Source of the DNA: an uncultured Candidatus Saccharibacteria bacterium
GTDB taxonomy: Bacteria; Patescibacteriota; WWE3; UBA101185; UBA10185
NCBI GenBank assembly: GCA_964385105.1
Contig: CAYLMU010000002.1
Location: forward strand, 250,583 to 314,582
Length of the DNA stretch: 64,000 nucleotides
Reading direction: 5' to 3'
The notes under the pieces are model-generated. The model did no database searches, was not told the origin of the DNA, and saw only the letters and a program-made list of their open reading frames with translations. A program made the position numbers and the translations under genes. Within the stretch, counting starts at the first letter, position 1. Every line of letters starts with the position of its first letter. Of this stretch, positions 1-64,000 are shown piece by piece.

Positions 1-40
1 TTGGTTAAGGATAAATGAGCAGACTACTCAGCAAGATGTT

Positions 41-277
41 TTGGCTATGTGGGATGATGTAGAGAAAGCAAAGGAGGTACTAAGAACTGATTGGGTGTAT
101 CCCAAGATTAGCGAAAGGGATTTAGAGATATACCTAAGAAATGAATTTGGAGATGAGAAATATGAGCAGATTGTTATGGATGAGAACTTTATTGCCAAAT
201 ATGACGATTTGGATAATGTGCAACTAACCAGAATAAAGTATGAAACAAATGAAAAACTTAAAAAATACCCTAAATAA
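41..277 (+). CDS. hypothetical protein (78 aa) in integrated element
   Basis: ORF only; no recognizable motifs. Confidence 0.3.
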   Translation: MAMWDDVEKAKEVLRTDWVYPKISERDLEIYLRNEFGDEKYEQIVMDENFIAKYDDLDNVQLTRIKYETNEKLKKYPK

Positions 278-332
278 TCCCGACCATTAGTGTGATTTTT
301 CAACCTATATTAAATGTTACCGTAAAGATGTT

Positions 333-596
333 ATGGGTAACATTGATATTAACTACAAATCAACAGACCTTTACGAGTCGGCATTTTTTATTGCAGTAGG
401 ACTTGAACTATCGGACCTTGATAGAGACAAGAGTCCTAATGTTTTTATATTTTCCTCAGATGAAATAGACCTCAACGAATTGGCTCAAGATTATTGGAGT
501 TATAAGGGAGAGGTGTGCCCCAAAAAATATGCGGATGCAATAAGAAGTCTTAAAAGCACTGTGTTTGCTGGTCAGAGAAAGCCAAATAAAAACTAA
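333..596 (+). CDS. hypothetical protein (87 aa)
   Basis: ORF only; acidic, no recognizable motifs. Confidence 0.3.
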   Translation: MGNIDINYKSTDLYESAFFIAVGLELSDLDRDKSPNVFIFSSDEIDLNELAQDYWSYKGEVCPKKYADAIRSLKSTVFAGQRKPNKN

Positions 597-821
597 TTTG
601 GAGGTTCTTTACTGCTCGTTAGGTAGTAAAGAGTTTCTAAAACTCTAGAGCAGGGGCTGTGTAGTGTCTAGTCCACCGACAAGGGTCTCAACGAATAGAA
701 GGACTTTTAACTACACCCAACTCATTCATACCTGAAAGTACTGATGACCTGAGCAGCATCTCAGGAGAGGGGTAACTATCAGGGAGAATAGATTGGGGAA
801 CTGGGGTTCGGGGGGCATTTT

Positions 822-1016
822 ATGAGTCGACAAGTAACTAAAAAAAGTACATTTCAAATACGCTTAGACTTCGGATGGTGGAAAATACTGTCTCAGCTTA
901 AAACTGACTCAGGAGAGTCATTTAGGAGTCTTGTAGAGTACGCTTTGGCAGAGACATACACTGGGATTTCGAAGTCTGAGTTAGAGGTAGTTTTCAAGGA
1001 GATGAAAAATGCTTAG
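822..1016 (+). CDS. small ribbon-helix-helix-like DNA-binding protein (64 aa)
   Basis: N-terminal predicted beta-strand (STFQIRLD) followed by two helices (WWKILSQL..., SFRSLVEYALAE) as in CopG/Arc RHH fold; located just upstream of recombinase. Confidence 0.35.
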   Translation: MSRQVTKKSTFQIRLDFGWWKILSQLKTDSGESFRSLVEYALAETYTGISKSELEVVFKEMKNA

Positions 1017-1185
1017 TAAGGAAACTTTGAATGAACTAAGACTAATTCTCCTAGAGGAGTTCAATTATGAGATGAGTGACTCTGATTTAGAAAACTTTGC
1101 CAAAAGACTTATTGGGCTTTTTGAAATGTTGATGAGACTCGAGTCCGAATATAAGGTTCGAAAGGTGTCTAGCACGCCTTCTTGA
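1009..1185 (+). CDS. small hypothetical protein (58 aa), start overlaps stop of upstream RHH ORF (ATGCTTAG)
   Basis: Hand-translated ORF MLSKETLNELRLILLEEFNYEMSDSDLENFAKRLIGLFEMLMRLESEYKVRKVSSTPS; below ORF-track length cutoff; translationally coupled geometry. Confidence 0.2.
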   Translation: MLSKETLNELRLILLEEFNYEMSDSDLENFAKRLIGLFEMLMRLESEYKVRKVSSTPS

Positions 1186-1225
1186 GAACAATTTGCATTA
1201 AATTAAACTTAAAGAAAGAAATAAA

Positions 1226-2803
1226 ATGAAAAATAAAAAAGCAGTATTATTTATTAGAGTATCAACGAAAGAACAAGCCGATGAGGGTAGTAGTCTTGAT
1301 GCTCAAAAAAGATTATTAAAAGATTATTCCGATAGAAAGAACTTAATCAAAAGTAAGATGGTTGAGGTATCAGAAAGTGCTAGAGGTAAGCAGGAAAGAA
1401 AAGCATTTAATGAATTGATAGAATACTTATACAGCCATCCAGATGTAAAAGATTTGATTTGCGAGAAGGTAGATAGGATTACTCGAAACTTCAAGGATGC
1501 AATCAAACTAAACGACTGGTTGGATGCTGATGAGGAGCGAAGGATTCACTTTGTTAAACAAAGTTTGATAATCCATAAAAACTCAACATCAAATGACAAG
1601 TTCCAATGGGACATTTACTTAGTTATGGCAAGACAATATAGTAACAACCTATCAGAGGAATCCAAGAAGGGTTTATATGAGCGTGCTACTCAGGGTTATT
1701 ATCCAGGAAATCAAAAGCGTGGTTACAAAACAATTGGAGAAGTCGGTAGGAAATCTTGGGTCATTGATGAGGATACAAAGGAACACAGGTCCATTAAAAA
1801 AGCATTTGAACTTTATGATACGGGTAACTTTACCTTAAGAACACTTTCATTAGAAATGGGAGAAAGAGGTTGGAAAGATTCCAAAGGTAAAAACATTTCA
1901 ACAAGTACTCTGCATAAACTTTTAAGTGACTGCTTTTATTGTGGTGAATTTACATTTGGTGGAAACCACTATCCTGATGGCAAACACGAGGCACTTATCT
2001 CACCAGAATTGTTTTATAGGGTTCAAGATAGACTAAACAGAAAAAACAAAGCGGGTAAGTTTAAGAAACATAGCTTTATTTTTGGCGGAGGGTTACTACA
2101 ATGTGGCGAATGTGGGCGAACAATTACTGCCGAGGAACAGAAAAAACACCACTACTATCATTGCACAAGGCACGAAACCGATTGTACACAAACAGAGTAT
2201 GTAAGAGAGGAACTAATAGAAAAACTTCTTACAACATTACTAGAGGGACTAAATGTTAGGAATAGTAAATTAAGTGAATGGATTAAGAAAGCTATCAAAG
2301 AAAATCACAAAGAGGAAGTCGAATACCACACAAGCACCATAACGCACCTAGATGCCGAATATAAGCGTGTACAAGACCGTCTAGATACTGCCTACGATGA
2401 TAAAGTAGATGGATTGATTAGCAAGGAACAGTATGAATCTGCAAGAGACAGGTATGAGAAACAATTGAAAGAAATTGTGGAGGCTAAAGCCAAACATACC
2501 GATTCCAATATAGATTATCTAAGGTTTGGAATGAACATTTTCGAATTGTCTCAAAAAGCAGCACAATTATACGAAAAGAAAGCTACACAAGATGATAAAA
2601 GACAACTACTTAGTTTTATATTTTCGAACCTAGAATTGAAAGATGGAAACATTGTACCTACCTATCATAATGGGTTTCAATTGGTTGCCAATCGGGCTAA
2701 AAGTGGTAATTGGCTGGGGGACAGGGATTCGAACCCCAATTTTCGGGACCAAAACCCGACGTGCTACCCTTACACCATCCCCCATCATCTTAAACCATGG
2801 TAA
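1226..2803 (+). CDS. large serine recombinase (resolvase/invertase N-domain + recombinase domain + zinc-ribbon)
   Basis: N-terminal AVLFIRVSTKEQ...SLDAQ with catalytic Ser context; DRITR motif; central recombinase domain; Cys cluster CGECGRT...HHYYHC; 3' 95 nt run antisense through tRNA-Gln. Confidence 0.85.
   Translation: MKNKKAVLFIRVSTKEQADEGSSLDAQKRLLKDYSDRKNLIKSKMVEVSESARGKQERKAFNELIEYLYSHPDVKDLICEKVDRITRNFKDAIKLNDWLDADEERRIHFVKQSLIIHKNSTSNDKFQWDIYLVMARQYSNNLSEESKKGLYERATQGYYPGNQKRGYKTIGEVGRKSWVIDEDTKEHRSIKKAFELYDTGNFTLRTLSLEMGERGWKDSKGKNISTSTLHKLLSDCFYCGEFTFGGNHYPDGKHEALISPELFYRVQDRLNRKNKAGKFKKHSFIFGGGLLQCGECGRTITAEEQKKHHYYHCTRHETDCTQTEYVREELIEKLLTTLLEGLNVRNSKLSEWIKKAIKENHKEEVEYHTSTITHLDAEYKRVQDRLDTAYDDKVDGLISKEQYESARDRYEKQLKEIVEAKAKHTDSNIDYLRFGMNIFELSQKAAQLYEKKATQDDKRQLLSFIFSNLELKDGNIVPTYHNGFQLVANRAKSGNWLGDRDSNPNFRDQNPTCYPYTIPHHLKPW
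2710..2783 (-). tRNA. tRNA-Gln (anticodon TTG)
   Basis: Manual fold of reverse complement: U1-A72 acceptor TGGGGGA/TCCCCCA, discriminator G, CCA encoded, anticodon loop TTTTGGT, T-loop TTCGAAT; resembles E. coli tRNA-Gln architecture. Confidence 0.85.
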
Positions 2804-2841
2804 ATTATAGCAGAGTATATCAGTTTTATTAAAAGAAGTTT

Positions 2842-2888
2842 AAAAAAAATCCCTGAGCCTTTTCAAATTTACTTGAATTGGCTCAGGG
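2842..2888 (-). terminator. Rho-independent terminator for membrane-protein gene 2905-3315
   Basis: Perfect 9-bp stem ccctgagcc/ggctcaggg followed on the minus strand by T8 tract. Confidence 0.5.
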
Positions 2889-2904
2889 CTTGATATCCAA
2901 TAAA

Positions 2905-3315
2905 CTATATGTGATCAGTAACTGCATTAAGCAATACGAAATAAAGCATTGCTATTACAGTTGACACTGCAGTTACTGGCAAATAGTAATGCCAACTTAG
3001 CACTTCCTCTAGGGAGGAGACACCGAGATAATCGCTGTAAAGTGCACTACCACCCACAAAAAATATCAGTGTTAGAGCGATAAAATGCAACACAGTTTTG
3101 TCAGTAAAACCACGTATAGACAAAACCACAGCAAGCGATAATAAGCCCATATAGCAGGATAGCATCAAAACATCAGTTACTACGTAAAATGCTGGTGCAA
3201 AAGCGGTGTACGCCACTTTAAATAGCACAGGAGTAACTATACTGTACAGCACTCCGTACAGCACTGCCGTCACTGCAACAACAACTACTCGCCGGGGTAA
3301 TCTTTTTGAAATCAT
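2905..3315 (-). CDS. small integral membrane protein (4 predicted TM segments), function unknown
   Basis: Hydrophobic segments throughout 136 aa. Confidence 0.4.
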   Translation of the reverse strand: MISKRLPRRVVVVAVTAVLYGVLYSIVTPVLFKVAYTAFAPAFYVVTDVLMLSCYMGLLSLAVVLSIRGFTDKTVLHFIALTLIFFVGGSALYSDYLGVSSLEEVLSWHYYLPVTAVSTVIAMLYFVLLNAVTDHI

Positions 3316-3445
3316 CCAAGTCCTCTCCTTTATTTAACGATATCGTACTGTATTATATCACATACTATAGGTTCAAATCACGTGTATTTTAAATAAGAAC
3401 CTTATATGTAACTAAACTAGACTTAGCATATTTTCGCATTTTCTT

Positions 3446-3454
3446 CGTGTTATA
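3446..3454 (+). promoter_or_regulatory. extended -10 element (TGTTATAAT) 9 nt upstream of ATG, possible leaderless transcript
   Basis: Sequence tgttataat at 3446-3454, ATG at 3464. Confidence 0.25.
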
Positions 3455-3463
3455 ATTCAGTTC

Positions 3464-4546
3464 ATGAAAACAGGAATTGCCAACTTACCATTACACGGCG
3501 GACAGGCTCCACCTTGGCTTTTTAAAAAAATGACAGACCTGTCACGTGAAATAACCATTTATATCGTAGAAAACTACGGTTCTGATGAATTTTTAAATAG
3601 AGTTTCAAACCCAATCTGGTTTCAATCCTTAGGAAGTGTTTTAGGTTTTGACTGGCATAGCAGTGGACTCACAACTACCACTACCGCAGCTTTAAAAGAA
3701 GGAATAGAAGGAATGGAACACGAGCTTGGTATTTATATTTGCGGCGGAAAAGGAAAAACTGCAGTTAACACACCAAAAGAAATAGCAAATCATGCACCGC
3801 AAAATACAAATGCCTTAATTAAAGCTTCAAAATTAAGTGCAAAAGTAGACAATACGGCACTACAAGACGGATATAATTTATATCACCATGCTTTTTTCTT
3901 TAATAACAAAGGTAAATGGGCTGTTGTTCAACAGGGAATGAACGAACAAACAAAATATGCCCGAAGGTACCATTGGCTTTCTGATAACGTTAAGAGTTTT
4001 GTAGAAGAACCGCATGACGCTGTAGTGGGAGTAAAAGAAAAAAATACGCTAAACTTAGTCCACAAGAAAAGTAAAAAGTCACGAAAATCAATTGTTGAAG
4101 TTGCACAAGAAAACCCTGACAACACATTAAAGTTATGGAACAAAATAGTTGAACTCAACCTTCCTGCCAGACATGAAATTAAAGTTTCAGACTTACAGCC
4201 ACGCTTTTTAAAAAAAGTGCTTGTTCATACTTATGAAAATAAAACAAGTGATTTTGAAGACTTACTGGGAGTTGACGGTTTAGGCCCTAAAACTTTGCGC
4301 GCACTCACACTATTAGCTGAAGTAGCAACAGGAGCTCAGCCCTCATTTGAAGATCCGGTACAATATTCATTCGCCCATGGAGGAAAAGATGGTATCCCCT
4401 ACCCTGTTGACCGCAGAAACTATGACCATTCTATAAATTTTATGAAAAATGTAATTAATGGTGCAAAAATAGGTGTTAATGACAAAAGTGATGCATTAAA
4501 ACAATTGTACTTTTTTGAACAGGATGCAATTAGCACGACTAACTAG
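3464..4546 (+). CDS. DUF763-like protein (conserved archaeal/bacterial protein of unknown function)
   Basis: N-terminus MKTGIANLPLHGGQAPPWLF and internal GVDGLGPKTLRALTLLAEV resemble my recollection of DUF763 family; cannot verify without search. Confidence 0.4.
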   Translation: MKTGIANLPLHGGQAPPWLFKKMTDLSREITIYIVENYGSDEFLNRVSNPIWFQSLGSVLGFDWHSSGLTTTTTAALKEGIEGMEHELGIYICGGKGKTAVNTPKEIANHAPQNTNALIKASKLSAKVDNTALQDGYNLYHHAFFFNNKGKWAVVQQGMNEQTKYARRYHWLSDNVKSFVEEPHDAVVGVKEKNTLNLVHKKSKKSRKSIVEVAQENPDNTLKLWNKIVELNLPARHEIKVSDLQPRFLKKVLVHTYENKTSDFEDLLGVDGLGPKTLRALTLLAEVATGAQPSFEDPVQYSFAHGGKDGIPYPVDRRNYDHSINFMKNVINGAKIGVNDKSDALKQLYFFEQDAISTTN

Positions 4547-4560
4547 TACAATAACAAGGC

Positions 4561-5265
4561 ATGTTAATAAAACCTTCAAAGCAGCAGGCTACGCTAAAAT
4601 CAAAAAAATGGATAAGCTCTAAAGTTTTAGAAGTGACCTTTATCCCAAATTCAAAATTTAAATTTTTGCCCGGGCATTTTATAAATTTGAATATTCCGGA
4701 GGTTGCATATAGATCTTATTCAATTAGCTCAGACCCAAAAAACAAAAATGAGTTTCAAATTATTGTGTCTGCAAAACATAAAGGGCCTGGTGCCAATTAT
4801 CTTCGAAATTTAGAATCTGGTGAAACAGTAAATTTTATAGGTCCTTCGGGAAAATTTTTGTTTTCAAGCCAAAAGTCAAAAAACATTGTATTTCTTGCAA
4901 CAGGAACAGGAATTGCCCCTTTTCTTACTATGCTATATAACCTTAAACACACTAAAGCTAAATCCAAAATACATTTATACTGGGGTCTTAGAGACGAATC
5001 CGAAATTTTTTACATTGAACTACTAAATAACTTTAAAACAACTTTAAATTTTGATTATACAATTTGTCTTTCTAAACCAAGCAAAAAATGGCAAGAGCAT
5101 ACCGGAAGAATTACAAATCATTATGAGGTGTCATATCCTCGCACTGTGCATGTTTATTTATGCGGAAATCCAAGCATGGTTGATGAACTATTGCCAAAAC
5201 TTATAGACCAAGGCGTTAAACCTGAAAATATTTTTTATGAAAAATTCACACATTCAGAAAACTAA
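4561..5265 (+). CDS. FAD/NAD(P)-binding oxidoreductase, ferredoxin-NADP reductase-like
   Basis: RxYS FAD-binding motif (AYRSYSISS), G-rich NAD-binding motif LATGTGIAPF, typical FNR-like size and order. Confidence 0.65.
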   Translation: MLIKPSKQQATLKSKKWISSKVLEVTFIPNSKFKFLPGHFINLNIPEVAYRSYSISSDPKNKNEFQIIVSAKHKGPGANYLRNLESGETVNFIGPSGKFLFSSQKSKNIVFLATGTGIAPFLTMLYNLKHTKAKSKIHLYWGLRDESEIFYIELLNNFKTTLNFDYTICLSKPSKKWQEHTGRITNHYEVSYPRTVHVYLCGNPSMVDELLPKLIDQGVKPENIFYEKFTHSEN

Positions 5266-5335
5266 GTTTAGTGTTAAATAATGCTCATTAAATTAATGCT
5301 AAATACCGGGTACTATGTTAAAATATGTAAGCTTA

Positions 5336-5412
5336 GGGCGATTAGCTCAGCTGGTTAGAGCACTCGGCTTACATCCGAGAGGTCGTAGGTTCGAACCCTA
5401 CATCGCCCACCA
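5336..5412 (+). tRNA. tRNA-Val (anticodon TAC)
   Basis: Acceptor GGGCGAT/ATCGCCC, D-arm GCTCAGCTGGTTAGAGC, anticodon loop CTTACAT, T-loop TTCGAAC, CCA encoded. Confidence 0.9.
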
Positions 5413-5417
5413 GTACC

Positions 5418-6302
5418 ATGAAAAAAATTACAGCCATCTCATCACTTCTTGGAATAACTTTAGCCTTAATCGTTCTCAATACAGCTATACAAAAATATAA
5501 AATATTGCAAAAGCCTCCTGAAAGTGGCGATGAGCAAATCACTTATGTAAAATCTAATTTTCAGCCATTTTATCAACCAGAAGAAATTACTCAATCAAAC
5601 ATTATAAATTCTCAAAATATTAGAGGTGAATATGGCTTATATATTAAAAATCTAGTCACAGATGAATTACACGAGTACAACGCAGACAAAAGTTTTTATG
5701 GAGCTTCCCTTTATAAAATTCCAGTGTTTGTTGGTGTAATGAAAGCAGTCGAAGAAGGTGCTATTACTTTAAATACTGTCATTGAATACAAAGAACAGGA
5801 TTTTAATGAAGGAACCGGGATAATTTATCATAGCGGTTATGGCACAAAGTACACGGTTGAGGAACTTTTAAGCTTACTCATGAAACATTCCGATAACACG
5901 GCTCAAGCCATGCTTATTCGCTCAATCCCATCAAAATATATGACACAAGACATTTATCCTAATGACTTAAACTTAGGCAATTTTATAAATCAAAATCAGG
6001 TAACTCCGCGTGAGGTTGGCAATTTGCTCGAACAAATATATGAACATACCATACTAAATAAAGATGATTCTAAATTGCTCTTAAAATTTATGAGTGAAAC
6101 AGAATTTGACGATAGAATAAACAGCGGCCTTGATGATTCAAGGCTTTTCTCGCATAAAATCGGTAACTGGGGAGAAAGCGGTACATGGCATGATTGCGGC
6201 ATAATTTTATACCCTGAGCCTATTGTTGTGTGTTTAATGAGTGAAAATACAACTTTTGAAGACTTTTTAAATGTAAGCTCACAAATAGGCTCTCAACTGT
6301 AA
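5418..6302 (+). CDS. class A beta-lactamase-related serine hydrolase (secreted)
   Basis: Signal/anchor N-terminus; SxxK motif (SLYK), SDN motif (HSDNTAQ), K(T/I)G-like motif HKIGNWGE. Confidence 0.6.
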   Translation: MKKITAISSLLGITLALIVLNTAIQKYKILQKPPESGDEQITYVKSNFQPFYQPEEITQSNIINSQNIRGEYGLYIKNLVTDELHEYNADKSFYGASLYKIPVFVGVMKAVEEGAITLNTVIEYKEQDFNEGTGIIYHSGYGTKYTVEELLSLLMKHSDNTAQAMLIRSIPSKYMTQDIYPNDLNLGNFINQNQVTPREVGNLLEQIYEHTILNKDDSKLLLKFMSETEFDDRINSGLDDSRLFSHKIGNWGESGTWHDCGIILYPEPIVVCLMSENTTFEDFLNVSSQIGSQL

Positions 6303-6304
6303 AC

Positions 6305-6673
6305 TTATTTTTTAGAATGAAGAGAAATACGATTTCCTTCTGAATCCATAAATGTTGCCATATAACCGATTTCCTCCGACACGAGTGTTTTTGAAATTAC
6401 AATTGAACCACCTGCTTCTTCAACTTTTTCAAGTATAGTATTTAAGTCTTCGTCAACATGAAAATATATCAAAACACCATCTGAACTTGGAGAATACCAC
6501 TCTCCGGCAACAAGAGCACCTGACATAACATATTCTTCTGTTGGAAACCAAGCCATTTCAGTTTCACCTGTTTTAATTTTTTTAAACTCATAGCCAAAAA
6601 TTTGTGAATAAAATTTCATGGCTCTATCTAACTTAATAACGGGAATTTCAAACCAACTGAGCATATTTTTCAT
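6305..6673 (-). CDS. VOC family protein (glyoxalase/bleomycin-resistance fold)
   Basis: 122 aa; pattern WFEIPV...GALVAGEW...YFHVDD typical of glyoxalase-like domain proteins. Confidence 0.55.
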   Translation of the reverse strand: MKNMLSWFEIPVIKLDRAMKFYSQIFGYEFKKIKTGETEMAWFPTEEYVMSGALVAGEWYSPSSDGVLIYFHVDEDLNTILEKVEEAGGSIVISKTLVSEEIGYMATFMDSEGNRISLHSKK

Positions 6674-7029
6674 AGTTGCTCCTTAAATTTTATAGACAAA
6701 GAATTAACACAATGTCTGGTATTTTTTGGCGTGAAGCGCTCACCCTCAAAAACATGACCTAAATGACCGCCGCAGTTTGAACAAATTATTTCTGTTCTTA
6801 TGCCATCATCATCCAAAATACGCTTTACCGAACCTTCAAAATTGTCATCAAAACTTGGCCATCCGCACCCTGATTTAAATTTAGCTTCAGAAGTAAATAA
6901 TGGCTGATTACATTGCCTGCACACATATATCCCCTTTTTATAAAAACTGTCGTATTCACCCGTAAATGGTGGTTCTGTTGCTTTACCCTTGATAACACGC
7001 TCTTCTTCAGGTGTTAATTTGTTGTACAT
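6670..7029 (-). CDS. msrB: peptide-methionine (R)-S-oxide reductase MsrB
   Basis: Two CxxC pairs (CRQCNQPLF, CSNCGGHLGHVF), GCGWPSF and RHCVNS signature motifs. Confidence 0.9.
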   Translation of the reverse strand: MYNKLTPEEERVIKGKATEPPFTGEYDSFYKKGIYVCRQCNQPLFTSEAKFKSGCGWPSFDDNFEGSVKRILDDDGIRTEIICSNCGGHLGHVFEGERFTPKNTRHCVNSLSIKFKEQL

Positions 7030-7056
7030 GACAATATATTACATTAATATATTACT

Positions 7057-8067
7057 GTGGCAAATGACACGTTAAACGTAAAAAAAGTTGGAATAATATA
7101 CAGCGATGTTAAGCGGGAGTATTTTCCTACCGAAGAGCAATATATTACCGAAAAAGATGCAGCTGAAGAAGCCAAACTTATAGCAAAAGAAATTGAGAAA
7201 CTTGGTATCGAAGTTGAGCTTTACCCCGGCAATGAAGATTTAGCCGAAAAAATTAAAAAAACCAAACCTGAAATGGTATTTAATCTTGTGGATTCAGTAA
7301 AAGGCAATGAGTATCTAACCTCAACAATCCCTGGAATTTTGGATATTATAGATATTCCGTATACAGGAGCAGGATTGTTGGGACTGGCACTTTGCTACAA
7401 CAAATTTTTAACCAGAAAATTACTCAGAAATGCAGGAATTCCGGTTGCAAATTTTCAACTTTTTAATACGGCATCCGACTCGCTTGATACTGAGTTAAGA
7501 TTTCCTCTTATTTCAAAATTAAACGAAATTCATGGCGCTGTTGAAATGACACAAGACGCTGTTTCAGAAAACGAAAAACATTTGCGTGAACGCATAAAGT
7601 ACCTAATATCTACTTATAACCAACCTGTCCTAGTCGAGGAATTTATTGCAGGACGTGAAATCACCGTTTTAATTTTAGAAGGTACGCATACAAAAACGTA
7701 TATGGCTGAAAAGGTATTTAACAAACCTGATGAAAAATATGTTTTTGCAACATTTGACGACCAATGGGGTGAATTTACTGCCGACAAATCTACCTGGCCT
7801 TATGTTTACCAAAAATTTGATGATGAAAAACTCAAAGATTTTTCTAAGAAGGCTTTTGAACTGACTCGAATGGCTGATTATGGAAAATTTGACGTAAGAC
7901 TTGATATTTCAGGAAGATTTTATTTCATAGACTCAAACGCCAATCCGGCATTTGGACCAAAAACCTTAAGCACTGCCGTAGGCCTCATAATTGAAGAACT
8001 CTACGGCGTGCCTTTTGCTGAGATTTTAACCAGACTCATTAGGAATACACTTTATTCAAACGAGTAA
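7057..8067 (+). CDS. ATP-grasp family protein, D-alanine--D-alanine ligase-like
   Basis: N-terminal Ddl-like pre-ATP-grasp region, C-terminal ATP-grasp core (FDVRLDISGRFYFIDSNANP); N-terminus diverges from canonical Ddl so specific activity uncertain. Confidence 0.5.
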   Translation: MANDTLNVKKVGIIYSDVKREYFPTEEQYITEKDAAEEAKLIAKEIEKLGIEVELYPGNEDLAEKIKKTKPEMVFNLVDSVKGNEYLTSTIPGILDIIDIPYTGAGLLGLALCYNKFLTRKLLRNAGIPVANFQLFNTASDSLDTELRFPLISKLNEIHGAVEMTQDAVSENEKHLRERIKYLISTYNQPVLVEEFIAGREITVLILEGTHTKTYMAEKVFNKPDEKYVFATFDDQWGEFTADKSTWPYVYQKFDDEKLKDFSKKAFELTRMADYGKFDVRLDISGRFYFIDSNANPAFGPKTLSTAVGLIIEELYGVPFAEILTRLIRNTLYSNE

Positions 8068-8081
8068 TCCGTTAGCAGTAC

Positions 8082-8624
8082 TTATTTCTCAAGCTTTTTC
8101 TCAAGCCCATCTGCTAATGCCCTAATTTCACTTACAGGCATTTGACTTAAGTGTCCGTATCCATTTTCCACAACCATTTTTGTTATCCTATGACCAATAT
8201 TTTGTGAAGTCGGATGCAATTTAGCAGTTATTGCATACAACCTTTTTATTTCTTTAACGGCACTGTCTTCTTTTGGCTGTGCAAGCAGTGTGTTTCTTAC
8301 TTTAGTCATTTCTTCTCTGCTTGGTCTTTTACCTTTAGGTGCATAACCTGCATTTGCCAAAGCTCTACCAATAGCAGATGTCTCACAGTTTTCAAGATGG
8401 CTGGTTGCGTTAACAACTCCCCCATGTCCTCGGGTTTCTTCGGCATAACCCGTAGCCCATGGTTTTTCTTCATCAAAATTTCTAAACAGGTAGGCTTTGA
8501 ATACCACCCTGTCGTCGTTATACTCCACCATTTCGGTTATAACTCTACCTTCTTTATACTGCTTGTGAAATTTTATAAGACGCTCTTCGACCGGTTCGTA
8601 ATCTTGTAGATTAAATTTAGTCAT
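8082..8624 (-). CDS. ERF-family-like single-strand annealing protein (phage-type recombinase), tentative
   Basis: Block VVFKAYLF...ATGYAEE...ATSHLENCETSAIGRALANAGY loosely aligns with P22 Erf core (YYVKATATI...ASAIAREEE...GATSSYARKYCLNGLFGI). Confidence 0.3.
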   Translation of the reverse strand: MTKFNLQDYEPVEERLIKFHKQYKEGRVITEMVEYNDDRVVFKAYLFRNFDEEKPWATGYAEETRGHGGVVNATSHLENCETSAIGRALANAGYAPKGKRPSREEMTKVRNTLLAQPKEDSAVKEIKRLYAITAKLHPTSQNIGHRITKMVVENGYGHLSQMPVSEIRALADGLEKKLEK

Positions 8625-8762
8625 GTTACCTCTACTTTCTAATTTTATTACTGTATTTTACTAATTCGGGTCTTTTTCGGGTATGATTATATCATATATT
8701 ATGAAATGTCAAAATGGTTAATATGTTGTCATATAAGCATTTTTAAAAGAATGTAAACAGTT

Positions 8763-10031
8763 TTATTCCCTAATTACAACCTCAGCCACGCCATTCTCTT
8801 CTAACACATCAATCTCCTTATATTCAGGCAACACTGCGCTTCTAAACCACAATTTTTCGTTATTTATAGTGTATAAAACATGAGGAAGCTCATTATCAAG
8901 CTCTGTAAAAGTTTGTGATGCAATATTATATGTGTAAAACCTGGAATCCCCTAAATATAGATAAAGTGATGAATCGGTTTTTTCAACAATCCTCGGGGAC
9001 GTCTCTATTTCAAACGTTTGTAACTCAGCCAGTCTTTTTCCAAATAAGTCATAAACAACATAAGAATAAATATTTTCCAAACGACCGGGATTTTCTTCAT
9101 CAAACCTGATTCTATTGTTATATCCAAGCAAAGATTCGTTATTTATAAAAGCAGTTGCAAATTCACCTCCGGCAGCATATCCATTTTCAAAAGTTGAGAC
9201 TTTTCTTCCCGATTCAATGTCTAAAATAAATTGTGTGCTACCCTCAAGACATCCTTTAGTAATTAATAAAAGTTTTGAGTTTGGGCTTATATCGTCAACG
9301 TAATGGCTTGCACATAAATCATTATATCTAACCAAAAAAAAGTCTTTTATTTCTTGGCTTTCAAGTGTATAAACTCTTATACCATTTGAAGTAATTATTA
9401 ACTGCTTGTCATCAGGAGTAAACGATAAATCACGGAGTTGCATTTCAGTATTAACATTACTTATTCGATAAGCAAGTTTTGTTTCATCTGTTACAAAATC
9501 TTTAATGTAAACAGCATTTCCCCGCTTATTAACAAATAATTCATCTATGCCGGGCATAAAATCACTTTCAAGAATTGAATATGCAATTTTTGTTTTATCA
9601 TTACTTATTGCAAAATACAAAATATCCTCATCTGCCGACAATATAGTTGATATTTTACCGTCATCAACATTTAACATATATATATCGCCATTTTTAATGT
9701 AATAAAAAACTTTGTCTTTATTTAGCATTAACAAAGCTCTGGCATAAGCAGCACAAAATTTGTTCTCACAGGATTTATCAAATTTTTCTATAGGTAAGTC
9801 AACCTTTGCATTTTTTTCTACTGAATATGATGTTATTGGTGCAGCAGCAGTAATTTCAGAAGTATTAATTTCTTTGTTGCTGACATATCTTGAGTAAGCC
9901 ATTGAGATTAAAACTCCGGCTATTACTGCAATTAATAATGTTACACGGGCAATTCCTCGGTTAGTCACTGTTTTATTGTAACGGTAGTGCGTGGTTTTTA
10001 AAAGGTTTTTAAATGAATTCTGCCACAACAA
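8763..10031 (-). CDS. membrane-anchored beta-propeller (TolB/WD40-like) protein
   Basis: N-terminal TM anchor; repeated beta-strand-rich ~40-aa units with YxxxxDG-like turns; last gene of sortase operon. Confidence 0.4.
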   Translation of the reverse strand: MLWQNSFKNLLKTTHYRYNKTVTNRGIARVTLLIAVIAGVLISMAYSRYVSNKEINTSEITAAAPITSYSVEKNAKVDLPIEKFDKSCENKFCAAYARALLMLNKDKVFYYIKNGDIYMLNVDDGKISTILSADEDILYFAISNDKTKIAYSILESDFMPGIDELFVNKRGNAVYIKDFVTDETKLAYRISNVNTEMQLRDLSFTPDDKQLIITSNGIRVYTLESQEIKDFFLVRYNDLCASHYVDDISPNSKLLLITKGCLEGSTQFILDIESGRKVSTFENGYAAGGEFATAFINNESLLGYNNRIRFDEENPGRLENIYSYVVYDLFGKRLAELQTFEIETSPRIVEKTDSSLYLYLGDSRFYTYNIASQTFTELDNELPHVLYTINNEKLWFRSAVLPEYKEIDVLEENGVAEVVIRE

Positions 10032-10545
10032 CCAAACGCTTAGAGTCCATAAAACCGGTGCAAGTGTATAAAGTCAAAATCTTTCCCTCTCTGTCATTTA
10101 AAATGTGCGTCTGGTCGGGGGTTACAACAAATTTATCTTTTATAATAAATTTTCGTATATCTCCGTTAGAAAGCTTAATTGATATTTCATCCCCATTTTT
10201 AATATCATTCAAATTTTTAAGTAAATTTGGCCAATTGTGTCCATAAAAAACACTATTTCCTTCATCACCTGGCAAAACGGTGTCTTTTAAATAGGCTATA
10301 CCATCAGATGTAACCTCCCACTCATGGTTTGTAATCGATGTCTGAATTACCGGTAGACTGACATTTATAGCAGGAATTTCAATGGATACAGGCATAATTT
10401 CACTTGAAACCGTTGTGCCGGTATTAAAATTATAGTAAGAAAATTTTATTTGTCTGTTACGCTGATTAATTAAGTAAAGTGTATATGAAAAACTCAACAG
10501 TGAAGTCACACTCAAAATCACTGTTAAGATTCTTATCTTGTTCAT
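10009..10545 (-). CDS. sortase family transpeptidase (class E-like)
   Basis: N-terminal TM anchor, conserved His region (FYGHNWPNL), TLxTC catalytic motif (LTLYTCTG), downstream conserved Arg. Confidence 0.7.
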   Translation of the reverse strand: MNKIRILTVILSVTSLLSFSYTLYLINQRNRQIKFSYYNFNTGTTVSSEIMPVSIEIPAINVSLPVIQTSITNHEWEVTSDGIAYLKDTVLPGDEGNSVFYGHNWPNLLKNLNDIKNGDEISIKLSNGDIRKFIIKDKFVVTPDQTHILNDREGKILTLYTCTGFMDSKRLVVVAEFI

Positions 10546-11168
10546 TTTCGGCTTTTTAGTTTTAGAATTGCAGCTGAAAGCCCTGATACCATAGCAATAG
10601 CCCCTGATGCATATATTAAAGCTGCATCACCTGTTGAAGCTAAGCCTAAAGTGCCACCTCTAACAGTAGATATAGCTCTTGCTAAAATTTCACCATCATC
10701 GTCGTCATCATCTTTTTTAGTGCTTGTACCTCCGGTACCACCTGTTTCACAACTTAAAGTTAAGTTAAACGCCATAAACGGGTCTCGGCTTAAACCCCAT
10801 ACCGAACCGTCGGGAATGTAAATCCATCCCTGGTCTGTTAAATATTCAATTGCATCAATACTTAAACTTGAAACTTTCCACCAGTTAGTCTGAATTCCTC
10901 TTCCATTAGGTGCACAAAAACATTGAACAACTGTTGTGTCAGATAAGGTGTAAACTGTATCTCTTCCTGTGTAAACCCGTGTGTCACCGGGAATTCCATG
11001 AGTACCTTCGCTATAGCTTACTTTTATTGTTCCTTGTGGATTATTACATGTAGGAAATGTGGGTATTACAAAATCATCATTAACTGATTGTGCAAATGAA
11101 GTATTTTGTGACAATAAAGCACAAATTACTATAAAAAGTATTAGATTAATATATTTCCTGCTTTTCAT
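10542..11168 (-). CDS. sortase-anchored surface protein with LAxTG-type sorting signal (LASTG)
   Basis: Signal peptide (MKSRKYINLILFIVICALLSQNTSFAQS); poly-Asp linker; C-terminal LASTG + hydrophobic segment + KSRK tail. Confidence 0.65.
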   Translation of the reverse strand: MKSRKYINLILFIVICALLSQNTSFAQSVNDDFVIPTFPTCNNPQGTIKVSYSEGTHGIPGDTRVYTGRDTVYTLSDTTVVQCFCAPNGRGIQTNWWKVSSLSIDAIEYLTDQGWIYIPDGSVWGLSRDPFMAFNLTLSCETGGTGGTSTKKDDDDDDGEILARAISTVRGGTLGLASTGDAALIYASGAIAMVSGLSAAILKLKSRK

Positions 11169-11233
11169 AAATACTGTTCGGGCAGGAATTTAATGGCTGG
11201 ATTGTATCATACTATAATACAAATTACAACAAT

Positions 11234-12499
11234 TTAATTAATAATCTCAAAAAATAATTTTTGTACTTTAAACAGCACATTTTCATTCTTTTTATTCAAA
11301 ACTACTTTGTACGATTTTTCATCATCACTAAGTAAATACACTTTTCCATAGTATCCGGGTGCTTCAATGTATGCTGATTGGTTATCGTTAAAAATCGGTA
11401 TACGCACTGTATTTGTGCCATTTACATAATTTTTATCAAGTGTTCTAACTGTAACGTCTTTTATTGGATGGTTTATTTTATTGTATGCGGCTAATTCTAC
11501 AAATTCAGGACTGTAGTAATTTTTAATTACTTCAACTGCGGGTTTTGGCGTACCGTCATCATTCCAGATTTTTGTTGAACCACCGTAACTTACCCAATAA
11601 TTCATTCCAACAAATTTTGGGTTTTCTACAAGAAGAGAAATCGCTTCATTGAGCCACTCAGCCTGCTCCTCGTCAGTCATACGCCCATGAATATCAGGTA
11701 CAGGCGCTCCAAATTCACCTAACACAACTTCTCCACCACTTCTTTCACCAATTTTTATAATATCATCGGCCAGTTTTTGAGGGCTTTCAACATAATGGTC
11801 AACTACTACAATTCCCCCCAAAGCTGTAGTAGTTTGCTTATTCATAATTAACTGAGCAACATCCCCATTCATTGAGAAGTAGTTTGATTTAACATCAACA
11901 CCTATTGAGTCAAATGCTTGAGAAGTTACCGCATACTCATCTATTAAGAATTCACGGTAATCTTCAACATCTCCTGTAAATCTTGGGTCACCGGGGCCGC
12001 CGTTTTCACACTCTGGGCATGATGAAAAAATATCGCCATCTCTAAATAAATGTTTATTTTGTAAAATAAATTCTTTTGTTTTGCTTAAATGTTCTTCACG
12101 GGTAATTGGGCTATAATCAAACCATTCTTCCCACCCTGCAAAATTTCCTCTAAACCAAACATTTAGTCCATGCTTTCTTGCACTGTTAACCCATTTTTCC
12201 AAAAAAGGAATAAATTCCTCATCATAAGGCGTTCCTACTGCAACGTGTGTTGCACCGGTTTGAGCAATATTTTTTACATGTTCATCAATTATTAAATCAA
12301 ATTCACTGTTTGATTTTTTTTCACGCGCTAAATCTCGCGAATATTTCATTGTGTCGATTGACTGAATCTCCCAGATTCTGTTAGTAACTTTTTCTGAATT
12401 TACAATATTTTTATGCAAAACCATTAAATTAAGGCTATATAACAAAACTAATAAAAGTAATATAAAAATGGTGTAGCGTAGATTTCTGAATACTTTCAC
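11234..12499 (-). CDS. membrane-anchored putative glycoside hydrolase (TIM-barrel, GH5/GH113-like)
   Basis: N-terminal TM; alternating beta/alpha pattern with conserved acidic residues (NVWFRGNFAGWEEW, VVLGEFGAP); first/last gene of glycosylation operon. Confidence 0.35.
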   Translation of the reverse strand: MKVFRNLRYTIFILLLLVLLYSLNLMVLHKNIVNSEKVTNRIWEIQSIDTMKYSRDLAREKKSNSEFDLIIDEHVKNIAQTGATHVAVGTPYDEEFIPFLEKWVNSARKHGLNVWFRGNFAGWEEWFDYSPITREEHLSKTKEFILQNKHLFRDGDIFSSCPECENGGPGDPRFTGDVEDYREFLIDEYAVTSQAFDSIGVDVKSNYFSMNGDVAQLIMNKQTTTALGGIVVVDHYVESPQKLADDIIKIGERSGGEVVLGEFGAPVPDIHGRMTDEEQAEWLNEAISLLVENPKFVGMNYWVSYGGSTKIWNDDGTPKPAVEVIKNYYSPEFVELAAYNKINHPIKDVTVRTLDKNYVNGTNTVRIPIFNDNQSAYIEAPGYYGKVYLLSDDEKSYKVVLNKKNENVLFKVQKLFFEIIN

Positions 12500-12508
12500 T
12501 TTTCCCTC

Positions 12509-14113
12509 CTACTTTTGCTTGCCTAAACTTGGGGTAGTGTTTAGCTGACCTATATATTCAGGCTTTAATTCGTAAATATCTGCAAATGGAAACTTCCCGA
12601 CCAGGTTGTATTTATCAATAGCACCGGATTCTTTAACACCTTTAAATGTTAAATCGTTATCATCGTGAGTTCGCATAATTATCCATCTTGCCCACCTGTC
12701 AGGTAGGGCAATTGCGCTTTCCCAATAAAGGCCTGTACCTTCATGAATAAACTTTTTCATAGGCATTCCCGACGAAAAGATTATGGCGTCATGAGATGCA
12801 GCTGAAATCAAAACAAAACCTTCTTTGTCGGCTGCATTTTCTCTAAGCCATCCGCTAACTTCAGTCACATTTTTTTGACTTGAACCTACTCTTGCATCAT
12901 CAATTGTCACAGCATCATAATTTCCAAAACCGAAAAATATAATTATAAAGATTAACCCTGCCACAACAGCTTTGAGATTTTTCATTTCATACAGCAAAAA
13001 TGTAACAAAAATGGCTATTGAGGGAGCTAACATTATTCCATAACGCACGTTAAACCAGGAAGTTCCAGATATGCCTTGAATAAAAAGTACTGAATGTCCA
13101 AGATAAAGGGCAATCACGTTAAATAAAAGTGGAGCAACCAGTGTCATAAGTGTTACTTTAATGCTTAAATTTATTCTTTTGCTAAACCAAACAGCAATTA
13201 CACCAAAAAATCCTAAAATAGCAGGAATTGTATAAGAATTGTAAAACAAAGCATATAAATACATTTTTGTGGAAAGTATTAAGTTTCCTTTTGTTGGTAA
13301 GTCCCCGGCTGCTTCAAGTTGGGTTTGCTGTGAATGAGCTGAAAACGGCCCAAATGCAAAATATAACGGGTCTTTAAAAATTAATAGATTCCAAACAAGC
13401 CATAAAAATATCCCTAAACCACCCATAGACATATATAACACTGCAGTTCCTTCAATTGCTTTAAAACCTTTTTTTCTGTATGTTTCAAAAACCACAATTA
13501 AAGTTGCAAAAAATAGCAGAAACCATCCATCATATCTTATTAAAGTCGCTAACATTATAAAAAACGAAGAACCTATTAAGTGAATCAGCCTATCGTCTTT
13601 TGTCCATAACAACAAATAAAACGCACCTGCGGTCATTGTTGCTAAAAGTAAAAGTTCAGTCATGGCGGTTGACTGCAAATATAAAACATTTAAATTTGCG
13701 GCAAACAAAAATACACCAAAAATCCTGTAATAAAACGGTATAGAAAGTTCTTTTAAAAACAAATATACTAAGACACCGGTTATAACAAAAGATGCCATCG
13801 ACTGAATTGCACCTGCTAATCCGGAATGCCACATAAAATCAGTCCAAATTGTTGGAATCATTAAAACGTGAGGCAAAGGAAGCCACACCGAACCGATTTG
13901 AGCTATTCCGGGCTTTAGACCTTCTACTACACGTCTTCCGATGTTTAAGTGAGACCTTGCATCGTTATATGCTAATCCAAGCCCATTGTCATAAAATCCA
14001 AGCCAGGCAACTATTGACGTACTCAGTAAGACTAAAACTATTAAAAACACTGCATTCTTTTCAAGATACTCGGTAATTATATTTATTTTCTTATAAGATA
14101 TAGAAATGTTCAT
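12509..14113 (-). CDS. GT-C fold glycosyltransferase (family 39/ArnT/PMT-like), polytopic membrane protein
   Basis: ~12 TM segments, N-terminal loop with conserved acidic/aromatic residues (AYNDARSHLNIGRR) typical of ArnT/PMT family. Confidence 0.5.
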   Translation of the reverse strand: MNISISYKKINIITEYLEKNAVFLIVLVLLSTSIVAWLGFYDNGLGLAYNDARSHLNIGRRVVEGLKPGIAQIGSVWLPLPHVLMIPTIWTDFMWHSGLAGAIQSMASFVITGVLVYLFLKELSIPFYYRIFGVFLFAANLNVLYLQSTAMTELLLLATMTAGAFYLLLWTKDDRLIHLIGSSFFIMLATLIRYDGWFLLFFATLIVVFETYRKKGFKAIEGTAVLYMSMGGLGIFLWLVWNLLIFKDPLYFAFGPFSAHSQQTQLEAAGDLPTKGNLILSTKMYLYALFYNSYTIPAILGFFGVIAVWFSKRINLSIKVTLMTLVAPLLFNVIALYLGHSVLFIQGISGTSWFNVRYGIMLAPSIAIFVTFLLYEMKNLKAVVAGLIFIIIFFGFGNYDAVTIDDARVGSSQKNVTEVSGWLRENAADKEGFVLISAASHDAIIFSSGMPMKKFIHEGTGLYWESAIALPDRWARWIIMRTHDDNDLTFKGVKESGAIDKYNLVGKFPFADIYELKPEYIGQLNTTPSLGKQK

Positions 14114-15702
14114 TTTATCTTCCTTTTTACATGTTCTTTACTTAAATAAGCAGAAGTCATGAGTAAAAATGAATAACCTAAAATAGCACCTGAAACACCG
14201 TAGTAATAAGTTCGGGCTTTCAAGTAGTCTGAGGCAAACTCCTTAAAAAACACTGATTTGGAATTTCCGGCCTCAATGAATTCCCAGCTTCTATCATAAG
14301 AATACCTTTCTACTCTATTTGTTAGAGCCTCAAGAGGTAAAGCCTGAACCTTGGGTGGAATAGCGTTAGTTGTCAAAGCCCCCAAAGTATTTACAAAAAC
14401 AGAATATGTAAGTAAAACAGCAAAAGCTAATACAAACACGCTGTTTTTATAATATTTCTCAATTGCAAAACCAATAAAAATGGCCATTATTGCATACATC
14501 GGTATCAAATATCTTGCACCAAATGCCCATCCGCCCCACGGGTCGCCCCACATAGAGTATAAAACAAGATTCATAATCGCTGTTCCAAACAAAAGTGAGA
14601 GATATTTATCATCTCGTTTATAAAGCACATAAATTCCAACTAAGCCCAACAACATAACCGGTGTAAATTTAATTATTCCTCTGTCTGGACTTAAAAGTAA
14701 AATGTACATACCGTTTACAATGTCACGCGGCTCAAATATTTCTAATACATATTTTTCCTGGCTTTCAGGGTTCAAATAAATATCAAGTAAGGTTTCATCT
14801 ATTTCCTCGGTTACTGCGGGTTTTCCGTCGTCACCTATAGCAGCAATACTTGGCACGGTTCCAGACAATTGAAATGGGTTTCCATAAGAATAGTAATTAA
14901 ATAACCCAAATAAAACTACCGGAGCTATAATACCTAAAAATGTTAGTAACATCGCGGGTTTGAATGATATTTCCATTTCATTTTGTAGTTTATTTGTTTT
15001 AAATAAAGTAATAAAGGAATATATTCCAACCGGTAACATTAAGAACAAATTTGGGTTATCTATTGCTACAGAAGCTGCACACAAAAACCAAACAATAAAG
15101 TAAGTGATCCATTTGTCTTTGAATCTAATTAATAAATAAATCGAGAATAATATTAAAAATGTTGAAATATGATGCTGATACAACGTTACTGCATAGGCAA
15201 ACGCCGGTGTTGCAAATAAAAATGTAAAACCTGCTAGAGTTGCAATTTTTTCGTTCAAATTAAAATACTGCAATATTTTTTTGACAAGCAAAAAGTTAAA
15301 AAACGCAAACAATGAAATTACAGCAAATGTTCCGACTTGGGAGTAACCTAATGCTTTTCCTACTATAAATCCCGGTATAACAATTACAGAGACACCCGGT
15401 GCAAATAAAGAAACATACTTATCATTCAAATAACCAAGATCCGGTGCCGTAAAACGTGCTAGTGGAATTTGAAAAAAGAAAGATTTATCTTCTATAAGTG
15501 AGTAGGTTAGCGCAAATCTGCCACGTTCCGGCGAAACCTCAAAAGGGCCGTCTCGCAACCACTCATTGCTCAACAAATCAGTTGTTGTGGGATTTCCTGT
15601 CTGACCTCTTATTGAGAGTGCCAGTACAAGGATTACAAACAATAACGATAATATTGATGCTAAGTTTGATATATTTAATAAACTTAATATTTTCTTTTTC
15701 AT
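14110..15702 (-). CDS. GT-C fold glycosyltransferase (ArnT/PMT-like), polytopic membrane protein
   Basis: Multiple TM segments; N-terminal extracytoplasmic loop; paralogous organisation to 12509-14113; start overlaps upstream stop. Confidence 0.5.
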   Translation of the reverse strand: MKKKILSLLNISNLASILSLLFVILVLALSIRGQTGNPTTTDLLSNEWLRDGPFEVSPERGRFALTYSLIEDKSFFFQIPLARFTAPDLGYLNDKYVSLFAPGVSVIVIPGFIVGKALGYSQVGTFAVISLFAFFNFLLVKKILQYFNLNEKIATLAGFTFLFATPAFAYAVTLYQHHISTFLILFSIYLLIRFKDKWITYFIVWFLCAASVAIDNPNLFLMLPVGIYSFITLFKTNKLQNEMEISFKPAMLLTFLGIIAPVVLFGLFNYYSYGNPFQLSGTVPSIAAIGDDGKPAVTEEIDETLLDIYLNPESQEKYVLEIFEPRDIVNGMYILLLSPDRGIIKFTPVMLLGLVGIYVLYKRDDKYLSLLFGTAIMNLVLYSMWGDPWGGWAFGARYLIPMYAIMAIFIGFAIEKYYKNSVFVLAFAVLLTYSVFVNTLGALTTNAIPPKVQALPLEALTNRVERYSYDRSWEFIEAGNSKSVFFKEFASDYLKARTYYYGVSGAILGYSFLLMTSAYLSKEHVKRKIK

Positions 15703-16247
15703 AATCCAAGTGAAAAATAAAAAAACTTCAATTTTTTCTTTTCACACTCTCTAAATGAGTCACCATTAGATTCCATTTTTAACTTCTCATAGGCTTGTTT
15801 GTTTTTTTTAAGAAGTTTGTATGCTCTAATATTCCTTGCGAACATTGGATTATTTGGGCTTACGAGCACAAATTGAATATCACACTTGTTTTTACTTAAT
15901 GACCACTCAATAAAATTCCTTCTACGTTTTTTCGGTAAGCCTAAAATTTTAATCAATCCGGGCAAATACTTATCAAAATCTTTTGGATTACTCACTGCAA
16001 ATAAATCAATATCTCTTTGACCTGCAATTTTAAGGGCCGCAGAGCCAAAGAAATGAATTTTTAATTTCGGGTATAGCTTATGAATCCTGCTAATGAGCTT
16101 ATTTCCTAATTCGGTTACTTTCGGGTCATAAGGCTTTATTTTTACGTATTTATCACTAGGATAAGTATACAAATACAAATATTGCTTTGGCCCTTTTAAG
16201 AACATAAGCAATTCGATATAAATTGTATTTAAAACTTTATCAGTCAT
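15699..16247 (-). CDS. GrpB-family nucleotidyltransferase-fold protein
   Basis: YDPKV...HFFGSAALKIAGQRDIDLFAV matches GrpB core (YDPxW ... GSTxVPGLxAKPxIDI); start chosen at MTDKV immediately after upstream stop instead of overlapping longer ORF. Confidence 0.45.
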   Translation of the reverse strand: MTDKVLNTIYIELLMFLKGPKQYLYLYTYPSDKYVKIKPYDPKVTELGNKLISRIHKLYPKLKIHFFGSAALKIAGQRDIDLFAVSNPKDFDKYLPGLIKILGLPKKRRRNFIEWSLSKNKCDIQFVLVSPNNPMFARNIRAYKLLKKNKQAYEKLKMESNGDSFRECEKKKLKFFYFSLGL

Positions 16248-16248
16248 G

Positions 16249-17001
16249 CTATTTGTAAAAATACACTTCTTGTTTTGAGGGCGGGATTTGTTTAAATATT
16301 GCATCAAACTGTGACTCATACATTTTCATTAAATGAAGCTTTTTGTTCCAATCTGGCAAAACCTCTTCAGATTTATAATCCGAAACTTTAGCTTGTGAGT
16401 TAACCGAATATGGAAAATCTTCCCAGAAAATGCTTTCGGTTTTCAATGTCTTAATAGCCTCATTTACAACTATATGGTCTATATGATTGCCTATTCCGAT
16501 AGGCGCAAAGATTGTATCAAATTGATAAGTATTCGTCAAAAACCCTATTCTGTCGGCTATAATTTCTATAAGCAGTTTGTCTTTTTTATGTATATTGCCT
16601 TTGATTATATGTAGTCTATAGGTCGGATAAAGTGAATTGATTTCAGGCAATATTTTACCAAGTTCGTAAAGAAAACCTGATGACTGTTTTTGTCTCCACA
16701 AAGCTTCTATAAAACCCAAATTAATAATATTACATCCCATATTTGTTAACACCTTTCGGTCTTCTTCAGTTCGAGCTTTGTATAACTCACCAGCAATTTC
16801 ATAACCACATTGCTTTAAATAAGCTTTTGCTGACAAAGTGTTATATTTATGAGGAGTTTGAGTAAAAACATTTATTATTGTAACTTTACATCCGCCTTCA
16901 ACTAATTTATTAATTAACCCTCCAGCTGAAAAAACTGCATCATCAAAATGAGGGGATACAAAGGCACAGTGACTTTTATTTTTTATTAATTCATTAAGCA
17001 T
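16249..17001 (-). CDS. PIG-L/LmbE family N-acetylglucosaminyl deacetylase
   Basis: VSPHFDDAVFSAGG and GNHIDH zinc-binding motifs. Confidence 0.75.
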   Translation of the reverse strand: MLNELIKNKSHCAFVSPHFDDAVFSAGGLINKLVEGGCKVTIINVFTQTPHKYNTLSAKAYLKQCGYEIAGELYKARTEEDRKVLTNMGCNIINLGFIEALWRQKQSSGFLYELGKILPEINSLYPTYRLHIIKGNIHKKDKLLIEIIADRIGFLTNTYQFDTIFAPIGIGNHIDHIVVNEAIKTLKTESIFWEDFPYSVNSQAKVSDYKSEEVLPDWNKKLHLMKMYESQFDAIFKQIPPSKQEVYFYK

Positions 17002-18106
17002 TTGCTAAAATTCCTTTTATAAATTTTGTGTATGACTTGGCAATTGCATCCCACGTAAACATTTGCGCGTATCTATTGCCTTCAATTTCAAGAAATTCCG
17101 CATATTTTCTGTTTTTTATAATATTAGATACTGCTTCTGAGAACCCATTTATATCAAAAGGAGATACTTTTACAGCAGTATTTTGTGGTATCCAAGATAA
17201 ACCTTCTATGTCAAAACAAACTATTGGCAACTTATGAGCCATGGCTTCGAGTGCCACCATAGAAAAGGTCTCAAAGCGTGAAGTAATTGCCATACATTGT
17301 GATTCACACAATAACTGTTCTTTTTGCTTTCCTGAAACACGTCCTATTAATTCAACATTATTTTGTAATTTATTTTTTTTGATGAGGTACTTCAGTTTTT
17401 TAATTTCATCACTATGCCCGTCACCGGCAATAATTAGTTTATATGAACTATTTCCATCTTCTACAAACTTTTTGAATGCTTTTATTAACAAGTCCAGTCC
17501 CTTTTGATTAACCTCGATTCGACCCAAATAAAGAATCTGATTTTCTTTTTTTGATTTATTTGAAACTATTTTTTCAATTCCGTTGCTTATTATTTGTATA
17601 TCACATGCAGGATTTATTGATTTGAGCTTTTTTTGCATGTATTCACTAGTGGTGACAATTATTTTATAGTGTTTTAAGCCCAATTTTTCAACTAAATGAA
17701 ATGGAAGCTTGTATTTTCTTTTCATATCTTCTGCTGCAAGCATGTGTACCACACCAACTACCGGTTTTTTAGTGACTGATGGCAAAAAAGCAGTTGTGAA
17801 AGGCGGAGAGAAGCTTTCCATCCATATGTCATATTTTTTTAATTTGCAATGAATTGGCAAAGTTAACTGAAACAGCAATAAACCAAGTCGGGGGGTTATT
17901 AACCTGTGTCCAACCCTTTGATATAAAACTCCATCAATAATCTCAACAGACACACCTGAATGGTTCCAGGTTAAAATTTTTAAATCATATTTTTCATTTA
18001 GTCGTTTAGCCAATTCATGTACAGCAATTGCTCCGCCTCCGCCATAATACGGGTTTTTTATATCATCATATGTTGAAATTAATAGTTTTTTCTTTTTTTT
18101 GTTCAT
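16994..18106 (-). CDS. glycosyltransferase family 4 (GT-B)
   Basis: N-terminal GGGGA donor-binding loop, C-terminal EGFGMV-like motif FSMVALEAMAHKLPIVCFDIEGL. Confidence 0.75.
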   Translation of the reverse strand: MNKKKKKLLISTYDDIKNPYYGGGGAIAVHELAKRLNEKYDLKILTWNHSGVSVEIIDGVLYQRVGHRLITPRLGLLLFQLTLPIHCKLKKYDIWMESFSPPFTTAFLPSVTKKPVVGVVHMLAAEDMKRKYKLPFHLVEKLGLKHYKIIVTTSEYMQKKLKSINPACDIQIISNGIEKIVSNKSKKENQILYLGRIEVNQKGLDLLIKAFKKFVEDGNSSYKLIIAGDGHSDEIKKLKYLIKKNKLQNNVELIGRVSGKQKEQLLCESQCMAITSRFETFSMVALEAMAHKLPIVCFDIEGLSWIPQNTAVKVSPFDINGFSEAVSNIIKNRKYAEFLEIEGNRYAQMFTWDAIAKSYTKFIKGILANA

Positions 18107-19014
18107 ATAATCCTAAATAGAAAGGTGATATATTGTTTTGCTTTACCTTGAATTCTGTTTGAACCAAGTGACATATCAAATAAAACACTGTAATACAAGA
18201 AAAATTTGTATTCATCACGATTTTTGGTGTCACTTAATGTTTCAGACAAAAATAAAGCCATTTCAAGTTCATAATCTTTCTCCCACATGCTATAAAACGT
18301 ATTTGCAAAGTCATGAGCTTTAATTGAAATGCAAAATAGCTGAAGGTCTATAATTGATAATTTATTGCCGCTTTTTATGATATTTGATGTATTTAAGTCT
18401 TTATGTACAAATCCATAATCTGTTGTTTTTATAACCTTAGGTGCATGCAGCATCATTTTTAAAAATGATTTCATAATTGGGGCAAACTCAAAAGGATTTT
18501 TCACTACAGCAAGTAAGGCCATAAATGGTGCAAGTAATACAAACTGCTCAACATAACGTTTTTTAAAAACTTCTAATATATAAGCATCATCTTCTTTTGC
18601 AAATTCATATAGTTTATTCAAATAGGTAAAACTCTGCTGAATTGATTTTATCTTCACTTTTATAGGAAGCTGTCTTAAAGTATCACCATTCACTCTTTCT
18701 AATAAGATAAGAAAAATATCTTTGTCTTCGTATGTTAGAAAATGTTTGGGAAATGAAACGTTTGAGTTTTTTATATTTTTGCTTAATTTTAATAAGGCTT
18801 TGTATGCCAGGTCTTCGTTTCTTAGCTCATTAAGCTTATTTTCGTTTAGCTTTTCACACATTTTTGCTATATATTCGTTACCTTCACAGTCAACATATAT
18901 TGCAAAATCATATTTACATTTAATAAGTGCCAGTTGTTCCTGAAGTTGAAAGCTTTCTTCAAGTGTCAGCGGGAAATTATTTGATATTTGTGTTGAATAG
19001 CTTACAAGACTCAT
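18103..19014 (-). CDS. protein kinase-like/aminoglycoside phosphotransferase-fold protein (putative sugar or small-molecule kinase)
   Basis: HKDLNTSNII (HxDxxxxN catalytic loop) and IDLQ (metal-binding D) motifs. Confidence 0.45.
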   Translation of the reverse strand: MSLVSYSTQISNNFPLTLEESFQLQEQLALIKCKYDFAIYVDCEGNEYIAKMCEKLNENKLNELRNEDLAYKALLKLSKNIKNSNVSFPKHFLTYEDKDIFLILLERVNGDTLRQLPIKVKIKSIQQSFTYLNKLYEFAKEDDAYILEVFKKRYVEQFVLLAPFMALLAVVKNPFEFAPIMKSFLKMMLHAPKVIKTTDYGFVHKDLNTSNIIKSGNKLSIIDLQLFCISIKAHDFANTFYSMWEKDYELEMALFLSETLSDTKNRDEYKFFLYYSVLFDMSLGSNRIQGKAKQYITFLFRII

Positions 19015-19016
19015 CT

Positions 19017-22000
19017 TTACTCAGTGCTTTTAACTAAATTGAAACGAAATCTTGGTTGAACAACGGCTTTTTTTGCTTCTTTTATTTCAATATAGGTCTG
19101 AATACATTCGGCAAAGTTATTTGAAATCCTATTCCAGTCAAAGTTTTCAGCCCAACTTAATGAATTTTTTTCATACTTAGCTCTTAATTCATCATCAATA
19201 AGTATTTTTTTGATAGCCTTAGAAAATGCTTTACTATTTCCAACTTCTACAGTAATACCGGTATATTTGTTTTTTACCGAATCAACCAACCCTGGAACTC
19301 GTGAAGCAACAACCGGTGTACCACATGCGTTTGCTTCCAGAACCGAAATGCCCCATCCTTCCATTGTTGATGGTTGTACAAAGACCCAAGCGCTCGATAA
19401 AAGTTTAATCTTTTCATCATCACTCACCCTACCTAAAAATTTCACGTTATTTTCAAGGTTTAACTCCTTTACCAATACTTCAAGGCGTTTTCTGCTCTCA
19501 CCAAAACCTGCAATCTTAACCTCTATATACGGCATAGTTTTTGCAAGATTTCGTGTGGCATATATTAGTGTTTCAAGTGATTTATATGGTTTTAAACGCC
19601 CTAAGTATAAAATTGACGGATTGACTGTTTTTGGACCGGGTTTTAAGTCGTTTAAGTCAACTCCAGGACTCATAATAATAATGTTGGAGTTTCTACCAAA
19701 TCCAATTCGTTCCATATCACTTTTGGATGAATTGGAAACTGTAACCATTTGAACATTTCTGTATACAAATGGCATAATTTTTGATTCTAATTGCTTGGCT
19801 ATAAACGCAACAGGCCATGAAGTAATGGGTAATTTTAGCTGTTTAAAAATTATTTCACTGTGAACATGGTGAACAAGACCAATAACCGGAGTTCGGGTAT
19901 AAAGTGGTGCAAAAAACGGAACTCCGTTTTCACTGTCAATTATAATGTCGTATTTGCTTCTAAACTTAAAAATGTAGTAGAAAAATGCCCAAATATAAAC
20001 TGTATAAAAACCGCCCCGTCTAACTACGTTAACTCCTTCTACTTGCTCGTTTCTTGTGTTTTTTCCGTCATTGCCGCAAAAAAGTGTTACATCATGACCA
20101 TCTTTAACCCATCTCTTTGCTAACTCATGAACATATACTTCAGCACCGCCTGCCCATACATGTTTTGTATCACGCCAATTCAAAATTAAAATGTTTAGCT
20201 TTCCGTCAGCTTTATAATCTACGTGTGCATATGCCGGTTGTGAATATTTTGGTAGCAAATCCAAAATGTCATGAGAAACTTCAATGAATTTTTCTTTAAA
20301 AGTGTGAAGTATTGCAACAGCAACCAAAAAGAATGCACCGCTTAAGATCATGACATTAACAACATGTGAAATATTTGCATGAAAAACATATAAACCAACA
20401 CTTTGCACTATAACAGTGAGAATCCCCGGAATTGCAAAAATATATTCTCTTCTTGCGTGATAATAAGTTACTACAGCATAAGCAACAGAAAAGAACATCA
20501 TAGCAAACGAAAATCTTATTAAATAAGGCAATATGGGCAATGCTTTTTCACCAAATAAAATCGGTATAGTTATGCTTCCTGCCAAACCTACTATAATAAA
20601 GGCAACAAAAGTTGAACTTACAATTGCAAGTAAAATCTTTTTAAATGCTACAGAAGTTTTTGAACCTGCACCTGCATCTTTGCTGACTATAGGAATAATA
20701 AATTGAGCAAACATGCTTCCAATCATATATACCATACGTCCAACAAGAATTAACAAGGCATACTGACCTGCCTCAATAGCACTTAAATAATGCTTTACAA
20801 AAATCAAGTCAAGACTCAAAAATGTCACAGCTGATAATTTGGTTAAAACGGCTGTTGTAAAAAATTTCTTTGATAATTTAAGATTTTCAGGTTTTTCAGG
20901 TTCTTGCTCTGTACGCGGTAACGCGGACCTAGCAATTCTTGCAGCTATTACCCATCCAACAACCATGGATACCAAAATTGAAATCGGTAAAGCTGTATAA
21001 ACCCACTCGCCCATATTAAATTGAACAAAAACAACAGAAAAAGCTAATTTAACGAATGCGCTAATTACAACCAAAAGTGCTAAAGCATAAAATTTGTGGC
21101 TTCCTTCCAAAAAACCAGTGTTTACTGCCTGAATGAGCAAAAGAGTCCACATTGGTGCAAATACAATAAACGGTACTAAAGTGTGTGAATTAAAAAATGT
21201 TGAAAGAAGAGGTATTGATGCTATCCATCCCGCAACTAGAATCAATGAGATTTTGGTTAATTTGTTTCTATATGTGTACCAAATCTCACTTCTTAACGAA
21301 TTATACTTTCCAAATAAAAATGCCGTGTTATTAGAAATTGTTTGAGCAACTCCCGCGGCTGGTATTTGAGCTATAAACATAAAACTACTCAATAATGCAA
21401 TAAGACCAAATCCTTCTTCGCTCAGTGTTCTCCCAAGGTAAGCGCTTGTTAAAAAGTTTAAAACGTTGGCAACCATTGTTGCTGCAATAAGCGCTAAACC
21501 GGCTGAAACGGTTGTATCATATAAGTTTTTGATTGTTGCTGTAGATATAGCCGGTTTTACAGTCGGCAAAGAGACACGCGGAAACGCCAGTGTTGGCCTT
21601 GATATAAATGCAAGTTTTCGGCTTTTTTTTGTAATGTTAAGATGCAGCCCATGATGTGTTTTTTCCCAGTGGTGAGGTTTAAATATTAATTGCCAAAAAG
21701 CCATTACTGCTGCTATACTCATTAAAAACCAGTAAAAAGGCACAAAAAATACAAATTTAATAAGGTTATACTTTTCGCGTTTAGCCAGCCCAATCATGTA
21801 GTTGTAGATATACAAAAAGTTTCCAAATACGAGTGAAAACGCTGCCATATAAAACACAAGTGATGGAAACAAAGCTTCAATCGTCTCACCTACATATTCG
21901 TTGAATACAAAGTATGAAATTGTTGCAAGCCATAAAATCGGGTTAATTAAAATAAAGCTAATTCTTAATCCAATTATTAATTGAAAGATTAAAGCATGAA

Positions 22001-23774
22001 TACCTTGTTTTCTTAAAAATGCAAGCGGGTCTCGCATATGAACAAGATAAGTTTGCATATAACCCTTTAACCATCTAGATCTTTGTCTTATCCAGTTTTT
22101 GACATTACTATTTGCTTCTTCTAAAGTTGTTGAATCAATAATTGCGGTCTTGTAGCCTTCTTTAAATAACCTGGCGCCCAAATCACAATCTTCAGTAACA
22201 TTAAACGGATCCCATCCATGAAGGTCTTTTAAGTATTGAGCTTTAAAGTGATTGCTTGTACCTCCTAACGGAATTGTTGTTTCAATACTCTGCAAACCCG
22301 GCAAAATGATATCAAACCACAAAGTATATTCGGCAGTAAACATTCTTGTTAATAAGTTGTGGTGGGGATTATAATAATTTAGCTTTGCCTGAACACAAAT
22401 AATATCCTCAGGAAGATTTTTAAATGCTAAATAAGCTTTTTTAAGCTGTAAAGAATCGGGCATGTCTTCGGCATCATAAATAACCACATATTCACCTGAG
22501 GCCATTTTTAATCCATAATTGCATGCTTTTGGTTTAGTTTTTGGCATAGAATGCGGAACAACGACGGTTTTGAAATATTCAGGCAAATTAAGCTTTTCGG
22601 CGGCTTTAACTGTCACATCATCGTCTTCTTCGAGTAATAACAGAACTTCAAGTTTATCTTTTGGCCAGTCTAGGGCACTAATTGCCTCAACAAAATTTTT
22701 TAAAACCGCATCTTCTTTATATAAGGGACATAAAATTGTATATATGGGCAAATTTTCATCTGATAAGCTATTTAATTCATCGGTATTTGGCTGAATTTCA
22801 GGCGGGTGGCTTAAACTCTTTAAAATTAGATAAATATTGAACAATACGTCCAAAAAGTAAATTGCACTCAATATTGCTAAAATCCAGATTAAAGTTTTAA
22901 AAGGATAAAATATTAAACTAGCTATAAACAAGACGATAACTGCAGAAATTAAGAATTTTTGATCTCTTTTTAGTGTGTATAAAGCGGATTTATAATGTGG
23001 AAGATTTGTATGAGTTTTATAATGCTTTCCTTTGTACACTGTGCTATGAGAATCTGTATCGTTGTGAGCTATGTGAAAAACCCGTCTTACTGTAAGTTTA
23101 GTTTTAATTGCAGCTATAGCTAATGCCCAGGCTGTTTTTGCAAAATTTATATTAGACGACCCGTTAACTCTTAAAACATAGTCAATGTCAACCCCGCCTA
23201 TTTTGTAGCCCAATTCTTTTGCTGTATGAAGTAATGTAACATCGAGTGTCCATGGTGTTACATGCTCAACATTCATATGATTTGCAATTTCTCGCTTGAA
23301 AACTTTTAACCCAGATTGAGTATCACAGTTAAGTCCCAATAAAAATTTTCCAAAAATTAATTTGTTTAATCTTGAACCTGCTTTTCTTACAAAAGTACTT
23401 GAATAAGTTCGTCTGTTTGCAACAACAACCCCTAAATTATCGATATATGCTTTTTTCAACATTTCAGGCAGTACCTCAGGAGGATATTGAAGATCCCCGT
23501 CTATAAATGCGACATATTCTGTTATGGCTAATTGCAAACCTTCAATAATAGAATAGCCCTTACCTTGTATACCTTTTTTTGTATGAATTTTTATAGGAAA
23601 TTCTTTTGAAAGATTAGTTAATATTTTTACAGTGGCATCTTTTGAATTATCATCAACAAAAATCAGCGTAAAATCAATATTTGCAACATCCATTGCACCT
23701 GATAGGCGATTCACTAATTCATTCAAGTTTTTCTCTTCATTATAAACCGGTATAATAATATCTAGAGCTTTCAT
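19017..23774 (-). CDS. 1585-aa multidomain glycosylation protein: GT2 (DPM1-like) + processive GT2 synthase (QxxRW) + Wzx/MOP-like flippase domain + GT4
   Basis: N-term IIIPVYNEE...FVDDNSKD (GT2); second GT2 with YDAEDMPD, VTEDCD, QRSRW motifs; ~12 TM region with Wzx-like pattern (LLILVGRMVYMIGSMF); C-term GT4 with EGWGISVLEANACGTPVVAS; uninterrupted 4.7-kb ORF in AT-rich DNA. Confidence 0.8.
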   Translation of the reverse strand: MKALDIIIPVYNEEKNLNELVNRLSGAMDVANIDFTLIFVDDNSKDATVKILTNLSKEFPIKIHTKKGIQGKGYSIIEGLQLAITEYVAFIDGDLQYPPEVLPEMLKKAYIDNLGVVVANRRTYSSTFVRKAGSRLNKLIFGKFLLGLNCDTQSGLKVFKREIANHMNVEHVTPWTLDVTLLHTAKELGYKIGGVDIDYVLRVNGSSNINFAKTAWALAIAAIKTKLTVRRVFHIAHNDTDSHSTVYKGKHYKTHTNLPHYKSALYTLKRDQKFLISAVIVLFIASLIFYPFKTLIWILAILSAIYFLDVLFNIYLILKSLSHPPEIQPNTDELNSLSDENLPIYTILCPLYKEDAVLKNFVEAISALDWPKDKLEVLLLLEEDDDVTVKAAEKLNLPEYFKTVVVPHSMPKTKPKACNYGLKMASGEYVVIYDAEDMPDSLQLKKAYLAFKNLPEDIICVQAKLNYYNPHHNLLTRMFTAEYTLWFDIILPGLQSIETTIPLGGTSNHFKAQYLKDLHGWDPFNVTEDCDLGARLFKEGYKTAIIDSTTLEEANSNVKNWIRQRSRWLKGYMQTYLVHMRDPLAFLRKQGIHALIFQLIIGLRISFILINPILWLATISYFVFNEYVGETIEALFPSLVFYMAAFSLVFGNFLYIYNYMIGLAKREKYNLIKFVFFVPFYWFLMSIAAVMAFWQLIFKPHHWEKTHHGLHLNITKKSRKLAFISRPTLAFPRVSLPTVKPAISTATIKNLYDTTVSAGLALIAATMVANVLNFLTSAYLGRTLSEEGFGLIALLSSFMFIAQIPAAGVAQTISNNTAFLFGKYNSLRSEIWYTYRNKLTKISLILVAGWIASIPLLSTFFNSHTLVPFIVFAPMWTLLLIQAVNTGFLEGSHKFYALALLVVISAFVKLAFSVVFVQFNMGEWVYTALPISILVSMVVGWVIAARIARSALPRTEQEPEKPENLKLSKKFFTTAVLTKLSAVTFLSLDLIFVKHYLSAIEAGQYALLILVGRMVYMIGSMFAQFIIPIVSKDAGAGSKTSVAFKKILLAIVSSTFVAFIIVGLAGSITIPILFGEKALPILPYLIRFSFAMMFFSVAYAVVTYYHARREYIFAIPGILTVIVQSVGLYVFHANISHVVNVMILSGAFFLVAVAILHTFKEKFIEVSHDILDLLPKYSQPAYAHVDYKADGKLNILILNWRDTKHVWAGGAEVYVHELAKRWVKDGHDVTLFCGNDGKNTRNEQVEGVNVVRRGGFYTVYIWAFFYYIFKFRSKYDIIIDSENGVPFFAPLYTRTPVIGLVHHVHSEIIFKQLKLPITSWPVAFIAKQLESKIMPFVYRNVQMVTVSNSSKSDMERIGFGRNSNIIIMSPGVDLNDLKPGPKTVNPSILYLGRLKPYKSLETLIYATRNLAKTMPYIEVKIAGFGESRKRLEVLVKELNLENNVKFLGRVSDDEKIKLLSSAWVFVQPSTMEGWGISVLEANACGTPVVASRVPGLVDSVKNKYTGITVEVGNSKAFSKAIKKILIDDELRAKYEKNSLSWAENFDWNRISNNFAECIQTYIEIKEAKKAVVQPRFRFNLVKSTE

Positions 23775-23963
23775 TTTTATTTGGTTTGGGCATAAAAAAA
23801 TTACATACGAAAATATGTAATTTTGACGAGCAGGATTATATACTATTGGCAGGAATCTAAATAGTTATAGGATTATATAATATTTATTTGGTTAAAGCAA
23901 CCGTAGGTATTTTGCGGTATTTTACATGGCAGGATTGATAGTTATAAGTTATGTAATTTATCG

Positions 23964-24533
23964 TCATATTTTTAGTGTTATGTTTCCGATTTTTACCGGA
24001 AACTTAATAAAATTTGTCAAATAAAGCCCTACCGGATATATAATACCCCACGCAAGAAGAGTTTGTGGTATTTCATTAAATAAACCTTTTTTGCCAACAC
24101 CGTACCTCATAACCTCTTCAGGTAACGGAATCAAAAATTTCCATAGCCAGCCTGTTGCAATTATAAAAGTTGATGTTGCTAACAATACTAACATTGGCCT
24201 TGCTATTATGGCTATTGAAGGAGCAGTTCTAAATATGAAAAATTTAGTTATGAGACTAACTGTAAAAAAATACCATATCTGAGGTGATTGTGTGGATTTA
24301 ATAAATGAATATACAAAAACCATAAAGAACAAGAACAAAGCAAACTTATCTTTAATCGGCTTATTTTTATAATCCTCTATGGCCATGGTCGATATTATAG
24401 AAAAAATTTCAAACACAAGAAGCATTACACCGGTATCATAAATAAACTCAATGCTTCTTTCGGGATACAACAGAGCATAAACAAAGGGTACTGCAAGGAG
24501 TAAATTGCTTAGTTCAGAGATGTGACGTGACAT
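23964..24533 (-). CDS. polytopic membrane protein, unknown function
   Basis: 5-6 hydrophobic segments in 189 aa. Confidence 0.35.
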   Translation of the reverse strand: MSRHISELSNLLLAVPFVYALLYPERSIEFIYDTGVMLLVFEIFSIISTMAIEDYKNKPIKDKFALFLFFMVFVYSFIKSTQSPQIWYFFTVSLITKFFIFRTAPSIAIIARPMLVLLATSTFIIATGWLWKFLIPLPEEVMRYGVGKKGLFNEIPQTLLAWGIIYPVGLYLTNFIKFPVKIGNITLKI

Positions 24534-24682
24534 TATTTTAGTATATCAGGTTATCAAATAGATTTTATTAGTTCAAATTGTTGTATTAATTTTTTAGGTG
24601 TGCTTGTTTTTAAGTCATAAAAAACCTTAAGACGCCCTTTTTGGAATCTGTCATCTGCCGCAAAACGACGGAGTGCGAAATT

Positions 24683-27076
24683 CTAATGGTCAGAATAAAC
24701 GTAATCAAACACTGCACGGGCAACTGTCTCTAGACTTTTTGCACTGCATTTATCAAGCGTATCTTCAGTGGTATGAAACGGTGGGTACTCAAAATCAATC
24801 AACAGAAAACTCGGCACACCTGCTTGATTAAGCGGCGTATGGTCGTCATTTATACTCTGCTTTACTTCGTCTCGGAAAACTCCACTATCTACTTTTTGAG
24901 CAATAGACCAGAATGAATCAACTTGTGATTTAGCATTTTGAACCGACGATTGTTCTTTATAAATTCTCAAATCTTTGTCACATACCATGTCAAGTACAAG
25001 CGCTGTTATTGGCTTATTGTTACCGTAAATTTCGTTTAAATGCTCGGAAAAATATGTAGAGCCAAGAGGCCTCCAATTACTGTAATCACTGCCTTGATTG
25101 ATATCTCCCTCTTCGCCGTCAAAGAACACCAAATCAACACCAACATTTGGTATTACATGAGAACTGCCCAATATCCGCGCGAGTTCCACGAGAACGGCCA
25201 CACCCGACGCCGAATCATTGGCTCCTGGCGTGGGTTGGTCATTTTTACTCCAATCTTTATCCGCAAATTTCTTGCTGTCGTAGTGAGTCGCCAAAATGAT
25301 GCGACGTTCTTGTGTTGGTTGTAAACGTCCAATAATATTCGTTAATTGGTATGTGTTGCCGTCCGTTGCTTTGTAATCCCAAGATTGAGTTTTGACTTCG
25401 TGGGTTTGTTCTTGCATTTCGGCAATCAAAAACTCCTGAACATTTTCGTGCCCCGTCGAACCCATATAACGCGGGCCATAACGTAATTGCTGGTCTATGA
25501 CTGCTAGCATCTCGTTGCCGTCAATAAATGGTTTTCTACTGACGGTTCGCCGGAGAACTTCGGCCGTGAGGTATTCAACGGGGGAATAATTATCAGTCAA
25601 AACGGGATATGGTGACAAGTCAAATCGCTGAAGATTGATAATTTTTGTTGGTAGCGAGCTAATGATTGGGTTTTCATTTTGCAAAATTAAGGGAGCGTTA
25701 AAATCCACTTTCTTGTCGCTGTTATAACCGACAAAAATTATATTTTGCGAATTTGTTTTTTTCGGAGTCTCGATCGCAAAAAAATAACTGTTGGGAAAAA
25801 TGCTCTGGAATGTTTTTATTTCCGCAAAAATAAGGGACGGCTGTTGCCGTGATAAATCTCCAATAAGATTGGCGACAAATACGCCGTCGTCAGACAACTT
25901 CTCCTTTGCAACAACAAAAAATTCCCGCGTTGTGAAATGAGCAGGAATTGAAAAAAGGGAGTAATAAACATCACTGAATATCAAATCATATTTCTTTTCG
26001 GAATCGCGAAGGAAACGGCGACCATCCTCTGTGTAATTATGCAAATTCGGATTGTCTTCAACTTTAAAATATTGTTTAGCTAAATCAAACAACGAAGGTT
26101 CAATCTCTGATACATCAATAGTCGCATTCGGCAATTCGGCAAGTAGTGCTTTTGGTATTGAATATGCGCCGCCACCTATAATGAGGGCATTTTTAACATC
26201 AGGATTAAAAATTTTGTAGAGCGAATAGTATTTTGTGTATCCATAGACTAAATCGGTCGGGTCATCCGTATCAAGAAACATTGCTCCGGAGGCACTCCTG
26301 TCTTGCTGAAAAATTCTTATTGGTCTACTTCCTTGCGTGCTGTCATAGATTGTAATTTTTTCATAAACCCCATCCTTGCTGTATAAAGCCTTTCCTTTAA
26401 TCTGTTGAACAGTAAAAGAAGCGACGCCAACAAAAATCAAAATAGCGAATGCTGATTTTATAAGTCTTTTTTTGTCAAAACCGAAAACAATAAGAGGAAT
26501 AAAGCCGAGTAGGAATAGAACAACACCTGTTGATATGAAAATATAATCTATGCCGAAATTTGGTATCAAGACGAAGCCGGCAAGCAGACTACCAATAATG
26601 CTTCCAAGTGTGGACCAAAAAAATATTTTTCCTGAAACACTGCCAACGCCCTGACCTGGTTCCTGAATGCTTTGTAGTTTTATCGCATAAGGCGACAAAG
26701 TACCAAGTAGTATAGCGGGCACGAGGAACAAAAGAGCAGAAGAAATGAGCGGGCCGCTGACGAGTGAAAAACTCAAGCTTAAAATCGGCAGTAATAGTAT
26801 GCCTAAAAAATGAATAACGACAACCACCAAACCGCTCACAAGAATAATTCCAAAAAACCACCGCATGGTCGGATGCTTATCGGCAAACTTCCCGCCCGCA
26901 TAATAACCAACACTTAAAGCCGCAAGTATGACACTGATTACGCTCGAAACAGTAAAAATTGTGTTGCCAAAATGTGGCGAAAGAACCCGAACAGCAACAA
27001 TCTCAATTATCAAGACACAAGCCCCGGTGATAAAAACGGAAATGGGAAGTAAATTTTGCTTTACAAATTGGTTCAT
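24683..27076 (-). CDS. tri-domain fusion: N-terminal polytopic membrane domain + spermidine-synthase-like (class I MTase fold) domain + C-terminal M28 zinc peptidase domain
   Basis: 8 TM N-term; ALIIGGGAYSIP...DVSEIEP nucleotide-binding fold like spermine/spermidine synthase; M28 motifs HYDS, GANDSASG, FFDGEEGD, HTTEDT. Confidence 0.65.
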   Translation of the reverse strand: MNQFVKQNLLPISVFITGACVLIIEIVAVRVLSPHFGNTIFTVSSVISVILAALSVGYYAGGKFADKHPTMRWFFGIILVSGLVVVVIHFLGILLLPILSLSFSLVSGPLISSALLFLVPAILLGTLSPYAIKLQSIQEPGQGVGSVSGKIFFWSTLGSIIGSLLAGFVLIPNFGIDYIFISTGVVLFLLGFIPLIVFGFDKKRLIKSAFAILIFVGVASFTVQQIKGKALYSKDGVYEKITIYDSTQGSRPIRIFQQDRSASGAMFLDTDDPTDLVYGYTKYYSLYKIFNPDVKNALIIGGGAYSIPKALLAELPNATIDVSEIEPSLFDLAKQYFKVEDNPNLHNYTEDGRRFLRDSEKKYDLIFSDVYYSLFSIPAHFTTREFFVVAKEKLSDDGVFVANLIGDLSRQQPSLIFAEIKTFQSIFPNSYFFAIETPKKTNSQNIIFVGYNSDKKVDFNAPLILQNENPIISSLPTKIINLQRFDLSPYPVLTDNYSPVEYLTAEVLRRTVSRKPFIDGNEMLAVIDQQLRYGPRYMGSTGHENVQEFLIAEMQEQTHEVKTQSWDYKATDGNTYQLTNIIGRLQPTQERRIILATHYDSKKFADKDWSKNDQPTPGANDSASGVAVLVELARILGSSHVIPNVGVDLVFFDGEEGDINQGSDYSNWRPLGSTYFSEHLNEIYGNNKPITALVLDMVCDKDLRIYKEQSSVQNAKSQVDSFWSIAQKVDSGVFRDEVKQSINDDHTPLNQAGVPSFLLIDFEYPPFHTTEDTLDKCSAKSLETVARAVFDYVYSDH

Positions 27077-27176
27077 ATATCTTGATGTTATTGTAGCAAT
27101 TCCAAGAGATTTCTCAATCTACATTCTGCCGATTTTTGAGCGATGACGGCTCTTAAAAAGCTGAAAAGTTTTGTGA

Positions 27177-27252
27177 TGGTGGGGAGGGTGGGAATCGAAC
27201 CCACATAGCCGGTTTTTCAGACCGGTGCCGTGACCGCCTTGGCTACCGCCCC
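27177..27252 (-). tRNA. tRNA-Phe (anticodon GAA)
   Basis: Anticodon loop CTGAAAA, T-arm GTGGG-TTCGATT-CCCAC, CCA encoded; acceptor has one C5:T68 mismatch and a 3-bp D stem. Confidence 0.8.
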
Positions 27253-27356
27253 TTATTTAACTACACCACAACCCAACTAAATATTAGCACAAAAAAGCTA
27301 AACTACGCTCTAAAAGCTATGTAATATTATCATATTTTTCTATTTAAATTGGTAAT

Positions 27357-28538
27357 TTAAAAACGTAGCAATGCTGCAATCTTATACTCATTGTCTAAGT
27401 CGTCAAACTCACCGTTTTCTATAGAAAAAACTCTTCCACCATTGGCTAAAGTATGAATAATACTAAAATTTACCAAATTGGTTAAGTTTTCATTCGTGAT
27501 TCCATTAATCACACCTTCTTTAATTTTAACGTTATTGTTTTGTTCATCATATCTGCCAAAAACAGTAAACTCTTTATCAACAAATAGTGTGTCAATACGC
27601 TGTTGAAATGCATTAGTTACTATTTCAGGTACATTTGCTATAGCCAAATTAGTGCCTAAAGCATCTTTAAACCTATTTACGTGTTTGAGTCTATTATCAT
27701 GATATTCGTCAAGAACTTTATTCCAAATTCGATCTTTTATGTTTTCTATATTAAGTAAATCAGGATTTTTGCTTATGAGCCTGTTGTATACATTAGGGTA
27801 TTCGGTAACCTCTTTAAACATTGCATAATTAGGAGCATCAGTTACTAAAATTAAGGGAAGCTCTTTGTTTTTAAATACTTCATTTAGGTCATCATCAATT
27901 TTATTTATAAAACGCCTTAAGTTTTCTTTTTTGGCATCATCATAAGCACCATGCCCATGATAAATGGATCCTCCTGATGAACCTGGCCCAACAGCTTTAC
28001 TCGAAGTATGTTGGATACTTTTCTCTGGGTCATCCATCCACAACGCTTCATCTATATTTTTTGCAACATTGCTTGTGTCAAGCTCTTCAAGATACCTGTT
28101 TGTACCTTTGAATGCCTTTACTCTTTTCTGGCTTAACAATAGTACATAATACTCAAGGTCAAGCTCCAAAAAAGGAACTAAAGGTTTAATATTAAATTTC
28201 TCACTAACATACACTAATTCTTTAAATTCAGTGGGTAATATAAAGTATTCAAAACTTTTTTCGGATGCAAAAATAGCCAGGCCTTCCTGCATGGAGTACC
28301 AAAAAGTTTCATCTGTACGCACTTCTTCCAAAAAGTCATTTAGTCTATTAATAATTTTTTCGTTTGTAAGTGACATTTGTGACTCGTTAACAAGGTTTTT
28401 TAGTCTGATTTTGGATTTTTCGTTTTCTTGCCAGACTCTATAAGTTTTCATATATAAAGATAATTTTTCTCCTTGGGATCTATTAGTTATTAGGTCTATA
28501 ACTTTAGTGCGAATACTGGGTTGATGAAGCAGTTTCAT
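27357..28538 (-). CDS. eRF1/Pelota-like domain protein (bacterial archaeo-eukaryotic release factor-like, baeRF), tentative
   Basis: C-terminal ...ANGGRVFSIENGEF...KIAALLRF resembles eRF1/Dom34 domain-3 terminus (GG...AILRY); Gly-rich central loop VGPGSSGGSIYHGHG; no GGQ. Confidence 0.35.
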   Translation of the reverse strand: MKLLHQPSIRTKVIDLITNRSQGEKLSLYMKTYRVWQENEKSKIRLKNLVNESQMSLTNEKIINRLNDFLEEVRTDETFWYSMQEGLAIFASEKSFEYFILPTEFKELVYVSEKFNIKPLVPFLELDLEYYVLLLSQKRVKAFKGTNRYLEELDTSNVAKNIDEALWMDDPEKSIQHTSSKAVGPGSSGGSIYHGHGAYDDAKKENLRRFINKIDDDLNEVFKNKELPLILVTDAPNYAMFKEVTEYPNVYNRLISKNPDLLNIENIKDRIWNKVLDEYHDNRLKHVNRFKDALGTNLAIANVPEIVTNAFQQRIDTLFVDKEFTVFGRYDEQNNNVKIKEGVINGITNENLTNLVNFSIIHTLANGGRVFSIENGEFDDLDNEYKIAALLRF

Positions 28539-28965
28539 GGTTTTATTTTATTTATGTAGTTTTTGCAAATTATTTAAAGAAAGTAAAGAACAGGTAAGAA
28601 AAGGGAGAAGCCTTGCTGCCGGGTAGGAAACAGCAAAGCTTTTAGTTTACCTAAGAGGTAATTTTATAATTTCATTCAGCATAACATTGGCAAAATAAAG
28701 CGGTTTAACTAATTCGGCCAATGTAGCTTAAACTCTCGTAAGCGTAACTTGCAAGTAGAATGTCCTCTAGTTGCTCATGAAAAAATACTTTCTACTTGCT
28801 TCTCCCTTTTATTTTTTTGGCAGTTTGAGCAGGTTAGAAAGCTGTTAGCCCCAATTGGGGAGTCTAACACCACGATTATACAGTATTTGTAAATATATTT
28901 CATTTTATGAGTAAAAAATTATACAATCTTGTTAAAGTTTAACCAAAAAGTGGAAATAAGGAGAG

Positions 28966-29673
28966 ATGATGAGTATATTAATAGCTTTGGTATTATTTGT
29001 GCTCAGTATCATTGTACATGAACTTGGACATTATTTTGCGGCATTGCGTCAAAAGGTAGATGTACAAACGTTTTCCTTGGGTGTCGATCCTAGGTTGATT
29101 AAATTATTTACGAAAAAGGGTACTGATTTTGTAATAAGACTTATTCCTTTAGGTGCTAGTGTGGAAACCGTTGAACCGATTGCAAATGTTGACCGACGAA
29201 AGAGATGGAAAATAATAATAGCCGGACCTTTAGCAAATGCAGTATTTGGCGGATTGTTTTTATTTTTATATGTAGTACCGGTTGATTTTAATTTTAGCGA
29301 CATTCCGGCTTTATTTGTATTCTTTTTCGTTTGTCAGATGGTGAGTATAGTTGCAATGTTTGTTTTTATTCCGTTGAATCTGGCAGCACTTATAGGGGTG
29401 TTTGGATTTGCCGATTTTTCAGGATCCGTTGGAATAACAAACACAATTGCCTCATCAAACAATGAATGGATGGGCATATTTTGGTTCGTTAACATAGCAT
29501 TAGCATCATTCAATTTGTTGCCGATAGTACCACTTGATGGAGGTTTATTACTGCAAGCACTAAGTGAAAGGTATAAGACAACAAGACTTACTGGTGTTAT
29601 AAATTGGTTAAAGCAATACTTATCATTTTACTGCTACATGCAGTGTTGCGTTCGTGTTATAACGACATTGTGA
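28966..29673 (+). CDS. M50 family site-2 protease (membrane zinc metalloprotease)
   Basis: HELGHY zinc-binding motif in TM1, NLLPIVPLDGG motif, polytopic. Confidence 0.8.
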   Translation: MMSILIALVLFVLSIIVHELGHYFAALRQKVDVQTFSLGVDPRLIKLFTKKGTDFVIRLIPLGASVETVEPIANVDRRKRWKIIIAGPLANAVFGGLFLFLYVVPVDFNFSDIPALFVFFFVCQMVSIVAMFVFIPLNLAALIGVFGFADFSGSVGITNTIASSNNEWMGIFWFVNIALASFNLLPIVPLDGGLLLQALSERYKTTRLTGVINWLKQYLSFYCYMQCCVRVITTL

Positions 29674-29707
29674 ATCTCATTGGATAGTGTCACTTAAACC
29701 GGGGAGA

Positions 29708-29732
29708 ACTATTTCTCTTCGGTTTTTTTATT
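29708..29732 (+). terminator. Rho-independent terminator of M50 protease gene
   Basis: 9-bp stem CCGGGGAGA/TCTCTTCGG (two G-U pairs), 6-nt loop, T7 tract, abuts tRNA-Gly 3' end. Confidence 0.5.
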
Positions 29733-29735
29733 GTT

Positions 29736-29809
29736 TGGAGCGGGTGAAGGGAATCGAACCCTCGTATCTACGTTGGCAACGTAACGCTCTACCATTGAGC
29801 TACACCCGC
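29736..29809 (-). tRNA. tRNA-Gly (anticodon GCC)
   Basis: Acceptor GCGGGTG/CACCCGC, discriminator T, anticodon loop TTGCCAA, T-loop TTCGATT, CCA encoded. Confidence 0.9.
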
Positions 29810-30474
29810 ATTTCCTCATACATAAGTCTAATCCACTCTTTTATCTTTACGTTCATTTCAGTACTTGAAAAATAAATATTACACATCCCATAGCGTACTT
29901 TTGTTTTTGCTGTGTAAGTACGACTCTTAAGTACTTGTGTCTTAATAAACTGTTCTTTTGGTATTTTAACTTTTTTAGACCAATAATCAAGTGCTACTTC
30001 TTCACTTATATCAGGATAGATAAATAGAGCGCATCTTATTTTGTTAGATGATATCTTTAATACATTTTTATAGAATAAAGAAGTCAATTCCAAGAGACCT
30101 GGATCAGAATTAACAAGTTGAACAGTGCCTTTTCCACTTTTTCTACCCTCTCCCCAATAGAGTGCTAGTCCTATAAAAAAAAGAGGATGCCTTTTTAAAA
30201 TATCATATTCCTTTCTGGCTTCTTTTATATAAATCAAATGTCTTTTTTTTGATACTTCTCTGTTTGTATGAGCCACATGTATTATATGTTTGTAATTTAT
30301 TTTATTGGACGATTGACTTAATTTAAGCTTTAAATCGTTAGAAATACTATCACCAGCAAACCAGTATGAAAGAGTGGATTTAGAAACGCCCAGTTCTTTT
30401 TGAATTTGATTAAAACTCATACCTTTATACCTTAACACCTGGGCACTTTTATACAAGTCAATATCATGCGGCAT
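29800..30474 (-). CDS. HTH-domain protein of unknown function
   Basis: N-terminal helix-turn-helix (GMSFNQIQKELGVSKSTLSYW); remainder unassigned; C-terminal 10 nt overlap tRNA-Gly 5' end. Confidence 0.35.
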   Translation of the reverse strand: MPHDIDLYKSAQVLRYKGMSFNQIQKELGVSKSTLSYWFAGDSISNDLKLKLSQSSNKINYKHIIHVAHTNREVSKKRHLIYIKEARKEYDILKRHPLFFIGLALYWGEGRKSGKGTVQLVNSDPGLLELTSLFYKNVLKISSNKIRCALFIYPDISEEVALDYWSKKVKIPKEQFIKTQVLKSRTYTAKTKVRYGMCNIYFSSTEMNVKIKEWIRLMYEEMRV

Positions 30475-30517
30475 GTGTTAATTATAATATAAATTGCAGT
30501 ATTTTTATATATTAAAT

Positions 30518-32245
30518 TCACCAGCTTCTACCGCCGCCTCCGCCACCTCCACCTCCTGAAAACCCACCGGAAGATCCGCTGGAGAACCCTGAGGAACTTC
30601 TTGTGGTAGTTCTCACAGCACTTGATGCAGCAGAATTTAACCCGTTAGTAACCCTTCCAACTGCAAAAGTATTATTTGCACTTGTATACCAGTCAGGGTT
30701 TACTATATTTAACCCTTCAAATCTCTTATACCACACATCTTCTACCCCAAAAGCTGTTGCATATGGTAATAACTTTTCAAAAAACATTTGTTTATCAGCT
30801 TGAAAATCAAGTTTCTCGTCTTGGGAAATTAGAAAATTTTTGAGTGACATTGCTTCTGAATATTTCTCAATTCCCAAAGGCGTGAATCCTTTATATCTTT
30901 TTGCAATTAAAGCCAAGGCAATTGCCAATAAAAAGTTAAATGTTGATAATCCTAATATTGCCAGAAATATGATTAAGTTTTTATTTCTCAATAAGGATTT
31001 GTTGTATAAACCTTTATTTTCGAGTTTAGCAGGAAGTGATTTTTTAATTGAAGTTATTGTATTTCCAAAACTTGTTGAATTTTGCAACTCAGTCATGTCT
31101 ATTATATTCTTTTCTTCTTCTGATTGACCTAAAATCATTTTCTTCAAACTACCTTGATTTATTTTTCCTGACTTTTGCATGCTGTTTATTAATAGTTTAT
31201 GGTCTTTGCTCAAACCTGAAGTGTCTTTATCACTTACTGTAAATGAAACTTTATTTTTTTCGTCTACATTTATTTTTATGTACCCTTCCCGCGCGAGAGA
31301 TACAATTTGTGCTGTAATGTGTTCATTTTTAGCGGTATTATCCACTAGGTATGCTGTTTCCTCCGGAGTAAATGGAGTTAAATCGTTATTTTTTGGAGGA
31401 TCAAACCAGGCAGTTAATATTTTTGCATTTTTATTAACATAGTTTCGATCACGTAAATAAATTATAAATAAGACAATTGGCAATACCAGAAAATATAAAA
31501 ATCCTAAAATCAAAAGACCTATTATCAAAACCGGGTGTATAGGATAATATTTCTCAGGCTCAAGTTCAGCTACAACACCAGGTGGAAAACTAACAGACAC
31601 TGTTAATCCTTCAAAAGGCATAAGATTTTCAGAAAAAATAAATAATGAGTTTTCAATGTCTGAGCTTTCGGTTAATACTGTACAGTTACTTTCAGAACTT
31701 GAATATGCCCCGGAATAACACACTGCACTTGCATAAACAACATTTATTTCCTTAGGAAACTGAATAAATGTTCGAGCCTGTTCTATGGGTACATTCCAGT
31801 CATTACCGGTTACATTCCAATAAAGTTCGTCATGGTCGGAAAAATAAGTTAAAGCACCACTAACTTTATATTCAATTGCATATAACATTGAACCTGTAAC
31901 TGTTATATTCGGGTCGCCTATTTTTATATTTAATTCACCATTAGACTCATCAACAGAGTATTTAACTTCCTCACCTGCTTCGTTCAAGACTCGTAACACA
32001 TCTAAATCCATTTTAAGTTTTTCACCATCCGTGTTTGTTTTGATTAAGGGGATTGTTCTAATAATTCCATGTCGCTGCTGCGTACCAAAGTCATACTTAA
32101 TTAGTTCTTGTACATTGATTGTTCCATCTAAATTGATAGTAATATTAGACTGAAAAAACTCAATTTTTTCTGAAGATTGTGCAAAAGCTCCATTACAAAA
32201 AAATAAGGATAAAAATGTAATCAGTAAATAAATCAGCTTTCTCAC
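30518..32245 (-). CDS. DUF2207-like membrane protein with C-terminal poly-Gly tail
   Basis: Signal peptide, large extracytoplasmic N-domain, TM pair, cytoplasmic segment, terminal GFSGGGGGGGGGRSW. Confidence 0.5.
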   Translation of the reverse strand: MRKLIYLLITFLSLFFCNGAFAQSSEKIEFFQSNITINLDGTINVQELIKYDFGTQQRHGIIRTIPLIKTNTDGEKLKMDLDVLRVLNEAGEEVKYSVDESNGELNIKIGDPNITVTGSMLYAIEYKVSGALTYFSDHDELYWNVTGNDWNVPIEQARTFIQFPKEINVVYASAVCYSGAYSSSESNCTVLTESSDIENSLFIFSENLMPFEGLTVSVSFPPGVVAELEPEKYYPIHPVLIIGLLILGFLYFLVLPIVLFIIYLRDRNYVNKNAKILTAWFDPPKNNDLTPFTPEETAYLVDNTAKNEHITAQIVSLAREGYIKINVDEKNKVSFTVSDKDTSGLSKDHKLLINSMQKSGKINQGSLKKMILGQSEEEKNIIDMTELQNSTSFGNTITSIKKSLPAKLENKGLYNKSLLRNKNLIIFLAILGLSTFNFLLAIALALIAKRYKGFTPLGIEKYSEAMSLKNFLISQDEKLDFQADKQMFFEKLLPYATAFGVEDVWYKRFEGLNIVNPDWYTSANNTFAVGRVTNGLNSAASSAVRTTTRSSSGFSSGSSGGFSGGGGGGGGGRSW

Positions 32246-32452
32246 GTCTTAATAATACACTTTTTGGCTTTATTAGTGGATAAGGTAAATATACTTCAAA
32301 ATAATTTATTGTGGAGAGGCATCATCTCTATTTGGCCAACCCCATCCGTAAATTTTTGCTTTAAACCAGTAGTGTTCAGGATTGTCTTTAATGTAGTTAA
32401 GGTATTTTTTAATCATAAGAACCCTTGAAATCGTAAGTGTCTGTCTTCATAA

Positions 32453-32538
32453 TGGTGGGCAAGACAGGAGTCGAACCTGCACAGGGAAACCCCCACAACG
32501 ACCTCAACGTTGCGCGTATACCATTCCGCCACTTGCCC
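32453..32538 (-). tRNA. tRNA-Leu (anticodon GAG)
   Basis: Type II tRNA with long variable arm; acceptor GGGCAAG/CTTGCCC, anticodon loop TTGAGGT, T-loop TTCGACT, CCA encoded. Confidence 0.9.
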
Positions 32539-32560
32539 TTAGATTGCGGTACAACAAGCA

Positions 32561-33244
32561 TTATACACCAATATTTGAGTTAATAAACCACAATAACAAT
32601 AAAGACGTAGTATTTAAAAATATGTGCAAAAGAATATTTATGTATAAAGATCCGCTTTTATAAAATATGTAGCACAATACTAAACTCAACACAAAAATCG
32701 GTAAAAAAGCAGTTACAAAAAAATGCATAAACGCAAAAATTAGCGAACTAAAAACAGCTGCTATTTTGAATCCCCAAAATTTATTTAAAGATGAAAATAA
32801 AAACCCTCTAAAAAAGATTTCTTCTGTTACCGGAATGATTAAACTTCCTAAAACAACAAATAACCCCGGGTTAGAAAGCTGATCCATTATTTTCATAAAC
32901 TCATAACCTTGAACCGGTAAATCTGGTACAAAAAAGGTAACTAACATTCCATATACAACATTGAATATGTATGAAAGTAAAAACAAACCACATCCTATAT
33001 CCAGATGTCGCTCCGAAAATTTTTTGAACCCAAAGTCCTTTAAATTACCTTTTCTTAACTTTACAAAAATGAACAGCGCAATTAACACTACAACAAAATT
33101 AAACAAAACGGTCACAGCAAGACTGACTCCAACAGACTCTATGTTTAAAAAAGAAAATGCTAGAGACAGGCAAACCCACACCAAACAACACAATAGTGCA
33201 ATATATACATCAGATTTTATCCAAGGTGTATTTTGAATATTCAT
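32561..33244 (-). CDS. CPBP family intramembrane metalloprotease (CAAX protease/Abi fold)
   Basis: EEIFFRGFLF (EExxxR), FAFMHF (FxxxH), HIFLN motifs; start trimmed to MNIQ so CDS does not overlap tRNA-Leu(CAG). Confidence 0.75.
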   Translation of the reverse strand: MNIQNTPWIKSDVYIALLCCLVWVCLSLAFSFLNIESVGVSLAVTVLFNFVVVLIALFIFVKLRKGNLKDFGFKKFSERHLDIGCGLFLLSYIFNVVYGMLVTFFVPDLPVQGYEFMKIMDQLSNPGLFVVLGSLIIPVTEEIFFRGFLFSSLNKFWGFKIAAVFSSLIFAFMHFFVTAFLPIFVLSLVLCYIFYKSGSLYINILLHIFLNTTSLLLLWFINSNIGV

Positions 33245-33262
33245 AACATCTGTTAAATTACT

Positions 33263-33349
33263 TGGTGCCAGAGGTGGGAGTCGAACCCACACTTCCTTGC
33301 GGAAACAGCCTCCTGAAGACTGCGAGTCTGCCAATTCCTCCACTCTGGC
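33263..33349 (-). tRNA. tRNA-Leu (anticodon CAG)
   Basis: Type II tRNA; acceptor GCCAGAG/CTCTGGC, anticodon loop TTCAGGA, long variable arm, T-loop TTCGACT, CCA encoded. Confidence 0.9.
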
Positions 33350-33375
33350 ATGTCACATTAGTCAATTGCTAAGTA

Positions 33376-34089
33376 CTAATTTAAACGACTTCCCGTAATT
33401 GTAAAGTTAATAATCACTTCATCTCCAGCCGTAAATACATTCGCCAAAGACGGAGGCGTGATTCCAAAGTCACTCATTAATACAGTTGTTTCACCTTTTG
33501 CATTAAACTCATTGTCTGTTAAAACACCCGTTACATTAAACACTACTTGTTTTTCTACCCCGTTAATTGTCAAACTGCCGGGAATTTGTAGATCAAAATT
33601 GTTGCCTGGAGTAATGCTAACGTTAGCCTTATCGACTATAAAAGTAGCTAGGGTGTCGGTAAACAATTGCAAAACATCTTCATCCCTTTTTTCACTATCC
33701 GTTTTCATCTTTGACAAATCAACAAAAGCTCCAACATAAAGCGTCTTTTCAAATGGTGAGTACCATCCTCCTCCGCTAACCGCTTCGGTTACACCTACTA
33801 CAGCTTCTTCGTGATTTAGCAACATTTTTTTTGCAGTATAACTGACGGTAGAACCCCCGGTAAAGACATACATCATTGCATCAACGGGTTTATCCATTTC
33901 ACGGATATTGTTTTGAAAATCATTTTGGGCTGTAACTGTAGGTGTACTAGACACGGTTTCGGTAAAATTGTTTTGTTTATCAGTGTTTACATTAATATTT
34001 GAAATGTTATTTGACTTAAAAATTGCACCTGAAACCAAAATAATAAGCGTAATTATTACTACAAAGGGCACTGCTTTTTTAACCATATG
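33376..34089 (-). CDS. YceI-like family protein (membrane-anchored, periplasmic/extracellular)
   Basis: N-terminal TM anchor; beta-rich domain; C-terminal GETTVLMSDFGI...GDEVIINFTITGSR resembles YceI C-terminus; start placed at MVKKAVPF. Confidence 0.45.
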   Translation of the reverse strand, partial: HMVKKAVPFVVIITLIILVSGAIFKSNNISNINVNTDKQNNFTETVSSTPTVTAQNDFQNNIREMDKPVDAMMYVFTGGSTVSYTAKKMLLNHEEAVVGVTEAVSGGGWYSPFEKTLYVGAFVDLSKMKTDSEKRDEDVLQLFTDTLATFIVDKANVSITPGNNFDLQIPGSLTINGVEKQVVFNVTGVLTDNEFNAKGETTVLMSDFGITPPSLANVFTAGDEVIINFTITGSRLN

Positions 34090-34152
34090 TTTATTATATA
34101 GCAAAATATAGAGCGAATCAGCCGTGGGCATTTAGCCGATTCGCTCCATAAA

Positions 34153-34470
34153 CTATACAATGTCACCTTGCAGATCATCAAAAGAAATTACATCGATTGC
34201 ACCAAGTTTTACTTTTGCATCACTGCCGGTATCACCTGAAAAATACCCAAAAAAGTAAACCGTTGTTCCTACCGGGTATAATTTCTGGTCATTTTCAACA
34301 TAATAAAAGTGTACTTCAACAACTTCATCGCCTATACCTTCGGTAATTACCCGCAGTGTTTCAGAGCGTATACGATAAGCAGGCTCAACACTAACAACTT
34401 CTCCATACTTTGGTCCAATAGGAGTATTGTTTTTCTCGGCTTCTTCTAAATCACTCAATGCAACTTTCAC
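34153..34470 (-). CDS. hypothetical protein (105 aa)
   Basis: ORF only. Confidence 0.3.
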   Translation of the reverse strand: MKVALSDLEEAEKNNTPIGPKYGEVVSVEPAYRIRSETLRVITEGIGDEVVEVHFYYVENDQKLYPVGTTVYFFGYFSGDTGSDAKVKLGAIDVISFDDLQGDIV

Positions 34471-34556
34471 CTGTCACCTCTTTTTTGGTTTTTGGGTTTT
34501 AGGAAATGTTCGGGCAATTTTAATTATACAACTATTTATAAAAATCTCACGTTCAT

Positions 34557-34631
34557 TGGTGGGGGCGCTGGGATTCGAACCCAGGGCCTACCGGTTAAGA
34601 GCCGGTTGCTCTACCGCTGAGCTACACCCCC
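34557..34631 (-). tRNA. tRNA-Lys (anticodon CTT)
   Basis: Acceptor GGGGGTG/CGCCCCC, anticodon loop CTCTTAA, T-loop TTCGAAT, CCA encoded. Confidence 0.9.
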
Positions 34632-34700
34632 ATAACCGTGTCATTATACAAAAAAAGGTACCCCTACTGCAAAGACGCATATACTAGGGGTACCTACTTT

Positions 34701-35096
34701 CTATGAATAGCTCTTAAGATCAATAATAGTTACCTGTGCATTGAGAACCCTTAACACTTGTTCCAAAATTTTATTGTGACAGCCCTGAGTTAGTGCTTCT
34801 AAGCTTTGACACCCAAAACGAATGCATCTTGTATCTGGATGTGCAATTTGTTTTTTTTGTCTGTCGCTAAGTTGTGTACAACCATCTAGTATGACAACTC
34901 CGGCTGATACAGGGTGTCTAAATAATATTTGGCCGATTTCTTTTGGTTTTAATGCCGATAACAAATATGCATAATCATCCTTACCACGTTTTAAAAACCA
35001 ATAAGCTCGCAACCCACATCTGTAAACTGGCCCCTCGACTTGTACACCTCTTATGTTTAACATTTTTCTCCCTTTTATACCTAAAATAAAATCCAT
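34701..35096 (-). CDS. hypothetical protein (131 aa), Cys/His-containing, elevated GC
   Basis: ORF with HPDTRC..GC..GCH residues; ~40% GC vs ~30% surroundings; translationally coupled to upstream 86-aa ORF. Confidence 0.3.
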   Translation of the reverse strand: MDFILGIKGRKMLNIRGVQVEGPVYRCGLRAYWFLKRGKDDYAYLLSALKPKEIGQILFRHPVSAGVVILDGCTQLSDRQKKQIAHPDTRCIRFGCQSLEALTQGCHNKILEQVLRVLNAQVTIIDLKSYS

Positions 35097-35356
35097 TATG
35101 CCACTATCTGATTACGATAATATCTACCGAAAAGTTCATACCCAATAAATCTTGATCGAACTGACTTTCCTTCGATACTATCTACTTGAAAATAGAGTGT
35201 GATAGGGTCTCCGCTACATACTGCAGTAAGAACCGGCACTTCTATGGATAAGCCACACCTGAGATCCAGTCTTTTTTTGTCATCAACTCTGTCGACTCTT
35301 CTTACCCAAGTATCAACAACACACCTTTTGCCACCTTCAATAAATCCCGTACTCAT
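35096..35356 (-). CDS. hypothetical protein (86 aa)
   Basis: ORF only; first gene of two-gene cassette between tRNA-Arg and tRNA-Lys. Confidence 0.3.
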   Translation of the reverse strand: MSTGFIEGGKRCVVDTWVRRVDRVDDKKRLDLRCGLSIEVPVLTAVCSGDPITLYFQVDSIEGKSVRSRFIGYELFGRYYRNQIVA

Positions 35357-35435
35357 TTCTCCCCCTTAATTTATGTTTAAAACGTTTATTTTAGTTTAAA
35401 TATAATAGAAACAATGTCAATAATGTATAAGTTAA

Positions 35436-35511
35436 TGGCGCCTCCGGAGAGATTTGAACTCCCAGCCTTCCGGTTCGAAGCCGGACGCTCTATCCATTGA
35501 GCTACGGAGGC
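35436..35511 (-). tRNA. tRNA-Arg (anticodon TCG)
   Basis: Acceptor GCCTCCG/CGGAGGC, discriminator G, anticodon loop CTTCGAA, T-loop TTCAAAT, CCA encoded. Confidence 0.9.
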
Positions 35512-35560
35512 AAGTTTTGCCTAAGGCAACACACATTATACACCAAAAAATGCTATCATA

Positions 35561-36121
35561 ATGAGTACAATGAACTTGCCTAACTTTAAAAAAATTCGAA
35601 TCATCCTGGCAATCATCACAATATTTTTATCGGCTACCGGTTTTTTGTACGCAAGGTCTGTACTTAGTGAGGATATTATTGAGGTTGAAGACAAAGAAGC
35701 CCCAAAAGATGCCGACGACATTAAACCGGTTAGAGTTACTTTAATTGTAAAAACACTTCAGAACGAACAATCTTACCAGCGCAGGATGCAAAATAACAAC
35801 ACTGTCTCTGATTTATTAAGAGAAATTCGTGAAACAGAAGATTTTACTTTTGAGCGCATAGCTTATACTTATGGCACTGAGCTTGATTATATTAATGGAG
35901 TTAAAACACCTGACGGTTATAGCTGGAGAATGTATATGACTGCCGATATAGAAAAAATCAATGAAACTTTCGAAGACCTTAACTTATCACCAGAAGAAAC
36001 AGATGTTTTAAGTTTAGCTCAACAAAGTAGAGTAGATATTACATACAAAATAGATAACACTCCGCTAGTTGGTGGTGCAGTTTATGAGCTTATACTTGAA
36101 CCTTCTTCACAAAATAATTAG
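35561..36121 (+). CDS. membrane-anchored secreted protein, unknown function (possibly DUF4430-like)
   Basis: N-terminal TM anchor; acidic mature domain; weak resemblance to DUF4430 (INGVKTPDGYSWRMYM). Confidence 0.3.
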   Translation: MSTMNLPNFKKIRIILAIITIFLSATGFLYARSVLSEDIIEVEDKEAPKDADDIKPVRVTLIVKTLQNEQSYQRRMQNNNTVSDLLREIRETEDFTFERIAYTYGTELDYINGVKTPDGYSWRMYMTADIEKINETFEDLNLSPEETDVLSLAQQSRVDITYKIDNTPLVGGAVYELILEPSSQNN

Positions 36122-36128
36122 TACTCAC

Positions 36129-37310
36129 TTATTCATATCTTAACGCTTCAATCGGATCAAGTTTACTTGCTTTAACTGCCGGGTATGTGCCAAAAGCTAC
36201 CCCCACAACAACAGAAAATCCAAATGCAACAATAACACCCCAAAGAGGTATTTCTGCACGTACATAACTTTGTAAAGCTTGTGTGGTAAGCCATCCAAAA
36301 ATGAGCCCAATCATTCCGCCAAATACACTTATTAAAACGGATTCAAACATAAATTGTAAAGCAATATTTTTTGACGTTGCACCAACAGCTTTCCTTAGCC
36401 CAATTTCTTTTATTCGCTCGGTAACCGAAACAAGCATTATATTCATAATTCCGATTCCGCCAACTAAAAGTGAAATTCCGGCAATTGCACCAAGACCCGC
36501 AGTTAAAGCCCCTAAAATCTGTTGAATTGAACTCAAAAGGTCTTCCTGAGACAGTACACTAAAATCATCGTCGTCCAAATCTCGCATTAAACTTGCTTCA
36601 ATTTGCTTCATTGTAATGTCTATATTGTTCACGTCTCTTGCTTTTATAATAATGCTAGAAAATTTATCAAGTTGTGAGGTTTCTGCAAGTGCAGTATAAG
36701 GAACCAATACTGATTCATCAAAATCACGTCCTTTTTTTTCTTGTACTCCAATAACGGTATATGAATCATCACCAATCTTTATTTTTTTACCAATTGCGGT
36801 TTGATTTGCAAATAGTTCACTTCTTATACTCTCACCTATTATTGCCACCTTATTTTTTGACCTAACGTCAACTCTAGTAAAATACTTCCCTTCGCTTAAA
36901 CCAACGTTAAAAATTTTATCAATTGATTCATTTACTCCCATTACCGAACCTGCAAAGCTTTTATTTCTGTAAAAAATTGTTTCACCTGCCGTGTATTGCG
37001 GCGTAACGTATTCAACATACTCTTTTGAAAATGTATTTATTAAGTCAATATGCTCTTCATCAAGCTTGTTTTTTGAAAACGATTCTGCCGGGTCACGGCT
37101 AAAGTCTGCACGACCTGGTACGACAAAAATTAAATTTGACCCTATTGCGTTAAACTGGTCTGTTATATAGTTTCTTATTCCCTGACCAATTGATACAAGC
37201 GATGTAACGGCAAAAACACCAATTATTACACCAAGCATTGTTAAAAATGTTCTGGCTTTATTTGCCCCCAACTGTCTTAAAGATGTTTTAAAAGTTTCAT
37301 TTATGTTCAT
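36129..37310 (-). CDS. ABC transporter permease, FtsX/MacB family
   Basis: N-terminal TM, large periplasmic domain, C-terminal 3-TM FtsX-like bundle. Confidence 0.8.
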   Translation of the reverse strand: MNINETFKTSLRQLGANKARTFLTMLGVIIGVFAVTSLVSIGQGIRNYITDQFNAIGSNLIFVVPGRADFSRDPAESFSKNKLDEEHIDLINTFSKEYVEYVTPQYTAGETIFYRNKSFAGSVMGVNESIDKIFNVGLSEGKYFTRVDVRSKNKVAIIGESIRSELFANQTAIGKKIKIGDDSYTVIGVQEKKGRDFDESVLVPYTALAETSQLDKFSSIIIKARDVNNIDITMKQIEASLMRDLDDDDFSVLSQEDLLSSIQQILGALTAGLGAIAGISLLVGGIGIMNIMLVSVTERIKEIGLRKAVGATSKNIALQFMFESVLISVFGGMIGLIFGWLTTQALQSYVRAEIPLWGVIVAFGFSVVVGVAFGTYPAVKASKLDPIEALRYE

Positions 37311-37975
37311 ACAAGTTTTCCATCACGAATTTCAAATTTTTTTTCGGTAATATTTGCCAAATCATCATCATGGGTAACAATGACTATTGTTTTTCCCTCT
37401 TTATTAAGTCTTTTAAATAAATCAATTATTTCATTTCCAGTTTTGGTGTCTAAGTTTCCGGTTGGCTCATCGGCAAGAATTATTGAAGGTTCATTTACTA
37501 AGGCACGTGCAATTGCGACTCTTTGCTTTTGTCCTCCTGAAAGCTCGTTTGATTTATTATTTATTCTTTCACTAAGCTCAACTGTATCCAGCATTTTTTT
37601 TGCTTTGTTTTTCCATTGTTCACGGGGTATTTTGCTGTATTGTAAAGGTAATAAAACGTTTTCCAAAGCAGTGGCTCTTGATAATAAATTAAACGATTGA
37701 AAAACAAACCCTATTTCACTATTTCGTATTTTTGCTAATCTTTTATCGTTAAGCTTTTGTGTTTCTTCACCATTTAACACAATTTTTCCAGACGTCGGCG
37801 TATCCAGAAGCCCAATCATATGCATCAGTGTAGATTTGCCCGAACCTGATTTACCTACAATCGAAACAAATTCACCTTCATGAATAACAAGCGAAACATC
37901 ATTTACGGCGATGATCTGGCTTTGTCCTACTTTGTAGGTTTTTGTAACGTTTACAACCTCAAGAATCTTTTTCAT
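37307..37975 (-). CDS. ABC transporter ATP-binding protein (MacB/LolD-like)
   Basis: Walker A GKSGSGKST, signature LSGGQKQRVAIARAL, Walker B ILADEPTGNLD, H-loop. Confidence 0.9.
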   Translation of the reverse strand: MKKILEVVNVTKTYKVGQSQIIAVNDVSLVIHEGEFVSIVGKSGSGKSTLMHMIGLLDTPTSGKIVLNGEETQKLNDKRLAKIRNSEIGFVFQSFNLLSRATALENVLLPLQYSKIPREQWKNKAKKMLDTVELSERINNKSNELSGGQKQRVAIARALVNEPSIILADEPTGNLDTKTGNEIIDLFKRLNKEGKTIVIVTHDDDLANITEKKFEIRDGKLV

Positions 37976-37977
37976 AG

Positions 37978-39096
37978 TTAATTATTGAATCTTATGTTAG
38001 ATCCGTCTTCAATTTGTGTGTCTTGCACAGGTACAATTATGGTGTCTTGTGAAATGTCAGTTAAAATTTGCGTATACAAATCACCCGATAAGCCTGTTTC
38101 AACATATTTCTTTTTTGCTATATTACCATCAGCCACCCAAATATAACTTCCGTCATTATCTTCAAAAACTTTATCAAAAAGTAATGCATTTGTTTCATTT
38201 GTAGTTTGTTCAATTGTTATTGTTCCGTCTCCGGTCATACCTAACAGTACAGGCACTTCTGCATTATGGTTAAGTTTAACTTTAATTAAAAAATTGCTTG
38301 TACCGTCGGTTCCGGCATATGAGGGTAGTTCCAGTAATTCTCCCTGAACTTCTATGTCTTCAAATGAATCTAAGTAAACATTAACTTTTTGACCGGCACG
38401 AAGTACTCCATAATCTTCCTGGTCTATTGTCATTTCAAAAACCAGATTATTTAAATCAGCAAGGGTTATTACCGCCAAACCCGGAGAAGCCGATTCACCT
38501 ACTTCAAAATGTGTGTCTATTACAGTCCCCGAAAACGGTGCAGTTATGTTTAAACTTGTGATTGTTCCCAGACTTGCCTGATAATTAGCTTCTGCGCGAC
38601 TTATAGCTTCGTTCAAAGCCCTTAACTGTATTTCATAGGCTGTTTGTCCGCCAATTGTATCTTTGTCACTTTTATCTTTATATTGTTCTTCAAATAGCTC
38701 TTTTTCCCTTTTTGCAATATCTCTAGCATCTTTTGCTGCTTGTGCGTTTTGGAATGTAGGGTATCCGTAAAGTTGTGCCATTAACTTTCCTTCATTTACC
38801 AACTCGCCCTCTTTTACATAAATTGCATTAATTCGACCTCCACTTGGAAACGACAATTGAGCCTGCCTTAAAGACTTTACCTCACCACTTCCAGATACAG
38901 TTTTTTTAACAGAAACATTTTCTACTTCAACACGTTCAACTAACACGGTCTCACTCATTTGCGAGAATGCTCTAAATGCAAATACACCTAAAACCGCAAC
39001 CAGCAATATTATTATGAATTTTACTTTCTTAAACCGTTGTAACATTTTGTTATTACCTGTAAAATGGCTATAAGTTCTTAATATATCATAAAGCAT
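37978..39096 (-). CDS. efflux periplasmic adaptor subunit (HlyD/MacA-like membrane fusion protein)
   Basis: N-terminal TM anchor, coiled-coil hairpin region, beta-barrel/lipoyl-like domains. Confidence 0.6.
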   Translation of the reverse strand: MLYDILRTYSHFTGNNKMLQRFKKVKFIIILLVAVLGVFAFRAFSQMSETVLVERVEVENVSVKKTVSGSGEVKSLRQAQLSFPSGGRINAIYVKEGELVNEGKLMAQLYGYPTFQNAQAAKDARDIAKREKELFEEQYKDKSDKDTIGGQTAYEIQLRALNEAISRAEANYQASLGTITSLNITAPFSGTVIDTHFEVGESASPGLAVITLADLNNLVFEMTIDQEDYGVLRAGQKVNVYLDSFEDIEVQGELLELPSYAGTDGTSNFLIKVKLNHNAEVPVLLGMTGDGTITIEQTTNETNALLFDKVFEDNDGSYIWVADGNIAKKKYVETGLSGDLYTQILTDISQDTIIVPVQDTQIEDGSNIRFNN

Positions 39097-39478
39097 GAAA
39101 AAAGTATTAACTAGCCATCATCCAAAAAGACACATAAAAAGTTTTAAATATGCGGTAAATGGATTGTTTTATGCAATGTTAAATGAAGCAAATTTTAGAG
39201 TTCAAATGATTGTTACGGCTATAGCTTTTATTTTAGGCTTATACTTTAACATTTCAAATATGGAATGGGCCTTAATTGTTGTTTCATCATCTTTTCTACT
39301 CTCAGCCGAAATGCTAAACACAGTTGTTGAGGAGTTTATGGATCATTTAATGCCCGAACAAAATGATATTGTTAAGGTTATAAAAGACTTATCTGCAGGT
39401 TTTGTTTTAACTTCAGCTGTAAGTATGGGTGCGGTTTTAATGCTGATATTTGCAAATAGACTTTCTACTTTACTTTAG
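39095..39478 (+). CDS. dgkA: diacylglycerol kinase family (DgkA/undecaprenol kinase)
   Basis: EMLNTVVEEFMD and KDLSAG motifs, 3 TM, 127 aa. Confidence 0.8.
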   Translation: MKKVLTSHHPKRHIKSFKYAVNGLFYAMLNEANFRVQMIVTAIAFILGLYFNISNMEWALIVVSSSFLLSAEMLNTVVEEFMDHLMPEQNDIVKVIKDLSAGFVLTSAVSMGAVLMLIFANRLSTLL

Positions 39479-39483
39479 ATTAT

Positions 39484-41205
39484 TTAATATCCTAATGCTT
39501 TAATTTCTGAAAGCGACCCTTGTGGCATGTAATAAATGTTTGCTGCAGGAACTCTATTTGATGCATCACATTTGCTATTTTTACCGATTCCGGCACAGGT
39601 TCTATAAATTACTTTTACAGGGTTATACCTGTTAAGCCAATATTCGGCTTTTTCTTGCGTAATGCGGGCTGAGAAGCTTTGAGGGTCATGAATAAAAATG
39701 TAGTAACCTGCGTCGTCAATATCTCTTTTATACGGTATATAATGACGCGATATTGAATCCCTCTCATTAGTTGAATAGAACTCAATTTTAGACACATCCG
39801 GGATTTCACATGGATTGTTTAGCTGACATGGAAATTCAGTATTTTCAGTAGTTATAAAACTTGAAATTTCTTCCCAGCCCCTATTATATGGAAATCCAAA
39901 AATGCTTAAATGGTAAATTTGGCTTGGCCGGGGAAGTACCCAAATTAAAAATTCTTTATTAGACCACGGATACTCTTCAACATGATCAACAAAAATAAAA
40001 AATGCCTGCGCATACATAAATAAAAATACAATAAGTATTCCAAAGTACGCAATATATTGCGCGATTGCTTTATTATTAAAAAATCTAACACTAAAAGCAG
40101 TTAAAATTTCTTCAATAAATAAAATGCCAAAGGCAAGAATAATTGATAAAGGTAATAAATATGTATAAATGTGTGTTCCGGGAATACTTACTATGACTTC
40201 TAAAAAAATAAATGGAATAAAAAACCACAAAAACAATGCTGCAAACTTAAAAAAATCTCTTACCAAAAAGGGAAGTAGTAAGTATTTAATTTTTGTATTA
40301 AACAATTTTGAAACAGGAAGCAGACCAAGATTTTTATATGCAATTTTAATTACGCCAAAAATAAACAAAAGAGTATAAATATGTATTACATAAATAGGTT
40401 GATACACTGAGAATAAGTACCGTGAATTTGAAATCTTACCGCCGGTACCAACAAGTCTTCCTTGCCAATAACTTTGAGTACCTGCATCAATGTTAAAAAT
40501 AAATGGAATATAAAAAAGTGCCAAAAGTACAAAAAAAACTATTCCGGCACCAAAAGCATGTTTAATGTTTAATAAAGATTTTCGTTTAATAAGTGCTCTA
40601 AAGTCCAAAAGTTGATTCTTAAGCCATAATAACAATAAAAACAATACAAAAGGAAAAATAAAAACCCCGTCATAATGAGATAAAATCGATAACCCCCACA
40701 TAATAAATCCTAAATATATTCCTTTTATACTCCATTTTTTTTGTACAGCTGCCAAACTAAAAAAATAAAGGGCGAGAACCATAAATAAAATTACAAAAGA
40801 CTGATACTGAACAATTCGCGAAAATGCAATAAAAAACCCGTTAACAATAATAAAAAAAGTAGAATAATAAGCTGCTTTTTTATTAAAGTGCATGCACAAA
40901 AATTTATAAAAAAAGTAAACTGCCAGAGTTCCGGCAATTGCAAAAGGCAGTCTTACAAAAAACTCATTTGAATATGTTGGATCAAAAATTTTTAGTATGT
41001 AAGTTATTAAAAATTGAACAGGACCTTTTCTTTGTGTTAATAAAAAATCGCTAATACTCTGACCGGAATCGGGTAAAAACAATGCTTTAATTTCATCTCC
41101 CTGATAGTCGGAATATCCAAGGTGCACGAATCGCAGTACACCTGCTAACACTAATAAACTTATTGAATCAAGGTTTTGTTTAATCTTAAGAGCTATATTA
41201 TCCAT
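39484..41205 (-). CDS. GT-C fold glycosyltransferase (ArnT/PMT-like) with C-terminal extracytoplasmic Cys-containing domain
   Basis: ~11 TM; first loop with conserved DE/aromatic residues; paralog of genes in 12509-15702. Confidence 0.5.
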   Translation of the reverse strand: MDNIALKIKQNLDSISLLVLAGVLRFVHLGYSDYQGDEIKALFLPDSGQSISDFLLTQRKGPVQFLITYILKIFDPTYSNEFFVRLPFAIAGTLAVYFFYKFLCMHFNKKAAYYSTFFIIVNGFFIAFSRIVQYQSFVILFMVLALYFFSLAAVQKKWSIKGIYLGFIMWGLSILSHYDGVFIFPFVLFLLLLWLKNQLLDFRALIKRKSLLNIKHAFGAGIVFFVLLALFYIPFIFNIDAGTQSYWQGRLVGTGGKISNSRYLFSVYQPIYVIHIYTLLFIFGVIKIAYKNLGLLPVSKLFNTKIKYLLLPFLVRDFFKFAALFLWFFIPFIFLEVIVSIPGTHIYTYLLPLSIILAFGILFIEEILTAFSVRFFNNKAIAQYIAYFGILIVFLFMYAQAFFIFVDHVEEYPWSNKEFLIWVLPRPSQIYHLSIFGFPYNRGWEEISSFITTENTEFPCQLNNPCEIPDVSKIEFYSTNERDSISRHYIPYKRDIDDAGYYIFIHDPQSFSARITQEKAEYWLNRYNPVKVIYRTCAGIGKNSKCDASNRVPAANIYYMPQGSLSEIKALGY

Positions 41206-43255
41206 AAACTACAAGCTCATTCATGGCTCGTGTAACAGCTACAAAAGCTTTCTTTGCTTCTGCGAAATTATTTATGTTATCTAAATTCAAACCTAAAACA
41301 TAAACTTTTGCAAATTCTAAACCTTTACAATCTTCAAATTTAGATAAATAAACCCCTTTTGGAATGTACGAAATGCGGGTATCAGTTTGCAAAGTTATTA
41401 ATTTTTCATCAGAAATTTTTCCGCTTCTTTGAAAATTATTAAAAATGAAACTTAGTGCATCAAAATAATTATGAGAAAAACAAACAATACCAATACTTTT
41501 ATTTAAATTTTCTATATCTTTTGCTAATTCGGATTCTATGTCAGCTATAACGTCGTTAAACTCGTGTACGTGCTTTATTATTGGCTCCGGGCCAACACGA
41601 TCAATCGATTTAGGCAAATATTGGTCAGTATAAGGAATTAATATGTTGTTAGCAAAATCAATAATAGGCTTTGTGCTTCTGTAGTTTGTGTCAAGCTCAA
41701 AAGTTTGCGCATTATTTGCTTCCTTAACAACAGATGAAATTTCATCCCACGTCGTTAATCCTTCGTCGGAGAAACTTTGGTTTAAATCACCTAAAATACA
41801 AAACCTGCCATTTAATACAATTTTTGATAAAACTAAATATTCCAATACACTAATATCCTGACCTTCATCAATTATGCAATACTGATATTTTTGCGTTTTT
41901 TTGATTCCATATAATTGAGAGTGAAAATAAACCGCAATTAATGCCTCTAAATACCCAAGTGACTTTGTAGTATCTGTTCCCCACTTTGAATATAACTTTT
42001 TAATTTCCTGGGCTGTAACATCCTGTCTAAGTTTTTGAAGTCGCGAAATAAATTTTCTTAAATTTTTAATATTATCCTGAAAAATCCAGCTTTTAAGCGA
42101 CTTTGGATTATCTTTGAGTTTTTCGGATTGAAAGCCAAGTTCTTCTTTGAGGTCAAATATTAACTCATCAATATTTTCAACCACAGATTGAGAGTAATCA
42201 TACACATAGCTACCTAAGCTTCCAAAAGTCTCGTCTTCAAGCAGTAATTCAATCTTTTCCTCATATTTTTGATGAATTTCATCAACATCTTTCTCAAGCT
42301 CTTTTACTTTTTTTAAATCAAAATTGGAAAGATTACCGTTTACATCAAGGTCAATACTAAGCTTCATATCTTCACGAAATATAATATTTACCACTAACTC
42401 ACGAATTGTTTTGTAATTAACGTCAAATATTCCAAGTTTTGGAAACAGTGTTGCCAAGTAACCTACCAATACCCCATTTTTGGCAATCAAAATAGATCTT
42501 TCGGGTTGGATTAAATTTGAGTAGTTAAAAAATATGTGCGATAGTTTATGTATTGCAACAGTGCTCTTTCCGCTACCTACTGAACCCTGAACTATACAAA
42601 TTTGCCTGGGATCTGCTTCAATAATATCAAGTTGAGACTCCTGAATTGTTTCAACAATATCTTCAAGTATTCCGCCGGTTCTTTGACCAATTTTTTCTGC
42701 AATTAAACTATCTTCATCAAATTGAATATCATTATTGTAATATTTCAATAATTCACCATTATCTATTTCGAAGGTTCGCTTAAGTAGTAAGTCTTTTATA
42801 AATGTTCCATCGGGTGCAGTGTACTCAACATTTTTTTGCGGATATCTATAGCGGTAATAAAGTGATGCTACTTTTGATCTCCAATCTATTATTATCGGAG
42901 CATTTTCTTCGGTATAGCCAAATTTACCAATATATAATTTTTCACTATTTGTTTTTCCAGGGTCTGTAATATCGAGCCGGGCAAAATAAGGTTCTTTTTG
43001 CGAATGTTCTAGTTCCTCAAGCCTTTTAACTTTATCTTTTACATTAAAAGCTTCATTTTTTTCATGAAGCTGTTGTACAAACATCATAAAGTCTGCCCCA
43101 CTCGTCTCAGGATTATTGCGCAGCTCCTCAAGGTGAGAAAGATTACTCACACCAAGTTGATCCATAGCCTCAATTAAAGCATCTCTTGCATCCTTTACTT
43201 TTTCAATTACTCTTTCTAAATGAGTTTTTTCTTCATTCAATACTTGTTTATCCAT
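41198..43255 (-). CDS. helD: UvrD-family helicase, HelD (helicase IV)-like
   Basis: N-terminal HelD-type segment (LYIGKFGYT...IIIDWRSKVASLYY), Walker A GSVGSGKST, IIDEGQD, C-terminal VTRAMNELVVYG. Confidence 0.7.
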   Translation of the reverse strand: MDKQVLNEEKTHLERVIEKVKDARDALIEAMDQLGVSNLSHLEELRNNPETSGADFMMFVQQLHEKNEAFNVKDKVKRLEELEHSQKEPYFARLDITDPGKTNSEKLYIGKFGYTEENAPIIIDWRSKVASLYYRYRYPQKNVEYTAPDGTFIKDLLLKRTFEIDNGELLKYYNNDIQFDEDSLIAEKIGQRTGGILEDIVETIQESQLDIIEADPRQICIVQGSVGSGKSTVAIHKLSHIFFNYSNLIQPERSILIAKNGVLVGYLATLFPKLGIFDVNYKTIRELVVNIIFREDMKLSIDLDVNGNLSNFDLKKVKELEKDVDEIHQKYEEKIELLLEDETFGSLGSYVYDYSQSVVENIDELIFDLKEELGFQSEKLKDNPKSLKSWIFQDNIKNLRKFISRLQKLRQDVTAQEIKKLYSKWGTDTTKSLGYLEALIAVYFHSQLYGIKKTQKYQYCIIDEGQDISVLEYLVLSKIVLNGRFCILGDLNQSFSDEGLTTWDEISSVVKEANNAQTFELDTNYRSTKPIIDFANNILIPYTDQYLPKSIDRVGPEPIIKHVHEFNDVIADIESELAKDIENLNKSIGIVCFSHNYFDALSFIFNNFQRSGKISDEKLITLQTDTRISYIPKGVYLSKFEDCKGLEFAKVYVLGLNLDNINNFAEAKKAFVAVTRAMNELVVYG

Positions 43256-43946
43256 TAAAATCCTCTTTTGCTACCAAAATAACAAATTCTCCCCTAAATT
43301 TTTCGTCGGTTAATTTTACTACTAAATCATTTACATTGCCATAATAGTCCTTTTCATAAATTTTAGTCATTTCTTTTATCACACAAACAATTCTGTTGCC
43401 AAGTACTTCATTTATTTTGGTTAAAGTTTTTAATATTCTGTGAGGTGATTCGTATATAACTAAAGTCGCATCCAATTCCCCATATTGTTTAATAACCTCC
43501 TTAGCCTGACTTTCTTTTCTTGGAAGAAATCCTACAAATGTAAATTTATCGGTAGGTAGCCCTGAAACACTTAAAGCAGATACAACTGCCGATGGTCCGG
43601 GTATTGGAATTACTTTAAAACCGCTTTTTTTCACTTCTTGTACAAGTTTAAATCCCGGATCTGAAATAAGAGGTGTACCACTGTCTGAGGTTAAAGCAAC
43701 TGAATTTCCCAAACTCAAAAATTCAATAATCCTCGGAATCATTTTATTTCGATTTTCGTCTCGGTAGGTGAAAGGCTGCTTACTAATTTGCAAATGATCT
43801 AAAAGTTTCTTTGATTCTCGCGGGCTTTCTGATATTACATAATCCGCATTTTTCAGAACATCAATTGCCCTTATTGTAATGTCTTTTAAATTGCCGATTG
43901 GTGTGGCAACTATATATAAAGCCGACGACTCAAGTTGCACTTGCAA
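43248..43946 (-). CDS. rsmI: 16S rRNA (cytidine1402-2'-O)-methyltransferase RsmI
   Basis: Tetrapyrrole-methylase fold; LYIVATPIGNLKDITIRAIDVL...ISESPRESKKLL typical RsmI N-terminus. Confidence 0.85.
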   Translation of the reverse strand: MQVQLESSALYIVATPIGNLKDITIRAIDVLKNADYVISESPRESKKLLDHLQISKQPFTYRDENRNKMIPRIIEFLSLGNSVALTSDSGTPLISDPGFKLVQEVKKSGFKVIPIPGPSAVVSALSVSGLPTDKFTFVGFLPRKESQAKEVIKQYGELDATLVIYESPHRILKTLTKINEVLGNRIVCVIKEMTKIYEKDYYGNVNDLVVKLTDEKFRGEFVILVAKEDFNG

Positions 43947-43967
43947 ATTATATCAAATCGGCACTTT

Positions 43968-44954
43968 TTATTTTATTTGTGCCTGTTCTCTAGCCTGTTT
44001 CTCATCCAAATGCTCTACATGAGTGTTGGCATGTGAGCCTCCTGCTGCTTGTGCAATATTTTCTCCATCTCTATCACCATACGGGTAAATAATCACCATA
44101 GAACTTTCTTCTTTGCTCATTTCGCTTAAAATCTGCAATTCTCTTAATCTCATGCCGTATTTGCTTTGTTCCAAAAGTGCACTGGCTTGTTCTATTTTTT
44201 CGGCAACAGCAATTTCGGCTTCGGCTTGAACTTTTTTAGCCTCGGCGGCTCTTTGTTCTCTAGCTATTACCGCCAACTCATCAACAAGAGATGCCGGTGT
44301 ATCAATATCTGTAATTCTAACAGCTCTTACATCAACACCATAAATTGCAGCTTCATGGTCAATTTGCATTTTTAGATTATCTGCAATTTGGTCTCTTTCG
44401 CTAAGTAGACTCTTTAAATCCATGCTACCGATTGTATTTTTTAATGCTTCAGTTGAAAGCCAGATAACTGATGAATGATAATTTTGTACATCCATTGTTG
44501 CTTTTCTTGGATCTTCAACCTTAAATTCCACTGCTGCTGTAACTTTTGTTGGAACATTATCTTTTGTAAGTGTGGCTGTTGCCTCAACCTGCTGAGTAAC
44601 GATTCTCATATCTATAATGTCTGCGACTGAATAAATAAACGGGGGAATAATAAAGAACCCGGCTCCCCTAACGCTTTCATACTTACCCAAACGCAAAATT
44701 ACCATGGTTTGCCATTCGGGCAATATATAAAACATTTTTGACAAAAATGATGCTACCCACAAAGAAAATAAAAATGCCGGCAAACCAATCGGGAGTGCTG
44801 AGCCTGTAGAACTTGTTGAAACCAGGCTTAACGGCAAAATAATTACAATAAACAAAACAATAAAACTAATCACAAAAGCAAGCATTCTTATAAAACTTTG
44901 TACTGAACCGGTATTGCCATGCGAACCGACTCTGTAATTTTGGTATGGATTCAT
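43968..44954 (-). CDS. SPFH/band-7 domain membrane protein (stomatin/HflK-like)
   Basis: N-terminal TM, SPFH core, C-terminal coiled coil rich in AEAE repeats. Confidence 0.75.
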   Translation of the reverse strand: MNPYQNYRVGSHGNTGSVQSFIRMLAFVISFIVLFIVIILPLSLVSTSSTGSALPIGLPAFLFSLWVASFLSKMFYILPEWQTMVILRLGKYESVRGAGFFIIPPFIYSVADIIDMRIVTQQVEATATLTKDNVPTKVTAAVEFKVEDPRKATMDVQNYHSSVIWLSTEALKNTIGSMDLKSLLSERDQIADNLKMQIDHEAAIYGVDVRAVRITDIDTPASLVDELAVIAREQRAAEAKKVQAEAEIAVAEKIEQASALLEQSKYGMRLRELQILSEMSKEESSMVIIYPYGDRDGENIAQAAGGSHANTHVEHLDEKQAREQAQIK

Positions 44955-45589
44955 TATTGTATCCCTCTAGAAATAATTACTTGAATTTGATTTTTAGTTT
45001 CTTCCATAGTTTGTTTGCTGGTATTTAAATCTCCTTTTGCATCATCGCAGTTATCTTCAAAAAATTCATTTCCGTTGCAAAGAATTTCAATTCTGCTCTC
45101 GGCGGTTTTTTTATTGCGGTTGGCTTGTTGGTACTTTGAATTTAGCATCACTAAATTACTATAATCGCTAAAACTGTAGCAGTAATTACTTTGAAAACCT
45201 TCTATTTCTACTAAGTACCTAATACATTCATCTTGCCTTAAATTTACTTTGTTGTTGTACAAAGTGGTATCCGGAGTGACATAAATGGATGATGTAGATT
45301 CGGAGGTATGTGATTTATTTTTTTCGACTGTTTCTTCAACAGTGACTTTTGGTAGTTCTTGCGGTTTCTGGTAAGCACCTTGCGAAAATCCATCTAAAAA
45401 CTCTTCCAAACGGGTGCGGGTTAACCCTTCTCTTTCTTCGGTAAGATACTTAAATGATAACAAGCTTCCTGCTGTAACCAGCACAAATAACATAATAATC
45501 ACACCTGTTATAGCTAAGATAATCTTTTTATCACTTTTATGCTCAACTTCAATAGCGTCTGATTGCTCAGTTAAGACCTGATTTTCCAT
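44954..45589 (-). CDS. membrane-anchored hypothetical protein
   Basis: Single N-terminal TM; start overlaps stop of SPFH gene. Confidence 0.3.
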   Translation of the reverse strand: MENQVLTEQSDAIEVEHKSDKKIILAITGVIIMLFVLVTAGSLLSFKYLTEEREGLTRTRLEEFLDGFSQGAYQKPQELPKVTVEETVEKNKSHTSESTSSIYVTPDTTLYNNKVNLRQDECIRYLVEIEGFQSNYCYSFSDYSNLVMLNSKYQQANRNKKTAESRIEILCNGNEFFEDNCDDAKGDLNTSKQTMEETKNQIQVIISRGIQ

Positions 45590-45628
45590 TAATTTAATTA
45601 TTCAATAATTTGGGAAAGAGTACAAGAA

Positions 45629-45808
45629 CTACTTAAGCTTTTGAACTTCTTTGTGTAGCGTATGGCGTCTTAAACGTGGATTATACTTCATTAATTCAAT
45701 CTTTTCGGGAGTATTCATAACATTTTTTTCACTAACATAAGCTCGCATACCGGTTTCGGTGCATTCAAGTGCTATTAATCTTCGGTTTTTCTTTTTTCCT
45801 TTTGCCAT
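45629..45808 (-). CDS. rpmG: 50S ribosomal protein L33
   Basis: [54 protein letters not shown] aligns with bacterial L33; start moved to MAKG (ORF-track start 45847 adds a non-conserved leader). Confidence 0.8.
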
Positions 45809-46097
45809 AACAGGGTATATAATACAAAAAATCCATGAGCAAGGCAAGAAAAAGGAGTGATTAAGTATGCTCGCAATAATTCACTTGAGTGATACTGTAA
45901 TATATATATCCGCTGTCGGTGGTATATTTTTGATTGGTTTTTTCTTATTACTGTTGTTGATCCGAATTTACGAGGAACTTAGTAAGCTTATGCAAAAAAC
46001 CCACCTTGAGGCTAAGAAAGAATGATAAGTTAACTCTACCAGGAAAGTACAGCGTCATCTACATAGAGCTGTACTTTCCTGTTATAATTCAAAACAC

Positions 46098-48512
46098 ATG
46101 TCACAACAAAAACCTGAATATAATCACAAAAAAATAGAGAATAACTGGAAAGAGTATTGGTTTGAAAACAACATTTATAAAGCTGAAGATTTTTCCGAAA
46201 AACCTAAAAAATATATTTTGGCGGAGCTTCCTTACCCTTCGGGAGAGTATCTGCACGTTGGGCATATGATGAGATATACCGTTCCAGAAATTTATTCTAG
46301 ATTTTTAAGAATGCAAGGATTTAATGTTTTATTCCCAATGGGATGGGATTCATTTGGATTACCGGCAGAAACTTATGCAATAAAAAATAATATTACTCCA
46401 CAAGAAGCAATTGAAACTGCAACAAAAAACTATGTTAAAGCCATGCAAGATATGGGTTACGCAATTGATTGGGATCGTGAGCTAAACACGGCTGACCCAC
46501 ATTACTATAAATGGACACAGTGGATGTTTATAAAATTATGGGAAAAAGGGTTAGCTAAACAAAAAGAAATGCCTGTGTGGTGGTGTAAAGAGTTAGGAGT
46601 TTTAGCTGACGAAGAAGTTCTCCCAGACCCCGATGGTCCTACCGGAAAAAAATCAGAACGTGATGGTTATCCGGTTGAGAAAAAACTTTTCAAACAATGG
46701 GTGCTTGATATTCCGGCCTATGCTGATAGATTGCTAGAAGACCTTGAAATTGTTGACTATAACGAATCAGTAAAACAAGGACAAATCAACTGGATCGGTA
46801 AAAAAGAAGGTGCAAACATTAATTTTGAAGTTGCTGGTGAGACTATTGATGTTTTTACTACAAGACCTGATACTATTTTTGGAGTAACTTTTTTGGCAAT
46901 CTCTCCCGAAAACCCGTTAACTCAAGCTTTGGCGCAAAAAGCCCATAACACTGAAGAAGTATTGGAATACATAAACAAGGCAAAAGAATTAACTGATATA
47001 GAGCGACAAACCAAAGACAAAACAGGTGTATTACTAAACGGTGTAACTGCAAAACATCCCTTTGATGAGTTTGAACAAGAAATTCCTATTTTTGTTGCAG
47101 ATTATATTTTGGCTGACTATGGCACAGGTTCGATAATGGGTGTTCCTGCCCATGATGAGAGAGACGGTGAGTTTGCAAAAAAATACAATTTAAACTCAAT
47201 ACCTGTTATAACCGAAGAAAATAAAATAATAAACTCACACCAATATAACGGCATGCAGGCGGAGGATTTTAAAAAAGCCGTAATAGAACGTTTGGAAACA
47301 GAAAATAAAGGCAAAAAAGCTTTTAACTATAAAATCAGAGAACAAATATTTTCAAGACAAAGATACTGGGGAGAGCCGATTCCGTTAATTTATAAACAAA
47401 ACGGTGAAATTGAAAAGGTTTCCGAAAGCAATTTACCGGTTGAATTGCCGGTAATGAAAGACTTTATATCAGAAGATGGTGAAAGTCCGTTGGCAAAGAA
47501 TGAAGAATGGGTAAATACCATTGACAGTGAAGGAAACCCGGCAAAACGTGAACATGACACTATGCCTACATGGGCAGGGTCAAACTGGTACTACATTAGA
47601 TATATTGACCCAAAGAATAAAGATAAATTTGCAGATATAGAAAAATTAAGATACTGGATGCCTGTTGATAAATATTTTGGGGATGCAGGCCATACTACAG
47701 CACATTTAATTTACTCACGATTTTGGTATAAGTTTTTATATGATCAAGGGTTTGTTCCCCATCCTGAACCTTTTAAATGGCGAATGAGCGGAGGATTATT
47801 ACTAGGCCAGGATAATAGAAAGATGTCAAAGTCACGGCCAAAATTTGTGGTTAACCCCAAAGACGTAATTGAAAATTATGGAGCCGACGCGGTTAGAACT
47901 TATTTAGCATTTATTGGACCTTATGAAGAAACTTATCCTTGGAATGAAAACGGCTTAAAAGCTTGTTACAAGCTTATGAAAAATATTTATGCTCTAAAAC
48001 AAAAAGTTACAAAGTCAGAAAATAGCAAAAATTTGGATACTGAGAAAAACCTTCATAAATTAATAAAAAACACGACACAAATGATGGAAGATTTAAAAAT
48101 GAATACAGCTGTTAGTGAAATTATGATTTTTGTTAATCATTTGAAAGATGTTGATTCAATTGACGAAAACACCTGGAGTGATTTCTTAAAAGTTTTGGCA
48201 CCTTTTGCCCCATTTGTTACTGAAGAACTATGGCAAGAAATAAGTGGCCGCAATGAATGGTCAGATTTAAATAGTATTCATTTACAACAATGGCCTGAAT
48301 ACAACGAACATCTAGCTTTGGATGATGTTATTGAACTTCCGGTTCAGATTAATGGAAAATTACGTACTGCATTAAGCGTAAATAGAGATATCTCTGAAGA
48401 AGAACTAAAACAAATGATAAAAACTAATGAAAAAATAAATGACGTTATTGCCAATCGTGAAATTAAGAAGTTTATTTATGTTAAAAACCGTGTTGTAAAC
48501 CTTGTAGTTTAA
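46098..48512 (+). CDS. leuS: leucine--tRNA ligase
   Basis: HIGH motif (LHVGHMM), KMSKS (RKMSKSRP), CP1 editing domain, 804 aa. Confidence 0.95.
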   Translation: MSQQKPEYNHKKIENNWKEYWFENNIYKAEDFSEKPKKYILAELPYPSGEYLHVGHMMRYTVPEIYSRFLRMQGFNVLFPMGWDSFGLPAETYAIKNNITPQEAIETATKNYVKAMQDMGYAIDWDRELNTADPHYYKWTQWMFIKLWEKGLAKQKEMPVWWCKELGVLADEEVLPDPDGPTGKKSERDGYPVEKKLFKQWVLDIPAYADRLLEDLEIVDYNESVKQGQINWIGKKEGANINFEVAGETIDVFTTRPDTIFGVTFLAISPENPLTQALAQKAHNTEEVLEYINKAKELTDIERQTKDKTGVLLNGVTAKHPFDEFEQEIPIFVADYILADYGTGSIMGVPAHDERDGEFAKKYNLNSIPVITEENKIINSHQYNGMQAEDFKKAVIERLETENKGKKAFNYKIREQIFSRQRYWGEPIPLIYKQNGEIEKVSESNLPVELPVMKDFISEDGESPLAKNEEWVNTIDSEGNPAKREHDTMPTWAGSNWYYIRYIDPKNKDKFADIEKLRYWMPVDKYFGDAGHTTAHLIYSRFWYKFLYDQGFVPHPEPFKWRMSGGLLLGQDNRKMSKSRPKFVVNPKDVIENYGADAVRTYLAFIGPYEETYPWNENGLKACYKLMKNIYALKQKVTKSENSKNLDTEKNLHKLIKNTTQMMEDLKMNTAVSEIMIFVNHLKDVDSIDENTWSDFLKVLAPFAPFVTEELWQEISGRNEWSDLNSIHLQQWPEYNEHLALDDVIELPVQINGKLRTALSVNRDISEEELKQMIKTNEKINDVIANREIKKFIYVKNRVVNLVV

Positions 48513-49102
48513 TTTTGTGTAGATACCTCGGTTTCGAAAGCACTTTGCAGTAAAGTTGATTTAGAAAAGTTTTGAATAGCCCCCGAAATCACCATTGCAA
48601 GCACGCCCGTTAATATAATAAAAGATATAATTCCGGGAATAAAACTGCTGGTTTTTACGACTTTGGTATTAAATAACTCATCGTGCCAAGCCAGATTCTC
48701 ATCGCTTTTTAAAGCCATAAAGTATCCTAAACCTAAAAATCCTGCCGAAAAGGAGTATCCTGCTAAAATCCGGTACATGGCAGTTTTTTTATCAAGGTGA
48801 TTGTTGGTATTTTGGTCTAAAATTTTGAGCCCGCAAAGCAGTTTACCTATTGTACCGCCAAATTTTTCGTAAAAATATACAGAGTAAATAAAATGAATAA
48901 TTGTTCCTACAAAAAATAATAATAAAATAACCGTAATTAAGTTAATAATCGGCTTAAACGGGTCAACAGAACTGACCATAGATCCTGAAATGAAATAAAC
49001 CGGCACTGCCCAAAATAATAAAAAGATTACCGCATCAATTAATTGTGCTAACGCTCTTCTTGCAAATCCTGCATTAATAAAACCGGTATTATTGTTGTTC
49101 AT
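48509..49102 (-). CDS. RDD family membrane protein
   Basis: N-terminal RRALAQLIDAVIF + 3 TM architecture. Confidence 0.5.
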   Translation of the reverse strand: MNNNNTGFINAGFARRALAQLIDAVIFLLFWAVPVYFISGSMVSSVDPFKPIINLITVILLLFFVGTIIHFIYSVYFYEKFGGTIGKLLCGLKILDQNTNNHLDKKTAMYRILAGYSFSAGFLGLGYFMALKSDENLAWHDELFNTKVVKTSSFIPGIISFIILTGVLAMVISGAIQNFSKSTLLQSAFETEVSTQN

Positions 49103-50129
49103 TTATTTCTCCTTCTTTTTGTGTAGCTATATTAAAAAACATACTCCAGGCAAAATTTGCATAAGTTGTGAAGTATGCACCTAAAGCATACATTCCAATC
49201 AGAAATGCAAAAAATAAAGGCACACCTATTACTACACTAAAAATAATTAATGCGGCTCCAATTGCTTCATCGCTAAAAGATACCGTTCCTAACAACCCAA
49301 AAACCCCCAAAATTAAGAATCCAAAGACTACAAAAAATACAATCCCTGAGATTAAACAACTTGCACAACTCAAGACTATTGCATCAATAAAGTTTTTCTT
49401 GAATACTCTAAATCCGTTTAATAATGCAGGTTTAAATCCAAGTTTATGAATTGCTATAAACCTTGCAGCAAACAGTTCTGAATAGAGTAGTGAAATTATA
49501 AGAACAAGAAACGGCAAAATCAGTAATAATAACAGTATTGTTGAAATTATATATTGTTCCATCGAAAAAAGTATCGAAAAAGGAATTATAATTACCAAGG
49601 ATGCTGCAAGCCTAATAAGTGTTAAATATACTTGAAGTTTAATAAGCTCACGATTTGAAATACGTCCATAAGTACCAAGCTTTTTTAAATTATATGCCCT
49701 ATTAGCAATAGCATCATCAACACCACTAAGCATTGCCCCCAAGGCCCAGTTTCTTATAAAAAGCGTAACAAATATAAAAAAACCTAAATAAAAGATTAAT
49801 CCAACACTAACTAAAACAAAATTAGGCCGTGATTGAGCCATGAGCTGTTTAAAATAATCCGTATCATACATAGGCGCCATACCGACAGAATCCATACTTT
49901 GTGTAATATTCTCTACGCTGTCCCCCAAAACATTGCTCATAGTGTAATCGGTAAAATTAAGTTCTGTGGGGTTTAAAGTTTGCTCTGAATTCTTGTCATC
50001 AAATAAATTTCTGTTGCTAAGGCTGTTAAAGTTTAACGAAGCTGTACCAATCATTAATGCAAACACCCAAAGTATTTTGTGTTGCCAGGCCAGTTTTAAA
50101 GAACGGCTAATAATATATGAAATATCCAC
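49089..50129 (-). CDS. polytopic membrane protein, unknown function
   Basis: 7+ hydrophobic segments. Confidence 0.35.
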   Translation of the reverse strand: MDISYIISRSLKLAWQHKILWVFALMIGTASLNFNSLSNRNLFDDKNSEQTLNPTELNFTDYTMSNVLGDSVENITQSMDSVGMAPMYDTDYFKQLMAQSRPNFVLVSVGLIFYLGFFIFVTLFIRNWALGAMLSGVDDAIANRAYNLKKLGTYGRISNRELIKLQVYLTLIRLAASLVIIIPFSILFSMEQYIISTILLLLLILPFLVLIISLLYSELFAARFIAIHKLGFKPALLNGFRVFKKNFIDAIVLSCASCLISGIVFFVVFGFLILGVFGLLGTVSFSDEAIGAALIIFSVVIGVPLFFAFLIGMYALGAYFTTYANFAWSMFFNIATQKEGEINEQQ

Positions 50130-50171
50130 AAATTAATTGTAATGAATTATTTGTATAGAAGTCAATTTATC

Positions 50172-51194
50172 TTACTTCCCGCTCAACAAATCATTTAACG
50201 GGATATTATTTATTGTAATATTAACGTTATTTATTTGTGGAAATTGCAACGCAACACTTTTGAGCTGTTCTTCAACGCGCGGGTTATCACAGGTTCCTCC
50301 TAAAACTAAACTGCCCGATAACTGAACATTTGCAGTATCATCAAGCACTGTTACACTTTGAACATTCAAACTAGACTGATACAAGGCATTGTAATATCCC
50401 TCGGCGCCATATTGTTGAGTATCAATTTCTAAAAGTTGCGAATATAGCGAGGCAACTTGTACATCAAGCGGAGCGCTTTGATCAAGTTCGGCAGGTACAC
50501 TAACTAAGCTGTCATTACACCCTATTTGCCGACCAATTCTTCCGTTATCCTCAATTGCGACCATATAAATATTATTAAGCAAAGTTATATTTTTGGAGTT
50601 TAATTCTAAGGTTTCTAGCATTTCATTAACTAATTCATTAAAACCCTGCATTTCAGGATCCGCAGTTGTGTTTATTATATGTAGATAAGCCCCCTCATTC
50701 ATAAACGGTAAGAGTATATGTTGTTGTGTGCCAATCCCTTCAACAGTATAAGTAATTCCTTCAATGCTGTTTATTGTAATTGACGAAGGTTCTTCTACTA
50801 TAGTCTCAATAGGTGCTTCAGATGTTTTTTCATTGGCAACCTCAGCTAATGTACGACCCTGGAGTGCTTCAGGTCTTATAACAAGGCTAATTCCGTCATA
50901 AAATTCAGTATTAGGTTCTTGTGTTGGTCCTTCTATGAATAGTTGAGCATATCCGTCCGGAGTAATGCGTGTATTTACATCATCGGGATGATATATCTTA
51001 AATCCCATACCCTCAGGCTCATATAAATTCCAACCTTCAGGTATGTCATTTGCATTTTCATCTCCGGGAGTTACAACATCGTTACCATTGTTATTAGTGG
51101 GAACATCGCTATTACGTATAACAAACAAAATAATCCCAAGCATAGCCAAAACAATTATTAATGCACCTATAATTCCGACAATTCTTTTTTTCAT
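50172..51194 (-). CDS. membrane-anchored protein with GerMN-like C-terminal domain
   Basis: N-terminal TM; C-terminal GSLVLGGTCDNPRVEEQL pattern similar to GerMN domain. Confidence 0.35.
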   Translation of the reverse strand: MKKRIVGIIGALIIVLAMLGIILFVIRNSDVPTNNNGNDVVTPGDENANDIPEGWNLYEPEGMGFKIYHPDDVNTRITPDGYAQLFIEGPTQEPNTEFYDGISLVIRPEALQGRTLAEVANEKTSEAPIETIVEEPSSITINSIEGITYTVEGIGTQQHILLPFMNEGAYLHIINTTADPEMQGFNELVNEMLETLELNSKNITLLNNIYMVAIEDNGRIGRQIGCNDSLVSVPAELDQSAPLDVQVASLYSQLLEIDTQQYGAEGYYNALYQSSLNVQSVTVLDDTANVQLSGSLVLGGTCDNPRVEEQLKSVALQFPQINNVNITINNIPLNDLLSGK

Positions 51195-51270
51195 GAGAGT
51201 ATTATATATGTAAAATGTTAATTAACCAGTAATTTAATGTAAATGATTTGTGAGCTTCACTAAAAAAATT

Positions 51271-51308
51271 GGACGTATCGCAGTTAATTCGTTGAATACG
51301 ATACGTCC
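51271..51308 (-). terminator. Rho-independent terminator (minus strand)
   Basis: Perfect 10-bp stem ggacgtatcg/cgatacgtcc, 18-nt loop, followed on minus strand by AATTTTTTT. Confidence 0.5.
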
Positions 51309-51357
51309 TAAGATTCGCTCCCCTATTTTTTTAGGGTTTTACTTCACCTACTTTTTT

Positions 51358-51516
51358 ATTGCCCTTGTTCTTGTTCTTGTTCTAGTCGTGCTTGTCTAGC
51401 TGCGGCAGCAGCTTCGCTTTCGGCAGTCCGCTTATCTTTGAGTTTCTTGTGCTTTTCTCTATCCTCTTGATTTCGTTTCTGATTAATTTGACGTTTTCGC
51501 TTTCTACCCACAGACA
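51358..51516 (-). CDS. small highly basic/charged protein (52 aa)
   Basis: Hand-translated MSVGRKRKRQINQKRNQEDREKHKKLKDKRTAESEAAAAARQARLEQEQEQGQ; own terminator downstream. Confidence 0.25.
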
Positions 51517-51745
51517 TACTGAACACTCCTTTGAAAACTCAACAATAAAATAGGTGTAAGAATTAGTATAACCTAAAATAGAGAAAGGGCAAATATATAG
51601 ACAAATAGCAATTTAAATGATAATATAATTTTGGCTCTGTAGAAGTTGAGAAATTTTTTATTAGTAAGAAGAAATTCCCTACTCTTAGAGATTTAAGTAA
51701 GTATGTTTTTTATATTAAGAATAAATCGAAGGGTGGTGAATTTAC

Positions 51746-52042
51746 TTGACTAAGTTATACGTAGGAAACTTACCCTATTCATATACTGAAGATAACCTTA
51801 GGACACTCTTTGCTGATTATGGCAACGTTAATAGTGCTACTATTATCATTGACAGAAACAGCGGAAGAAGTAAAGGATTCGGATTTGTTGAGTTGGAAGA
51901 TAGTTCTGCTGCAGAAACTGCTATTTCTGAATTAAATGGTAAAGACGTTGACGGAAGAAATATTGTAGTTAATGAAGCAAGACCTATGACCGACAGACCT
52001 CGAAGAAACTTTGATAACAACAGAGGTGGATACAACAGATAA
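51746..52042 (+). CDS. RRM-domain RNA-binding protein (TTG start)
   Basis: RNP-2 LYVGNL and RNP-1 KGFGFVE motifs; Gly/Arg-rich tail; GGTGG RBS 7 nt upstream of TTG. Confidence 0.85.
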   Translation: MTKLYVGNLPYSYTEDNLRTLFADYGNVNSATIIIDRNSGRSKGFGFVELEDSSAAETAISELNGKDVDGRNIVVNEARPMTDRPRRNFDNNRGGYNR

Positions 52043-52064
52043 TAAATAGGTTAATTTAAATTAG

Positions 52065-52092
52065 AAAGCCGGGGTTTAACCTCGGCTTTTTT
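52065..52092. terminator. bidirectional Rho-independent terminator between convergent genes
   Basis: Stem gccgggg/cctcggc with TTTTTT tract on plus strand and A-tract (T on minus) upstream. Confidence 0.45.
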
Positions 52093-52696
52093 ATGAGGAT
52101 TGTTCTTGCAGCAAGTTTTCAGTTTCCTCGCTATTTGTGTTATTTTCAGTGTTTTCAACTTCATTTAATGTAGTGTCTTCTTCGGTCACCTCCGGACTAT
52201 TGTTATTCTGCAACTCATTTTTTTGCGACTCATTTTTTTGCGGTTCTTCTTCTATAGAAAGCTCCCAAAGCTCTGTCCACTTTGAACATTTGCCGCTTTT
52301 CGTACATGATTTTACCCTCCACCAGACATCCTTATTTGAAAAATCTGTGATTTTGACATTATTTTTATTTAGCTTTCCTGACTTATGCATGATTTTCTTC
52401 ATATCTTTATCTTGGTATGATTCGTAATAATAAAAAACCTCCTCCCGACCTTCGCACGGTGAATTAACTGTCTTCCACTCAAAGTCTGGTTTTTCTTTCC
52501 ACTTTGATTTATTTGTGGATAGTTTGTTCTTCGGAGATTTTAACTGTGGTTGTTCCGGCTCAACAATACATCCGAACTCAATTTTATTTTCAGTTATAGT
52601 TACATCAGATTTGTAAAATGCACTTGTAATATTAACAAGTGTAAAACTGCCAACCAAAGCAACTATAAATATTCTTGATAAAGTTTTCAAATTCAT
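52091..52696 (-). CDS. secreted Cys-rich protein, last gene of SipW/TasA-like operon
   Basis: Signal peptide; 8 Cys in mature region; acidic C-terminus. Confidence 0.35.
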   Translation of the reverse strand: MNLKTLSRIFIVALVGSFTLVNITSAFYKSDVTITENKIEFGCIVEPEQPQLKSPKNKLSTNKSKWKEKPDFEWKTVNSPCEGREEVFYYYESYQDKDMKKIMHKSGKLNKNNVKITDFSNKDVWWRVKSCTKSGKCSKWTELWELSIEEEPQKNESQKNELQNNNSPEVTEEDTTLNEVENTENNTNSEETENLLQEQSS

Positions 52697-53256
52697 ATTG
52701 CTGTTTCTAATATAGATTCCTTCTTTTTACGTCTCCTTTCGATTATCTTTTTTAACTCATTTCTAATACTGATAATTTCACTATAAACTATGAGTGTCGA
52801 TGGAATAATTATAAGTGCAATTAAACCTAGCTGGGTTCTTGCAAAAACCACGGGATAACCCAATAAAGGCACACTAAATAAAACTTTACCTACAATCCGA
52901 TCTGCACTAATTAATTCTCCGTCAGGAGCATCATTAGCGTCCCCTTTTGTTCTAAACATCATTTCTCCGTCTTCACGTATTATTTCAAAAACTCTGTGAG
53001 TTGTAGTAGAAGCAGGATTGTCTAAGTTCGGGTCTGAATCCATTGTAAAGGTTATCACATCGCCTGCACTGTATACATCAACAGCTTTAACTGCAACTAT
53101 GCTGCCGGTTTTAATTGCAGGCTCCATAGAACCACTTTGAACAGTGTATAATTTATAACCTCCCGGTATGTCTAATATCGATGCAGCAACAACGCCTGCT
53201 GTAATAACTAGTAACAAGATTATGAAAATGTATAAAATATTAATAATGCTTTTCAT
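52693..53256 (-). CDS. sipW: signal peptidase I, archaeal/ER type (SipW-like)
   Basis: N-terminal TM, SGSMEP catalytic Ser motif, conserved His (TTHRV), GDAND motif, C-terminal TM anchor. Confidence 0.7.
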   Translation of the reverse strand: MKSIINILYIFIILLLVITAGVVAASILDIPGGYKLYTVQSGSMEPAIKTGSIVAVKAVDVYSAGDVITFTMDSDPNLDNPASTTTHRVFEIIREDGEMMFRTKGDANDAPDGELISADRIVGKVLFSVPLLGYPVVFARTQLGLIALIIIPSTLIVYSEIISIRNELKKIIERRRKKKESILETAI

Positions 53257-53326
53257 ACCTGCTCCTTGCTAATTGATATCTTAATAGCCCTCGCAAGTAC
53301 ACTTACAAGGGCTTTAAAACATCAAG

Positions 53327-53905
53327 TTAATTACTTCTTGCCTCTATAACAAAATCCCATGTTAATTCTGAACCCATCAAAGATCCTTGATCTGAACCAC
53401 TTTCGGGTAAGTACACGGTGTACCGCATATCCTGTGTGCTCCCAACAATCAATTCACTCCAATGCCCGGCAAACAAATCAACATCTATTAAATCCTCTAA
53501 CTTACCTTCATAAACGGTATGCTCCATTGCACCACTAAGTCTTCCTACTTCTATTCTAATCATTACTTTCTGCCATAACCCGGATCCATTGTCGTTTGCA
53601 TTTTCAACATTAAGCACTAAGCTTTTTGCGTCAACAGAACTTGGTCCTGCGAACCAGGGAGGGCCATAGTTTTGTAGTGCATATACCGGTGATACCGATC
53701 CGTCCTCGAATCCATCAACCGGAACAACTCCTGTGAATGTTGCACCAACTACAGTTGGCTCACCATTAACTCGTAATTCCAGTGCACCGGTTGATAGTGT
53801 ATTACCGGTGATTGTAGCTGTATCTGAGAAATATGCTCTGGTAGCACCAATACTTGATGCTGTCATCAGTGTAATTACTACTAGACTTAATATTATTTTT
53901 TTCAT
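53327..53905 (-). CDS. TasA/camelysin-like secreted protein with SipW-cognate class signal peptide
   Basis: N-terminus MKKIILSLVVITLMTASSIGATRAYFSDTATITGNTLSTGALEL matches SipW-cognate signal class (G-T-x-A-Y-F-S/T-D-T-x...N-x-F/L-x-x-G-x-L-x-L). Confidence 0.65.
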   Translation of the reverse strand: MKKIILSLVVITLMTASSIGATRAYFSDTATITGNTLSTGALELRVNGEPTVVGATFTGVVPVDGFEDGSVSPVYALQNYGPPWFAGPSSVDAKSLVLNVENANDNGSGLWQKVMIRIEVGRLSGAMEHTVYEGKLEDLIDVDLFAGHWSELIVGSTQDMRYTVYLPESGSDQGSLMGSELTWDFVIEARSN

Positions 53906-53949
53906 TTCTTCTCACCTCCCACCAGATTAATTTTATACAAATTCCTTAA

Positions 53950-54744
53950 TTAAGGAAGTGTTGCTTCTTGCTTTGCAATTTGAGCATTCATCCAACTTGT
54001 GTGATTAGATCCGGGTCCACTGAGTCTTGGCTGAGAACTAAACAATGCATCCAATGCACCAGAGTCAACCTGTGTTGCATGAACAGTGTATGATAAATCT
54101 AGTGATTTACCCATATAGGTGTTGTCAGCATCCGGATGCATAGCTAGCTTAAATGTAAATCGGTACTTAAAGTCGTCATTAGCTAACAACGATCCCATTT
54201 GAACACCTCCACCTGCTCCCATTGCATTAGCATTGTTCCAAGAATTAAGAGAGACTACTTGAAACGGTGTTGAGTTATTGGCAAGAGTTTGGTAATAGGA
54301 GTTCCATGAATGACCGTTAAGTCCTGACACATTACCTGTACCATTAAGAATAAACTGATCAGTACCAGTAGGTTCCCAATTTCCATTTGGCACAAGAAAT
54401 TCGGTTTTTGCTTCTTTGATATATATAGCATCACCAAGCGCTGCATCACCGGTTAAAGTAAAGTAAGCAACCCACCCAAGGTCAATATTTCCATCATTAA
54501 CTATTTCCACAGTAAAATCTGGGGTTTCTTCACCCGGCTCCAAAACCATATCTGGAAGCGTCCAAGTAAAGGTTTCTTCTGAAACTTCTTCTGTGCTACC
54601 GTTCACACTAACCGTAAATGAACCGGTTGATAAGGTTCTTACATCTCCCAATACTGCAGTGTCGGTTAAATATGCTCGGGTTGCACTAAATATAAGCCCT
54701 GAAGCACCAATTAACAAAGCAAAACTTAATAATAGTCTTTTCAT
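53950..54744 (-). CDS. TasA/camelysin-like secreted protein with SipW-cognate class signal peptide (larger paralog)
   Basis: N-terminus MKRLLLSFALLIGASGLIFSATRAYLTDTAVLGDVRTLSTGSFTV; beta-rich mature domain. Confidence 0.65.
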   Translation of the reverse strand: MKRLLLSFALLIGASGLIFSATRAYLTDTAVLGDVRTLSTGSFTVSVNGSTEEVSEETFTWTLPDMVLEPGEETPDFTVEIVNDGNIDLGWVAYFTLTGDAALGDAIYIKEAKTEFLVPNGNWEPTGTDQFILNGTGNVSGLNGHSWNSYYQTLANNSTPFQVVSLNSWNNANAMGAGGGVQMGSLLANDDFKYRFTFKLAMHPDADNTYMGKSLDLSYTVHATQVDSGALDALFSSQPRLSGPGSNHTSWMNAQIAKQEATLP

Positions 54745-55044
54745 TATTTTTCACCCCCTTTAGTCAAAAACAAGTACAAAAAAGCCAGCTTTTTAAAGAC
54801 TGGCATTAGTTTTTGTATATTAATTTTGTATTATTCTTCATAATTTGAATTAAGAATCCTAGTACGTAAACTGTGTTTCCGGAAAGAAAATACTCGATAG
54901 TCTAATACTATGAGATTGGTTACTACTTGTCAAATAGTCATAGATTTTAGAATTATTGATAAACCAACTAAATTAATTGTTTCATAGATCACAGATTTTA
55001 ATATTTCTTCGTCGTTATAATAAATTATTTCTGAGTAGTAATAT

Positions 55045-55568
55045 TTAAATTATAAATGTAGATTGAATTCCATAATGATCCGATATATAAACTTCTTTAT
55101 CCTTATAATGCACCGGCTGCGAAAAAACTGTTTCCTGTTTTATTAATGAATTCTTAAAACCCTTAAATAGTGTGTAATCATATCTTTTGTCACTTTTAAT
55201 CCATCTACGAGCAAGTGAACTTACGGTTGGATTATGCATATCAAATGTGATAGCGTCTTTTTCATATAATGGGTCATACAAATCTCCTCTGTGTCCTCAT
55301 GCCTCCATGTCTTGTCTTTTGTATTTAACGAATTTACTGTCTACCGGGGTATTATAATAAATTCTGAAGAACTTGTAATCCTATAGTTCATGGCACTTAC
55401 ATTGGTGTATTCGAACTGAGAGTTACATACTAAAAGTTTTGACATAAAAAAAAGACCATGCTTCTCTCGGGATTTCTCCTTTGATTGCATGGTCAAACTA
55501 AACCTAACAAACAAAACAAAGTCTAAGACACTGCTACAAGTTGCAACAACAGAGTGCCTTTCTAACAA
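55045..55568 (-). pseudogene. degraded endonuclease/exonuclease/phosphatase (EEP) family gene remnant
   Basis: C-terminal fragment 55045-55281 ends ...VYISDHYGIQSTFII (SDHxPV-type EEP terminus); upstream fragment MSKLLVCNSQFEY in another frame interrupted by stops. Confidence 0.35.
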
Positions 55569-55584
55569 AACTAACAGGATTGGT

Positions 55585-56211
55585 TTATATCATGCACCAA
55601 TCTGCTTCAGAGTCCTCGCCAAGGTAATCGATACAAGACTGCCGGAATGCCTGACGACGAAGCGTTTTCTCCCTTTCAATCAGTTCTTGCATCAACCACT
55701 TTTCGAAGCGGCTCAGAGTAGCCAAACCTTTGTCCCTGGAGATTAATCGATCAATGTCAGATACATAGCCAGAAAGGTACCCTACTTCTGTATGGAGCAG
55801 GCGAAGATACAACTTGCTGCCGTACTTGGTACCAGCGATCACAACGAGGAAGAAGTCTTTTATACCCATTTCGAGCACACCACGAAAGGTTCTATCGGAC
55901 TCCTTTTTCACGATCTTGATCAACTCGACAACGACAATTTGCAAGACACTCAAAAGAACCTTCAGTTTCGGAGGGGTTTCTACCGAATTCTTCTGGTATT
56001 TTCCAAGCGCTTGCAGTACCCGGGAATCTTCCTCAAGGGAATCCAACAACAGGTCGAAAGCTACATCGGCCTCCGAGGAACTTCCATCGTGATGCAACGC
56101 GACTAGTCTTCTGAGGATTTCAACCTCATTAGGATCTAGACCATAAATGGCTACTACACTATCAAACACTTTCTGGTTCATCACAACCTCCCTAATATAT
56201 ATAGTGTGCAA
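55585..56211 (-). CDS. hypothetical protein (208 aa), GC-rich island
   Basis: ORF in compositionally atypical DNA. Confidence 0.35.
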   Translation of the reverse strand: MHTIYIREVVMNQKVFDSVVAIYGLDPNEVEILRRLVALHHDGSSSEADVAFDLLLDSLEEDSRVLQALGKYQKNSVETPPKLKVLLSVLQIVVVELIKIVKKESDRTFRGVLEMGIKDFFLVVIAGTKYGSKLYLRLLHTEVGYLSGYVSDIDRLISRDKGLATLSRFEKWLMQELIEREKTLRRQAFRQSCIDYLGEDSEADWCMI

Positions 56212-56370
56212 CTCCCATAATTATAGTAGAAATATGGGCACCGGTCAACCTATAGTTTTGGAGTCTCTTACGGTGTGTTGATCGAACTTAAAGAAATTTA
56301 GTTGAGTTGATGAAATGAAAAAGCCCAGAGATTTCACCCAATAAACGGTGTGCTCCAGGCTTTATACAAA

Positions 56371-56871
56371 TCAAGGATTGAAGTAAGCATCCCAAAACTC
56401 AGGATCATTTATCTGCTCTTCCCACCCCTCTAAACAATCGCACAAACCCATGTCTTTAAGGCACAGTTCACACTTTCCATAGTTTTCATCTCTGTCATAG
56501 GCCAAAGACCAAGGATGGTTTGCGGTATCTCTAAAGAGGTACCTAGTTAACCATTCTCTAACTTCCGGAGTAGAGTCGAACTTATCGCCTTTATTATAAA
56601 CTGTTTCTCGAGCGCCATCGAAATCGCCTAGCAAAAGCTGATGAGCAATATCTCTCGCAACCTGACTACCTCTTCCACTGTTAAGCGGCCCTTGCAGCTT
56701 ATGAAGCTCCTTAGACAGAAACCTCGGTGTAAGTTCAATCCAAAACCGCAAGTTTTCTTGTTCATGTATAAGTCCTATGCTGTGAAGAGCTGATTCCAAA
56801 TCTGGGCCTTCAATCTCTTCAATCTCTCCACTACGCCAAGTAAGCCGATATATAGGCATCACTTCCTCCAA
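56371..56871 (-). CDS. hypothetical protein (166 aa), GC-rich island
   Basis: ORF; C-terminal Cys cluster CELCLKDMGLCDC. Confidence 0.35.
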   Translation of the reverse strand: MEEVMPIYRLTWRSGEIEEIEGPDLESALHSIGLIHEQENLRFWIELTPRFLSKELHKLQGPLNSGRGSQVARDIAHQLLLGDFDGARETVYNKGDKFDSTPEVREWLTRYLFRDTANHPWSLAYDRDENYGKCELCLKDMGLCDCLEGWEEQINDPEFWDAYFNP

Positions 56872-56879
56872 AATTACAG

Positions 56880-57170
56880 CTAAAGTCGATAAACAGGATA
56901 AGATCCGGTGCGAATAGCGTATGCAACTTCAGGATCACTCGGATCAACAGGTGTGGCTATCACAGTGTCGACCACAAGTGCACGACACTTCCCACAGTCC
57001 CATTTTCTACCACCCAACTCATCTGTTGGAAGAACATCATTACTTCCACACGCTACATGGGTGAATACCACATAAATATGGTTGTAAACGGGAGAGTCAA
57101 GAACCTTCAGTAACTTATATGCGAAATCCTTGACCAATATCCTAACACGCCATTTAAGTAACTCTAGCAT
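56880..57170 (-). CDS. hypothetical protein (96 aa), possible zinc-ribbon (CGSND...CGKC)
   Basis: ORF with two Cys pairs. Confidence 0.3.
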   Translation of the reverse strand: MLELLKWRVRILVKDFAYKLLKVLDSPVYNHIYVVFTHVACGSNDVLPTDELGGRKWDCGKCRALVVDTVIATPVDPSDPEVAYAIRTGSYPVYRL

Positions 57171-57244
57171 TCCTATGCTCCTTGTTCGGTTTTTAATACG
57201 CAGTTATTATAATAAATTCTAGAGTGTTTGTAAACCTATAGTCT

Positions 57245-57320
57245 TGGGGTGACCGACGGGGATCGAACCCGTGACATCCGCCTCCACAGGGCGGCGTTCT
57301 ACCGCTGAACTACGGCCACC
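57245..57320 (-). tRNA. tRNA-His (anticodon GTG) with genomically encoded G-1
   Basis: Extra 5' G pairing with discriminator C73, D-stem GTTC/GAAC, anticodon loop CTGTGGA, T-loop TTCGATC, CCA encoded. Confidence 0.9.
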
Positions 57321-57413
57321 ATATCTTGCAAAAAAGCCATTTTTCAACTTAAAAAGCATTGAAATTATAACACACAGTACATTAAGCACACTTTTGTTAT
57401 AAACAAAAAAGAC

Positions 57414-58844
57414 TTAGTTTAAAATGTCCGATGTTGTACTCCAGTTTGAAAAATCCAAAAACCTATCGGTGGCTGTAAAAGTATATTTTTCACCAATCCC
57501 CCTTATTGAATCGCTGACATAAAAGTTTTTATATGGGTGATACAAAAACACTGCCGGAACCTGTTCTAAAATTACTTTTTGAAATTCATGATAGTGTACA
57601 AGTCTGTCATCATATTCTAAAGCAATTCTACCCTCTTCAAGCGCTCGATCTGCTCTAACATGTTCAAATAATGAAAGGTTTAATCCCGGATTGTATTTTT
57701 GAGTTGAGTGCCAATTAATATATCTATCAGGGTCACGGCCAATTTCTTGCCCGTAAAGTAATATTTGATAATTTCTCGGGTTCACAACTTCATCAACAAA
57801 AGTTTCAGGATTATGTTTTTGAATATTTACTTGTAGGTTTAGCTTGTCTTCCCAATATTTTCTTATTATCCTTGCTGTTTCTTCATGCTGCTTTAAATCG
57901 GGAATTGTGAGAGTTACACTTTGTCCCACATAATTTACTTTAAGATTCTCATCATGTGTATCAAAAATTAAGTTAGGGTCGGTAAACAAACTTCTGCTTA
58001 TTGGGCCTTGTACAAAAATTCCTTTATTAAAAACAATTTCGTCTACATTAATAGAATTCTTGAGATTTTCCCTAAATGCAATATCAGCCATAGCCTCGTT
58101 TTCCAAATTAAAAAATAACGAAAAGTATATTCCTTGCAATGGAAATCTATGGTTTGAAAAGTTTTCAAGGTCATCATGTACGTCATTACTCATAAACGCG
58201 TCAATTTCACCAAGTCGGACTGCTGTTACAAGCTCATCTTCATTACCGTAATACCGAAATGTCATTTTTTTTATATAATCTTCTTCATTTTCGTTTAGCA
58301 AAACTACTTCTTTAATTACCGGACCACTACGCGAGATTCTCAGCACTCTAAACGGTCCGCTTGATACAGGTGTTAAGGAATTAAACTTTTCTTCAGAGTC
58401 TGCCTGCATAACCCCAACCGTCAATAAATCCAAAAATGGCGAAAATCCGTTTGGCAAAATATATCTAACCGTTAAATCATCAACTTTGTCTGTACCTACA
58501 CCCTGAAGATCGGGATATTTGTATGAAGTATAAATTAAGTCATCGGCAGTTATTTGCCTACCATCAGACCAAAACTGATTATTTTTTATTTTAATCGTAT
58601 AAACAAGACCGTCGTCTGAAATTGCCCATGTTTCAGCCAAGTCAGGAACAAGTTTGCCATAAATATCATACTTAAAGAGTCCACGATAAATTAAATCTGA
58701 AATTGTTTTGTCATTTTGGCTTATAGCTTGATGTGGCAAAAATGAGGTTGGTTGCCCCACAACACCTTCAACATACCTTGTGGTAGGCATTAGGGCGAGC
58801 AGAAACGAAGATAGGTAAAAACCTATTCTTTGAAGTATTTCCAT
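57414..58844 (-). CDS. ABC transporter substrate-binding protein, family 5 (oligopeptide/dipeptide-binding-like), orphan
   Basis: Signal/anchor N-terminus; SBP_bac_5-like pattern (LVPDLAETW...YTIKIKNNQFWSDG); no adjacent permease/ATPase. Confidence 0.65.
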   Translation of the reverse strand: MEILQRIGFYLSSFLLALMPTTRYVEGVVGQPTSFLPHQAISQNDKTISDLIYRGLFKYDIYGKLVPDLAETWAISDDGLVYTIKIKNNQFWSDGRQITADDLIYTSYKYPDLQGVGTDKVDDLTVRYILPNGFSPFLDLLTVGVMQADSEEKFNSLTPVSSGPFRVLRISRSGPVIKEVVLLNENEEDYIKKMTFRYYGNEDELVTAVRLGEIDAFMSNDVHDDLENFSNHRFPLQGIYFSLFFNLENEAMADIAFRENLKNSINVDEIVFNKGIFVQGPISRSLFTDPNLIFDTHDENLKVNYVGQSVTLTIPDLKQHEETARIIRKYWEDKLNLQVNIQKHNPETFVDEVVNPRNYQILLYGQEIGRDPDRYINWHSTQKYNPGLNLSLFEHVRADRALEEGRIALEYDDRLVHYHEFQKVILEQVPAVFLYHPYKNFYVSDSIRGIGEKYTFTATDRFLDFSNWSTTSDILN

Positions 58845-58921
58845 ATCAGCGTTATTTTACCAAAATAGTGGCAATATGAGAAAATCCCGGCATTTTTTAC
58901 AATAACCGGGATTTGCAGAGT

Positions 58922-59359
58922 TTACCTAAGCAAATTTCTAAAAAGAAAGTAAGTGTATATACTTGCTACAAATGCTATAAAATAGAATTTGAGCATTGCT
59001 TGTACACTGTCATGGTTAACTAAAATATCGCTTCGAACATCTATTATGTTAACTAAGGCATACACAAATGCAAAAGTTAAGCCCGCGAGTAGGAGGATAA
59101 GGCTTATTGACTCTATAAATTCACCTTGTTCAGCTCCTGCGCTCAAAAAAAAGTAAACCAGACACAATACTATACCCGATCCGCACACAATGATATAAAT
59201 CAGAAACTCCTTTAGAGGATTTACAAACTCCAGATTCCCAAGATACGGGTTTAAACTGAAAAAATAGGCAGTAATTATAGACAACACAAAAGCTACTGCC
59301 AACCGTGTAAAAAACTTTCTACCAAACGTATTACCAATCGAATGAGCTTTCATTATCAA
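58922..59359 (-). CDS. small polytopic membrane protein
   Basis: 4 hydrophobic segments in 145 aa. Confidence 0.35.
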   Translation of the reverse strand: MIMKAHSIGNTFGRKFFTRLAVAFVLSIITAYFFSLNPYLGNLEFVNPLKEFLIYIIVCGSGIVLCLVYFFLSAGAEQGEFIESISLILLLAGLTFAFVYALVNIIDVRSDILVNHDSVQAMLKFYFIAFVASIYTYFLFRNLLR

Positions 59360-59497
59360 ATCCTTTTTAAGGTTCAGTTAAATTTTGGCAAATTATATCA
59401 TTTTTTTATGCGCTTTTTAGATGTGACTTGATTAATATTTGATTTATTGCAGTAAAAACTGCTAAAATAGCCTAGCCGTATTGGATTTTTGTAGTAT

Positions 59498-59572
59498 GGC
59501 CCCATCGTCTAGTGGTTAGGACATCAGGTTTTCATCCTGGTAACCGGGGTTCGATTCCCCGTGGGGTCACCA
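59498..59572 (+). tRNA. tRNA-Glu (anticodon TTC)
   Basis: Acceptor GGCCCCA/TGGGGTC, D-arm GTCTAGTGGTTAGGAC, anticodon loop TTTTCAT, T-loop TTCGATT, CCA encoded. Confidence 0.9.
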
Positions 59573-61028
59573 TAGTGGAATTTCCAACACTAACTAGTTC
59601 GTTTAGCTCTACAATACAGGATTTAACAGGAGTTGTTAAATTTCCATTCAAATATACAATTCCATCAGGAAATAGTATTTTTTGCAACTTGTGTTTTGGA
59701 ACAATATCTAACTTTTCCCATTTTTTAGTCATACCAGTTAAAAACTGTAAACTATAGTTTAGTAGCTCTTCAGTCAGTACACTTGGATGTGCATACTTTG
59801 TAGTCTCTAGGTTCAGGTCAACAAGTTCTTTTTCAAACTCTGCCAATTTACTTTTAGCTAACTTGTCGCTGTATACACCGTTTATATTCTTTTCAACTAC
59901 CTTATCCTGTAACTGTTTTATTTCAACCCTTCTTTTTTCAATTGAAAGTAACTCTTTCTCGTACTTTTTACGATGACTTTCCCAATTTAGTATAAGAGCC
60001 TCCTTAATGATGGAAATGGTCTTAGAATTGAAATTAAGTGCTTCTATGTAGGCTTTAAATATGGGTTCTACAATATTTTTATTGATGTTAATACCCCTAC
60101 AATCTGTACATCTATAATGCCCTTGATTCTTTTTAGCCCAACTTGCAGTCATATACTTACCACAATGACATCTTAATGTACCTCTTAGTGGAAAGTCAGG
60201 ATTTAGCTTTTTGTATACGGGTAGTTTCTTTTTCTTTCCATCTAATATAACCTGCACTTTGTCAAAAACCTCTGGTTTAACAATTGCTTTAAAACTACCC
60301 TTTTTATATACGCCCATACTAGGTACATCAATCCAACCCTTATATACGGGATTTCTTAGCATTTTGTGAAAGTGGGATGTTGTTAATGCTTTTCCATTCT
60401 TTTTTGTTAAGCCCCAGGACTTACCCAACTGTCTTACCTCTTCAACGGTATTGTACCTCCTGTATATACAATCAAAAACTTTTCTGATAGGTTTTTCTAA
60501 TTCAGATAATGGTTCAATGTTTGAACTACCTTTTTCTCCAACAGTTTTAAATCCATAAGGTGCTTGAAAAGTCCATCTACCTTGTTTTAGAGCTTCTATC
60601 ATTCCATTTTTACTCCTCTCGCCTCTTATCTCGTTATCTAACTGCGCAATACCCGAAAGTGTATGTTCAATAAACCTACCTAACGGATTATCTTCAATTG
60701 GTTCTGTTATAGAAATAATCTGTACTTTACATGAAGTAAAAAATGTTTTTAAGGTTGCGTAATCAAAGGAATCTCTAGATAAACGGTCAATCTTGTATAT
60801 TAGTAAAACATCAATTTTACCTTCATTAAGTTTGCAATACTTCATCATCTTTTTGAGTTGTGTTCTATCTACTGTCTTTGCACTTTCACCCTCTTCAACA
60901 AACACTTTATCAACTGAATAGCCATTATTTTTAGCATAGCTTTTACACAATCTCTCTTGGGAGGCTAAACTGTTACCTTCAAACGCTTGTTCTGTTGTGG
61001 ATACTCTACAGTATATTATGGCGTTCAT
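59532..61028 (-). CDS. large serine recombinase
   Basis: N-terminal IIYCRVSTTEQ...SLASQ (catalytic Ser), DRLSRD motif, recombinase domain, Cys cluster CHCGKY...YRCTDC; last 41 nt overlap tRNA-Glu 3' half (C-terminal GIEPR translated from T-arm). Confidence 0.85.
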   Translation of the reverse strand: MNAIIYCRVSTTEQAFEGNSLASQERLCKSYAKNNGYSVDKVFVEEGESAKTVDRTQLKKMMKYCKLNEGKIDVLLIYKIDRLSRDSFDYATLKTFFTSCKVQIISITEPIEDNPLGRFIEHTLSGIAQLDNEIRGERSKNGMIEALKQGRWTFQAPYGFKTVGEKGSSNIEPLSELEKPIRKVFDCIYRRYNTVEEVRQLGKSWGLTKKNGKALTTSHFHKMLRNPVYKGWIDVPSMGVYKKGSFKAIVKPEVFDKVQVILDGKKKKLPVYKKLNPDFPLRGTLRCHCGKYMTASWAKKNQGHYRCTDCRGININKNIVEPIFKAYIEALNFNSKTISIIKEALILNWESHRKKYEKELLSIEKRRVEIKQLQDKVVEKNINGVYSDKLAKSKLAEFEKELVDLNLETTKYAHPSVLTEELLNYSLQFLTGMTKKWEKLDIVPKHKLQKILFPDGIVYLNGNLTTPVKSCIVELNELVSVGNSTMVTPRGIEPRLPG

Positions 61029-61189
61029 TTTTTCACCTCACATTTCTCTTCCAAGTAGCATTGAAGTATAAATTGAGCAAACTCATCTACAGCTTTTGAT
61101 ACTTCTTGTATTTTATCCTCGTTTTTTAAACTTGTACTTTTTTTGATTGCCTTAGCAATCTTTTTGAGTCTTTGTGTTTCATCACTCAC
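61025..61189 (-). CDS. small ORF (54 aa, GTG start) overlapping recombinase start codon (ATGA), possible directionality factor/regulator
   Basis: Hand translation VSDETQRLKKIAKAIKKSTSLKNEDKIQEVSKAVDEFAQFILQCYLEEKCEVKK; stop TGA shares bases with recombinase ATG. Confidence 0.2.
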   Translation of the reverse strand: MSDETQRLKKIAKAIKKSTSLKNEDKIQEVSKAVDEFAQFILQCYLEEKCEVKK

Positions 61190-61287
61190 GACTAGAATCT
61201 CCTAGCCTGTTTGAGTGCCTCTCAACACAAGACTTAAAACATTTAATTACTTGCTACTATCCTGTTAGGTTGTTGCTAACTCAGATA

Positions 61288-62133
61288 TTAGACTTTTATT
61301 ACATCTTCAAATTGATAATTTACAATCTTTCCATCTCTCTTTTGAACTTTTATATTGCTAAACTCCTTCTTTTTCATAATTTCAATAATTTCATCTTCAG
61401 TCAGTTCTTCAGCACCCTTTGTATTTTCACCATATACTTTATATGTACCTTTTCCTCTCATTATTGTGACTTTTGAGTAGTCTTTGTGTCTGATAATCTT
61501 AACAATTTCTAATTGTTCTTTTGTTAGATTGACAGCTTCAAAGAACCTCTCAAAGTCTATCAAAGGCGGATATTCCTTAAATTTTTTAACTAAATCTTTG
61601 TTTGCTGATTGCTCTAATGTCTTCCGCACTACTTCATTAAAGTTTAGGTGTAAAAATCCTGTTGATTCTGGTCTAGCCCAACCCTGAAAATACAATAAAC
61701 CAACTTCATCGCAAAACATTGATTTTCCATCAGGAAATAAAAGCCAAGACACTCTTAAGCCTTGTAATACTGCGTATATTGCTACTTCACCCCATATCAG
61801 TTCGTCACTTTGGAAAAGTGTCTCATCTTTCATTCCTTCATAGTAGAAATCATTCTTTAATGTTTTGAGTTGTTCATTTTTAATACCATACTTCCTACAT
61901 TCCATTATCATCATGAGATATATAACATCTTTTAGACTGAATGTACGCCATTTACCTTCTTGTTCTTGGGTATTTACCAATACATCACTTGCATCCAAAC
62001 TTGTTATTTGTCTATAAGAAAGTGTAGTGTCTGCAACTCTAAATCTTTTACCTCTTAGAATATCTAATAATTTTGGATTTTTTCCTACTGCTCTTATTGT
62101 TGCAAATATGTAACCGTCACTAAAGTTAATCAT
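61288..62133 (-). CDS. hypothetical protein (281 aa) within integrated element
   Basis: ORF only; located between recombinase and helicase-nuclease. Confidence 0.35.
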   Translation of the reverse strand: MINFSDGYIFATIRAVGKNPKLLDILRGKRFRVADTTLSYRQITSLDASDVLVNTQEQEGKWRTFSLKDVIYLMMIMECRKYGIKNEQLKTLKNDFYYEGMKDETLFQSDELIWGEVAIYAVLQGLRVSWLLFPDGKSMFCDEVGLLYFQGWARPESTGFLHLNFNEVVRKTLEQSANKDLVKKFKEYPPLIDFERFFEAVNLTKEQLEIVKIIRHKDYSKVTIMRGKGTYKVYGENTKGAEELTEDEIIEIMKKKEFSNIKVQKRDGKIVNYQFEDVIKV

Positions 62134-62192
62134 AAAATATACCTCTATGTATACTTTATAACACTATTGAAATTATACGGTCAAGTATATTT

Positions 62193-64000
62193 TTATGTAA
62201 TCTCGTTGAATACTTTAGAGAACTCCTGTTTTGTCATTTCCTCATTGTAAAAAGGTAAACCTACAAGTGTATATTCTCTGTCGTTATAAATAATTTCAGG
62301 CTTCGCCCTATCTCCCAATTCTAAAAGAAAATCCTGTTTCCAAGAGTCTAGGCTAAAGAGCTGTTGTCCTTTAGGCTCAACAAACAATTGCAGATATAGT
62401 TTCTTGTCATCCTTTTTATTATTTAAAAACAGTACAAAATCAGGTTCAAAAACTCTTCCATCCTCAAAGTTATAAAGTTTAAAAGCATTGGCATTTCTTA
62501 CTAAGAATATCTCATCATACTTATTCTTGAGTTCTTTATAAGCGTTGTCTATAAATTTTACAAAGTATTTTTCTTCCGATGTTCCAAAGTTGTCCTTGTA
62601 CGCATACCAGTCATTGTCTAAGATATCTAGATTAAACAATGGGTCTTGTGAGTACTGCATACTTTTACCAAATTGAGCATCGCTTGTATCATCTGTTGCA
62701 ATCTTTAATACTTTATCCTCGAAGATTTCAGAAACTCCTTTGGCTTTAAACTCATAAGTGCCTATATACTCTTCATTATCTGATTCTATTTGCCCTTGTA
62801 TTTCTCTTAGAATCTCAAGTGCTATATCTAGCTTTTCATCTTGAGTCATATTCTCAATAAATCCATTAGAACCATGTATTTCAACTTCAATCTGTTCAAA
62901 GAAACTTGGCACAGAATCTAACGATTTTATATTGGGAGTATACTTTTTCAGGTTGCTTAATCTATAAAATTCATTCTTATCCATTGCTTTTCTTATAACA
63001 TTAGAACCTAATTCAAGAAGTTTTAGTGTCTTTGACTTATCGGGTGCAAGTGATTCTACCTGAGATTCAAATACGATTGTTTCTCTGGTATAACCTGTGT
63101 GTAAGTTGTACTTATAGGAAGTCTTTATGTTGTAGTCTTCAAAGCTTGATTTATTCTTGTTAAGGTTTTTCTCCTTGTTATTTAGATATAAAATTCCTGT
63201 CTTCCAAAAATCAGATTCTTTAAAACTTTTCTTTAGCGTTAGTTCTTGCTCCTCTTCGAGTTGTGCCTTTATTCCCGTTTCCTTTAACGCCTGTGTTAAT
63301 TCTGAAATGTATTTTGGATTATAAGCACTGTGATAGTAAAGTTCTTCTAGTATTCTTAAGCTATTACTTATATCCTCGTCATATTTTCTCTTGTGTTTAT
63401 CCTGTTCCGCATTTAAGGAGAATGGGTAATATCGTGCACCTCTACCAATTAGTTGAGCTTCTGACATTGTTGTTTTTCCTACTCTACCTGACCTTGCATC
63501 TCTAGTATCATACAATCTAACAATATCGAACAAATTAAGAACATCCCATCCCTCATTAAGCTTATCTACGGCAAATATGGCTCTAATTTGGTTGTTTTCA
63601 TCCTCAAGCGTATTTACTAAAACTTGTTTCTCATCACTTTCATTTTTTGAGTTCACAGATATGCATTTCTCAGGTGAAAAGTCTTCTTGAAGTTCCAATA
63701 CTAGGCTTTCCAAATCTATGTTGTTTTCTTTAAAGTAGTGAAATGCCTTAGCAAGAACACCATTATTTTTACTGGCAACTTTCTGTATATCCGTGGCTTT
63801 GATAGTTGAAACAAATTCATGAAAGGCTTCTTCAAATTCCTCAGATGCTGATATGGTTTTTGATTTAAATAATATGACTGGTTTTAGAAATACTTTCTTA
63901 TCCTGAGCTACTTTTAAACGATATTGGCTCAAAATCATGGCTTGTAAAGCTCTTGTAAGGTTGTCTGTGTCAGTTTCTAGTACCTTAACATCCTTGGAGT
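62193..64000 (-). CDS. SF2 helicase + PD-(D/E)xK nuclease protein, Type III restriction Res-subunit-like (N-terminus beyond window)
   Basis: Helicase motif VI QLIGRGARY; C-terminal nuclease-like motifs FEPDFVLF ... LFVEPKG; reading frame stays open upstream of listed Met to the window edge. Confidence 0.5.
   Translation of the reverse strand, partial: SKDVKVLETDTDNLTRALQAMILSQYRLKVAQDKKVFLKPVILFKSKTISASEEFEEAFHEFVSTIKATDIQKVASKNNGVLAKAFHYFKENNIDLESLVLELQEDFSPEKCISVNSKNESDEKQVLVNTLEDENNQIRAIFAVDKLNEGWDVLNLFDIVRLYDTRDARSGRVGKTTMSEAQLIGRGARYYPFSLNAEQDKHKRKYDEDISNSLRILEELYYHSAYNPKYISELTQALKETGIKAQLEEEQELTLKKSFKESDFWKTGILYLNNKEKNLNKNKSSFEDYNIKTSYKYNLHTGYTRETIVFESQVESLAPDKSKTLKLLELGSNVIRKAMDKNEFYRLSNLKKYTPNIKSLDSVPSFFEQIEVEIHGSNGFIENMTQDEKLDIALEILREIQGQIESDNEEYIGTYEFKAKGVSEIFEDKVLKIATDDTSDAQFGKSMQYSQDPLFNLDILDNDWYAYKDNFGTSEEKYFVKFIDNAYKELKNKYDEIFLVRNANAFKLYNFEDGRVFEPDFVLFLNNKKDDKKLYLQLFVEPKGQQLFSLDSWKQDFLLELGDRAKPEIIYNDREYTLVGLPFYNEEMTKQEFSKVFNEIT

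Follow-up and report, generated by a model that had tools for sequence, protein, structure and literature searches.

Positions 55350-57268 of the window (the whole 64,000-nucleotide stretch of DNA that was analysed) are read here, with a probability of roughly 0.5, as a decayed, immobile islet of horizontally acquired DNA made up of two tandem units at the 3′ end of tRNA-His. The island is about 1.9 kb long and lies directly 3′ of the tRNA gene. Both units close with what looks like an eroded copy of the tRNA tail, so that the island probably represents what is left of insertions at tRNA-His, and the proposal of the initial annotation that horizontally acquired DNA sits at a tRNA site is supported by third-position G+C, by tetranucleotide deviance and by probable repeats of the tRNA-His 3′ end. 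The island is an ordinary kind of feature, and nothing points to a new mechanism or a multi-gene system. It provides a clean small example of tRNA genes gathering foreign DNA even in a reduced, poorly sampled genome, and would show that inserted genes can bring, or copy, a working promoter. As a by-product, a family of small helical proteins (the P0002 core) not described before was obtained, which would qualify for a new domain-of-unknown-function entry.

Base composition

The G+C content of 55585-57170 was 43.8% (0.438) against a window mean of 34.8% (0.348), giving z = +3.65 relative to all segments of equal length and the top value of the window (next highest elsewhere, 0.409). The left flank (54745-55349) had a G+C content of 0.296 and the right flank (57320-58905) of 0.343; the rise to about 45% over flanks of about 30% given in the initial annotation is therefore real, but overstates the contrast on the right-hand side. 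The excess is carried by third codon positions, at which the G+C contents of the three island ORFs were 0.51, 0.39 and 0.36 against 0.28 ± 0.05 for 57 ORFs (up to +4.6 SD). The tetranucleotide correlation between island and window was 0.34, within the bottom 0.5% of windows; the dinucleotide signature of the island reached the 90th percentile only, which counts against a foreign origin. A separate rise in G+C at 53000-54500 was rejected as part of the island, the camelysin-like genes there being raised at first and second positions with ordinary third positions (0.27-0.29).

The same region might instead hold native, lineage-specific, fast-evolving small genes whose promoter region was duplicated locally and whose G+C content reflects amino-acid content or expression level. 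This is an unlikely reading, against which the third-position excess and the tetranucleotide usage both speak. It is favoured by the finding that all six tested proteins of the region were singletons at 90% identity, a clearly native solute-binding protein included, and that many other ORFs of the window are without a Pfam match; the homologue-less status of the island genes says little alone, because such genes are common throughout the genome. It is also favoured by the species collection, in which no related genome or close relative was present (best match 21% identical, from Halanaerobiales).

Transcription units and encoded proteins

The three ORFs are co-directional as annotated, all on the minus strand and each with an ATG start and a Shine-Dalgarno (SD) sequence, and consensus scanning and folding placed them in two tandem minus-strand units, each with a promoter, SD-led ORF(s) and a hairpin terminator. 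Unit A runs from promoter P1 through P0003 and P0002 to its terminator, and unit B from promoter P2 through P0001 to its terminator. In the order of transcription, the ORFs and terminators are as follows.

56880-57170, minus strand: P0003, 96 aa, ATG start, SD AAGGAG
56371-56859, minus strand: P0002, 162 aa, ATG start with Shine-Dalgarno sequence
56314-56363, minus strand: intrinsic-terminator-like hairpin and U-run at the end of unit A (fold −23.9 kcal/mol, z −4.3, 0/200 shuffles as good)
55585-56181, minus strand: P0001, 198 aa, all-helical ORF, ATG start, SD GGGAGG
55446-55494, minus strand: intrinsic-terminator-like hairpin GACCATGC...GCATGGTC followed by T8 at the end of unit B, read in the sequence and present in the minimum-free-energy fold

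P0003 and P0002 are taken to form one operon, since P0002 starts 21 nt past the P0003 stop. The 91-nt segment containing the unit B terminator scored only z −1.8 as a whole. The three best promoter-like sites in 54000-58000 (11/12, 11/12 and 10/12 of consensus positions) are exactly the three repeat copies described below, and the island genes are presumably expressed. Non-coding RNA in place of genes was considered and rejected on the grounds that the Rfam matches were tRNAs only, that the ORFs have codon-position structure and that P0002 has protein homologues.

Both Cys clusters noted in the initial annotation were found again: one in P0003 (H38-x2-C41...C59-x2-C62, putatively zinc-ribbon-like) and one in the tail of P0002 (C130-x2-C133-x6-C140-x-C142). 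Our best guess is that both clusters would bind zinc, and that the island proteins may be small accessory binding or regulatory proteins. P0003 is a predicted gene on the combined strength of its ORF, SD sequence, promoter and codon-position G+C pattern; in a word-prefiltered search it matched only itself among 5.8 billion proteins, and there was no match to a family (Pfam, PHROGs, PADLOC, NCBIfam), a phage or plasmid record or the PDB. P0001, which at third positions (G+C 0.51) looks more foreign than any other ORF of the window, likewise retrieved no protein but itself from 5.8 billion in a word-prefiltered search and had no match in Pfam, PHROGs, NCBIfam, phage records, IMG/VR, plasmid records or the PDB. 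Its AlphaFold2 single-sequence model was unusable (pLDDT 44). One weak PADLOC match of P0001, to the coiled-coil part of HsdS (type I specificity subunit; 15.6 bits) and with no partner gene, was the only match of any island protein to a defence system in PADLOC-DB.

Repeats at the tRNA-His 3′ end

The island abuts the 3′ end of tRNA-His, as the initial annotation had it, the first island ORF starting 74 nt past that end. A repeat of about 65 nt is present in three co-oriented copies that bracket the two units, with the layout T-loop-like GTTCGA, then ACTATAGG, then a near-consensus −35/17/−10 promoter.

57245-57319, minus strand: tRNA-His(GTG), intact, CCA encoded (ARAGORN; Rfam RF00005, 66 bits, E 4e-13)
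57205-57268, minus strand: repeat copy 1, comprising the T-loop GTTCGATC, the true 3′ end of tRNA-His, ACTATAGG and promoter-like TTTACA-17-TATAAT (P1, 11/12 consensus)
56220-56287, minus strand: repeat copy 2, comprising a degenerate tRNA-3′-like relic (GTTCGATC...CCGT..G..AC.CCAA), ACTATAGG and promoter-like TTGACC-17-TATAAT (P2, 11/12)
55350-55416, minus strand: repeat copy 3, comprising GTTCGAAT with a degenerate relic, ACTATAGG and promoter-like ATTACA-17-TATAAT (P3, 10/12); far end of the island

The initial annotation had suggested looking near 55300-55600 for a direct repeat of part of the tRNA-His 3′ end; copy 3 lies there as a probable repeat of this kind, and copy 2 is probably a further one. 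Copies 1 and 3 are 84% identical over 38 nt at a spacing of 1855 nt, a score reached by 0/500 shuffles, and in copy 2 a stretch of 30 nt matches the tRNA-His 3′ end at 77% identity. Within the 64 kb, ACTATAGG is combined with a −35 hexamer at exactly three places, always within the island and in one orientation; the pattern GTTCGAWY-N14-26-ACTATAGG, defined after the data had been seen, gave three matches with 0.00 expected. In copies 2 and 3 the tRNA-like parts have degenerated so far that their pairwise alignments fall short of significance (p = 0.06 and non-significant), and the case for tRNA-like relics in these copies comes from the shared GTTCGA at a matched offset, 26-31 nt before ACTATAGG in all three copies. 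An assembly chimera was ruled out, since three independent run-level contigs cover all junctions; L001 and L002 matched the window at 100% identity, and L022 reaches across the junction at copy 3. A unitig break falls at about 55956-55974, within P0001.

If the genes are native, there is no explanation for tRNA-like relics where the units begin and end. Conservation of the repeat is higher beyond the tRNA than inside it, which is unusual for att sites, and this better conservation outside the tRNA fits a local promoter duplication just as well. An attP site was sought in viral contigs with the tRNA-His 3′ end, which matched only complete tRNA-His genes in phage tRNA arrays.

The repeats might also delimit a single 1.86-kb element bounded by copies 1 and 3, in which copy 2 would be an internal promoter of an element-specific type (ACTATAGG plus a sigma-70-like core). 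Copies 1 and 3 are indeed far more alike than either is to copy 2, and the overall G+C contents of units A and B are similar (0.426 and 0.435). The GTTCGATC at the matched offset in copy 2 and its likeness to tRNA-His would be unexpected of an internal promoter, however, and third-position G+C differs by unit (0.36-0.39 in unit A for P0003 and P0002, 0.51 in unit B for P0001), so that we regard a single element as improbable.

Proposed insertion

For the reading of two tandem acquired units, we infer the following mechanism and order of events. Two small circular DNAs would have been inserted in succession, by Campbell-type events, into the region of tRNA-His from the T-loop to the downstream sequence, either site-specifically, with a recombinase acting in trans or since lost, or via short homology. 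Each insertion would have duplicated the target (the T-loop, the tRNA 3′ end and about 45 nt of downstream promoter), and because of this duplication a promoter copy would be retained both by the genes that were inserted and by the gene already resident downstream. The promoter halves may since have been held by selection, and the tRNA halves that were displaced would have decayed. The cargo would behave like phage ‘morons’, judging by its independent promoters and terminators and its foreign composition. Each unit is <1 kb, far below the size of any autonomous element, which counts against the insertion reading.

The P0002 core family

The statement that the three ORFs have no recognisable motifs holds for named families (Pfam, PHROGs, PADLOC and NCBIfam); it does not hold for remote homology, in that a full HMMER (phmmer) search with P0002 returned 22 homologues (E 6e-11 to 7e-4), the core alone being matched in all. 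A word-indexed search of 5.8 billion proteins had found only P0002 itself. Residues 47-122 (nt 56494-56721) form this conserved helical core, and residues 1-46 and 123-162 are unique. The core belongs to an unnamed family of helical proteins of about 96 aa, with 30-45% identity across the whole core (alignment A2) and the motif L..LQ...N.GRG...L..GD...AR....N..DKF...P.I..W...LF.....HPW, of which P0002 keeps the invariant or near-invariant N60, G62, G64, A83, D92, K93 and P116 together with the N-x-G-R-G, D-K-F and H-P-W motifs. Most members consist of the core alone, whereas P0002 adds its 46-aa N-terminal extension and 40-aa Cys4 tail. The core was modelled by AlphaFold2 at pLDDT >90; Foldseek comparison of the P0002 model with the PDB and BFVD gave nothing with E<0.7. 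Neither P0002 nor the family matched Pfam, PHROG or PDB sequences, and P0002 had no match in NCBIfam, PADLOC, phage or plasmid records or, scanned with both P0002 and the family alignment, in IMG/VR.

About 23 members at 50% clustering were found, in small-genome metagenomic contigs. The homologues have no conserved neighbours and stand in about a dozen unrelated contexts. No relatives of P0001 or P0003 were found among the neighbours of P0002-family genes, and L013 is the sole other locus with a Zn-ribbon ORF ahead of the family gene. A conserved three-gene module was rejected, the neighbours of P0002-family members being unrelated to P0001 and P0003. The initial annotation had called the island a candidate novel system; with two separate transcription units, no homologue of P0001 or P0003 in the word-prefiltered and other searches above and no conserved neighbours of the P0002 homologues, that description is not upheld, and there is no evidence of a system since the three genes never co-occur elsewhere.

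The family bears on the origin of the island from both sides. Most of the members of about 96 aa are host-like in G+C within their own contigs, and two family genes that lie directly behind a tRNA, 18-19 nt after tRNA-Ser, are apparently resident, as a native origin would have it. Against a native origin, the closest homologue, P0007, is itself a G+C island, lying in a 909-bp cassette of G+C 0.49 in a contig of 0.38. That cassette has its own TTGAAA-17-TATAAT promoter and a flanking 32-nt direct repeat (30/32 identical). The family gene of L013 is flanked by a 50-nt direct repeat with 84% identity, and direct repeats flank three P0002-family loci in all.

A much more speculative idea, to which we give little credence, is that P0002-type genes ride undescribed minimal mobile cassettes (about 0.5-1 kb, with promoter, gene and terminator and no recombinase) that, in bacteria with small genomes (CPR-like), insert beside DNA or RNA elements with structure and are mobilised in trans, perhaps by serine integrases, which are common in such genomes. 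The target would be the tRNA T-arm here and a terminator hairpin in L006, and duplication of a 30-65 nt target would let cargo and resident gene both keep their regulatory signals.

Neighbouring genes

The neighbours of the island are a tRNA, an SBP_bac_5 gene and camelysin-like genes. The initial annotation had placed a decayed EEP-family gene on the side away from the tRNA, where the following ORF lies.

55045-55281, minus strand: ORF78, TTG start and poorly spaced SD sequence, downstream of repeat copy 3 in low-G+C DNA

This assignment is not confirmed: ORF78 had no Pfam match even at E<=10, no PDB relative and no significant NCBIfam match, and its sole link to EEP (PF03372) was to one annotated EEP gene, which tblastn matched below significance (E = 2). 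The sequence of ORF78 contains a C-terminal ‘SDH’ and an ‘RYDY’, which are not a family test.

No integrase remains in the island, as annotated, and no recombinase, transposase, phage or plasmid gene was found in any island ORF with Pfam, PHROG or NCBIfam. The whole island had no blastn match among plasmid records, and neither a donor nor a homologue was found in phage (50,697 records), plasmid or IMG/VR collections. A phage-type large serine integrase (59532-61028; phrog_95, E 2e-73) lies 2.2 kb away beside tRNA-Glu, and nowhere in the window does the dinucleotide signature deviate more than in the DNA adjoining it. The island could be what remains of a larger element, a prophage or an integrative one, mostly deleted together with its integrase and perhaps related to the element at tRNA-Glu, a reading that the moron-like architecture of the units (criteria of PMC2920897) would also fit. 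We consider this quite improbable, because island proteins had no PHROG matches and no counterpart in the phage records or IMG/VR, because native-looking DNA (SBP_bac_5, third-position G+C 0.27) lies between the serine integrase and the island, and because tRNA genes are known targets of tyrosine recombinases only, according to the Islander paper (PMC4383910).

Relation to known tRNA islands, morons and cassettes

An Islander tDNA island has an intact tRNA or tmRNA gene at one end, a displaced fragment in direct orientation at the other and a tyrosine recombinase inside (PMC4383910). Crossover in such islands falls most often in the T-stem region, and tandem arrays are known (PMC4383910). The two units at tRNA-His are alike in having the intact tRNA at one end, putative 3′ repeat fragments that start in the T-arm at the other end(s), a tandem arrangement and foreign composition. 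They differ in lacking an integrase, the nearest recombinase being of the serine type and outside the island; in their total of 1.9 kb, against several kb or more typically; and in fragments that are heavily degenerate, within a repeat that reaches about 45 nt past the tRNA and is best kept there.

The moron concept is reportedly that of Hendrix and Juhala. Morons are recognised by their own promoter and/or terminator and a differing G+C content, and by lying between phage genes in more than one phage (PMC2920897). The island units share with them one or two genes per unit, a sigma-70-like promoter and a factor-independent terminator (both predicted) and a G+C content unlike the surroundings; unlike morons, they do not lie among phage genes and are absent from phage records and IMG/VR.

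Integron cassettes are usually promoterless, whereas each unit here has its own promoter; IntI is absent from the island, and attI and imperfect palindromes of the attC type appear to be so too. The likeness to integron cassettes lies in small recombinase-less gene units that stand in tandem and are separated by repeats.

Layout of the island

The G+C-rich island (55350-57268) lies 3' of tRNA-His and holds three open reading frames (ORFs), all downstream of the tRNA gene and on the same strand.

57245-57319, minus strand: tRNA-His(GTG), intact, CCA encoded (ARAGORN and Rfam)
56880-57170, minus strand: P0003, 96 aa, ORF with Shine-Dalgarno sequence and ATG
56371-56859, minus strand: P0002, 162 aa, ORF with Shine-Dalgarno sequence and ATG
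55585-56181, minus strand: P0001, 198 aa, ORF with Shine-Dalgarno sequence and ATG

The order is tRNA-His with repeat copy 1 (57205-57268, promoter P1), P0003-P0002, a terminator, copy 2 (56220-56287, P2), P0001, a terminator, copy 3 (55350-55416, P3) and a further ORF, ORF78 (55045-55281, minus strand). The initial annotation placed a decayed EEP-family remnant there, a reading that was not confirmed for ORF78: it had no Pfam match at E<=10 and no PDB relative, and its tblastn match to an EEP gene (E = 2) was not significant. P1, P0003-P0002 and their terminator are referred to as unit A, and P2, P0001 and its terminator as unit B. The terminators are a predicted hairpin 3' of P0002 (folding z -4.3) and a predicted GACCATGC/GCATGGTC hairpin with a T8 run 3' of P0001. 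The initial annotation had described a G+C island with three ORFs, two of them bearing Cys clusters, at the 3' end of tRNA-His and with no integrase inside it, and on all of these points it was borne out.

Every junction was covered by three independent run-level assemblies (L001 and L002, which match the window at 100% identity, and L022, spanning the far junction), and an assembly artefact was therefore ruled out. L001 and L022, assembled independently as unitigs from run SRR9016296, both break within P0001 at ~55956-55974 and overlap by only ~19 nt; the break may reflect a variant of unit B in the population.

Base composition

G+C content was 43.8% at 55585-57170 (z = +3.65 relative to every window of that length; next highest elsewhere, 40.9%), compared with 29.6% in the left flank (54745-55349), 34.3% in the right flank (57320-58905) and a window mean of 34.8% (SD 2.7% across 1-kb windows). 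The excess was located in third codon positions, with values of 0.51 for P0001, 0.39 for P0002 and 0.36 for P0003 against 0.28±0.05 for 57 ORFs of the window. After normalization for base composition, tetranucleotide usage at 55501-57200 correlated with that of the window at r = 0.34 (mean 0.645, SD 0.104; bottom 0.5%); the dinucleotide signature was less extreme, at the 90th percentile. A rival reading is that the genes are native and fast-evolving. A neighbouring patch of raised G+C (53000-54500), encoding two camelysin-like secreted proteins, is high at positions 1 and 2 and ordinary at the third (0.27-0.29), and is therefore considered native.

At 52693-54744, an S24-type signal-peptidase-like gene (weak Pfam match) is followed by genes for two signal-peptide-bearing camelysin/TasA-like (Peptidase_M73) proteins, whose raised G+C stems from amino-acid content and not from third codon positions. 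The second-highest G+C patch of the window (0.40-0.42; third-position G+C 0.37) is a 797-aa ORF at 24683-27076 with a spermine/spermidine-synthase-like and a Peptidase_M28 domain, ending beside tRNA-Phe (27177-27252). This tRNA gene is also adjoined by a bacterial archaeo-eukaryotic release-factor-like (baeRF) protein at 27357-28538 (Pfam baeRF_family3, E 1.6e-35).

The three-copy repeat

A candidate for the partial repeat of the tRNA-His 3' end, for which the initial annotation had proposed a search, is present. In the 64 kb there are exactly three instances of ACTATAGG joined to a -35-like hexamer, all within the island and on the minus strand, with TATAAT following at 17 nt in each case; these copies also rank first among the sigma-70-like sites of 54000-58000 (scores 11/12, 11/12 and 10/12). 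Copies 1 and 3, the outer pair, align as direct repeats over 38 nt (84% identity, 1855 nt apart), with a score reached in 0/500 shuffles. A T-loop-like hexamer, GTTCGA, lies 26-31 nt upstream of ACTATAGG in all three copies and is the genuine T-loop of tRNA-His in copy 1; the composite pattern, defined post hoc, gave 3 matches against 0.00 expected. Copy 2 is 77% identical to the tRNA-His 3' end over 30 nt. The tRNA-like halves on their own were too degenerate to reach pairwise significance.

The island is real but of an ordinary kind and is assessed as a small piece of DNA acquired horizontally next to a tRNA gene; we give a probability of about one half to its being a decayed tandem insertion there. 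Conservation is higher in the promoter part of the repeat than in the tRNA part, as would be expected if every copy were still in use as a promoter and the displaced tRNA fragments were free to decay. The same pattern fits local promoter duplication equally well, and a single insertion with copy 2 as an internal promoter is a further rival to tandem insertion.

The proteins and the P0002 family

Cys clusters are found in P0003 (H38/C41/C59/C62) and P0002 (C130/C133/C140/C142). None of the three proteins had a match in Pfam, PHROGs, PADLOC or NCBIfam, each matched only itself in a word-indexed search of 5.8 billion proteins, and nothing matching was present in phage records, plasmid records or IMG/VR; for P0001 and P0003 these searches yielded no homologues. 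As a native solute-binding protein is also a singleton at 90% identity and the species collection holds no related genome, the lineage appears unsampled and missing homologues are weak evidence.

An exhaustive HMMER search with P0002 against 1.84 billion cluster representatives gave 22 remote homologues (E 6e-11 to 7e-4), with alignments confined to residues 47-122. Most are ~96 aa long and share the motif L..LQ...N.GRG...L..GD...AR....N..DKF...P.I..W...LF.....HPW; the family has no relative in Pfam, PHROG or PDB. With the family alignment, AlphaFold2 modelled the core as a compact helical domain at pLDDT >90 and left both termini uncertain, and with them the Cys4 tail; Foldseek gave no significant match in PDB or BFVD. 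P0001 was predicted to be all-helical at an uninformative pLDDT of 44. Our best guess is that these are small accessory proteins with a binding or regulatory role, two of which would bind zinc; nothing spoke for an enzyme of any kind, for a toxin-antitoxin pair or for a defence system.

About a dozen family loci neighbour aminoacyl-tRNA synthetases, RNase J, GreA, glycosyltransferases and many small unknown ORFs, and one sits on a 1.1-Mb contig, from which we infer small-genome, CPR-like hosts. No neighbour was conserved across these loci and none resembled P0001 or P0003. The three genes therefore do not recur together as a module, and the initial suggestion of a candidate novel system was not upheld.

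In two different metagenomic contigs (L009 3857-4256 and L010 223-623), a ~96-aa family gene without a Shine-Dalgarno sequence begins 18-19 nt past the encoded CCA of tRNA-Ser(GGA), an arrangement suggesting that the gene shares a transcript with the tRNA and is translated behind a very short leader. The homologue closest to P0002, P0007 in contig L006 (38% identity), likewise has extra sequence at both ends. Its gene, which has a small membrane-protein gene on one side and a convergent tRNA-synthetase gene on the other, is a G+C island of 0.49 (third positions also 0.49) within a 0.38 contig, has its own promoter-like TTGAAA-17-TATAAT and is surrounded by a 32-nt direct repeat (5654-5685 and 6563-6594; 30/32 identical, 909 nt apart), each copy a perfect terminator hairpin AAGACCAAAAGC....GCTTTTGGTCTT. 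In contig L013 (1919-2101 and 2174-2755), a 60-aa CxxC...CxxCC zinc-ribbon ORF just upstream of the family gene resembles P0003 before P0002, and direct repeats of 50 nt (84% identity) and of 23 nt lie on either side of the family gene. Members of this family thus occur repeatedly in self-contained cassettes of foreign composition that are flanked by repeats. The L013 gene lies between two Fic-domain genes, and several TCCGATAAC / GTTATCGGA copies there look like operator half-sites.

A nearby integrase

A phage-type large serine integrase, overlooked in the initial annotation, lies on the minus strand within 59498-61028, 2.2 kb from the island (Resolvase, Recombinase and Zn_ribbon_recom domains; phrog_95, E 2e-73). 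Its last ~13 codons overlap, in antisense, the 3' half of tRNA-Glu(TTC) (59498-59572), and 60400-63900 beyond it has the most deviant dinucleotide signature of the window (delta* 150-160; mean, 70). With 60400-63938, this region is probably a second integrated element, separate from the island and running off the window end.

Comparison with known systems

The undescribed small-protein family of the P0002 core and the neat arrangement of two cassettes between repeats that carry promoters are modest points of interest. tDNA islands are bounded by a regenerated tRNA gene and a displaced 3' fragment, most commonly cross over in the T-stem region and can form tandem arrays, and tyrosine recombinases are the only ones known to target tDNAs (Islander, PMC4383910). 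Here the intact tRNA gene is present and the displaced 3' fragment plausibly so; the island has no internal integrase and, at 1.9 kb, is far below autonomous-element size; a rival reading makes it the remnant of a larger element. Working criteria for morons include an own promoter or terminator, a different G+C content and location among phage genes (PMC2920897). Although not located among phage genes, the units described here share with morons their own predicted promoter or terminator and a different G+C content.

What the first reader, a model, noticed from the sequence alone, without database searches (positions are those of the whole stretch)
59498..64000. tRNA-Glu-targeted integrated element with serine recombinase and restriction-type helicase-nuclease cargo
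A large serine recombinase gene is oriented away from tRNA-Glu, and its last 41 nt overlap the tRNA 3' half. It is followed by an unknown 281-aa gene and a large SF2-helicase/PD-ExK nuclease protein (Type III Res-like) that runs off the window edge. The Mod partner is presumably just beyond.

This looks like a defense island delivered by a serine-recombinase element. tRNA-targeting by large serine recombinases, rather than tyrosine integrases, is less commonly documented.
Basis: partly seen in the sequence, partly recalled or inferred. Interest (0 to 1): 0.6.

Follow-up and report, generated by a model that had tools for sequence, protein, structure and literature searches.

The report
Serine-recombinase restriction island at tRNA-Glu
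A 7.75-kb mobile island, moved by a large serine recombinase and carrying a complete Type III restriction-modification system, sits at the last few bases of a tRNA-Glu gene in a Patescibacteria genome, and its recombinase gene appears to be cut by its own integration.

Summary
tRNA-Glu(UUC) lies at 59498-59572 (+). A 498-aa large serine recombinase (SR1, 59532-61028, -) overlaps its last 41 nt. A 54-aa ORF, a 281-aa ORF and a Type III Res gene follow.

An identical public contig (L001) extends past the window. It shows full Res (861 aa), the predicted Mod (632 aa), an HTH gene, and an 11-bp repeat of the tRNA 3' end (TGGGGTCACCA) 7,753 bp away. That repeat lies inside the 3' end of a second, unrelated serine recombinase (SR2), so two elements sit in tandem.

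Four SR1-family elements in other Patescibacteria sit in tRNA-Glu in the same way. They measure 5.7-7.9 kb and share the partner genes. Two of the four, plus a partial contig, carry other R-M systems.

Junction comparison places the crossover at tRNA nt 71-73. Rejoining the element ends keeps the recombinase ORF in frame and adds a conserved 35-39-aa tail. Database homologues carry this tail uninterrupted, so attP probably lies inside the recombinase gene.

A related genome has this tRNA-Glu site essentially empty. Excision and activity are inferred, not shown. Verdict: new variant of a known kind, moderately interesting.

The parts
59498..59572 (+). tRNA-Glu(UUC), intact with encoded CCA. It is the integration target (attL side).
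   Evidence: ARAGORN. The same gene next to the same SBP and tRNA-His genes is found in relatives L092 and L094.
59562..59572 (.). 11-bp attL core TGGGGTCACCA, repeated at the far end of the element (window-equivalent 67315-67325, outside the window). The inferred crossover lies in TCA at 59567-59569, which is tRNA nt 71-73.
   Evidence: The 11-mer occurs exactly twice in L001, in the same orientation, and in 0 of 200 shuffles. The intersection of the identity blocks of five elements is TGA on the antisense strand.
59532..61028 (-). SR1, a large serine recombinase. The integrated form is 498 aa, with its last ~10 codons read from antisense tRNA-Glu. The reconstructed unintegrated form is 527 aa.
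   Evidence: Pfam Resolvase, Recombinase and weak Zn ribbon; PHROG 95 integrase 2.4e-73; R8/S10/DRLSR; in-frame conserved tail across the rebuilt attP.
61025..61189 (-). 54-aa helical protein that overlaps the SR1 start by 4 nt. It is conserved in all seven SR1-family loci and is a candidate directionality factor or regulator (inferred).
   Evidence: ORF list; homologues of 51-73 aa in L082 and L084-L088, all ending 4 nt inside the recombinase gene. No family match.
61288..62133 (-). 281-aa conserved partner of SR1-family recombinases. It has a weak N-terminal MerR/GlnR-like HTH signal and an otherwise unmatched fold. Function is unknown; a DNA-binding accessory factor is proposed.
   Evidence: A homologue lies directly upstream of the small ORF and recombinase in L082 and L084-L088 (24-36% identity). 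539 representative clusters. AF2 pLDDT 88 with no Foldseek match in PDB or BFVD. Profile against PDB gives GlnR/MerR at E 0.004.
62193..64000 (-). Type III restriction subunit Res. The window holds the C-terminal 602 of 861 codons, including the helicase C-terminal motifs and the PD-(D/E)xK nuclease. The gene continues to window-equivalent 64778.
   Evidence: PADLOC REase_III 2.3e-79 for the fragment and 1.6e-137 for the full protein. Pfam ResIII + DEAD on the N-terminal part in L001.

Best explanation
**What it is.** Window 59567-64000 is the tRNA-proximal 4.4 kb of a 7,753-bp integrative element. A large serine recombinase (SR1) inserted it at the extreme 3' end of tRNA-Glu(UUC).

**Gene order from the tRNA outward.** SR1, a 54-aa ORF, a 281-aa partner, Res, Mod, a 132-aa HTH protein, and the detached 3' end of the SR1 gene.

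**Mechanism.**
- *Crossover (inferred).* SR1 recombined an attP lying ~38 codons before the end of its own gene with an attB whose crossover lies in T71-C72-A73 of the tRNA.
- *tRNA preservation (shown).* The tRNA keeps all its bases. The element supplies only the final bases, including CCA.
- *Gene splitting (inferred).* Integration swaps the recombinase's conserved C-terminal tail for ~10 residues read from antisense tRNA.
- *Pre-occupied site (inferred).* The target was already occupied by an unrelated serine-recombinase element (SR2). SR1 inserted between the tRNA body and SR2, which suggests recognition depends mainly on the tRNA-side half-site.
- *Cargo (shown by homology; activity not shown).* The cargo is a complete mod-res Type III restriction-modification operon, presumably giving phage defence and post-segregational stability.
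- *Accessory genes (inferred).* The 54-aa and 281-aa genes are conserved accessories and the likeliest candidates for directionality or regulation.
For: - **Contig extension.** The Logan contig L001 is identical to the window over 4,458 nt. It carries Res, Mod, the HTH gene and SR2.
- **Core repeat.** The 11-mer occurs exactly twice, 7,753 bp apart, and in 0 of 200 shuffles.
- **SR2 was at the tRNA first.** SR2-family recombinases normally end in antisense tRNA (...GDPTGNRTP...). They do so in 51 of 80 loci, at Glu, Gln, Lys, Arg, Ser, Asp and Val genes. In L001, SR2 keeps only ...FGDPK (the 11 nt) and then diverges into sequence homologous to SR1-element far ends.
- **Independent SR1-family elements.** Four of them (L084, L085, L086, L088) sit in tRNA-Glu identically. 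Their far-end motif ACCATTTTACAAC is exact in L084 and L086 and variant in ours, L085 and L088. Sizes are 5.7-7.9 kb, and the flanking genes are unrelated between loci.
- **Crossover position.** The junction identity blocks (11, 8, 8, 13 and 3 nt) intersect at TGA.
- **In-frame tail.** Joining the ends at TGA gives an open, in-frame, conserved 35-39-aa tail in all five elements. The other two frames are full of stops.
- **Coding constraint.** Between L084 and L086, 10 of the 17 changed codons in the tail are synonymous.
- **Uninterrupted forms exist.** Homologous tails are contiguous in longer database proteins: P0013, P0018, P0022, P0039, P0047, P0065, P0081, P0098, and also L082 and L087.
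- **Orthologous site.** It is unoccupied apart from a 145-nt scar in L092, and occupied by a different recombinase in L094.
Against: - There is no direct evidence of excision or a circular form of this particular element.
- The public contigs of the same sample break inside the tRNA T-arm, which is uninformative.
- attR and everything beyond 64000 come from a second assembly (L001), not from the window. The source contig could not be fetched.
- The crossover call leans on L084, whose left junction shares only TGA. Without L084 the interval widens to tRNA nt ~69-73.
- The five elements share ancestry, so in-frame continuity is not five independent observations.
- No GC contrast marks the element (0.329 against 0.35).
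- The SR1 zinc-ribbon match is below Pfam's threshold.
- The functions of the 54-aa and 281-aa proteins are unknown.
Confidence: 0.85

Rival explanations
1. SR1 and SR2 are the two recombinases of one composite element (as CcrA/CcrB are in SCC). That element would span both genes, with the R-M system between them, and its true far boundary would lie beyond SR2.
For: Two large serine recombinase genes in the same orientation flank the R-M operon on L001. The sequence beyond SR2 could not be obtained.
Against: - SR1-family elements elsewhere have no SR2 and end at the same far-end motif next to unrelated host genes (L084, L086, L088).
- SR2-family genes elsewhere abut a tRNA directly on their own.
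- The SR2 3' end retains exactly the tRNA-Glu terminal 11 nt in a different reading frame from SR1.
- The two proteins are only 22% identical and their genes are 5.5 kb apart.
Confidence: 0.05
2. The element is a fossil. It integrated once, can no longer move, and the recombinase/tRNA overlap is only a leftover.
For: No excision evidence was obtained. Integration removes the conserved C-terminal tail of SR1, which could inactivate it.
Against: - All ORFs are intact, including the catalytic residues and the detached tail exon.
- A relative with an 89% identical recombinase carries different cargo in what looks like the unintegrated configuration (L082).
- R-M cargo differs among relatives, which implies recent turnover.
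Confidence: 0.12
3. Classical tRNA-island geometry. The crossover lies deep in the tRNA (anticodon or T loop), and the element carries its own copy of the tRNA 3' half. The whole 41-nt overlap would then be element DNA.
For: This is the usual arrangement for tyrosine-integrase islands (established knowledge). The SR1 ORF does overlap 41 nt of the tRNA.
Against: The far junction keeps only 11 nt of tRNA identity here and 3-13 nt in four relatives. A deep crossover would leave a displaced tRNA 3' fragment at least as long as the distance to the crossover.
Confidence: 0.03
4. The region is the end of a prophage or phage satellite whose integrase happens to be of the serine type.
For: The best PHROG match for SR1 is a phage integrase family.
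Against: - The mapped 7.75 kb contains no structural, packaging or replication genes.
- No close SR1 relative exists in IMG/VR. The best hit is 26-31% identical.
Confidence: 0.02

Closest known systems
Phage-type large serine integrases (phiC31, Bxb1, TP901-1, A118)
   Same: Same domain order: resolvase catalytic domain, recombinase domain, then a zinc-ribbon region. The catalytic R8/S10/D81-R82-L83-R85 pattern is as listed for Bxb1 (PMC12884075). The nearest solved structure is the TP901-1 integrase catalytic domain (7.1e-14). att identity is short and the crossover is a few bases wide.
   Different: - Identity is only ~23-31% to phage LSRs.
- The target is the 3' terminus of a tRNA gene, not a protein-coding gene or intergenic site.
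- Only one attB half-site lies in conserved sequence.
- attP lies inside the recombinase ORF.
- The carrier is a 6-8-kb island, not a phage.
tRNA-integrating genomic islands with tyrosine integrases (Islander-type islands; tycheposons)
   Same: The island lies next to a tRNA gene, which stays intact. The integrase gene is at the tRNA-proximal end. Cargo is defence or adaptive genes, and tandem arrays form at one tRNA. In tycheposons, 27 of 937 elements carry a large serine recombinase instead (bioRxiv 10.1101/2020.12.28.424599).
   Different: The recombinase is of the serine type. The repeat is 3-13 nt, not tens of nt. The crossover is at nt 71-73, not in the anticodon or T loop.
SSV1-type integrases of archaeal viruses, and integration-dependent immunity of mycobacteriophage BPs (from my own knowledge, not tested here)
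   Same: attP lies inside a gene of the element, so integration changes or splits the product. In SSV1 this is the integrase gene. In BPs it is the repressor gene.
   Different: Those systems use tyrosine recombinases. Here only the last 35-39 codons of a serine recombinase are exchanged, and whether this regulates anything is unknown.
Type III restriction-modification systems (EcoP15I-like)
   Same: The mod-res operon order is the same. Mod has TypeIII_RM_meth + N6_N4_Mtase with DPPY and FxGxG motifs. Res has an SF2 helicase plus a C-terminal PD-(D/E)xK nuclease.
   Different: Nothing unusual was seen. Specificity and activity are untested.
XisF / Ccr developmental and cassette recombinases
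   Same: These are the best NCBIfam matches (XisF 1.1e-29; CcrB 5.9e-21).
   Different: Scores are far below the family cut-offs (104 against 375; 75 against 900). The target and genomic context differ.

Membership tests
Large serine recombinase (serine integrase) | N-terminal resolvase-type catalytic domain with the nucleophilic serine and conserved Arg/Asp pocket | tested here: met
   PF00239 at 9.7e-34 over residues 3-152. R8, S10, D81, R82, L83 and R85 are present and invariant or nearly so in 32 homologues.
Large serine recombinase (serine integrase) | Recombinase domain (PF07508) following the catalytic domain | tested here: met
   PF07508 at 9.1e-08, 32.7 bits against a cut-off of 21.1.
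Large serine recombinase (serine integrase) | Zinc-ribbon domain with an embedded coiled coil | tested here: inconclusive
   PF13408 scores 20.9 bits, below the 25.3 cut-off. Cys clusters CHCG (287) and CTDC (307) are present. The coiled coil was not analysed.
Large serine recombinase (serine integrase) | Short att sites that exchange at a central dinucleotide, with little attP/attB identity | tested here: met
   Junction identity is 3-13 nt in five elements, and the common block is TGA. The exact dinucleotide is not resolved.
Large serine recombinase (serine integrase) | Catalyses attP x attB integration; excision needs a directionality factor | not testable with these tools
   This needs recombination assays. 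The conserved 54-aa and 281-aa genes are candidates only.
Type III restriction-modification system | Mod subunit: Type III N-terminal domain plus an N6/N4 methyltransferase | tested here: met
   PF12564 at 2.5e-21 and PF01555 at 1.2e-33; PADLOC MTase_III at 1.9e-128. The gene lies outside the window, on L001 at 2320-4218.
Type III restriction-modification system | Res subunit: SF2 helicase (ResIII) plus a C-terminal endonuclease, encoded just downstream of mod | tested here: met
   PF04851 at 1e-32. PADLOC REase_III at 1.6e-137 covers 32-854 of 873. res starts 4 nt after mod ends.
Type III restriction-modification system | Restriction and methylation activity | not testable with these tools
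Classical tRNA genomic island (tyrosine integrase, long tRNA-derived direct repeat) | Tyrosine recombinase integrase | tested here: not met
   The only recombinase is of the serine type.
Classical tRNA genomic island (tyrosine integrase, long tRNA-derived direct repeat) | Displaced tRNA 3' fragment of tens of nt at the distal end | tested here: not met
   Only 11 nt are repeated.
SCC-like two-recombinase cassette (CcrAB) | Two adjacent, co-operating serine recombinase genes within one element; NCBIfam Ccr equivalog score | tested here: not met
   Ccr scores are 55-75 bits against cut-offs of 700-900. SR1 and SR2 are 5.5 kb apart and belong to separate elements.

The most novel reading that the evidence does not exclude
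In this clade the recombinase gene spans its own attP, so the enzyme exists in two isoforms. The episomal form (527 aa here) carries a conserved C-terminal tail. The integrated form (498 aa) has that tail replaced by an antisense-tRNA peptide. This swap could act as a built-in switch of activity, stability or directionality. Combined with an attB that needs only the tRNA-side half-site, it would let unrelated elements stack at one tRNA and give recombinases a near-universal natural landing site.
Probability: 0.3. Interest if true: 0.75.

Novelty: new variant of a known kind. Interest (0 to 1): 0.6.

Why it matters
- **Target choice.** Serine integrases are usually described as targeting protein-coding or intergenic sites, while tRNA genes are considered the domain of tyrosine integrases. 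Here at least three unrelated serine-recombinase lineages in one Patescibacteria genome use tRNA 3' ends, and this is seen in over 50 related loci.
- **How the tRNA survives.** For one lineage the data show how: the crossover sits in the last bases before CCA.
- **Gene flow in small genomes.** These compact 6-8-kb elements shuttle different restriction-modification systems. They are therefore a plausible main route of defence-gene exchange in these small-genome, mostly uncultured bacteria.
- **Testable leads.** The gene-splitting attP and the apparent one-sided attB recognition are testable. They may be useful for integrase engineering, because tRNA termini are conserved landing sites.

Tried and rejected
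- **Fetching the source contig (failed).** The identical SR1 protein (P0001, on a 319-kb NCBI contig) is not in the position index. Sequence beyond SR2 was therefore not obtained.
- **Metagenome scan with SR1.** It gave only two loci.
- **Assembly breaks as evidence of excision (rejected).** L091 and L001 break inside the tRNA T-arm. This is a generic repeat, and L001 reads straight through attR.
- **Long tRNA repeats upstream of SR2-family genes.** None of 12 nt or more lies within 10 kb in 51 loci. The far end of SR2-type elements, including L094, stayed unmapped.
- **L082/L087 junction.** I first read it as an alternative non-tRNA target, and Rfam found nothing there. I now read it as the unintegrated configuration, because the tails align with the rebuilt attP tails.
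- **Promoter and terminator scan.** Uninformative.
- **Literature.** No description of tRNA-3'-end-targeting serine recombinases in Patescibacteria, or of an attP inside a serine integrase gene, was found. The key TIGER paper was not held.
- **Composite two-recombinase element and prophage readings.** Both rejected (see rival explanations).
Full report
**1. Observation.**
- ARAGORN places tRNA-Glu(ttc) at 59498-59572 (+).
- The ORF 59532-61028 (-) encodes a 498-aa protein with Resolvase (9.7e-34), Recombinase (9.1e-08) and a sub-threshold zinc-ribbon match. It matches PHROG 95 'integrase' at 2.4e-73.
- It has R8, S10 and D81-R82-L83-R85, the pattern quoted for Bxb1 in PMC12884075.
- Its last 41 nt are the antisense of the tRNA 3' half, giving the tail ...MVTPRGIEPRLPG*.
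- Further along the minus strand lie a 54-aa ORF (61025-61189, overlapping the SR1 start by 4 nt), a 281-aa ORF (61288-62133), and an ORF that runs off the window. The last matches PADLOC REase_III at 2.3e-79.

**2. Beyond the window.**
- The exact 281-aa protein is encoded on a 9,457-nt Logan contig (L001, SRR9016296). This contig is identical to window 59543-64000, with 0 mismatches in 4,458 nt.
- L001 shows Res complete (861 aa; ResIII 1e-32; REase_III 1.6e-137).
- Directly upstream lies Mod (632 aa; TypeIII_RM_meth 2.5e-21; N6_N4_Mtase 1.2e-33; MTase_III 1.9e-128).
- Next come a 132-aa HTH protein and a second large serine recombinase, SR2 (579 aa). SR2 is only 22% identical to SR1.

**3. 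Far boundary and tandem arrangement.**
- The last 11 nt of the tRNA (TGGGGTCACCA, window 59562-59572) recur once, in the same orientation. The second copy is at L001 1675-1685, which is window-equivalent 67315-67325. No shuffle of L001 contains the 11-mer.
- This copy lies inside the 3' end of SR2, in a different reading frame from the copy in SR1.
- SR2 belongs to a family found in 80 Patescibacteria loci at 54-73% identity.
- In 51 of these loci the ORF's 3' end overlaps a convergent tRNA gene. The targets are mostly Glu, but also Gln, Lys, Arg, Ser, Asp and Val. The conserved protein ends about 10 residues before the tRNA 3' end.
- In several more loci the contig ends inside an antisense-tRNA-like tail.
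- SR2 itself reads ...YPFGDPK and then departs from the tRNA sequence.
- The simplest reading is that an SR2 element occupied tRNA-Glu first. The SR1 element then inserted between the tRNA body and the last 11 nt.

**4. The SR1 family.**
- Homologues were found by protein search and their contigs were fetched.
- In L084, L085, L086 and L088 (51-59% identity) the recombinase overlaps a convergent tRNA-Glu by 38-41 nt, exactly as here.
- All seven SR1-family loci share a 258-281-aa partner (24-36% identical to ours). All also share a 51-73-aa ORF that overlaps the recombinase start.
- The far ends of L084 and L086 carry the motif ACCATTTTACAAC right after a short remnant of the tRNA end. Ours, L085 and L088 carry variants of it. 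Unrelated host genes lie beyond.
- Element lengths are 7,753 bp (ours), 7,893, 7,700, about 7,416 and 5,742 bp.

| Locus | Cargo |
|---|---|
| Window / L001 | Type III R-M |
| L084 | Type IIG enzyme + specificity subunit |
| L086 | Dcm / EcoRII / Vsr |
| L082 | R.HinP1I + SocA/Panacea pair |
| L087 | Gabija-like OLD-ATPase + UvrD helicase |
| L085, L088 | unknown |

**5. Crossover.**
- Identity between the two junctions of each element covers the following antisense positions, counted from the tRNA 3' end: 1-11 (ours), 1-8 (L085), 4-11 (L086), 1-13 (L088) and 4-6 (L084).
- The common block is TGA, which is T71-C72-A73 of the tRNA, just before CCA.
- A crossover deeper in the tRNA is excluded, because it would leave a longer displaced tRNA fragment.
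- The tRNA therefore keeps its own body, and the element replaces only its last few bases.
- The chromosomal arms on the tRNA-distal side share no evident motif. In our case that arm is the end of SR2. This suggests, by inference only, that recognition rests mainly on the tRNA-side half-site.

**6. attP inside the recombinase gene.**
- Joining the recombinase 3' end to the element far end at TGA keeps the ORF open and in frame in all five elements. It adds a 35-39-aa tail with a shared pattern.
  - Ours: ...VTPRPSFYNQLTSELVAVGNLVKDYELVG...
  - L086: ...LKKPFYNSVIESLTELGSLIKTFNLQS...
- The other two frames of each far end are full of stops.
- Between L084 and L086, 10 of the 17 changed codons in the tail are synonymous. 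Conservation also extends ~100 nt, beyond the size of an att arm.
- Among 120 homologues, most end in antisense-tRNA peptides. A minority of 518-535 aa carry contiguous tails that align with the rebuilt ones. These are P0013, P0018, P0022, P0039, P0047, P0065, P0081 and P0098, plus the proteins of L082 and L087.
- I therefore read L082 and L087 as the unintegrated configuration.
- Integration thus converts a 527-aa enzyme into a 498-aa one. Whether this matters functionally is not known.

**7. Site comparison.**
- The host is a Patescibacterium. The neighbouring SBP gene's relatives are named WWE3 or Patescibacteria.
- In L092 (GCA_049322215.1; SBP 62% identical) the same tRNA-Glu/SBP/tRNA-His locus has no recombinase. 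It has only a 145-nt spacer bounded by a 19-nt repeat of the tRNA end.
- In L094 the site holds a different, SR2-like recombinase.
- The window also holds a third serine recombinase (1226-2803, +) that reads antisense through tRNA-Gln 2711-2784.
- As a rough control, none of 69 phage LSR loci from IMG/VR has a convergent tRNA at the stop codon. Many of those contigs are not integrated, so the control is imperfect.

**8. Accessory proteins.**
- The 281-aa family has 539 representative clusters.
- Its AF2 model is confident (pLDDT 88.4), but it has no Foldseek match in PDB or BFVD.
- There is only a weak MerR/GlnR-like HTH signal at residues 36-92 (E 0.004).
- The 54-aa protein matches nothing.
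- Their strict linkage to the recombinase makes them candidates for directionality or regulation. That is inference.

**9. Comparison and novelty.**
- The enzyme is a member of the large serine recombinases, and the cargo is an ordinary Type III system (see membership tests).
- What differs from described systems:
  - the target is a tRNA terminus;
  - the crossover position spares the tRNA;
  - attP lies within the recombinase ORF;
  - the carriers are small R-M shuttles that stack in tandem.
- Literature searches found tycheposons, in which 27 of 937 elements carry a serine recombinase. They found no description of these Patescibacteria clades or of a gene-spanning attP in serine integrases. 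The searchable library is incomplete.
- I rate it a new variant of a known kind, interest 0.6.

**10. Caveats.**
- Everything beyond 64000 rests on L001.
- No excision evidence was obtained.
- The crossover interval depends partly on one locus (L084).
- The five elements are related, so their agreement is not fully independent.

Noticed in passing
window 1226-2803 (+) and tRNA-Gln 2711-2784 (-): A third large serine recombinase (525 aa; Resolvase + Recombinase + Zn ribbon; 27% identical to SR1) reads antisense through the whole convergent tRNA-Gln(ttg), with tail ...SGNWLGDRDSNPNFRDQNP.... Its element runs off the window start. One genome therefore has at least three unrelated serine recombinases at tRNA ends.
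   Followed up: partly
L092 9667-9685 and 9813-9831: At the otherwise empty tRNA-Glu site of a related genome, a 19-nt direct repeat of the tRNA 3' end (TGGTGACCCCACGGGGAAT) bounds a 145-nt spacer. It looks like the scar of a lost element whose crossover lay deeper in the tRNA.
   Followed up: no
L093 3115-4689 (-) with tRNA-His 3127-3201 (+); L092 14508-21425: In the relative, tRNA-His is occupied by yet another serine recombinase (524 aa) that overlaps the tRNA. A small resolvase and a Type I R-M system (HsdM/S/R) lie beside it. In the window the corresponding tRNA-His (57245-57319) is unoccupied.
   Followed up: no
L002-L067, 4-9 kb upstream of SR2-family genes (e.g. L003 ~3985-4090): About 20 SR2-family loci share a non-coding block. 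It has an inverted repeat TTGCAAGGGC...GCCCTTGCAAA, then TCACCCCGCT, then a GC-rich hairpin (GGAAGCAGGC..GCCTGCTTCC). There is no Rfam match. It may be an element end, an oriT or a small RNA.
   Followed up: partly
L002-L080, ~2.3-2.7 kb upstream of SR2-family genes, opposite strand: A conserved gene encodes ...DFYLYVDEFQNFATPSFAQILSEARKY.... From memory this resembles the TraG/VirD4 coupling-protein C-terminal region, which would hint that SR2-type elements are mobilisable. It was not scanned against Pfam.
   Followed up: no
L039, L032, L033, L021 (3' ends of SR2 homologues): Several SR2 homologues, like ours, keep only the first codons of the antisense-tRNA tail (e.g. ...FGDPRLLETERN...) and have no tRNA next to them. 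Further tandem insertions at the same junction are likely.
   Followed up: no
L087 5363-12221: An SR1-family element, apparently in the unintegrated configuration, carries PLDc_2, an HTH protein, a Gabija-like pair (OLD-type ATPase/TOPRIM + UvrD helicase) and DUF2130. Cargo in this family is therefore not limited to R-M systems.
   Followed up: partly
L001 14-1753 (SR2): The exact SR2 protein is on record only from the Logan assembly, not from the NCBI 319-kb contig. That contig does hold SR1, the 281-aa protein and Mod. SR2 may be annotated differently or as a pseudogene there.
   Followed up: no
window 59543-59564; L089 and L090 starts: Independent Logan assemblies break inside tRNA-Glu in this organism (L091/L001) and in its 78%-identity relative (L089, L090). 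This fits the tRNA being a repeat or variable junction in these communities, but says nothing about excision.
   Followed up: partly
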